NCBI GenBank assembly: GCA_026625185.1
Contig: CP113000.1
Span: forward strand, 2,622,651 to 2,654,650
Origin: Thermodesulfobacteriota bacterium
GTDB lineage: Bacteria > Desulfobacterota > WTBG01 > JAGOGO01
Direction of reading: 5' to 3'
DNA length: 32,000 nucleotides
Within the stretch, counting starts at the first letter, position 1, and the number at the start of each line of letters is the position of its first letter. Under the pieces are notes generated by a model. That model was not told the DNA's origin and did not search any database. It saw nothing but the letters and a program-made list of their open reading frames with translations. The position numbers and the translations under genes were made by a program. Below, in pieces: positions 1-32,000 of this stretch.

Positions 1-878
1 TTGAGCGCTGACTGGTAGGGGTCGGGGAAGGAGGTAAAAATCTGGCCGTTGCCGTACAAACTGTATTGGTCGAGCCTTTTAGCGATCACTATGTTCTGGT
101 ACGGTGAATTGGTTGAGTGCACGAAATCAATCTGCGGGCTGATACTCTCCCAGCGTTGCCGGACGGTATGATGTTCTAACCGGTCCCAGCAATGAAAATA
201 ACTCAATCCCGAAACAGCTGAAAATAAGATTCCCCAGAAAACAAACAAAAGGAATCGGGAAAAATTTTCTCGTATTTTCTGCGTGAGAAAAAAAGCGTTG
301 AAAAGAATTGCGGCTGTAAAAAAAGCAATGATCAGAAAGGGGGAGTAATGAAGGAGGAGATAAAATGTTAAGACAGCTCCACTGAGCATACTTCCGAGCG
401 ATTCGTAAACATAAACCGCGCCAATTCGTTGGGCAGTGGTTTTTGCGTGATTGGTATAGATGCTTATGGCAAAAGGGAAGATAAACCCGATTAAAAAACA
501 AAACGGAAAGAGCAGAGGGAAAATAGAGCTTATCATCGGGAAAAATGGTATATATTCCCATGAAGGGATGTGGAGAAAAAGACGAAGGTTTCGGATGAGG
601 ATTATTTGAATCGCCGGGAGTAAAAGCAGAATGTACTGGATGACGATAAAAAACACCAGGGTTCGCTGAGTATGGGAAACGATTCGGGCGGCTAAAATTG
701 CACCCAAAAAAATTGAGAGGAGCCAGGCGGAAAAGATGATCCCCATACAAAGTTCGTTGCCGAAAAATATAACGAGAAATTCACGTATTAAAAGTACCTG
801 GGTTGCGATAGAATAGGCGCCCAGGAGGAAAAAAGCGAGAAAAAACGGGTTTTGTTTTAAAAACCTAACCGGATTCAT
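1..878 (-). CDS. Spermidine/spermine synthase-like protein with N-terminal multi-TM domain (5' portion; continues past window start)
   Basis: Absent from the ORF track because it is open at the window edge. My translation of the minus strand from ATG (876-878) gives MNPVRFLKQNPFFLAFFLLGAYSIATQVLLIREFLVIFFGNELCMGIIFSAWLL..., a series of hydrophobic helices. The frame is stop-free to position 1 and ends ...STNSPYQNIVIAKRLDQYSLYGNGQIFTSFPDPYQSAL, resembling the SPYQxI...LxLDG start of the spermidine synthase fold. The listed ORF 127..750(-) is a different frame of the same strand and reads as nonsense. Confidence 0.6.
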   Translation of the reverse strand, partial: MNPVRFLKQNPFFLAFFLLGAYSIATQVLLIREFLVIFFGNELCMGIIFSAWLLSIFLGAILAARIVSHTQRTLVFFIVIQYILLLLPAIQIILIRNLRLFLHIPSWEYIPFFPMISSIFPLLFPFCFLIGFIFPFAISIYTNHAKTTAQRIGAVYVYESLGSMLSGAVLTFYLLLHYSPFLIIAFFTAAILFNAFFLTQKIRENFSRFLLFVFWGILFSAVSGLSYFHCWDRLEHHTVRQRWESISPQIDFVHSTNSPYQNIVIAKRLDQYSLYGNGQIFTSFPDPYQSAL

Positions 879-1004
879 AGATCTCCGCCACAGGTTGAGT
901 CTCATGGCCCAACGGAAAAATTGGATTTAGAGTTGTATTCTCGTGCTAATTATGTTAGCAGAATATAAACCTAAAGTTAATTTTATACATTACTGGGGGT
1001 AAAG

Positions 1005-2018
1005 GTGAAAGGCATATTTGTCAGCGCAATTAATAAAAACAGCCATGTTGATGGAATCTTTTTGGTAAAAGAAAAGCATATGGGGATTACCAAAGGAGGG
1101 ATTCCTTATTTAAGCCTTAAATTGATGGACCGGACCGGAGAGATCAACGCTCGGGTTTGGGCAGAAGCGGTTCACTATGACCAGATTTTTGGCAAGGATG
1201 ATTTTATCAATGTCTCCGGCCGCTCATCAGTCTATCAAGGGGGGATGCAGATCGCCATTGGCGATCTCAAAAAATGTCCTGAGGGAGACGTTGATGTGCA
1301 GGACTTCCTGCCGGTTGCTCCTTTTTCCCGGGAAGAGATGTTAGAAGAATTACAATTAATTATGGGTGATATTAAAGATAAGTATTTAAAGAAATTGCTC
1401 CGAATGTTTTTTGCCGAAGAGGAATTTGTCCGGCTTTTTACCACCGCTCCGGCTGCCAAGGCGCTTCACCATGTTTATCTGGGCGGTTTACTGGAGCATT
1501 CTCTCTCGATGGCCCGCTTGGCGCGAATGGTTTCGGATAACTATGACAATGTTAATCGGGATCTTTTATTGACCGGCGCGATCCTCCATGATCTTGGCAA
1601 GATTTATGAACTCTCTTTTCAAAAAACTTTTAATTATTCTGATGAAGGGCGTCTTCTCGGTCACATCACCATCGGGGTAGAAATGATCCAAGAAAGGATC
1701 AATGCTATCCCCGGATTTCCTTCAGAATTACGAATGCTCCTCAAACATATGATTTTAAGCCACCATGGTGAGTATCTATACGGATCTCCCAAGCGTCCGA
1801 AGACTATCGAAGCGCTGATGCTCTATTACCTTGATGATTTGGATGCTAAGGTTAACGGCTTCCAACAGGTTATGGGCAAAGGCAATGATGATCAGTCGAA
1901 CTGGAGCGAGTTTCACAAGTTGTTTGAACGTTTTCTTTTTAAAAAGACGTACACGTCAATTGAATCTCCGGAGGAAATCATCCCGGATAATGAAAGCGAG
2001 GATAATCAAGAGAGTTAA
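1005..2018 (+). CDS. yhaM: 3'-5' exoribonuclease, YhaM family (OB-fold + HD domain)
   Basis: GTG start. The N-terminal OB-fold segment (GIPYLSLKLMDRTGEINARVW) is followed by HD-domain motifs (HHVYLGGLLEHSL, ILHDLGK, LSHHG, YYLDDLDAK). It appears colinear with Bacillus YhaM from memory. Confidence 0.8.
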   Translation: MKGIFVSAINKNSHVDGIFLVKEKHMGITKGGIPYLSLKLMDRTGEINARVWAEAVHYDQIFGKDDFINVSGRSSVYQGGMQIAIGDLKKCPEGDVDVQDFLPVAPFSREEMLEELQLIMGDIKDKYLKKLLRMFFAEEEFVRLFTTAPAAKALHHVYLGGLLEHSLSMARLARMVSDNYDNVNRDLLLTGAILHDLGKIYELSFQKTFNYSDEGRLLGHITIGVEMIQERINAIPGFPSELRMLLKHMILSHHGEYLYGSPKRPKTIEALMLYYLDDLDAKVNGFQQVMGKGNDDQSNWSEFHKLFERFLFKKTYTSIESPEEIIPDNESEDNQES

Positions 2019-2023
2019 CCGCC

Positions 2024-2887
2024 ATGGTTTGGTTTCTCTATGCCTTGCTTGCCGCTTTTTGCCTCTCAACCACTGATGCCTTATGTAAAAAAGCCTTAAA
2101 GGAAACGGATGAACGGGTTGTCGCCTGGGTGAGATTCGGGTTTGCCCTGCCGTTTCTTTTCCTCTTTATGCTCCCGGGAGATATACCTCCTTTAGACCGG
2201 ACGTTTTGGAAAACACTGGGCATGCTTGTGCCGTTGGAGGTAACGGCAATTTTGCTCTACGTCAAGGCAATCAAACTTTCTCCCCTTTCCCTGACGATTC
2301 CTTTTTTATCGTTGACCCCGGTATTTTTGATTGTCACGTCATTTCTGATGTTAGGGGAAGTCCCGGATCGATCAGGGTTAACCGGAATTTTTTTGATCAC
2401 CTGCGGCGCATATCTTTTAAACCTCCACCACAACAAGAAAGGAATTTTAGCTCCGCTGCGAAGCATCGTAAAAGAAAAGGGGTCACTGATGATGATCGGT
2501 GTGGCATTTATTTATAGTGTCACCTCAAATTTAGGAAAAATCGCTACTCTCCATTCAAGCCCCCTTTTTTTCGGAATGTTCTACACCCTGGTATTAACTA
2601 TGGTACTCACGCCGTTTGCTTTTTTTCGGGTGATGAAAATCCCTTTTAATTTCAAAACACAGCTAAAAATTTTCTTGCTAATCGGATTTTTTTATGCGTT
2701 AATGACCATAGCTCATTACCAAGCTATCGCGCGGGTTGAAGTGGTCTACATGATTTCCATCAAAAGGATGAGTCTCGTGTTCAGCGTGCTTTACGGGGGC
2801 TTGATTTTTCACGAAAAAAATATCGGTGAACGGTTGCTGGGAAGTCTGGTAATGATCATGGGAGTAATTTTTATTACGGTGCTTTGA
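2024..2887 (+). CDS. EamA/DMT-family transporter (about 10 TM segments)
   Basis: 287 aa, hydrophobic throughout, with two-fold internal repeat architecture typical of EamA domains. Starts 6 nt after the yhaM stop. Confidence 0.7.
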   Translation: MVWFLYALLAAFCLSTTDALCKKALKETDERVVAWVRFGFALPFLFLFMLPGDIPPLDRTFWKTLGMLVPLEVTAILLYVKAIKLSPLSLTIPFLSLTPVFLIVTSFLMLGEVPDRSGLTGIFLITCGAYLLNLHHNKKGILAPLRSIVKEKGSLMMIGVAFIYSVTSNLGKIATLHSSPLFFGMFYTLVLTMVLTPFAFFRVMKIPFNFKTQLKIFLLIGFFYALMTIAHYQAIARVEVVYMISIKRMSLVFSVLYGGLIFHEKNIGERLLGSLVMIMGVIFITVL

Positions 2888-2913
2888 AGAATGTTTATTG
2901 AGGAGGAAAAGGG

Positions 2914-3555
2914 ATGTATATCAGACAATATCAGATCAATAATTTCGCAGTATTTTCTTATTTAGTCGGTTGTAAAAAAACTAAGGAAGCGGTGGTTATT
3001 GATCCAGCCGGCGACGTGGAAATAATTTTACAAGACGCGGCGAAAGATAATTTTCGGATCACAAAGATAATCAACACCCATGGACACATTGACCATATCA
3101 TGGGTAATGCGGATCTTAAGAAAAAGACGAACGCGGCAATTATCATTCATGAAGCTGACGCTCACTTCCTGTCAGCGGATTTTTTTTCTAACCTGATGAT
3201 GTTTGATGCCCAGCCGTCGCCTTCTCCTGATGTTCTGGTAAAAGATGGCGATACTATCAGTTTCGGTGAAGAGGAACTCCGGGTTATCCATACCCCCGGA
3301 CATTCTCAGGGCAGTATGTGTCTTTATGCTGAGGGTTATATTTTTACGGGGGATACGCTTTTTGTGGAAGGGGTGGGAAGAACTGATTTTCCCGGGAGCT
3401 CATGGGCCAAGCTTTTACATTCGATTACCAAAAAACTTTTTTCTCTTCCTGACGAGACCGTGGTTTTTCCCGGCCATAATTATGGATTTCGGCCCACGTC
3501 AACCATTGGGGATGAAAAAAGGAATAATCCTTTTGTGAAAGGTGAGGATTTTTAA
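2914..3555 (+). CDS. MBL-fold metallo-hydrolase (glyoxalase II-like)
   Basis: Zn-binding motif THGHIDH, later HTPGHS, GDTLF and a C-terminal PGH. GAGGAGG Shine-Dalgarno upstream of the ATG. Confidence 0.8.
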   Translation: MYIRQYQINNFAVFSYLVGCKKTKEAVVIDPAGDVEIILQDAAKDNFRITKIINTHGHIDHIMGNADLKKKTNAAIIIHEADAHFLSADFFSNLMMFDAQPSPSPDVLVKDGDTISFGEEELRVIHTPGHSQGSMCLYAEGYIFTGDTLFVEGVGRTDFPGSSWAKLLHSITKKLFSLPDETVVFPGHNYGFRPTSTIGDEKRNNPFVKGEDF

Positions 3556-3751
3556 AACCTGGATATCCCTGATCCCATCCGGTTTAACAATTCATTTTAT
3601 CATTAGGTCCAGCCCTGGAAAATTTCATTTCTGTCCTGTTGGTGAGGGAGTTAGAGGGTGAGAATTATGAGAAGTTTTCTTCAGATCATGGGGGAATGAA
3701 GCATACCAGGTAACGAACTATAATTTTATCGTATAGGAAAGGGATTGAACT

Positions 3752-4957
3752 ATGAGGATGCGAATACCGGTGGTGATTTTTTTGGTGTTTTTTTTTGTTG
3801 GGTTGACTGCTGACGGAACGAGCGGCATATGCCAGGAAAATTTTTCCGTAAATGCCAAATCCGCTGCTCTTTTTGATTTTAATTCCGGTCAGTTTCTTTT
3901 GGAAAAAAATGCGGACGAAAAAATTGAGCCGGCGAGTTTGACAAAAGTGATGACTCTTTACGTAGTGGATGATAAGCTCAAAAGCGGCGCTGTTAAACTT
4001 AATGACATGGTAACTATCAGTGAATACGCCTGGTCGATGGGGGGATCACAGATGTTTATCAAGGTGGGAACCCAAGTGCCTTTGGACGTCCTTTTGAAAG
4101 GAATCGCGGTGGTTTCCGCAAATGATGCCTGTGTTGCGGTGGCCGAGCATATGTCGGGAAAAGTAGAAGTGTTTGTGGATGAAATGAATCGGAAAGCCTT
4201 GAAATTAGGGCTTACGAATACTCATTTTGTAAATGTTCATGGGTTGCCTGGTCCCGGCCAATTCACCACTGCGCGCGATATGGCGGTCCTCGCCTCCAAA
4301 TATATAAGAGATTACCCGGATGTTCTTAAACTTCATTCCCTGCCGGAGTTTACCTATAACAACATCACCCAGCGAAACCGCAATGGCCTTTTAAAAATGA
4401 ATGTGGGCGTGGATGGGCTGAAAACCGGGTATATCGCGACCTCCGGGTATCATCTCCTGGCCACCGCGCAGCGCGAGGGGAGACGGCTGATTGCGGTTGT
4501 CATGGGAGCAGAGAAACCTAAGATAAGAGAAGCCGAATGCCTTAATTTGCTCAACTATGGTTTCCGCAATTTTGTGTTAAAGGAAGTGTTAAAAAAAGGA
4601 GCTACCGTAAAGACCGTGGCCGTCAAAGGAGGTAAGGCTGATACTCTTGAGGTAATCGCTCAGGATGAAGTGATTATGACTCTTCCCGTGCTGGAGAAAG
4701 AAAGTGTCAAAACCAAACAGGTCATCCCCGCGGAGATTGCCGCCCCGATCAAAAAGGGAGCGGTTGTTGGGCAGGTTGCCATCGAGAAGGACGGGAAACA
4801 GATACGGCAGGTAAATCTGGTTGCCAAAAATGATGTTCCTCGCGGATGGCAGCGGTATCTGAAGACAGGAGGAGTGATCCTGGGTATCGCGGTGCTGCTT
4901 TTAATTTTTTTCAGCCTCATCGGAAGAAGAAAACACAAGGATGCGGTGATTCGTTAA
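3752..4957 (+). CDS. D-alanyl-D-alanine carboxypeptidase (peptidase S11, PBP5/6 class)
   Basis: N-terminal signal peptide. Active-site triad motifs SLTK (SxxK), SAND (SxN) and KTG. C-terminal hydrophobic anchor (GVILGIAVLLLIFFSLI). Confidence 0.85.
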   Translation: MRMRIPVVIFLVFFFVGLTADGTSGICQENFSVNAKSAALFDFNSGQFLLEKNADEKIEPASLTKVMTLYVVDDKLKSGAVKLNDMVTISEYAWSMGGSQMFIKVGTQVPLDVLLKGIAVVSANDACVAVAEHMSGKVEVFVDEMNRKALKLGLTNTHFVNVHGLPGPGQFTTARDMAVLASKYIRDYPDVLKLHSLPEFTYNNITQRNRNGLLKMNVGVDGLKTGYIATSGYHLLATAQREGRRLIAVVMGAEKPKIREAECLNLLNYGFRNFVLKEVLKKGATVKTVAVKGGKADTLEVIAQDEVIMTLPVLEKESVKTKQVIPAEIAAPIKKGAVVGQVAIEKDGKQIRQVNLVAKNDVPRGWQRYLKTGGVILGIAVLLLIFFSLIGRRKHKDAVIR

Positions 4958-4988
4958 GTTACGGTGAGGCTGTGGGTGAAAAACACGA

Positions 4989-6035
4989 TCAAAATAGCCC
5001 GTTGGTTTCCTCCCAGCCAAACAGTATGTTCATATTCTGGATGGCCTGGCCGGAAGCTCCCTTGACCATGTTATCAATCACGCTTAACACAATTCCGGTA
5101 TTGGTGCGCGGGTCATAAGTATAGCCAATTTCGCACCAGTTGATTCCCACGACGTTTCTTATCTCTGGGTATTCACCCGGATCAAGAACCCTGACAAAGG
5201 GTTCATTCCGGTAAAAATTTTTAAGCAGCTCAACCCCCTTTTCTGCCATCAGAGGTTTAAAGGGTTTAAGGTAGATATTGGCAAGCATCCCAAAGCGGAA
5301 GGGAGCAACATGGGGGACAAAGGTTATGGTTACCGGTTTTTCCCCCACGGCGCTGAGTTCCTGCTCCATCTCCGGTGTATGCTGATGGCTTCCTATCTTG
5401 TACGGCAAAATATTTTCCATGGTGGAGATGGCCATGTTGCGTTCATTGGGCCGCACACCGGCTCCAGAAGTTCCGGAATAGGCATCAACAATAATGGTGC
5501 GCGGGTCAACTGTGTGATGAAAAAGAAAAGGCGCAACGCCTAAGATCACGGTGGTTGGGTAACACCCGGGGTTGGCGATAAGGCTGGCCTGCTTGATTTT
5601 TTTTCGATAAAGCTCCGGAAGTCCGTAAACCGACTTTTTAAGCAATGCTTTTTCCGGATGTTTAAACCCGTACCACTTTTCATAGTCTTTGGGGTTTTTA
5701 AGCCGAAAGTCCGCACTCAGATCAATGATCTTAAAATTCTTGTTTTTCTTTTTGGCCTGATTAAAGAGCGTGATGGTCCGGACTAAAAACTCCCCGTGCT
5801 GTTTGGCAAGAAAAACCACGTCCGTTTCTTCCAGAATTTCTTTTTCAGCATACTCTTTAAAGACACCGGAAAATTTTCCCTCGAGAAACTTGTAATAGTG
5901 AGCCGCTTTTTCCCCGGTCCTGCTTTCCGACGTAAGGATACGTATCTCGACGTGATGGTGCCGGATAAGAAGCTGAAGCAAGACCTGAGCCGTGAGGCTG
6001 GTGGCGCCGATCACACCAACGCGGATTTTTTCCAT
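4989..6035 (-). CDS. argC: N-acetyl-gamma-glutamyl-phosphate reductase
   Basis: N-terminal Rossmann motif VGVIGATS. Catalytic-Cys motif NPGCYPT. Length 348 aa is typical of ArgC. Confidence 0.85.
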   Translation of the reverse strand: MEKIRVGVIGATSLTAQVLLQLLIRHHHVEIRILTSESRTGEKAAHYYKFLEGKFSGVFKEYAEKEILEETDVVFLAKQHGEFLVRTITLFNQAKKKNKNFKIIDLSADFRLKNPKDYEKWYGFKHPEKALLKKSVYGLPELYRKKIKQASLIANPGCYPTTVILGVAPFLFHHTVDPRTIIVDAYSGTSGAGVRPNERNMAISTMENILPYKIGSHQHTPEMEQELSAVGEKPVTITFVPHVAPFRFGMLANIYLKPFKPLMAEKGVELLKNFYRNEPFVRVLDPGEYPEIRNVVGINWCEIGYTYDPRTNTGIVLSVIDNMVKGASGQAIQNMNILFGWEETNGLF

Positions 6036-6066
6036 GGATTTATTTCTCCTGTTCGTTAAACTTGAC

Positions 6067-6250
6067 GGCTTCGTAAAAAGTCCCGCCTTGCGGCGGGGGA
6101 TAAAGAACTGGAGCGGAACATTCTGCGGCGTTGCGCTGCATCCTCAGTCATTGCGGCGTACAGGTAAGTACGCCTCATTCCGTCGGATTTGCGCGCCTTG
6201 CATCTGAAGCTTTTTACTGTGCCGTCTGATTTTTGACTTTTTACGGCTTC
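6067..6250. mobile_element. MITE-like insertion: 172-bp GC-rich structured core (6073-6244) with perfect 10-bp terminal inverted repeats, flanked by a 6-bp direct repeat
   Basis: Left end is GGCTTC|GTAAAAAGTC (6067-6082). Right end is GACTTTTTAC|GGCTTC (6235-6250). Internal hairpins are CCCGCC-ttgc-GGCGGG (6082-6097) and GGCGTAC-aggtaa-GTACGCC (6155-6174). It lies 1 nt beyond the thrC stop, in the thrC-argC spacer. Confidence 0.4.
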
Positions 6251-6251
6251 A

Positions 6252-7670
6252 TCATACTTTCTTTTTCAATTTCAGGAATGAGGCGATTTCCGAAGCCGAC
6301 GCTTTGAGCTGAAATGGGTTGTTTTGCAGTTCCTTCCGGGGATGTATCTCAAACTCAAGAGGATAGGAGTCTTCAAAATACATCTGCTGGAAGTTCATGA
6401 ACTTTAACTGGTGGGAAGTTGAATCCACCACCACGTCAGCGTTTTCCGGGATGAGTCCTTTTTTGAGGGCGGTTTTAAGTCCCACGATAGACTCTCCTCC
6501 TTGGGTGCACACTACATGTCCGTGCCTGTTTGTCTGAAGCATCCCCTCGATGATCTCCTGTTCAGTTACGGATATTGCCAAGAAATTTTTCTTAAAATAA
6601 TTTTCCACCAAGTGGGAAACCTTGGGAAAGGAAACCGGGTTTCCGATCATGGCCGCCTGAGCAACGCTTGGCTTTACGCTCATCGGAGTAAATACCCCGT
6701 GTTCCTTCCACCGCACAACCGGGTTGGCATGGGTGCTTTGGACGCCGATAATCAATGGAAGACTTTTGATGACCCCGGTCTGAAAGAATTCCAGGAAACC
6801 TTCCATAATCGCGGTTACGTTTCCGGCATTGCCAATGGGGACAACCACCACCAGATTTTGGGTCTTATAATCCATTTGCTGGGCGATCTCAAAAGAAAAC
6901 GATTTTTGTCCCTGGATGCGGATCGGGTTTTTGGAGTTAAGCAGGCAGACTTGATAATTCTCCGCCAGCTCTTCCACTATCTTCATACAGTCATCAAATA
7001 CGCCCGGAATCTCGATGACCGTGGCTCCGCTTCCGAGCGGCTGGGAAAGTTGAGCAGGCGTGACTTTTCCCTGGGGAAGCAGAACCACGGAGCGCACAAT
7101 TTTTTTGTCTAAATAGCTCAGGTAAAGAGCCGCGGCAGCCGAGGTGTCCCCTGTGGAGGCGCAAATCCCGAGAAGTTCTCGGATATTGAATTTCTTGATC
7201 ATGTAGTTGATAAAACTGACGGCGCTTGCCATTCCCCGATCCTTGAAACTTACCGAGGGATTAAGGCCATCATTTTTAACGTAGAATTCCCTGCCGATAA
7301 AATCGCTCAATTCCGGATTTGATTTAACGATCGGGGTATCCCCTTCGCCAAGATAAATGATGTCTTCAAGGGGGATAATCGGAAAAATAAACTCATAAAA
7401 CCTGAATACCCCTTTTAAGGAGGGAATGTTAACCATTTTTCGAAAATCAAAAACTTCCTGCCAGTATTCACCTGGTTTTTCCTTAAGTCGTGAGAAACTT
7501 TTGTTTATTATTCTTAGGAGGCTTTTGCAATGAGGGCAGGTGTATAAGAACTGGTTGATGTCAAAGCTTTTCCCGCAGCCAATGCATTCATAAACCATTT
7601 CTGCTCGATACTCTGGAATCAGATCTTCGGGAGCATCAGGATGGAAATTTGCCGGAACCATAGTAATCAC
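6252..7670 (-). CDS. thrC: Threonine synthase with N-terminal Cys4 zinc-ribbon
   Basis: PLP-lysine motif SFKDRG. A glycine-rich phosphate loop follows. The N-terminal CxxC...CxxC (CIGCGKSF...CPHCKS) is seen in long-form ThrC. The start is GTG at 7670 or ATG at 7661. Confidence 0.8.
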   Translation of the reverse strand: MITMVPANFHPDAPEDLIPEYRAEMVYECIGCGKSFDINQFLYTCPHCKSLLRIINKSFSRLKEKPGEYWQEVFDFRKMVNIPSLKGVFRFYEFIFPIIPLEDIIYLGEGDTPIVKSNPELSDFIGREFYVKNDGLNPSVSFKDRGMASAVSFINYMIKKFNIRELLGICASTGDTSAAAALYLSYLDKKIVRSVVLLPQGKVTPAQLSQPLGSGATVIEIPGVFDDCMKIVEELAENYQVCLLNSKNPIRIQGQKSFSFEIAQQMDYKTQNLVVVVPIGNAGNVTAIMEGFLEFFQTGVIKSLPLIIGVQSTHANPVVRWKEHGVFTPMSVKPSVAQAAMIGNPVSFPKVSHLVENYFKKNFLAISVTEQEIIEGMLQTNRHGHVVCTQGGESIVGLKTALKKGLIPENADVVVDSTSHQLKFMNFQQMYFEDSYPLEFEIHPRKELQNNPFQLKASASEIASFLKLKKKV

Positions 7671-7718
7671 CCATAGTTAGTGTTAATTTTTAGAAATATT
7701 TTTTTGTTTATTCTAAAT

Positions 7719-7757
7719 ATCACATTATTATAAAAAAGGAAAACCAGTCAATGTGAT
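7719..7757 (-). promoter_or_regulatory. Candidate sigma70-type thrC promoter bracketed by an 8-bp inverted repeat
   Basis: On the minus strand: TTGACT (7751-7746), 16-nt spacer, AATAAT (7729-7724), about 50 nt upstream of the thrC start. The inverted repeat ATCACATT (7719-7726) / AATGTGAT (7750-7757) spans it. Confidence 0.25.
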
Positions 7758-8432
7758 TTTTCTTTGCGAAAGAAATGCTTCGATTTAAGCGGATAGCTCA
7801 CATTATCGGGTTTATTGCATTGGAAATTGCAGGGATTGTTTTCGGTTGTTCGTAGGCTAGGTTGGTATTGTTAAGATTTTGGGGCCTTCGATTTTTATTT
7901 TGAAGTTTCCTTTAGTGGGGTTTAATTTTGTTTTTTTTGGCATATTAAGCCAGACAAATTTTAAGAGGACGATTCGATGCATCGATCTCTCTTGAGGCGA
8001 TGCGGTGTGATTTCCACTTGGCATAAGCTTTTTAACATTAAGTTTGGACTGCTGTTTAAAAGGTTTTAATTTTTTCCAGATTGTTCACACCTCGGAAGAA
8101 GGGAAAAACCAGATTTCCTTTATTCCGTTCCCAATTCCGAGTTTTGCGCAACATTTAAAATAGTTAAAGAAAGCGAGCACTTACTCTAACCACGAAAGCA
8201 GAATAGCCCATGAAAATCAAAAATGCCAAACAAGATATCCAAAAATTATTATTCTGCTTCACAGAGGCTTTTTCAAGACCTTCATTCAAAAGACCAAACG
8301 GTTTCCCTGGACGTGATCATTCGAAACTTACCTAGAAACATTATGGGCCCAAAAAAGTGCAGGACTTAAGTTAATATAACTAAGGATTATTTCAGGGTAA
8401 TTGAAGAAGGTAAAAAAATAAAAAAATTTATC

Positions 8433-8462
8433 TTGACAGCGAAAATTTAAATCGAGTATTTT
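8433..8462 (+). promoter_or_regulatory. Candidate sigma70-type promoter of the nuo operon
   Basis: TTGACA (8433-8438), 18-nt spacer, TATTTT (8457-8462), about 115 nt upstream of the nuoA ATG. Confidence 0.35.
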
Positions 8463-8465
8463 AGG

Positions 8466-8496
8466 GACAATTGTCAGGTGAATGATTATTCATTCA
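8466..8496. promoter_or_regulatory. Two adjacent palindromes at the predicted nuo transcription start (candidate operators)
   Basis: GACAATTGTC (8466-8475) is a perfect 10-bp palindrome. TGAATGA-ttat-TCATTCA (8479-8496) is a 7-4-7 palindrome whose half-sites resemble Fur-box half-sites but with 1 nt extra spacing. Confidence 0.25.
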
Positions 8497-8529
8497 TTAA
8501 TGTTATTTATAACTAATTAAATTTTTTTT

Positions 8530-8565
8530 AGGGGAGGGAAATAGATTCCCCTCTTTTTTATTTTA
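8530..8565 (+). terminator. Terminator-like hairpin plus T-run in the nuoA leader (possible attenuator or sRNA 3' end)
   Basis: AGGGGA (8530-8535) pairs with TCCCCT (8547-8552) across an 11-nt loop. It is followed by cTTTTTTaTTTT and preceded by an A/T run. It ends 13 nt before the nuoA ATG. The stem is only 6 bp. Confidence 0.3.
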
Positions 8566-8577
8566 GTAACCTAAGTT

Positions 8578-8934
8578 ATGCTCAAAGAATACGCTCAAAT
8601 TTTAATCCTTATGATAATTGTTTTCGGTTTTGCTGGAGTAACTCTTCTTCTCTCTTCTCTTTTAGGGCAAAAAAAGAAGAGTGACACCAAGCTTATGCCC
8701 TACGAATGCGGTATTGATCCGGTTGGTACTGCCCGGCAGCGGTTTTCGATCAAATTCTACATTACCACCATGATTTTTATTCTCTTTGATATTGAAGCAT
8801 TATTTCTTTACCCCTGGGCGGTGATTTATCGGAGGCTCGGGGTATTTGGACTGGTAGAGATGGGGGTTTTTATCCTACTTCTGCTGGTCGGTTTTATCTA
8901 TGTTTGGAAGAAAGGGGCTTTTGAATGGGATTAG
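8578..8934 (+). CDS. nuoA: NADH-quinone oxidoreductase subunit A
   Basis: 118 aa, 3 TM segments, conserved YECG(I/F)DP motif (PYECGIDP) and FDIE motif. Confidence 0.9.
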
Positions 8935-9404
8935 AAAGCCACTTAGGTGAAAATATCATCACCACGACATTAGAGTCGCTTGTAAACTGGGGACGAAGGT
9001 CCTCTTTATGGCCGGCAACGTTTGGTTTGGCTTGCTGTGCCATTGAGATGATGAGTTCTTGTATGCCCCGGTATGACTTAGCCCGGTTTGGCGCGGAGGT
9101 GTTCCGGGCCTCACCCCGGCAAGCGGACCTGATGATTGTCGCCGGAACGGTGACCAACAAGATGGCTTCGGTGGTGCGGAGGATTTACGAACAGATGGCG
9201 GAGCCAAAATGGGTGATTGCCATGGGTGCGTGCGCGGCTACCGGAGGAATCTTTAATTCGTATGCAGTATTGCAAGGCGTTGACCGGATTATTCCGGTGG
9301 ATGTTTATGTGCCCGGTTGCCCTCCTAAACCTGAAGGGCTGATTCACGCAATCATTCAGATCCAAAATAAGATTAAACACGAAAAATTTTCGGACCGGAC
9401 GTAA
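8925..9404 (+). CDS. nuoB: NADH-quinone oxidoreductase subunit B (N2 cluster)
   Basis: GLACCAIEM, the MGACA region and PGCPP motifs provide the four Cys ligands. Overlaps nuoA by 10 nt. Confidence 0.92.
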
Positions 9405-9411
9405 GCGAACT

Positions 9412-9930
9412 ATGTCTATCAACAAAGAACACCCGGCGATAAAAAAACTCGAACAAGCTTTCCCCGGCGTAGTTAAAAAAATTATCACGGCTTTCGGGGA
9501 GACCGGGATCATCGTGGATAAGGACGATGTAAAGAGAGTGTGTCGCCTTCTCAAAGAAGACAAGGAACTCCGCTTTGATCTTCTTTCTGACCTCGCGGGA
9601 GTGGACTACCAAGGAAAAAAGGAAAAGCGGTTTGAGTTAGTCTACCAGCTTTATTCCACCCGAACCCATCAGCGTTTGCGAGTGAAAACTGAGGTGGGTG
9701 AAAATGAAAGTGTCCCTACCATGACCACTGTTTGGAAGGCTGCGGACTGGCCGGAACGGGAGTGCCACGAGATGTTTGGGATTGAATTCGAGGGGCATCC
9801 TGGTCTGATGCGGCTTCTAACGATTGAAGAATTTAATGGGTTTCCGCTTCGGAAAGACTTTCCTTTACTGGGCAAGGCGGAGATAATCGCTGGATTCGAA
9901 GGAGGAGTGCAGTGGCGGAAACGCGACTAA
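9412..9930 (+). CDS. nuoC: NADH-quinone oxidoreductase subunit C (30-kDa subunit)
   Basis: Conserved core WPERECHEMFGIEFEGHP...LRKDFPL. Confidence 0.9.
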   Translation: MSINKEHPAIKKLEQAFPGVVKKIITAFGETGIIVDKDDVKRVCRLLKEDKELRFDLLSDLAGVDYQGKKEKRFELVYQLYSTRTHQRLRVKTEVGENESVPTMTTVWKAADWPERECHEMFGIEFEGHPGLMRLLTIEEFNGFPLRKDFPLLGKAEIIAGFEGGVQWRKRD

Positions 9931-11108
9931 ACCCACAGGTGCGCACGGAAACCATGATTTTGCACATGGGGCCTCAGCACCCAAGCACTCACGGGGTGTT
10001 GCGGGTTGACCTGGAGCTTGACGGAGAAGTTATCCAAAGGGCGATCCCTTACCTGGGACACCTCCATCGGGGAATTGAAAAACTTGCCGAAAATAAAACT
10101 TTTCATCAAGTTATTCCGTTAACCGACCGGTTAGATTACCTCGGGCCCATGGTGAACAACCTCGGCTACGCCTTGGCGGTGGAAAGGCTTTTGGGGCTTC
10201 AGGTGCCGGAGCGCTCACAAGTGATTCGGGTCATCATGGCGGAATTGACCAGGATCCAGAGTCATTTGGTCTGGATGGGAACCCACGTTCTTGATATTGG
10301 CGCGATGAGCCCGATCATGTATTGTTTCCGCGAGCGAGAACAGATTTTAGATATCTTCGAGATGGTGGCGGGAGCGCGGATGAATCCGAGCTATATCCGG
10401 GTCGGCGGAGTAAACGGAGATCTGATGAGCGCGGCCAGGGATAAGATTGCGATGTTTGCGGAAACTTTTCCCAAGCACATTAAAGAATACGAAGATTTGC
10501 TCACCAATAATCCGATCTGGATCAACCGGACGAAAAGGGTAGGCACAATAACCGCGGAAGAAGCGATCGACTTGGGAACAACCGGCCCGACGCTACGGTC
10601 CTGCGGCTATAAATGGGACTTAAGGAAGACGAACCCTTACAGTGGTTATGAAACCTATCAATTCGACATCATCCTGGGTAAAAACGGGGACGTGTATGAC
10701 CGGTATTGGGTGCGGATTGAAGAAATGAAACAGAGTATTGATTTAATTAAACAGGGGTTAAAAAAACTTAAACCCGGGCCGATTTACGCAGATGAGGCAA
10801 AAGTCATTCCCCCGATAAAAGAAAAAGTAATGACGGACATCGGCGCCTTAATTCACCATTTCAAGATTATCAGCGAAGGGTTCAAAGTGCCAGAAGGGGA
10901 GGTTTACCAGGCGATTGAGACCCCGCGAGGTGAATTAGGGTTTTATATTGTCAGTGATGGGAGTTCTAAGCCCTATCGGTTTAAAATCAAGACCCCTTCG
11001 TTTATGAATTTGATGGCGCTTGACACTTTGGCAAAAGGCCGATTGTTGGCCGATATTGTGGCTATTATCGGCAGTATGGATATTGTTCTAGGCGAAATTG
11101 ATAAATAA
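9912..11108 (+). CDS. nuoD: NADH-quinone oxidoreductase subunit D (49-kDa subunit)
   Basis: GPQHPSTHGVLR, HRGIEKL and the C-terminal DIVLGEIDK motif. GTG start at 9912 lies 6 nt after GAAGGAGGA. Separate from nuoC, not a CD fusion. Confidence 0.92.
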   Translation: MAETRLNPQVRTETMILHMGPQHPSTHGVLRVDLELDGEVIQRAIPYLGHLHRGIEKLAENKTFHQVIPLTDRLDYLGPMVNNLGYALAVERLLGLQVPERSQVIRVIMAELTRIQSHLVWMGTHVLDIGAMSPIMYCFREREQILDIFEMVAGARMNPSYIRVGGVNGDLMSAARDKIAMFAETFPKHIKEYEDLLTNNPIWINRTKRVGTITAEEAIDLGTTGPTLRSCGYKWDLRKTNPYSGYETYQFDIILGKNGDVYDRYWVRIEEMKQSIDLIKQGLKKLKPGPIYADEAKVIPPIKEKVMTDIGALIHHFKIISEGFKVPEGEVYQAIETPRGELGFYIVSDGSSKPYRFKIKTPSFMNLMALDTLAKGRLLADIVAIIGSMDIVLGEIDK

Positions 11109-11112
11109 AATT

Positions 11113-13071
11113 ATGGGCAAAGTATTATTCAGCAGCTGGGCGCACAAAGTAATTGATAACCGGGGGAAAGCTCCGGAGACCTTCCAGGAAGCTGAACCGA
11201 AAAAATTGCCGGAAATTTTTGCCGGAAATAAAAAAATTATCGGTTTCATGGGATGGGACGGCGTGGTGCTGAAGGATGAGAGTGTTAATATTGTAGACAT
11301 GGCGCGCGCGTATCTTGAAGCTGTTCAGGGCGCTTCGTGCGGACGGTGTATCCCCTGCCGGATAGGGACTCGGATAATGTTGGAAGCGATAAACCGCATT
11401 TGTTCCGGCAAAGGGAAAAAGGAAGATTTAGAAACTCTGGAAAGACTTGGTCAGGAAATTCTTACGAGCGCAAAATGTGAGATCGGTAAATCCGGTCCGC
11501 TTCCCCTTCTCCATGCGCTCACCCACTTTAAAACAGCATTTGAAAAACAACTTACCGAGAAAGAAGAACTGCCCAAAGGTAATTATCACTTCCAGGTTAC
11601 GGCGCCGTGTATGGATGCGTGCCCGGTGCATCTGGATGTGCCTTCCTACGTTGAACTGATCAAGAACCTCAGGTTTGAAGACTCATTGAGCCTTATTCGG
11701 GAGCGTAATGCTCTTCCCGGCGTGTGCGGTCGGGTATGTATCCGACCTTGCGAGTTTCATTGCCGGAGGGCAAACCTGGATGATCCGATTCAAATTAAGA
11801 CCTTGAAGCGGTTTGTTGCGGACTATGAGATTGAGCACGAGATCGTGCCTCAGATTAAAAGTGAAGCCAAGAAAGAGCACAAAGTCGCCGTGGTCGGCGC
11901 TGGACCGGCGGGCTTGGCATGCGCCCTTTATTTAAGTTTAAGGGGATATCCGGTTAAAATTTTCGAGACTTTGCCGGAAGGCGGCGGAATGGCGGCCGTG
12001 GGTATTCCCGATTACCGACTTCCCCGGAACATTCTTCAGTATGAAATTGATGTAATTAGAAAATTGGGGGTGGAAATCCAGTACAACACCCGCGTGGGCA
12101 AAGACATTACTTTAGAAGAGATGAAAGCGCAAGGTTTCCGCGCTATCTTTATCGGCGTTGGTGCGCACTTAAGCAAAAAGATGGGAGTGGACGGCGAAGA
12201 CGCCGGGTATCAAGGGTTTGTCAAAGGCGTTGATTTTCTCCGGGACATCAACTTGGGCAAGGAAATTTATAAAGGGAAAAAGCTCCTGGTGGTCGGCGGA
12301 GGAAATGTGGCGATCGACTGTGTGCGCTCTGCCTTCCGGGTAGGGTTTACTGATTCCAATATCGTTTATCGTCGGTCGCGCGCTGAGATGCCGGCGGATC
12401 CCGTTGAAATTGAAGACGCTGAAATAGAAGGAGTGAATTTTCATTTTCTCACTCTTCCCACTCGCATCATTACTGAAAAAAACCGGGTTAAAGCGGTGGA
12501 ATGCATTCGGATGGAGTTGGGTGAACCGGACGCCAGCGGACGGCGAAGACCTGTAGAAGTCAAAGGATCGGAGTTTATTATCGAGACCGATGTGTTGATT
12601 CCGGCTATTGGCCAGGATGTTGATCTCTCCTTGCTTCCTGAAGGGAGTGGTGTTGAAAAAACTAAGTGGAGCACGATTGTGGTAGATGCGGACAGCATGG
12701 CAACCTCACAAGAAGGAATTTTTTCCGGTGGTGATTGTGTGACCGGCCCGGACGTGTTGGTGGGAGCATTAGCGGCTGGTTATGATGCTGCCATCGCCAT
12801 TGATCAATACCTCACCGGTCAAAAAATGATTCTTCCTGATTTCCGACGGGAAGAAAAAATCGTAAAAGAAATCGGCGTGTATGATAAAAATGAAAAACTG
12901 GGGATTGTTGGTGGGGTTCCAAAGTCAAAGATGGGACATCTCCCCCCGCAGACTCGCATTCACACTTTTGATGAAGTAGAGTTAGGATTTACCCCGGATA
13001 AGGCGATTCGCGAGGCAGAACGTTGCCTCCGTTGCTATCGGGTAGCTCTTTATGCGACGAAAACAGAATGA
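11113..13071 (+). CDS. Fusion flavoprotein: NuoF C-terminal N3 [4Fe-4S] segment + GltD/SfrB-type 2x[4Fe-4S]/FAD/NAD(P)H oxidoreductase, occupying the nuoE-nuoF position
   Basis: I prefer ATG 11113 because the track start at 11098 is a non-ATG codon inside the nuoD stop region. Residues about 50-130 read DESVNIVDMARAYLEAVQGASCGRCIPCRIGT...AKCEIG, matching the NuoF motif ESCGxCxPCRxGT plus a 4th Cys 40 residues later. Next comes a GltD-type Fe-S domain: APCMDACPVHLDVPSYV...NALPGVCGRVCIRPCEFHC. There are two dinucleotide folds, VAVVGAGPAGLACA and LLVVGGGNVAIDC. No FMN/NADH-binding N-terminal half of NuoF is present, and no NuoE-like ORF is in the operon. Confidence 0.8.
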   Translation: MGKVLFSSWAHKVIDNRGKAPETFQEAEPKKLPEIFAGNKKIIGFMGWDGVVLKDESVNIVDMARAYLEAVQGASCGRCIPCRIGTRIMLEAINRICSGKGKKEDLETLERLGQEILTSAKCEIGKSGPLPLLHALTHFKTAFEKQLTEKEELPKGNYHFQVTAPCMDACPVHLDVPSYVELIKNLRFEDSLSLIRERNALPGVCGRVCIRPCEFHCRRANLDDPIQIKTLKRFVADYEIEHEIVPQIKSEAKKEHKVAVVGAGPAGLACALYLSLRGYPVKIFETLPEGGGMAAVGIPDYRLPRNILQYEIDVIRKLGVEIQYNTRVGKDITLEEMKAQGFRAIFIGVGAHLSKKMGVDGEDAGYQGFVKGVDFLRDINLGKEIYKGKKLLVVGGGNVAIDCVRSAFRVGFTDSNIVYRRSRAEMPADPVEIEDAEIEGVNFHFLTLPTRIITEKNRVKAVECIRMELGEPDASGRRRPVEVKGSEFIIETDVLIPAIGQDVDLSLLPEGSGVEKTKWSTIVVDADSMATSQEGIFSGGDCVTGPDVLVGALAAGYDAAIAIDQYLTGQKMILPDFRREEKIVKEIGVYDKNEKLGIVGGVPKSKMGHLPPQTRIHTFDEVELGFTPDKAIREAERCLRCYRVALYATKTE

Positions 13072-15635
13072 ACGACAACGTAACGATTACTATTGACGGA
13101 AAAGGAATTTCAGTTCCTAAGGAGACCACGATCTTGGCGGCAGCCAGGGCACTGGGGATAGAAATTCCCACTCTTTGTTATCACCCCAAGCTGCTGCCTA
13201 TCGGTTCCTGCCGGCTTTGTCTGGTTGAAATCGAGGGATACGAAAAACCGGTTGCCTCCTGCACCACCCCGGTAGTAGATGCGATGAAGGTGACCACCCA
13301 GTCAGAAAAACTTCTTGCTCTGCGCAAGGAAGCCATTCAATTCATGTTGGTTAATCACCCGCTCGATTGCCCGATCTGTGACAAGGGCGGGGAATGCCGG
13401 CTTCAGGACTTGGCTTTTGAGTTCGGACTCGACCAGGAAGTTTTTAAGATAGCGGCGTCTCCTCTTCTTATTGACTACCTTTCACCGTTGGTGGAACGGA
13501 ATAACAATCGCTGTGTTCGTTGCGGTCGTTGTGTGAGTGTCTGTAATGAGATCCAGGGTGAGATGGCGATTGAATGGGTGAATCACGGTTATGATACGGA
13601 AATTCTCCCCCGGGGAGGTTATCCGCTTAATTGCGAGTTTTGCGGACAATGTATTGCCCACTGCCCGGTCGGAGCATTGCTCAACCGCCCCTTTAAGTAC
13701 AAAGCCCGGGCTTGGGAATTGGAAAAGATTCATTCGGTTTGCCCGTATTGCGGCGGCGGGTGCGCGATTGAGCTGAACGTGCGCAAGAACAAGGTGTTAC
13801 GGATTACCTCTTCTTACGAAGATACTCATAACCAGGGCAACCTGTGCGGCCGGGGCAACTTTGGCTTCGGCTTTATTAATAACAACAACCGGCTTCATTC
13901 TCCTTTAATCAAGCGGCGCAAGGACCAGGTGCCGGTTACCTGGGAAGACGCGCTCGGGAGCGCGTCCGAGCAGTTAAAGAAAATCCTAAAGTCTTCCGGA
14001 CCGGAAAGCATTGCCGGCTTAGGATCTCCTCGGGTTTCCAATGAAGATAACTATCTTTTTCAGAAATTTTTCCGGGCCGTTATCGGCACGAACAACATTG
14101 ATAGCTCAGTGCATTTTAATTACCGCAATCTGGAGCGAGGGTTGCGAGCAACATTGGGATTGTCTGCAAGTTCTCACGGATTTGATGCTCTGGAAAAAGC
14201 TCAGGTCATTTTTGTTCTCGGCGCTGATGTGCGCGCCGAAAGTCCTCCCGCCGCCCTAAAAATAATGAAAATGGCGCGAGTGCACGGATCCACGCTGGTG
14301 GTAGCTAATCCCCGGAAAACCAAGCTCGATAAATTTGCCAATGTGCACCTGCGCTACCGTCCTGGAACAGAGCTTCTTTTGGTCGCGGGAATTCTGAAAG
14401 CGGTCGGGGAAAAAAATAAAGACCTGCTTGACAACATTCCTCAGTTCCCGGTTCTTAAAAAATCTTTGGAAGGAATAATCCTTCAGGAAATTTCCGAGGT
14501 TACGGGTGTTCCCCTTGAACAGATTTATCAGGTAGCCACGATTTTAGCGAAGAGAGAAACCGGATGTATTGTTTTTGGCTATGAAGTTTTTACTCATCAG
14601 CAGGCCAAAGAGGTAGTAGTTTCGTTAGGCAATTTAGCTTTTTTATCAGAGAAGGTCAGCCAGAAAGACCGAGGTCTCATTCCGATTATCGCCAAAAACA
14701 ATGTCCAAGGGATGCTGGACATGGGCGTGATGCCGGATCTCCTTCCCGGCTATCAGCAATTTGAAAAAGGTGCGCCTTTTGAAAAAGTCTGGAGGCAGCC
14801 GATACCGAAACAACCGGGTAAAAATGCGGAAGCAATTCTACAGGGTATTCTTGATGGTAAAATAAAAGCTCTTTATCTCATGGGTTGCGATCCGCTCATG
14901 GAGTTTCCTTTCCCGGATAAGTGGGAAGAAGCATCGGACAAACTGGAATGGCTGGCAGTGCAGGATATTTTTTACACCGAGGTAGCGACCAAGGCTGATT
15001 ATGTTTTCCCGGCGGTAACCTTTGCGGAAAAAGAAGGTACCTTTACCAGCGGCGAACGACGGGTACAGAAATTTTTCCCGGGAATTTCGCCTTATCGGAG
15101 CGCCTTACCGGATTGGGAAATCATCCAAAGACTTTCTCAGTTGATGGGCTATCCCATGGCTTATGCTCATCCGAAAGCGATCATGAATGAGATTACGTCT
15201 TTGGTGCCGCAGTACAATGAGATTACTTATGAACGTTTGGGAAGGAATGGGATAACATTGTCAAGCACCGAGGGTATTCCTCATTTTACTCCTTTTTCTA
15301 TTAATAAAGTGGCCAAACCAAAACCCGGAAGCTTTACCTTAATCACCGGAACCGCTTTTTTTCATTCCGGTACGCTTTCGACTAATTCAGGTCTTACTGT
15401 TTTGGGCAGCAAAGCGTGGGTGGAGATCAATTCTGAGGATGCTGGAAGCCTGGAAATACATGAAGGAGACCCGGTAACTATTTCCTCGGCAGGCAAAGCA
15501 ATAAGCGCTGCGGCTAAAATAACCTCCGCTGTTCCCCGGGGAGTAGTGTTTGTTCCTAATAATTTTCGGGATGTTCAAGTGAATCAATTGGTCGCCAATC
15601 AGAACTATTGCCCGGTAGAGGTCACCAAGGGGTAG
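13068..15635 (+). CDS. nuoG: NuoG-like 75-kDa Fe-S subunit (SfrA/FdhA-like molybdopterin-oxidoreductase fold without catalytic Cys/Sec)
   Basis: ATG 13068 overlaps the upstream TGA (ATGA). 2Fe-2S motif: CYHPKLLPIGSCRLCLVEIEG...ASC. N5-type motif: HPLDCPICDKGGEC. Two CxxCxxCxxxC motifs: RCVRCGRCVSVC and CEFCGQCIAHCP. Molybdopterin-type cluster: CPYCGGGC...LCGRG. At the FdhA active-site position after GTNNID the sequence is SSVHFNY, with no Cys or Sec. A C-terminal beta-barrel domain is present. Confidence 0.85.
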   Translation: MNDNVTITIDGKGISVPKETTILAAARALGIEIPTLCYHPKLLPIGSCRLCLVEIEGYEKPVASCTTPVVDAMKVTTQSEKLLALRKEAIQFMLVNHPLDCPICDKGGECRLQDLAFEFGLDQEVFKIAASPLLIDYLSPLVERNNNRCVRCGRCVSVCNEIQGEMAIEWVNHGYDTEILPRGGYPLNCEFCGQCIAHCPVGALLNRPFKYKARAWELEKIHSVCPYCGGGCAIELNVRKNKVLRITSSYEDTHNQGNLCGRGNFGFGFINNNNRLHSPLIKRRKDQVPVTWEDALGSASEQLKKILKSSGPESIAGLGSPRVSNEDNYLFQKFFRAVIGTNNIDSSVHFNYRNLERGLRATLGLSASSHGFDALEKAQVIFVLGADVRAESPPAALKIMKMARVHGSTLVVANPRKTKLDKFANVHLRYRPGTELLLVAGILKAVGEKNKDLLDNIPQFPVLKKSLEGIILQEISEVTGVPLEQIYQVATILAKRETGCIVFGYEVFTHQQAKEVVVSLGNLAFLSEKVSQKDRGLIPIIAKNNVQGMLDMGVMPDLLPGYQQFEKGAPFEKVWRQPIPKQPGKNAEAILQGILDGKIKALYLMGCDPLMEFPFPDKWEEASDKLEWLAVQDIFYTEVATKADYVFPAVTFAEKEGTFTSGERRVQKFFPGISPYRSALPDWEIIQRLSQLMGYPMAYAHPKAIMNEITSLVPQYNEITYERLGRNGITLSSTEGIPHFTPFSINKVAKPKPGSFTLITGTAFFHSGTLSTNSGLTVLGSKAWVEINSEDAGSLEIHEGDPVTISSAGKAISAAAKITSAVPRGVVFVPNNFRDVQVNQLVANQNYCPVEVTKG

Positions 15636-15638
15636 GAG

Positions 15639-16634
15639 ATGGTTGATTTATTATTCATATTAGTTAAAATTGTGGTTGTGTTTGTCGCCCTACTTTTATC
15701 GGTGGCGTACCTTACCTGGCTGGAACGGAAGGTGCTGGGACACATGCAAAGCCGGCTCGGCCCTCATCGGGTAGGGATTAATGGATTATTACAACCGATT
15801 GCTGACGGAATAAAACTCTTTTTTAAAGAAGATGTGATTGTTACTGCTGCGGACAAAGTTGTATACCACTTAGCCCCGTTTATTATTGTTTCAACCGCGC
15901 TTTTAACAATAGCCGTCATTCCGTTTGGCGATGCAATTAAAATTTTTGGTCATAATATATTGTTACGGATCGCGGATGTTAATATCGGGCTTCTCTATAT
16001 CTTTGCCTTGTCGTCTTTGGGCGTTTATGGAATTGTGCTGGCGGGGTGGTCGTCGAACAATAAATACGCCCTTATGGGAGGATTACGGTCCGCTGCCCAA
16101 ATGGTAAGTTATGAGCTTCCGCTGGGTCTATCGACCATCGGCGTGTTGATGCAGGCGGAAAGCTTAAGTCTAAGTAAAATTGTTCAGGCCCAGGCGGCCC
16201 AGGGCTGGTTTTTCTTGCCTCAGTTTATCGGTTTTTTAATTTTCTTTATCTGTGCGGTGGCGGAGTGCAATCGCACTCCCTTTGATCTTCCGGAAGCGGA
16301 AGGTGAGCTGGTAGCCGGATTTCACATTGAATATTCAAGTATGAAGTTCGCACTTTTCTTTATGGCCGAATACGCCAGCGTTATTCTTATGAGCGCTTTG
16401 ATTGTAACGCTTTTCTTTGGTGGGTGGTTGGGACCGAGTTTTATTTCGTGCCCCGCCTGGTGCGGCCCCATCTGGTTTGGCGTTAAAGTTTTTATATTTA
16501 GTTTTATTTTTATCTGGCTGCGGGCAACCTTTCCGAGGTTTCGGTATGATCAGTTGATGAAATTCGGGTGGAAAGTTCTTTTTCCGTTGAGCATTATCAA
16601 CATTGCGGTTACCGCAGTCGTGATGATGAGATAG
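15639..16634 (+). CDS. nuoH: NADH-quinone oxidoreductase subunit H
   Basis: LTWLERKVLGHMQSRLGP, AECNRTPFDLPEAEGELVAG and RATFPRFRYDQLM motifs. Confidence 0.92.
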   Translation: MVDLLFILVKIVVVFVALLLSVAYLTWLERKVLGHMQSRLGPHRVGINGLLQPIADGIKLFFKEDVIVTAADKVVYHLAPFIIVSTALLTIAVIPFGDAIKIFGHNILLRIADVNIGLLYIFALSSLGVYGIVLAGWSSNNKYALMGGLRSAAQMVSYELPLGLSTIGVLMQAESLSLSKIVQAQAAQGWFFLPQFIGFLIFFICAVAECNRTPFDLPEAEGELVAGFHIEYSSMKFALFFMAEYASVILMSALIVTLFFGGWLGPSFISCPAWCGPIWFGVKVFIFSFIFIWLRATFPRFRYDQLMKFGWKVLFPLSIINIAVTAVVMMR

Positions 16635-16643
16635 AGCAAAAGC

Positions 16644-17069
16644 ATGATCGAAAAAACGATTAAAGGCATTTGGGCACTACTAATAGGGTTGAGCGTGACC
16701 GTTAAATTTTTCTTCACCCGACCGGTTACGATGAAATACCCGGAAGAAAAACGGGAACCGTATCTTCGCTACCGGGGTTCCCATATTTTAAGGCTGGATG
16801 AAAAAGGGAAGGAGAAATGCGTTGCTTGCTGTTTGTGCGCGACGGTTTGTCCGGCCCAGGTGATTACCATCGAAGCCGGTGAAGGAAATGAACACGAAAA
16901 GTACCCGGTCACCTTTGAAATTGATATGGGAAAATGTATTTTTTGCGGGTATTGTGTGGAAGCATGCCCTAAGGCAGCCATTATCATGAGCCAGTCATAC
17001 GAACTGGCTGAATACCGACGCGAAGATTTAAGCTATGACAAAGAACGGCTCATAAAAACCGGAAAATGA
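16644..17069 (+). CDS. nuoI: NADH-quinone oxidoreductase subunit I (2x[4Fe-4S] ferredoxin)
   Basis: CVACCLCATVCP and CIFCGYCVEACP motifs. Confidence 0.9.
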   Translation: MIEKTIKGIWALLIGLSVTVKFFFTRPVTMKYPEEKREPYLRYRGSHILRLDEKGKEKCVACCLCATVCPAQVITIEAGEGNEHEKYPVTFEIDMGKCIFCGYCVEACPKAAIIMSQSYELAEYRREDLSYDKERLIKTGK

Positions 17070-17078
17070 GTTAAGAAA

Positions 17079-17600
17079 ATGGAAGGAATTATTTTTTACA
17101 TTATTGCCTTAGTTACGATCATTGCCGCACTGCGGGTGGTGATAGGGCGCAATGCGATTCACAGTGCCCTGTGGTTAGTGTTGGTGTTTTTTTGTTTCGG
17201 CGCGCTCTATGTGCTTTTACAAGCCGAATTTGTCGCGGCAATTCAAGTCATTGTTTATGCCGGAGCCATTATGGTCCTGTTCCTCTTTGTGATCATGCTT
17301 CTCCGGGTTGATCGGGCGGAGGAGTTGCTTTCCAAACACCGGGTCCAGAGAGTGGTGGGTGCGCTGTTGGGGATCGCTTTACTGGCGGGAATCGGAATGA
17401 CGGTGATGGTTGATCAAGTGCCGGGTAAAGTCAGCGAAAAAAGCCTCGAATCCTTGAATGCGCAGGCCGGAGGAAATACCCAGGCGCTGGCGGAAAAGCT
17501 TTTTACAGATTATCTGCTTCCCTTTGAAGTTACCTCAGCCCTTCTGCTGGCGGCGATTGTAGGCGCAGTAATTTTAGCTAAACGAAAAGAGGAGAAATAA
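17079..17600 (+). CDS. nuoJ: NADH-quinone oxidoreductase subunit J
   Basis: 173 aa membrane protein in the operon position of nuoJ, with the VQVIVYAGAIMVLFLFVIM motif. Confidence 0.88.
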   Translation: MEGIIFYIIALVTIIAALRVVIGRNAIHSALWLVLVFFCFGALYVLLQAEFVAAIQVIVYAGAIMVLFLFVIMLLRVDRAEELLSKHRVQRVVGALLGIALLAGIGMTVMVDQVPGKVSEKSLESLNAQAGGNTQALAEKLFTDYLLPFEVTSALLLAAIVGAVILAKRKEEK

Positions 17601-17603
17601 CCC

Positions 17604-17906
17604 ATGATACCCTTATCTCACTTTTTGGGTTTGAGCGTGATCTTGTTTACTATCGGAGTGTTGGGGGTCGTGATCAGAAGGAATGCGATCGTGATTTTTA
17701 TGTGCATCGAGCTTATGCTCAATGCCGTAAATTTAAGTTTTGTGGCTATTGCCCGGAGTTTATCGTCTTTAGATGGTCAGGTCATTGTCCTTTTGGTAAT
17801 GACGGTGGCGGCAGCGGAAGCAGCCGTGGGTCTTGCGATCATTATCAGCATCTTCCGGACTAAGGGAACCATCAATGTTGATGAGATAAATTTACTTAAA
17901 TGGTAA
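17604..17906 (+). CDS. nuoK: NADH-quinone oxidoreductase subunit K
   Basis: 100 aa, 3 TM segments, with the conserved Glu-containing motifs [11 protein letters not shown] and [11 protein letters not shown]. Confidence 0.9.
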
Positions 17907-17920
17907 GAAAGTAACGTATT

Positions 17921-19891
17921 ATGCTGGACCTCATCTGGTTAGTTCCATTTTTACCCTTGTGTGGAGTCATCATTAACGGACTGCTGGGAATACGGTTTCC
18001 CAAACGCCTCACCGGAACCATCGGCTCGCTTACGGTATTCGGCTCTTTTCTGGTATCGTGCGGTGCTTTTTATGAACTTATCCAACTTCCGGCTGCCGAA
18101 CGCATCCGAGAAGTGATCCTCTGTCAGTGGATCCCGAGCGGTGATTTGGTGGTTAATCTCGGTTTCCTGGTCGATCCGCTTTCCATGGTGATGCTCTTGA
18201 CCGTTAGCGGCGTGTCTTTCCTTATTCACGTTTATTCGATCGGGTATATGCACGAGGATGAAGGATTTAGACGGTATTTTGTTTATCTCAACCTTTTTGT
18301 CTTTTTTATGCTTATCCTGGTTGCCGCCAACAGTTTTCTCCTGATGTTTGTGGGCTGGGAAGGAGTGGGACTTTGCTCTTATCTTCTTATCGGATTCTGG
18401 TACCAGCGCCAGGCTCCTGCGGACGCCGGTAAAAAGGCTTTTGTTGTTAACCGGGTTGGAGACTATGGATTTTTATTGGGCATGATGCTCATTTTTGTAA
18501 CCTTCGGGAGCCTCGATTTTTTAAAAGTATTCCCGCTTGCTCATCAGTATCTTCCCTATGGCGGAATTACGGCTACCATGATTACCCTTCTTCTTTTTGT
18601 TGGAGCGTGTGGGAAATCCGCTCAATTCCCGCTTTACGTATGGCTTCCTGATGCCATGGAAGGCCCTACTCCGGTGAGCGCTCTAATCCATGCTGCCACC
18701 ATGGTTACTGCCGGGGTCTATATGGTAGCGCGCTGCAACGCTTTCTATGTGTTGGCACCTCTATCTCTGGGGGTGGTCGCCATAATAGGGGTGGGGACCG
18801 CGCTTTATGCCGCGACCATGGGACTTACTCAGTTTGACATTAAACGGGTGCTCGCTTATTCAACGATCAGTCAGCTTGGCTACATGTTTCTGGCCTGCGG
18901 TGCGGGGGTCTTCGCGGCCGGAATTTTTCACCTTATGACCCACGCGTTTTTTAAAGCTCTTCTTTTCCTCGGTGCGGGGAGTGTGATGCATGCTTTGTCC
19001 GGCGAGCTTGATATCCGAAAAATGGGAGGATTGAGGAAACAGCTTCCGTGGACCCATTCAACCTTTTTAATCGCCACCCTGGCGATTGCCGGTATAGCCC
19101 CGCTGGCCGGGTTTTTCAGCAAAGATGCGATCCTGTGGGGAGCTTTTCAGAAGGATTCCTGGTTATGGCTGGTGGCCGCGATCACTGCTTTGCTTACCGC
19201 TCTTTATATGTTTCGCGCGGTGTTTATGGCTTTTTACGGCAAGCCGCGCCTTGATGAGCATGTTGCAAAACACGTGCATGAATCCCCGCCGGTGATGATT
19301 TTACCTCTCGTGGTGCTGGCCATTTTATCCGTGGTTGGCGGGTGGATCGGTATTCCCCCTTCTTTGGGAGGCGGAGAATGGTTCCAGGAATTTTTAGCGC
19401 CGGTGTTTAAGAGCGCGGCTCCGGTTGCGGTTCATCATCAGGCCGGAGGCCTGAGTTTGGTAGGCCTTGCTCAGGCAGCCGAAAGTTTAGGGCATAGCGA
19501 GGAGCTTTCCTTGGAATGGGCGCTAATGGGAGTTTCATTAGGAGTGGCGATTGTGGGTATTAGCTTGGCCTATTACCTTTACTTAAAAAATCCGGAAGCA
19601 CCAGGGAAAATTGCGAATAGTTTTAAAACCCTTTATTGGATTATTTTCAATAAATATTATATGGATGAAATTTATAATGCCATTTTTGTGCAGCCCATTC
19701 GTCGCGGCTCAGAATGGCTGTGGCACTCAGTTGACGAAAACGTTATTGATGGAACCGCTAATGGCGCCGGCAGGTTGTGTACCGGTTTGAGCGCCATTCT
19801 TAAGCGGCTTCAAACCGGTTATGTCCAGAACTATGCGATCTGGATGTTGGTGGGAACAGTACTGCTTATGGCATACTATTTTTTCCGCTAA
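17921..19891 (+). CDS. nuoL: NADH-quinone oxidoreductase subunit L (antiporter-like, with C-terminal lateral helix region)
   Basis: 656 aa. Mrp-antiporter-like motifs WEGVGLCSYLLIGFW and PTPVSALIHAATMVTAGVY. Confidence 0.92.
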   Translation: MLDLIWLVPFLPLCGVIINGLLGIRFPKRLTGTIGSLTVFGSFLVSCGAFYELIQLPAAERIREVILCQWIPSGDLVVNLGFLVDPLSMVMLLTVSGVSFLIHVYSIGYMHEDEGFRRYFVYLNLFVFFMLILVAANSFLLMFVGWEGVGLCSYLLIGFWYQRQAPADAGKKAFVVNRVGDYGFLLGMMLIFVTFGSLDFLKVFPLAHQYLPYGGITATMITLLLFVGACGKSAQFPLYVWLPDAMEGPTPVSALIHAATMVTAGVYMVARCNAFYVLAPLSLGVVAIIGVGTALYAATMGLTQFDIKRVLAYSTISQLGYMFLACGAGVFAAGIFHLMTHAFFKALLFLGAGSVMHALSGELDIRKMGGLRKQLPWTHSTFLIATLAIAGIAPLAGFFSKDAILWGAFQKDSWLWLVAAITALLTALYMFRAVFMAFYGKPRLDEHVAKHVHESPPVMILPLVVLAILSVVGGWIGIPPSLGGGEWFQEFLAPVFKSAAPVAVHHQAGGLSLVGLAQAAESLGHSEELSLEWALMGVSLGVAIVGISLAYYLYLKNPEAPGKIANSFKTLYWIIFNKYYMDEIYNAIFVQPIRRGSEWLWHSVDENVIDGTANGAGRLCTGLSAILKRLQTGYVQNYAIWMLVGTVLLMAYYFFR

Positions 19892-19900
19892 GGAGAATCG

Positions 19901-21478
19901 ATGGAGTATCCGATCCTCAGCTATTTAATATTTTTACCCTTGATCGGGGTGTTTGCGCTTTTTTTCCTTGACCACACGAAAGAAAAGCTTTTAAAAGGGG
20001 TCGCCCTTCTTATCACGCTGATCGAGTTTGTCCTTTCTCTGCCCTTGTTTTTTATGTTCCAGGTGGAAAACGGGGGGATGCAGTTTACCGAATATCTTTC
20101 CTGGGTACCGCGCCTGGGAATTGCTTATCGGGTGGGACTCGATGGGCTCAGCCTCTGGCTGGTGCTGCTGACTACCTTTCTATCCTGTATCGCCGTGTTA
20201 GCCTGCTGGGAAGACATTAAACAGCATGTCAAAGAGTTCCTCGTCTGTATTCTCCTTATGGAAACAGGGATGGTGGGGGTTTTTGTGGCCCTGGATGTTT
20301 TTCTTTTTTATGTTTTCTGGGAAGTAATGTTGATTCCGATGTACTTTATTATCGGGGTGTGGGGCAATCCCGCGCGGAGAATTTATGCGGCCATAAAGTT
20401 TGTTCTTTTCACCATGGTTGGAAGCTTACTCATGCTCGTGGCGATTCTCTACATTTACTTTTACCATGCGAATGTTACCGGGGAATACACTTTTGACCTT
20501 TTAAAATGGTATAATCTGACGATCCCCCACTCAGTGCAAACCTGGCTTTTCCTCGCTTTTGGACTGGCGTTTGCCATCAAGGTGCCGATGTTTCCTTTTC
20601 ACACGTGGTTACCGGACGCGCACACCGAAGCGCCTACGGTCGGCAGCGTGCTTCTGGCGGCGGTTCTCTTGAAGATGGGAACCTATGGTTTTCTCCGCTA
20701 TAACTTGCCGCTTTTTCCGGAAGCGTTCGTCAGTTTTGTGCCGCTCATATCGCTGCTGGCAGTGATAGGAATTATTTATGGCGCTTTGGTAGCCATGGTG
20801 CAGGCGGATGTTAAACGCTTAGTTGCTTTTTCTTCCGTAAGCCATCTGGGTTTTGTGATGCTTGGTCTTTTTACCTTGAACCTCCAGGGTATTCAAGGCG
20901 GAATCATTCAGATGATCAACCATGGGCTTTCGACCGGAGCTTTGTTTCTCATCGTGGGAATGATCTATGAGCGCCGACATACCCGGATGATCGTGGAATT
21001 CGGCGGATTATCCAAGGTGATGCCCATTTATGCTACTCTTTTTATGATTGTGACCCTTTCTTCGATCGGGCTTCCCGGGCTGAATGGTTTTGTGGGCGAA
21101 TTTTTGATTCTCTTGGGAGCTTTCCGTTCGCAGTTCACTAATGTGATATTCGTAGTGTTTGCGGCAACCGGCGTCATCCTCGCCGCGGTTTACATGCTGT
21201 GGATGTTTCAGCGCGTTATGTTTGGCGAAGTGACGAATCCGAATAATAAAAACCTCCCCGATTTGAGCAAACGGGAAATCATGGTTTTAGTGCCGGTGGT
21301 AATTTTTATTATCTGGATCGGCGTTTATCCCAAGCCATTCCTTAAACCTATGGAAGCAACCGTTAATTCCATGATAAAAAGAGTTGAGCAAAGGGTGAAC
21401 GTGAAAACAGTCCAGGAAGGAAAAGTGTCCTTCAAGGCTTTGAAGGTAGTTGAAAGTCAGGGAGAACAAGGAGCTTAG
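19901..21478 (+). CDS. nuoM: NADH-quinone oxidoreductase subunit M
   Basis: 525 aa. Motifs FWEVMLIPMYFIIGVWG and HTWLPDAHTEAPTVGSVLLA. AAGGAG Shine-Dalgarno upstream. Confidence 0.92.
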   Translation: MEYPILSYLIFLPLIGVFALFFLDHTKEKLLKGVALLITLIEFVLSLPLFFMFQVENGGMQFTEYLSWVPRLGIAYRVGLDGLSLWLVLLTTFLSCIAVLACWEDIKQHVKEFLVCILLMETGMVGVFVALDVFLFYVFWEVMLIPMYFIIGVWGNPARRIYAAIKFVLFTMVGSLLMLVAILYIYFYHANVTGEYTFDLLKWYNLTIPHSVQTWLFLAFGLAFAIKVPMFPFHTWLPDAHTEAPTVGSVLLAAVLLKMGTYGFLRYNLPLFPEAFVSFVPLISLLAVIGIIYGALVAMVQADVKRLVAFSSVSHLGFVMLGLFTLNLQGIQGGIIQMINHGLSTGALFLIVGMIYERRHTRMIVEFGGLSKVMPIYATLFMIVTLSSIGLPGLNGFVGEFLILLGAFRSQFTNVIFVVFAATGVILAAVYMLWMFQRVMFGEVTNPNNKNLPDLSKREIMVLVPVVIFIIWIGVYPKPFLKPMEATVNSMIKRVEQRVNVKTVQEGKVSFKALKVVESQGEQGA

Positions 21479-21479
21479 A

Positions 21480-22928
21480 ATGACGATACCAGACGTAAAC
21501 TGGACTTCCATCGGAACAGAACTCATACTTATCAGCACCGCAGTATTGGTGATTTTCTTTGACCTCGTGGTTAAAGATAAAAAGAAAGACAGCCTTGGAT
21601 ACCTTACCGTGCTCGGTATGCTCGGGGCGTTAGTTTTTGCAATGACGGATAAGGAAGGGACGGCCATAGCTTTTGGGGGGATGATTACTAATGATAGTTT
21701 TACCCAGTTTTTAACCGTTCTCATCGTGGGCGTGGCTATTATCGTTACCCTGATGTCTATGCAGTCTCTCCGGGAGGGAAGCATGGATGTGGGGGGTTAC
21801 CACACGCTGGTGCTTCTGGCGACCGTAGGGATGCTGCTTATGGTTAAGGGGCTTGATCTGATCATCATTTTTCTCGGGTTGGAAACTCTTTCAATCGCCA
21901 TCTATGTGTTGGCTGGTTATCGTAAGGGTGCGGAACAAAGCGCGGAGGCCGCGTTTAAGTATTTCCTGCTGGGGGCGTTTGCAGCGGCTTTCTTGCTCTA
22001 TGGGATTGCCCTGATTTACGGAGCAACCGGAACCACGCGGATTGAGGGGATCGCCCAGTACATTGCCCTTAAAAACTTGGGAACGAATCCGCTTTTGCTG
22101 TTAGGGGTTGGCCTTCTTCTGGTTGGTTTGGGCTTTAAATTAGCGTTAGTGCCGTTTCACTCCTGGACCCCGGATGTGTATGAAGGAGCGCCGACTGCGA
22201 TTACTGCCTTTATGGCGGTAGGAGTAAAAGCCGCGGCTTTTGCCGCATTTGTGAGAATTTTTGGGGGAGCACTACCCCTGATTGCATTTCAATGGAAAGA
22301 TGTATTGTGGATGCTGGCGGTTATCACCATGACCGTGGGGAACGTGGTGGCTTTATCTCAGACGAATATTAAAAGGATGCTCGCTTACTCCAGCATCGCG
22401 CATGCCGGGTATATTCTTGTGGGCATTATTGCCGGCGGGAGCGTGGGCTGGTCAGCCGTGCTCTACTATTTAGGGGCGTACGCGTTTATGAATTTGGGCG
22501 CCTTCGGCATCGTGGTCTTTTATGGGTACAAACAAGAAGCTAATGTGGAGATCGCTGATTATGCGGGTCTGGGTTTTCGATACCCGTTTTTGGGAGCCGC
22601 CATGGCTATCTTCCTTTTTTCTTTGGCCGGGATTCCGCCGTTAGCCGGGTTTATGGGAAAGTTTTATATTTTTAGTGCCGCGATTAAATCCGGTTATATT
22701 TGGCTTACCATTATCGGAGTCATGAACAGTCTGGTTTCCGTTTTTTACTACTTCCGGGTTACCGTGATTATGTACATGAAAGAGCCGATTAAAGAAGTAG
22801 TTCTCAACTATTCCCTTCCCATCACAATCGTGCTGATCATTGCTTTAGTCGGAACCATCCAAATGGGCATTGCTCCTAACTTTTATCTGGAACGCGCCCT
22901 TGATTCTATTAAGTGGCTGATAGGCTGA
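21480..22928 (+). CDS. nuoN: NADH-quinone oxidoreductase subunit N
   Basis: Motifs LETLSIAIYVLAG and HSWTPDVYEGAPTAITAFM. I prefer ATG 21480 (MTIPDVNW), which sits after the GGAGAACAAGGAG region and the nuoM stop. The track start at 21450 would overlap nuoM. Confidence 0.9.
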   Translation: MTIPDVNWTSIGTELILISTAVLVIFFDLVVKDKKKDSLGYLTVLGMLGALVFAMTDKEGTAIAFGGMITNDSFTQFLTVLIVGVAIIVTLMSMQSLREGSMDVGGYHTLVLLATVGMLLMVKGLDLIIIFLGLETLSIAIYVLAGYRKGAEQSAEAAFKYFLLGAFAAAFLLYGIALIYGATGTTRIEGIAQYIALKNLGTNPLLLLGVGLLLVGLGFKLALVPFHSWTPDVYEGAPTAITAFMAVGVKAAAFAAFVRIFGGALPLIAFQWKDVLWMLAVITMTVGNVVALSQTNIKRMLAYSSIAHAGYILVGIIAGGSVGWSAVLYYLGAYAFMNLGAFGIVVFYGYKQEANVEIADYAGLGFRYPFLGAAMAIFLFSLAGIPPLAGFMGKFYIFSAAIKSGYIWLTIIGVMNSLVSVFYYFRVTVIMYMKEPIKEVVLNYSLPITIVLIIALVGTIQMGIAPNFYLERALDSIKWLIG

Positions 22929-22990
22929 TTTTTCTGCACTCGATAACCTGATCGTGTTTTTTTCTTCTTAAATCATGTAATTTTTTTTGT

Positions 22991-23020
22991 AAGGGCAGGC
23001 CCCCGTGCCTGCCCTTCTTT
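22991..23020 (+). terminator. Intrinsic terminator of the nuo operon
   Basis: Perfect 10-bp stem AAGGGCAGGC (22991-23000) / GCCTGCCCTT (23007-23016) with loop ccccgt, followed by CTTT and preceded by T8. About 60 nt after the nuoN stop. Confidence 0.7.
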
Positions 23021-23165
23021 AGGACAACCAAGGAGTTTGTCAATAAAAAATAGATTGTATTAATAAATTGTTACGACTAAATATTTAAGTTATTTTTTAT
23101 ATTGTAAAGCTGACCTTTTTGAATCTTATGCAAATTAATATAAGCATTTTCCCGCACAAATTAGC

Positions 23166-23204
23166 TTGACATCAGATTGATGCTGACGTACTATATGCGG
23201 TACG
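23166..23204 (+). promoter_or_regulatory. yefM-yoeB promoter with overlapping paired GTAC-core operator
   Basis: TTGACA (23166-23171), 17-nt spacer, TACTAT (23189-23194). CGTAC (23187-23191) and GTACG (23200-23204) form an inverted pair. Their GTAC cores are 12 bp apart centre to centre and overlap the -10. Confidence 0.6.
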
Positions 23205-23222
23205 ATTAGGAGGTAATAAAAA

Positions 23223-23465
23223 ATGACAATTCTATCGGCATCCGAAGCAAGAAAACGCTTATATAATCTTGTTGATGAGGTTAAAGAGACGCACGAACCA
23301 GTCCAAATCAAAGGCAAGAGGAATTCAGCAGTCTTGATCTCCGAGGAAGACTGGCGGGCGATAGAGGAGACTCTCTATCTTACTTCCATTCCCGGTATGC
23401 GTGAGTCTATTAAGAAAGGTCTTAATATCCCGATTGAAAAGTGTGATGAGGAACCTGGCTGGTGA
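23223..23465 (+). CDS. yefM: Type II antitoxin, Phd/YefM family
   Basis: 80 aa. The N-terminus (ILSASEARKRLYNLVDEV...PVQI...AVLISEEDWRAIEETLYL) is typical of YefM. AGGAGG Shine-Dalgarno upstream. Confidence 0.85.
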   Translation: MTILSASEARKRLYNLVDEVKETHEPVQIKGKRNSAVLISEEDWRAIEETLYLTSIPGMRESIKKGLNIPIEKCDEEPGW

Positions 23466-23725
23466 GTTGGCGTCTGGTTTTCACCAAGCAGGCTCAAAAA
23501 GACGCAAAGAAGATAGCGAAGTCCGGTCTAAAACTCACGGTCGTGCGCTTACTGGACATCCTTCGACAAGACCCCTACCAGAACCCACCTTTTTTTGAAA
23601 AACTCGTAGGCGACCTCGCCGGCGCGTATTCCCGAAGAATCAACATAAAACATCGCCTCGTCTATCAGATTCTTGATGACATCAAGACGGTTAAAGTTAT
23701 TCGAATGTGGACGCATTATGAATAA
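23462..23725 (+). CDS. yoeB: Type II toxin, YoeB/Txe family mRNA interferase
   Basis: 87 aa. GTG start overlaps the yefM stop (GTGA). Motifs KLVGDLAGAYSRRINIKHRLVY and the C-terminal WTHYE. Confidence 0.85.
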   Translation: MSWRLVFTKQAQKDAKKIAKSGLKLTVVRLLDILRQDPYQNPPFFEKLVGDLAGAYSRRINIKHRLVYQILDDIKTVKVIRMWTHYE

Positions 23726-24238
23726 TTTCCCGAATTTTTTTAACTATTCGACTTTTTGACCCTTTGACCCTTCGACCTTTTTTTGTTGACATTTTAGCTG
23801 GTTAGCGCTAAAAAAAAATAATTTCAAACCACAAAAATAGTTAATCGCACTAAAAAAAGGATTGCCTGATGGGAAAGGCTTTCGTGATTAGGAAGGATAA
23901 AAATAAGGTCAAATCGCCGGATTAGAAAAGCGATGGATCTTTTTTTTCTTTAGGTGGAGCCACTTTTATCACTGACGACTTACACTAATACTTTCACTGA
24001 AGTAGTTAGGTTTTTATTTAAGATTTATATTATTGTTGTTAGGCTTCTATATTAATTGGGTGCAAAGAAAAAACGAAAGAATTAGGTCGACAAGGTTTAT
24101 AAAATTATAACATTCCTAAAATTAAATAACGAATCGGGAGAGGAGGTAACCGGGCCATGTTTCGATATCAACGAATTGAAGAATCAGATAAATGCAGTGT
24201 TAATTATTTCGTAAAAATAGCAAGGAAAAGGTGGAGAA

Positions 24239-24748
24239 ATGGAAGGGAAACCAGTTGCAGATAGCCGTACGGTCATGGCACAGATAATGAACTCGCTGGA
24301 TACGAACCTTGCAGGAAACGTTCACGGCGGGGTTATTATGAAGCTCATTGATACTCTTGGGGGAGCGGTTGGGACTCGACACGCAAGGGCCAATGTAGTT
24401 ACTGCTTCTGTGGATCGTTTGGACTTTCATTATCCGTTATTCATCGGAGATTTGGTAACCCTGTACGCCAGCCTTAATTATGTGGGAATAACTTCCATGG
24501 AAGTTGGTGTTCGCGTGGAGTCAGAAAATCTTATGACCGGTGAGAGACATCATATAGCTTCTGCCTATTTGACCTTTGTGGCCCTTGATAGAAATAACCG
24601 CCCCATCCCAGTGCCTCCGCTGATATTGGAAACCGATGATGAAATAAGAAGAAATCACGAAGCCAAGGAGAGACGGGAGAGGCGTCTTGCGGAAAAAACA
24701 AAGGAGAAACAATGCCAACTCGATGCAAACAAGTGCGACTTCTCCTGA
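24239..24748 (+). CDS. Acyl-CoA thioesterase (hotdog fold, YciA/BFIT-like)
   Basis: Core sequence N..GNVHGGVIMKLIDTLGGAV...VVTASVDRLDFHYPLFIGDLVTL...SMEVGVRVESE. Lys/Arg/Glu-rich C-terminal tail. Confidence 0.8.
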   Translation: MEGKPVADSRTVMAQIMNSLDTNLAGNVHGGVIMKLIDTLGGAVGTRHARANVVTASVDRLDFHYPLFIGDLVTLYASLNYVGITSMEVGVRVESENLMTGERHHIASAYLTFVALDRNNRPIPVPPLILETDDEIRRNHEAKERRERRLAEKTKEKQCQLDANKCDFS

Positions 24749-25046
24749 TTCAACCACCATACGGTATGCGGTAGACAGAGCGGCGGGCAATGAAATTATC
24801 CTGATTACCTGGTTTCACCAGACGGATCGCAATATATTGAAATTGCACCCCCGCGGTGACCGGAACCGGCCACTAACCGGTGTATTTGCTACCCGCTCAC
24901 CGGATAGACCCAATCCTCTCGGCTTACATCGGGTTACGGTTCTGGAAATCGTTGGAGATAGATTGAGAGTGGAACCGATAGAAGCGATTGACGACACGGC
25001 GATAGTAGATATAAAGGCAGTGCTCTCAAAATCAGTCGACTCATAA
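24712..25046 (+). pseudogene. TrmO/TsaA (UPF0066)-like gene, apparently frameshifted near 24766 and missing about 25-30 internal codons
   Basis: The C-terminal two-thirds (track ORF frame) has family motifs: ILITWFHQ, GVFATRSPDRPNPLGLHRV, DDTAIVDIK. ATG 24712, 5 nt after AAGGAG, opens another frame reading MPTRCKQVRLLLIQPPYGMR*. IQPPYG followed by AVDRAAG in the other frame mimics E. coli YaeB IRSPY..FAVPRQPG if 1 nt is restored. The segment between that motif and the FSH..FH strand is absent. Confidence 0.5.
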
Positions 25047-25244
25047 TGATAAAGACTAAAAACCCATTCCAGCCACCGGCCAGTATGGTGTCCACTGCTC
25101 ATGTCAATCGCGCATGCCGTTTTGGTACTTAGTTTGCGGGGTGGTTCAGGTATTTAACGGACCCGAAGGGTAGGAAAAGGGCAAGGGTGCCGTCGTGAGA
25201 CTCCGTCCTATCCAGATTATGCAGTATATAATGAAAGCACAACA

Positions 25245-25784
25245 ATGAGCAGAATAGCTCTTTTTACCGACGTAAGTATAAATACAAATTTGAAGATAGG
25301 ATTCGGCGCTTATTTAATTATTCCAGAATCGTATTTAAAAGAAAAATTATATGATTTAAATAAAAAAGAAGTAAAATTAAAAAAATTTGAATCAACCTCA
25401 TCAACAAAGTTAGAAATCGAAACTCTTTTATGGTCATTAGAAGAATTAGAGAAAAGCCATAAAGAGATAGCCTTATATGGAAATGTAACAATATATACTG
25501 ATTCTCAGTGTATTGCCGGTTTGTCAGGTCGAAGGACTAAATTAGAGCGTTCTGAATTTAAAAGTTCAAAAACGAATAAAGAATTAAATAACGCCTTACT
25601 TTACCGCAGATTTTATCGTTTTAGTGATAGGTTAAAATTTGAAATTATTAAATTAAAAGGTCATTCAACATCAATTATAAAAGATAAAATACATAAGATG
25701 TTTTCCACTGTGGACAAAGGATCGAGAAAAGCTTTAAGAGCTTATTTAGATAAGAATAAATTACATAATAAAAGCGTTGCCTAA
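25245..25784 (+). CDS. RNase H-like (type 1 / RVT_3-like) protein, compositionally foreign
   Basis: DEDD-type residues appear in the canonical order: LFTDVS (D9), STKLEIETLLWSLEEL (E), IYTDSQ (D), KGHS, FSTVDKGSRKAL (D). A hand count over 25321-25780 gives about 27% G+C, versus about 50-55% in sampled flanking lines. No obvious Shine-Dalgarno. Confidence 0.6.
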   Translation: MSRIALFTDVSINTNLKIGFGAYLIIPESYLKEKLYDLNKKEVKLKKFESTSSTKLEIETLLWSLEELEKSHKEIALYGNVTIYTDSQCIAGLSGRRTKLERSEFKSSKTNKELNNALLYRRFYRFSDRLKFEIIKLKGHSTSIIKDKIHKMFSTVDKGSRKALRAYLDKNKLHNKSVA

Positions 25785-25969
25785 CCAGCTAATGGAAAGC
25801 GTAAGCAGAGGGACAATCCTATAATGATCCTGGCAAGAGAAAAATAAAAGCCAGAAAAACTTTTTTTGTATTTAGCCTAAGTAGTCGACATCTAAAGGAG
25901 GAAACAAGCGGGAACTCCCCCATGCCCCTTTCCTCCGAAAGAGGGGGGATTACAGAAAACGGTGATATT

Positions 25970-26653
25970 ATGCATGATGAACGAATAATTTTTGACGGTA
26001 TTTACCTTATCGGCGGGCCGAATATTTCCCGGTCTGAAGACGCTACCTCTTTTATTGTGGATTGTGGTGAGGAACTGGTTATGATTGATTCCGGGGCCGG
26101 CCGCTCAATTGAAATTCTGGAAAAGAACATTCGTGAACTGGGGCTTGATCCTCAAAAGATTTCTACCCTGATTTTAACTCACTGCCATATTGATCATACC
26201 GGCGGCGCTCCGCACTTTAAACAAAAGTTTCATTGTAAACTGGCGGCGCATGAACTTGATGCGGAGGCGATTGCAAACGGTGACCCTGCATTGACAGGCG
26301 CATCCTTTTACGGCACGAGCTTCCCTCCTACTTTTGTTGATATTATCCTCAAAGGCGACCAGGTAACCATAACGTGTGGAAGCCAAGAAATTCACTGCCT
26401 TCACATTCCCGGACATACTCCGGGTTCAATCGCTCCCTACCTGGACCGGGCAGGCAAGAGAATACTTTTCGGTCAGGACATTCACGGCCCCTTTATGAAA
26501 AGTTTTGGATCTGACCTTGGTCAATGGAAAACCTCGATGAATAAACTTCTCTCCCTCAAGGCCGATATCCTATGTGAAGGGCACTTCGGAATTTTTCCAA
26601 CACCCAAAAAAGTGGAAGCTTACATCAGGAAGTATTTAGAGTATTATTCCTAA
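25970..26653 (+). CDS. MBL-fold metallo-hydrolase
   Basis: Motifs LTHCHIDHTGG, HIPGHTPGS and a C-terminal CEGH. The start is ambiguous: ATG 25970 (MHDERIIFDGIYLIGG), or ATG 25922 as in the track. Confidence 0.75.
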   Translation: MHDERIIFDGIYLIGGPNISRSEDATSFIVDCGEELVMIDSGAGRSIEILEKNIRELGLDPQKISTLILTHCHIDHTGGAPHFKQKFHCKLAAHELDAEAIANGDPALTGASFYGTSFPPTFVDIILKGDQVTITCGSQEIHCLHIPGHTPGSIAPYLDRAGKRILFGQDIHGPFMKSFGSDLGQWKTSMNKLLSLKADILCEGHFGIFPTPKKVEAYIRKYLEYYS

Positions 26654-26682
26654 AGATATCCAAGTCTGAGCTTAATAATAAA

Positions 26683-26709
26683 CCCGTTAGGTATCCAATA
26701 GCTAACGGG
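26683..26709. terminator. Hairpin between convergent genes (possible bidirectional terminator)
   Basis: CCCGTTAG (26683-26690) pairs with CTAACGGG (26702-26709) across an 11-nt loop. The right arm overlaps the stop codon of the minus-strand 61-aa ORF. A T-run (26721-26727) lies 11 nt further on the plus strand. Confidence 0.35.
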
Positions 26710-26887
26710 GTAATGGTGATTTTTTTGCTGCAAGGGTTTTTAGCTTAGCTTCTTCCGCTTTGAGAATATCGAGCAGCATCAATGCTTCAATTGGGCTAAA
26801 AAACAGGTGTTGCCCCTCACCAATTTTGATAATCATCCCTTCCTCTTTAAACTCGATGGTGAATTTTTCTTCTAATTGCGTGGTCAT
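26702..26887 (-). CDS. Hypothetical small protein (61 aa)
   Basis: Sequence is non-repetitive and of plausible composition (MTTQLEEKFTIEFKEEGMIIKIGEGQHLFFSPIEALMLLDILKAEEAKLKTLAAKKSPLPR). I recognise no family and see no clear Shine-Dalgarno. Confidence 0.4.
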   Translation of the reverse strand: MTTQLEEKFTIEFKEEGMIIKIGEGQHLFFSPIEALMLLDILKAEEAKLKTLAAKKSPLPR

Positions 26888-27059
26888 GATGTCTTGTTAA
26901 TCGAAATGCGGTTTGCTAAGATTGTCAAAGAGTTAAGAAGATCATTTTCATACCAATTTGTTTTCCTGCAACCGGATTTTTTCAAAAATCTAACTAAATG
27001 AAATAATAAAATAAATTAAAAAGAAACACAATGCGTACGATGATATTTTTTCTCTTTCC

Positions 27060-27088
27060 TTGACTTTTTTACCGGCCTGTAATAAAAT
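27060..27088 (+). promoter_or_regulatory. Candidate sigma70-type promoter of the efflux operon
   Basis: TTGACT (27060-27065), 17-nt spacer, TAAAAT (27083-27088), about 58 nt upstream of the ATG at 27147. Confidence 0.4.
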
Positions 27089-27146
27089 TTTAAATAATTA
27101 TTGGAGGTTAGAGGAAAAGATTTGAAATATTTTTAAGGAGGAGATT

Positions 27147-28583
27147 ATGAAGGATTTAAAGGTTGTTGTCCTTGTGACTGTTTTTCTTCTCTCTTTTGGG
27201 GGAAGCGGAAAGGCAGAAGATAAAATCCTCACCATTGCTCAAGCGGTTGGTTTAGCCCTCCAAAAAAATCCTACCCTAAAAGCTGCGGACTATATCGTGG
27301 AAGCATCAAAAGCAAAAATTGGAGGCGCCCGCTCCGGACTTTTACCCCGCATCGATTTGTATGAGGGGTTTACCCGGACGAATAATCCTATGATGGCAGT
27401 AGGGAGTAAATTAAATCAGGAAGCATTTTCTTCAAAAGATTATGCTTTAACGGAATTAAATAATCCTTCTCCGGTAAATAATTTTAATACTCAGTTTATG
27501 GTCACTCAGCCAATTTTTGATCAGGGGAAGACCTGGGTGGGGATAAGGCAGGCAAAAATAGGAAGTCAAGCCACCCAGGAGGAGAGGATGCGGGTGAAAC
27601 AAGAAGTGATTTTTGAAGTATTAAAAACTTACTCCCAGGTATTAAGAGAAAAAGATAATTTAGCTCTTGTACAAAAAACCGAAACTATGGCTGCCGCTCA
27701 TGTCAGATTGGCGGAAGACCTTTTCCAGAACGGGCAAACAGTTAAATCGGACGTGCTTTCTGCGAAGGTAAGGTTGAGCGAAATTAAAGAGATGGTCATC
27801 CAGTCCCGCAATGGTGTTAAGATTGCCCAAGCCGCACTCAGCAAGGTGATGGGGATGAATCAAAATGATAATTTTGAGGTTCAGGGGGGCTTGGCATGCA
27901 CCCGCGAACAAGGGGACCTTACTATCTTCATTGCTGAGGCATTAGAAAAACGGCCCGATCTTTTAGCAATGAATAATTATGTAAAGAATGGACAAGAAGG
28001 AGTGCGGATGGCGAAAACCAATTATCTTCCGGATTTTCACCTTATGGCTCGCTATGACTTCAATGATCGGAATACTGCCTGGGGAACCGAGGGGGAAAGC
28101 TGGACCGTGGGGGGAATTTTTCAATTTAATTTTTTTGACGGTTTAAGCTCCACCTATAAAGTGAAAGAGACCAATGCCGTGTTAAAACGACTTACGAGCC
28201 AGCAGGAAGAATTGATGCACAGCATTGAGCTTGAGGTTCGAGAAGCTTTTTTTCGCATGGAAGAGGCAGATGAAAGAGTAAAAGTTACGAATGAAGCCAT
28301 GACTCAGGCTGAAGAAAGCCTTAGGATTGTCGAGGATAGATATAAAACCGGGCTTTCCCGGATGGTCGAGGTTTTGGATAACGAGACGGCTTTGACCAAG
28401 GCAAAGAGAAACCATCTGTACGCCTTGTGTGATCTAAAAGTAGCCTGCGGACAATTAGATCTTGCTCGGGGAGTAATTATCCCACCGCCGGAGGGAGATA
28501 GCGAAAATCCGGATACCGGAACTCCGGTTAACGAGGAAGCAGGCGGCAATCATAAGACAACAGTTCAATCGGCTGTCAATTAA
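27147..28583 (+). CDS. TolC-family outer-membrane efflux protein
   Basis: Signal peptide. Two OEP repeats with typical motifs (LTIAQAVGLALQKNPTLKAA, RPDLLA, ...VEDRYKTGL...EVLDNE). Pro/Glu-rich C-terminal tail of about 40 aa. AAGGAGG Shine-Dalgarno upstream. Confidence 0.8.
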   Translation: MKDLKVVVLVTVFLLSFGGSGKAEDKILTIAQAVGLALQKNPTLKAADYIVEASKAKIGGARSGLLPRIDLYEGFTRTNNPMMAVGSKLNQEAFSSKDYALTELNNPSPVNNFNTQFMVTQPIFDQGKTWVGIRQAKIGSQATQEERMRVKQEVIFEVLKTYSQVLREKDNLALVQKTETMAAAHVRLAEDLFQNGQTVKSDVLSAKVRLSEIKEMVIQSRNGVKIAQAALSKVMGMNQNDNFEVQGGLACTREQGDLTIFIAEALEKRPDLLAMNNYVKNGQEGVRMAKTNYLPDFHLMARYDFNDRNTAWGTEGESWTVGGIFQFNFFDGLSSTYKVKETNAVLKRLTSQQEELMHSIELEVREAFFRMEEADERVKVTNEAMTQAEESLRIVEDRYKTGLSRMVEVLDNETALTKAKRNHLYALCDLKVACGQLDLARGVIIPPPEGDSENPDTGTPVNEEAGGNHKTTVQSAVN

Positions 28584-28597
28584 AGAGGGAGACAGGG

Positions 28598-29764
28598 ATG
28601 ACCTTAGCGGAACGGATTTTTCAGGGAATTATCATTCTGATCATCTTTTTTTATTTTGGCTGTGGGACCGGGAATGACAAACAAAACAATCAGCCCGGTG
28701 TTATGGTTGATCCCGCTCAGGTAGAGAAGATAAACCCCCTGATGCTCGATGACCTTTACCGGAGCGTGGCAACCGTAAAGTCAAAAAATACTGCCCAGAT
28801 ATCAAGCAAAGTTATGGGATATGTGGTAGCCATCAACGTTAAGGAAGGAGATATGGTTAAAGAGGGGGATGCTTTGGTTATCCTGCAAAGCAAAGAATTG
28901 GAATCACGTTTAAAGAGTGCCAAGGATGCGCTTGCGGAAATCGAAAGTAATATCTCGGAAGCCGAGGCCTCAAAAGCGGAAGCACATGCCCAATGGCAAC
29001 TTGCGGAGATTACCTTCCAGCGCTTTAAAGAATTAAGAGAGCGGGAGTCGGTTTCTCAACAGGAATTCGACCAGGCAAAGGCTGCTTTCGAAGTGGCAAA
29101 AGCACGACAAAGAAAAGCAGATGAAACACTCGCATCTTTTTATGCCAAAAAGAGGCAAGCGGCAGCATCGCTCGATGAAGCCAAGACGTTTTATGAGTAT
29201 ACTATTCTTAAAGCGCCATATGGCGGTTTGATTTCCCAAAAAATGGTTTATGAAGGGGACTTAGCTTCTCCCGGTATTCCGCTTTTGGTACTCGAAGACA
29301 ACCAAAATTACCAATTAGAGGCGATTGTTGATGAATCAAAATCCGGCACGATTAGAACCGGGCAAGAGGTTGAGGTGAATGTTGATGCTTTGGGCGAGGG
29401 AAAAATTAAAGGGAAAGTGGCTGAGGTCATTCCCCATATTGATTCCGAAAGCAGGACCTTTCAGGTAAAAATCGATCTTCCCCTATTACCGCAGATCACC
29501 TCCGGCATGTTTGGAAAAGCCTATTTCCCCATGGGTAAAAGGACGATGCTGCTTGTCCCAAAGGATGCGTTGCTGGAATGCGGAGAACTTTCCAGCCTCT
29601 TGGTAGTAAATCAAGAAGGCCGAGTGGAAAGGAGACTTGTCAAAGAAGGCAGGGAGTATCATGGTAAAGTGGAAATTTTAAGCGGCCTTAATCCTGGGGA
29701 ATCGGTGGTGGTGCGGGATGTATTTAAAGTAAAGGAAGGGTGTCTGGTGGGGAAGAAAGCATGA
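28598..29764 (+). CDS. RND efflux periplasmic adaptor (MFP/HlyD family), probable lipoprotein
   Basis: Lipobox-like FYFGC after a hydrophobic N-terminus. Lipoyl-like motif ([16 protein letters not shown]), a coiled-coil hairpin and a beta-barrel domain ([11 protein letters not shown]). Confidence 0.8.
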
Positions 29765-32000
29765 ATGATGGGTTTATTGGTAAAGTAATCCGCATTTTTA
29801 TTGACTCCAAGTTAACTCCGCTTATTATTGCGGGTGCGATGCTTTTAGGGGTTTTCGCGGTGATTTCACTTCCCCGTGAGGAAGAGCCCCAGATCGTTGT
29901 TCCGATGATTGATGTCTTTGTTCAAATGCCCGGCGCCAGTCCTAAGGAAGTGGAACAGCGAGTTACCTATCCCATGGAAAAATATTTATGGGAAATTCCC
30001 GGGGTTGAGTACATCTATTCTACGTCAATGCCCGGGATGAGCATGGCCATTGTCCGGTTTTTGGTTGGTGAAGACGAGGAAAAAAGTATTGTAAAGTTTT
30101 ACAATAAGCTCTACGCCCACCTCGACCTGATCCCCCCCGGTGTGTCCATGCCGATCATCAAACCCCGCTACATTGATGATGTGCCCGTTCTTTTACTTAC
30201 CCTTTGGGGTGATCATTATGATTGCTTTACCTTGCGTAGGATCGCCAAGCAGCTGGAAGAAGAAATTAAAAGCATTAACGATGTCTCTCTGACCGAAGTC
30301 ATCGGCGGCCAGCGGAGAGAGCTTAAGGTAGTCCTGGATACCGGCCGGATGCGGGCCTATCGTATTCCGATTCCCCGGGTGGTCTCGGTCATAAAAAGCG
30401 CGAATCAATCACTTGCCGCCGGAACCTTGTCACAAAACAATCAGGAGTTCCTGGTAGAGGTTGGCGGTTTTATTCAGAATGCGGAAGACCTGGGGGACAT
30501 AGTTGTCGGAGCAGGGGAAGAACGGCCCGTCTATTTAAAAGATATCGCGAAAATAGTCGATGGCCCGGAGGAACCTGATTCTTACCTTTTTTTCGGCACG
30601 GGACCACAGGCTGAACAGAAAGGAATTATAGCTGTACCGGGAAAACTCAACCGGGCAGTAACGATTTCGATAGCTAAAAGGAAAGGTGAGAACGCCACCA
30701 AAGTCGCGGAGACAGTACTTCAGAAAGTTGATGCCCTGAAAGGTAGTCTTATCCCCGCGGGAGTAACTGTCACTATCACCCGGAATAATGGAGAAACCGC
30801 TAGGGATAAATCAAACGAACTTTTAAAACACCTGTTTCTTGCTACTATTTCAGTTACCATTCTTATCGGGCTGTTTTTAGGTTTCAGGGCCTCTCTCATC
30901 GTTTTCGTGTCTATCCCTACGACGTTAGCAATGACGCTTTTTATCTATTATTATTTGGGTTACACCCTGAACCGGGTAACTCTTTTTGCATTAATTTTCT
31001 GCATTGGTGTTCTGGTTGATGATCCGATCGTGGGGGTGGAAAATATTATTCGGCACTTTCGACTTCCGGGGAGCAAGGGCCGCCCGATGAGTGACGTGAT
31101 TACCGAGGCAGTGCATGAAGTAGGAAGTCCTTTGATTCTGGCGACCTTTACGGTCATTGCCGCGATAATTCCCATGGCATTCGTGAGAGGTCTGATGGGG
31201 CCTTACATGCGTCCCATACCGATGGGGGCTTCAGTGGCAATGCTGTTTTCCATGGCTGTCTCATTTATTATCACTCCCTGGACTGCGTATCATTTCCTTA
31301 AAAGAAAAGAAGAGGAAAACCATAGAGAAGAAAAAGAAGATTTTTTTACCCATTGGTATCGGATTGTTATGGAACGTATGATACGCAGTCCTCAATGGAG
31401 ATGGAGGTTTATCGGGGGGACAATATTACTTTTTTTTATTATGGTTTCATTTTTTGTTTTAAAAATTGTGAAAGTAAAAATTCTTCCCTTTGACAATAAA
31501 AGTGAATTTCAGGTAATCGTGGATATGCCGGAAGGCGCGACCCTGGAAAAGACCGCGCAGGTTACCCAGGCATTAGGTAAGTATCTCTCTACGGTCCCGG
31601 AAGTAACCGACTACCAGACCTATGTGGGTATCGCCAGTCCAATGAACTTCAATGGTCTGGTGCGTCATTATTTTTTACGGAAAGGACCAAATGTTGCTGA
31701 TATCCAGGTTAATCTGGTAGCCAAGGACAAGCGAAAAGCGCAAAGTCATGATATTGCCAAGCGGGTAAGGCCCTTTCTTACGGACATTGGCAGTCCTCTG
31801 GGAGCGCGAATAAAAGTGGCTGAAGTTCCTCCCGGTCCACCCGTGCTCCAGACCTTGGTTGCGGAAATTTATGGCCCCAACTACGCCCGCCAAATTGACG
31901 TGGCAGAAAAAGTGCTCACGGTTTTCGAAAAGACCGAAGGAGTGGTGGATGTTGATTGGTATGTTGAGGATAAACAGCCCAAATATATGCTTTATGTGGA
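29761..32000 (+). CDS. RND efflux permease, HAE-type (AcrB/MexB-like), 5' about 746 codons; continues past window end
   Basis: Not in the track because it is open at the window edge. ATG 29761 overlaps the MFP stop (ATGA). My translation: [54 protein letters not shown]... The TM4 region reads [21 protein letters not shown], the AcrB-type DD proton-relay motif rather than the heavy-metal DFGxxxDGA motif. Confidence 0.8.

Follow-up and report, generated by a model that had tools for sequence, protein, structure and literature searches.

An SfrBA-like gene pair at the NuoE-F-G position of a Desulfobacterota complex I operon, and its possible role as an NADPH-linked input module

A Pfam and profile scan of the open-reading frames in the window (the whole 32-kb stretch of DNA analysed here) gave the gene order nuoA-B-C-D-X-G-H-I-J-K-L-M-N, all on the + strand, where X and G denote the two genes lying between nuoD and nuoH. 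The first four genes are nuoA (8578..8934, PF00507, E-value 4e-39), nuoB (8925..9404, PF01058; model NF005012 at 259 bits, cutoff 116), in which the CC...C...C ligands of cluster N2 were found at C37, C38, C103 and C132, nuoC (9412..9930, PF00329, 6e-44) and nuoD (9912..11108, TIGR01962 at 572 bits, cutoff 459), which encodes the quinone-site subunit, carries the GPQHPSTHGVLR and DRLDY motifs (Q-site: HPxxHG, DRLDY) and ends with a TAA stop at 11108. X (11113..13071, 652 aa) and G (13068..15635, 855 aa) follow, and behind them are nuoH (15639..16634, PF00146, 2e-131), nuoI (16644..17069, Fer4 families) with two CxxCxxCxxxCP motifs for clusters N6a and N6b, nuoJ (17079..17600, PF00499), nuoK (17604..17906, PF00420), nuoL (17921..19891, PF00361, PF00662 and PF01010), whose 656-aa product has a long C-terminal extension, nuoM (19901..21478, PF00361) and nuoN (21480..22928, PF00361 and PF19530). 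The nuoN frame opens at TTG 21450, and its likely start is ATG 21480, right behind the nuoM stop (ORF translation LKVRENKELRM-TIPD). The complex I core is thus complete in the eleven genes nuoA, B, C, D, H, I, J, K, L, M and N, with the N2, N6a/b and Q-site motifs kept.

The junctions around the two inserted genes are tight, with 4 nt between nuoD and X, an ATGA overlap of X with G, and 3 nt between G and nuoH. The start of G is most likely ATG 13068, overlapping the X stop codon, with TTG 13023, where the frame opens, as a less likely alternative. No Pfam match to NuoE (PF01257) was found among the window ORFs scanned, and neither a NuoE query nor the FMN part of NuoF found a tblastn match in the 32-kb window (best E-value 1.4). 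An earlier, sequence-only reading of this DNA had described the same gene order with nuoE and nuoF missing from the operon, which both searches bear out.

X encodes an SfrB-like flavoprotein, which we propose as the NADPH-oxidising subunit that replaces NuoE and NuoF. Three Pfam domains follow one another on the + strand: a NuoF C-terminal (N3-type) [4Fe-4S] domain (aa 62–145, 11296..11547, PF10589 NADH_4Fe-4S, 7e-23), a GltD/DPD-type 2x[4Fe-4S] domain (aa 163–243, 11599..11841, PF14691 Fer4_20, 7e-26) and the FAD and NAD(P)H Rossmann domains (aa 257–556, 11881..12780, PF07992 Pyr_redox_2, 1e-29). PF01512 (FMN domain), PF01257 (NuoE) and PF10531/SLBB had no match in X in the Pfam search, and the NuoF model TIGR01959 reached 63 bits (cutoff 559) across model positions 290–409 only. 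These three domains, and the lack of PF01512, are what the sequence-only reading had predicted for the 652-aa product, and together with the partial TIGR01959 match they uphold its description of one NuoF-tail::GltD/SfrB-like flavoprotein in the slot, followed by a NuoG-like gene. Among PDB entries, HydB, HoxF and NuoF chains match the N3 domain with their C-terminal portions.

Every motif quoted in that reading is present. The N3-type ligands are C76-x2-C79-x2-C82 (SCGRCIPC, nt 11335–11358) and C122, exactly 40 residues on, and all four are invariant in the 30 nuo-embedded homologues of alignment A2 (30/30). The GltD-type cysteines are C166, C170, C205, C209, C213 and C217, of which C166, C170, C209, C213 and C217 are likewise invariant in alignment A2. 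A C-terminal pair, C638-x2-C641 (ERCLRCY, 13024..13035, + strand), is conserved in 9/9 diverse and 30/30 close homologues and aligns with its counterpart in NfnA (9n5u_A); these two residues probably supply the remaining ligands of the GltD-type cluster pair. GAGPAG (262–267) would bind FAD, GGGNVA lies at 395–400, and Y419-R420-R421 forms a putative site for the NADPH 2′-phosphate. This YRR does not vary in alignment A1 or A2 and aligns to Y310-R311-R312 of Thermotoga maritima NfnB, the residues that bind the NADP(H) phosphate (preprint 10.1101/717884), which suggests that X uses NADPH rather than NADH. An AlphaFold2 model of X is a single confidently packed body (pLDDT 90.5, pTM 0.90), with NfnABC (9bov_A and 9n5u_A), StnC (8oh5_C) and NfnL (5jca_L) as best Foldseek matches; for the GltD part, NfnABC/StnABC are the best matches both in sequence (E-value 1e-118) and in fold (Foldseek 6e-52). 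Identity to the bifurcating NfnB/NfnL subunit is 38–43%.

G is an SfrA/NuoG-like Fe-S subunit matching six Pfam families (Fer2_4, NADH-G_4Fe-4S_3, Fer4_Nqo3, Molybdop_Fe4S4, Molybdopterin and Molydop_binding; PF13510, PF10588 and PF22117 all match). It keeps the ligand motifs of N1b, N4 and N5, which are electron carriers in complex I: a [2Fe-2S] N1b motif (C37/48/51/65), an N5 motif (H97/C101/C104/C110) and two full CxxCxxCxxxC motifs (149–159 and 189–199). An N7/FS0-type site (C225/228/232/260) is kept too, and G has one [4Fe-4S] site more than canonical NuoG. The molybdopterin-type domain is catalytically dead: Cys386-His387 and Arg587 of Rhodobacter capsulatus FdsA align to N351-Y352 and an Ile in G, the G gene has no in-frame TGA for selenocysteine, and the same loss of formate-dehydrogenase residues occurs in 43/43 SfrA-type sequences aligned. 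G falls just under the cutoff of the NuoG model (TIGR01973, 462 bits, cutoff 470) and well under that of the formate dehydrogenase alpha model (TIGR01591, 474 bits, cutoff 666). Its scores are 580–690 bits against SfrA, 421–431 bits against FdsA and at most 296 bits against canonical NuoG, and its best PDB matches are FdsA-type formate dehydrogenases; by sequence, SfrA and FdsA are closer relatives of G than any canonical NuoG is.

The survey of gene neighbourhoods proposed alongside the sequence-only reading showed that the layout recurs. The order nuoD-X-G-nuoH was found in 14/14 independent loci with X at 54–92% identity (a set listed as L001/2, L003/4, L005/6, L007, L048, L049, L050, L058, L061, L128, L129, L130 and the window), across which the divergence of NuoD, NuoH, X and G runs in parallel. 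NuoE and FMN-type NuoF are absent from inside the operon in all 14, and none lies within 10 kb in the 12 loci other than the L005/L006 lineage. X is matched at 56% identity or more by at least 120 protein clusters (defined at 90% identity), and the six examined were all nuo-embedded (6/6). The layout is common in uncultured Desulfobacterota and was partly anticipated in sulfur-oxidising Campylobacteria. At or below 50% identity to X the homologues are mostly Geobacter-type and the X-G pair stands alone, as in about 35 Geobacter/Desulfuromonadales loci, each with the X homologue followed by the G homologue, the exceptions being nuo-linked Nitrospinales and Campylobacterota. In three Nitrospinales MAGs (L016, L019 and L021) the pair lies directly upstream of an 11-gene nuoABCD-HIJKL... 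cluster, whilst in Campylobacterota (L037, L065, L069, L073 and L077) the order is nuoABCD-[PF16514]-X-G-G-H. X-G is thus linked to nuo genes separately in these two other phyla. Three further loci (L068, L070 and L071) encode a NuoH::GltD::NuoI fusion, which shows GltD modules wired directly into complex I-like enzymes.

PF10589, PF14691 and PF07992 in one chain of ~650–675 aa is the architecture of SfrB and of FdhB(NADP+), to which X conforms, and it was also found in a Geomonas SfrB-type protein (L008), in Nitrospinales (L019) and in Campylobacterota (L037). The NuoF tail is thus a family trait and not special to this operon. Both subunits of Geobacter sulfurreducens SfrAB are homologous over their full length to X and G and share the gene order B then A. 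SfrB-type proteins of Geobacter and Geomonas are 44–50% identical to X over its residues 1–648 (phmmer 570–690 bits), with the NuoF tail among their three domains (L008); SfrA-type proteins are 36–41% identical to G, and both lack the formate-dehydrogenase Cys/Sec-His site. In Geobacter-type SfrB, however, the third N3 cysteine is a Gly and an extra Cys lies near the C122 position, whereas X has all four cysteines, and the SfrAB genes stand alone, whereas X-G sits in a nuo operon, a context that points to the complex I Q-module. Geobacter SfrA and SfrB reportedly co-purify as an NADPH-oxidising enzyme, a result ascribed to Kaufmann and Lovley in 2001. SfrAB, the closest characterised relative of the pair, is a soluble NADPH-dependent Fe(III) reductase or NADPH oxidoreductase; the literature names it NADPH:Fe3+ oxidoreductase. 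The sequences place the origin of X-G in the SfrAB lineage, so that the SfrBA-like pair which the sequence-only reading had offered as an alternative holds as evolutionary history, whilst the soluble function attached to it is weighed below.

The same reading had held that nuoE and nuoF give way to unrelated genes in Campylobacterota, and that the present layout differs from theirs. This needs correcting: the five Campylobacterota loci above, of the chemoautotrophic Sulfurimonas/Sulfurovum type, carry, in that very slot between nuoD and nuoH, an X homologue that shares all three Pfam domains and is followed by NuoG-like genes, and an NfnB-like replacement of NuoF in Sulfurimonas complex I was already known from a 2019 preprint (10.1101/717884), where the gene (Suden_1824) is described as an NADPH-binding NfnB homologue and a link to NAD(P)H is proposed from genomics only. 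The Campylobacterota X homologue is 36–38% identical by tblastn (40% in alignment A1) and conserves the YRR, but its third N3 cysteine is a Gly, whereas the window X has the full four-Cys site. A 77-aa PF16514 subunit lies between nuoD and the X homologue in Campylobacterota (L037), where the window has a 4-nt gap, and Campylobacterota encode two NuoG paralogues, neither with a Pfam molybdopterin-domain match, in contrast to the single G of the window with its complete, dead molybdopterin-type domain.

Compared with the canonical NuoE-F-G module, X-G occupies the same operon position and keeps the N3-type, N1b, N4, N5 and N7-type sites, but is without NuoE (cluster N1a), the FMN/NADH domain and the SLBB domain; the predicted flavin is FAD, bound in a GltD fold that has an NADPH motif. 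X adds two [4Fe-4S] clusters and G one, and the 11 Q- and P-module subunits are ordinary. The FMN domain and NuoE have been lost, as have the formate-dehydrogenase catalytic residues in G. The StnABC and NfnABC structures (PDB 9bov, 9n5u and 8oh5) have a GltD-like NADPH/FAD domain that passes electrons to a linear Fe-S chain leading into a NuoG-like domain, with an inactive FdhF-like domain. In these Bfu-type transhydrogenases the GltD module is inserted in the NuoG-like chain, whereas in X it is fused to a NuoF remnant; they are soluble with full NuoE- and NuoF-like bifurcating subunits, whilst the window operon lacks NuoE and the FMN domain and has a membrane complex as its context. Adjacent to the L005 operon, a 1038-aa NuoF::GltD fusion is collinear with X over aa 450–1034 (47% identity), and X therefore looks like this fusion minus its FMN/SLBB part. 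The fusion keeps PF01512 and SLBB, pairs with NuoE and FdhA-like partners and belongs to a separate, divergently transcribed cluster. The 11-subunit ferredoxin-dependent complex I (NDH-1 type) and the F420H2 dehydrogenase (Fpo with FpoF) share the 11-subunit core and the exchangeable input module, but have no NuoG-like subunit, their input being ferredoxin directly or FpoF, an unrelated flavoprotein.

We favour, with some confidence, the reading that the operon encodes a proton-pumping NADPH:menaquinone complex I, or its reverse, in which the SfrBA-like pair serves as the N-module. The enzyme would be a 13-subunit complex I with X-G, rather than NuoE-F-G, as its input module. NADPH bound at the second Rossmann fold of X would reduce FAD, which would release single electrons along the pair of GltD-type [4Fe-4S] clusters in X; the electrons would arrive at the N3-type [4Fe-4S] cluster of the NuoF tail and move into G via the [2Fe-2S] cluster N1b and the N4/N5-type clusters, and on through NuoI (N6a/b) and NuoB (N2) to menaquinone, with NuoH/A/J/K/L/M/N pumping protons. 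This chain, already sketched in the sequence-only reading, fits all of the cofactor motifs and the StnABC/NfnABC structures. X-G would dock onto the Q-module, and we infer the physiological direction and the inter-cluster distances of the path; the reaction should be reversible, therefore NADP+ reduction by menaquinol, driven by the proton-motive force, may also take place. The extra [4Fe-4S] cluster and the N7/FS0 site of G have no role in a simple linear scheme of this kind.

Co-transcription alone cannot tell whether a protein is physically a subunit or a soluble enzyme coupled by function, and X-G could instead be a soluble SfrAB-type NADPH oxidoreductase that is merely co-transcribed with an 11-subunit ferredoxin-type complex I and exchanges electrons with it by a diffusible carrier such as ferredoxin. 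The SfrB/SfrA lineage of the two proteins and the standalone pairs in Geobacter/Desulfuromonadales agree with this, as does the Nitrospinales pair, which lies outside the nuoD-nuoH slot before a complete 11-gene set, and complexes of eleven subunits are well known to operate with no N-module. We nonetheless regard it as unlikely: the insertion is exactly at the canonical N-module position, with overlapping start and stop codons, and is kept in all of the sampled loci, Campylobacterota use the same slot, and a full N1b, N4 and N5 relay in G has no obvious use for a soluble acceptor. By established midpoint potentials, reduction of ferredoxin by NADPH is moreover uphill, therefore a soluble relay from NADPH via ferredoxin to Nuo would need extra coupling.

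A two-substrate enzyme has been proposed for the Sulfurimonas homologue (10.1101/717884), and Geobacter has been suggested to have Nuo-Bfu complexes whose input modules confurcate. Applied here, X-G would confurcate NADPH and reduced ferredoxin, or run the reverse from menaquinol, the second port being the NfnB-like FAD or the extra-cluster/N7 branch of G. X is homologous to the bifurcating NfnB/NfnL, and the extra [4Fe-4S] cluster and N7/FS0 site would form a bridge between the dead molybdopterin-type domain and the main chain. However, the GltD-like FAD is non-bifurcating in the closest solved relatives (StnC and the NfnA of NfnABC), where bifurcation needs a NuoE/F-type FMN module that is absent here, and neither an NfnA-like partner nor a ferredoxin-binding domain is present, which leaves this a distinctly doubtful proposition. 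The sequence cannot decide on bifurcation, since the distinguishing Arg is conserved in bifurcating and non-bifurcating FAD sites alike.

Canonical NuoE and NuoF might be encoded at another place in the genome and assemble on G, with X as an accessory or alternative subunit, given that nuoE, nuoF and nuoG are frequently found outside nuo operons and that in the L005/L006 lineage a NuoE and NuoF::GltD pair adjoins the operon on the opposite strand. We consider this very improbable. The genes in L005 form a separate cluster with FdhA-like genes of their own, the other 12 loci lack such neighbours within 10 kb, and X would compete for the same site because it keeps the exact NuoF domain that, judging by complex I structures, packs against NuoG. 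That G is a working formate dehydrogenase with X as its NADP-linked beta subunit, making a formate:quinone or formate/NADP-linked complex I, has in its favour the FdsA-type PDB matches, a Moorella homologue of X (L018, 46–49% identical) and the label 'formate dehydrogenase (NADP+) beta subunit' given to many homologues by JGI, but with the catalytic residues replaced, no in-frame TGA, the losses shared across the SfrA-type sequences and a TIGR01591 score so far under its cutoff we hold it to be extremely improbable.

All biochemically characterised complex I enzymes, to our knowledge, take electrons from NADH, ferredoxin/flavodoxin or F420H2. If X-G is the N-module of an NADPH:menaquinone complex I, a respiratory complex would give the NADPH pool a direct coupling to menaquinone and the proton gradient, and anaerobes with NADPH-yielding catabolism would need no transhydrogenase to conserve energy; in acetate oxidisers, one such NADPH source may be NADP-dependent isocitrate dehydrogenase. 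Run in reverse, it would make NADPH for biosynthesis. The same reading would assign a function to the widespread SfrAB family, and the operon would be a further clear example of how modules are exchanged at the N-module position. More speculatively, and with only a slim chance of being right in full, the SfrBA-derived module would be a dedicated NADPH:menaquinone pump or pmf-driven NADPH generator, widespread in anaerobic Desulfobacterota, and SfrAB a free or dockable 'N-module'; at its boldest, ferredoxin would have a second entry or exit at the extra-cluster/N7 branch of G or the FAD of X, so that NADPH, ferredoxin and quinone are confurcated or bifurcated during pumping.

In annotation pipelines, X genes are labelled 'formate dehydrogenase beta subunit', 'dihydropyrimidine dehydrogenase subunit A' or 'FAD-dependent oxidoreductase'. 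Given these names, metabolic reconstructions have probably misread such operons as a complex I 'lacking NuoEF' or as a formate dehydrogenase.

The feature consists of thirteen genes in the order nuoA-B-C-D-X-G-nuoH-I-J-K-L-M-N, all transcribed in one direction with tight junctions, where X is the gene for an SfrB-like flavoprotein (11113-13071, + strand, 652 aa) and G that for its SfrA/NuoG-like partner (13068-15635). Upstream of this pair lie nuoA (8578-8934), nuoB (8925-9404), nuoC (9412-9930) and nuoD (9912-11108), and downstream nuoH (15639-16634), nuoI (16644-17069), nuoJ (17079-17600), nuoK (17604-17906), nuoL (17921-19891), nuoM (19901-21478) and nuoN (about 21480-22928), G and all of these likewise on the + strand. 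The X start codon follows 4 nt on from the TAA stop of nuoD, the X stop and G start codons overlap (ATGA), and nuoH starts 3 nt past the G stop. NuoB, NuoI and NuoD carry the usual N2, N6a/b and quinone-site motifs, respectively. Searching the 32 kb by tblastn with genuine NuoE and NuoF FMN-half queries returned neither, and a hidden FMN domain or NuoE within the window was ruled out by Pfam, NCBIfam and tblastn. We interpret the feature as a putative non-canonical complex I, the N-module of which is predicted from sequence to be an SfrBA-type, NADPH-dependent flavoprotein pair.

Pfam placed PF10589 (the NuoF iron-sulfur region) at residues 62-145 of X, PF14691 (the GltD/DPD di-cluster domain) at 163-243 and PF07992 at 257-556, and did not find the FMN domain PF01512, as the sequence-only reading had anticipated. 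The motifs quoted in that reading were all found in place, and its central observation, a single NuoF-tail::GltD-type gene in the NuoE/NuoF slot, was confirmed by Pfam, the NuoF model, the motifs and tblastn; only the last 120 positions of the NuoF equivalog model align to X (63 bits, cutoff 559). A database search returned thousands of proteins sharing this three-domain architecture. The AlphaFold2 model of X (single chain, built from an alignment of 30 close nuo-embedded homologues) reached a pLDDT of 90.5 and a pTM of 0.90, implying that X would form one rigid body, and its top fold matches were the GltD-like parts of NfnABC (9bov_A, 9n5u_A), StnC (8oh5_C) and NfnL (5jca_L). Residues Y419-R420-R421 align to Y310-R311-R312 of T. 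maritima NfnB, which are named as binding the phosphate of NADP(H) (10.1101/717884), and show no variation in either the alignment of close homologues or a more diverse alignment of X. The C638/C641 pair is also invariant and probably supplies the remaining ligands of the GltD-type clusters.

C82 of X (nt 11356-11358) is the third Cys of the N3 motif CxxCxxC. In the diverse alignment this residue is present in the nuo-embedded Desulfobacterota clade, Nitrospinales and Moorella, and window X has the full four-Cys N3 site, whereas Geobacter/Geomonas SfrB-type proteins (L008, L014) and the Campylobacterota X (L037) have Gly at this position. The Geobacter SfrB-type proteins possess an additional Cys (KCTLC) near the C122 position, which might substitute for the missing ligand. 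Ahead of the NuoF-tail domain, residues 1-61 (nt 11113-11295) gave no Pfam match, and S7, W9, D15, R17, G47, W48 and G50 are invariant in all lineages; this segment may be an SLBB-domain remnant or an interface element.

On a single phmmer scale, G scored 580-690 bits against SfrA-type proteins, 421-431 bits against R. capsulatus FdsA, 296 bits against the best canonical NuoG (M. smegmatis) and 204 bits against E. coli NuoG, a ranking which assigns the X-G pair to the SfrBA lineage. G retains ligands for N1b (C37/48/51/65) and N5 (H97/C101/C104/C110), two complete CxxCxxCxxxC ferredoxin motifs (residues 149-159 and 189-199, window 13512-13667) and an N7/FS0-type site (C225/228/232/260), whereas canonical NuoG has one [4Fe-4S] site fewer. 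The extra [4Fe-4S] site and the N7/FS0-type site could link the dead molybdopterin-type domain of G to the main chain.

The nuoD-X-G-nuoH order was found in all six database homologues examined (P0005, P0025, P0088, P0058, P0119 and P0113, 84% down to 56% identity), in an uncultured delta-proteobacterial MAG (L007, assembly CAVSIB01) and in five metagenome loci (L048, L049, L050, L058 and L061). A one-off insertion or assembly artefact was ruled out, as the same order occurs at 14 independent loci, including the window, from different samples; X at ≥54% identity was always nuo-embedded, and none of the nuo-embedded nuoD-X-G operons compared contained NuoE or an FMN-type NuoF. Sequence divergence at these loci runs in parallel for NuoD, NuoH, X and G, consistent with co-inheritance over a long time. 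The clade is large, with at least 120 database clusters at ≥56% identity to X, and by name its sources are Desulfobacterota/Thermodesulfobacteriota MAGs. The X-G complex I feature is real, conserved and widespread. In one locus (L003) the operon lies beside apparent DsrK-, DsrO- and DsrP-type genes, judged by Pfam domains. Our scan of genome contigs, with window-X-specific peptides as queries, recovered mostly SfrB-type loci and one close genome (L007), and identified no cultured organism with this gene order.

Full-length X homologues in Geobacter, Geomonas and other Desulfuromonadales occur in isolated two-gene pairs, the SfrB-SfrA arrangement, these proteins being 44-50% identical to X and the adjoining G homologue 36-41% identical to G. 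Pairs in which X shares ≤50% identity stand alone and are mostly Geobacter-type; the Nitrospinales and Campylobacterota pairs are nuo-linked. In three Nitrospinales MAGs (L016, L019, L021) X-G immediately precedes, on the same strand, a nuoABCD-HIJKL... cluster of 11 genes, for example at 9645-14224 in L019, followed by nuoA at about 14182. Five Campylobacterota loci (L037, L065, L069, L073, L077) read nuoABCD-[77-aa PF16514 protein]-X-G-G-nuoH; in L037 the 77-aa gene, located at 9768-10001, is named 'putative NADH-ubiquinone oxidoreductase chain E'. A neighbour-joining tree of X, without support values, placed the Desulfobacterota nuo-embedded clade beside the Nitrospinales clade, with Campylobacterota basal, and was not used to order the nuo-linked and soluble forms.

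Other GltD designs were also detected. A single 1004-aa open-reading frame (L068:3300-6314, also in L070 and L071) fuses NuoH (PF00146), a GltD-like module that has PF14691 and PF07992 but no NuoF tail, and a di-cluster domain resembling NuoI, in an operon reading nuoA-B-C-D-[H::GltD::I]-J-K-L-M-N from which NuoG is absent, which shows GltD-type NAD(P)H modules built directly into complex I-like enzymes. A separate, divergently transcribed cluster adjoins the nuo operon in L005 (500-6832, minus strand), L006 and L049, and codes for NuoE, for a full NuoF::GltD fusion of 1038 aa and for an FdhA-like protein in split form. The L005 fusion comprises PF01512, SLBB, PF10589, PF14691 and PF07992, and its residues 450-1034 are collinear with X at 47% identity, so that X resembles the fusion minus its FMN and SLBB part and, on this alignment, may be its truncated relative.

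The principle of an exchangeable N-module is established, including FpoF, flavodoxin or ferredoxin input and the proposed Nuo-Bfu of Geobacter, and one homologous case of the present feature is already in the literature. Twelve-subunit complexes that possess a NuoG-like protein and lack NuoE and NuoF are known in Campylobacterota. A 2019 preprint (10.1101/717884) on Sulfurimonas denitrificans, which has two NuoG copies, noted that Suden_1824, in the place of NuoF, is homologous to NfnB and conserves the residues that bind NADPH, and proposed that NAD(P)+ and ferredoxin are reduced by reverse electron transport. The earlier statement that our layout is unrelated to the Campylobacterota version was therefore wrong, as an X homologue occupies that slot. 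The two forms do differ, in that the window lacks the PF16514 subunit and has a single G instead of two NuoG paralogues, this G having a complete, catalytically dead molybdopterin-type domain. The 'NUO-2' of Nitrospina gracilis and Kuenenia differs again, its NuoF2 being HydB-like and lacking the FMN site. In the full-text literature searched, which excludes most subscription journals, neither a description of the nuoD-sfrB-sfrA-nuoH arrangement of Desulfobacterota nor any biochemical test of nuo-linked X-G-type enzymes was found.

The anatomy and the conserved synteny are direct observations, and their most economical reading, which we consider reasonably probable, is that X-G serves as the N-module of the window complex I; docking, NADPH specificity and direction are predicted. 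NADPH would reduce the FAD in X, which would hand electrons to the pair of GltD-type clusters and then to the N3-type cluster of the NuoF-tail domain, and onwards via N1b, N4/N5, N6a/b and N2 to quinone. In canonical complex I, the NuoF-tail domain is the part that contacts NuoG. The solved StnABC structure offers a precedent: its GltD-like, non-bifurcating FAD delivers electrons through a linear series of clusters to a NuoG-like domain, and its FdhF-like portion is inactive. A dedicated NADPH input module would be noteworthy to the complex I specialist and directly testable, and would give the SfrAB family a rationale.

Alternatively, X-G could be a soluble SfrAB-like enzyme that is only co-transcribed, given that its closest characterised relative is a soluble enzyme and that the Nitrospinales pair lies outside the nuoD-nuoH slot, but the strict conservation of that slot and the overlap of start and stop codons make this unlikely. 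Still less probable is that the pair handles two substrates, NADPH and ferredoxin, by confurcation or bifurcation, an idea put forward for Sulfurimonas. Homology to NfnB would allow it, as would the additional cluster and N7 site in G; however, a Bfu-family FMN-type bifurcating module is absent, and the diagnostic Arg, conserved in bifurcating and non-bifurcating FAD types alike, does not discriminate between them. That canonical NuoE and NuoF are supplied from another location in the genome we regard as very improbable. Least credible is that G is a true formate dehydrogenase, an identity ruled out by the missing catalytic Cys/Sec, His and Arg: FdsA Cys386, His387 and Arg587 align to Asn351, Tyr352 and Ile in G, and the residues are likewise lost in 43 of 43 SfrA-type sequences aligned.

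This loss makes the 'formate dehydrogenase' label wrong for the SfrA/SfrB family. Pipelines have named the X clade 'formate dehydrogenase beta subunit', 'dihydropyrimidine dehydrogenase subunit A' and 'FAD-dependent oxidoreductase', public names that disagree among themselves and probably mislead.

Upstream of nuoA is a non-coding gap of ~900 bp (7671-8577) with no Rfam match, tRNA or convincing open-reading frame; across the window and this gap, Rfam, tRNA and promoter/terminator scans gave nothing above chance expectation. A promoter-like TTGACA-18-TATTTT occurs at 8433-8462, where such matches are no commoner than chance. At the other end, a Phd/YefM antitoxin gene and a YoeB/ParE-like toxin gene (23223-23725) lie ~300 nt downstream of nuoN.
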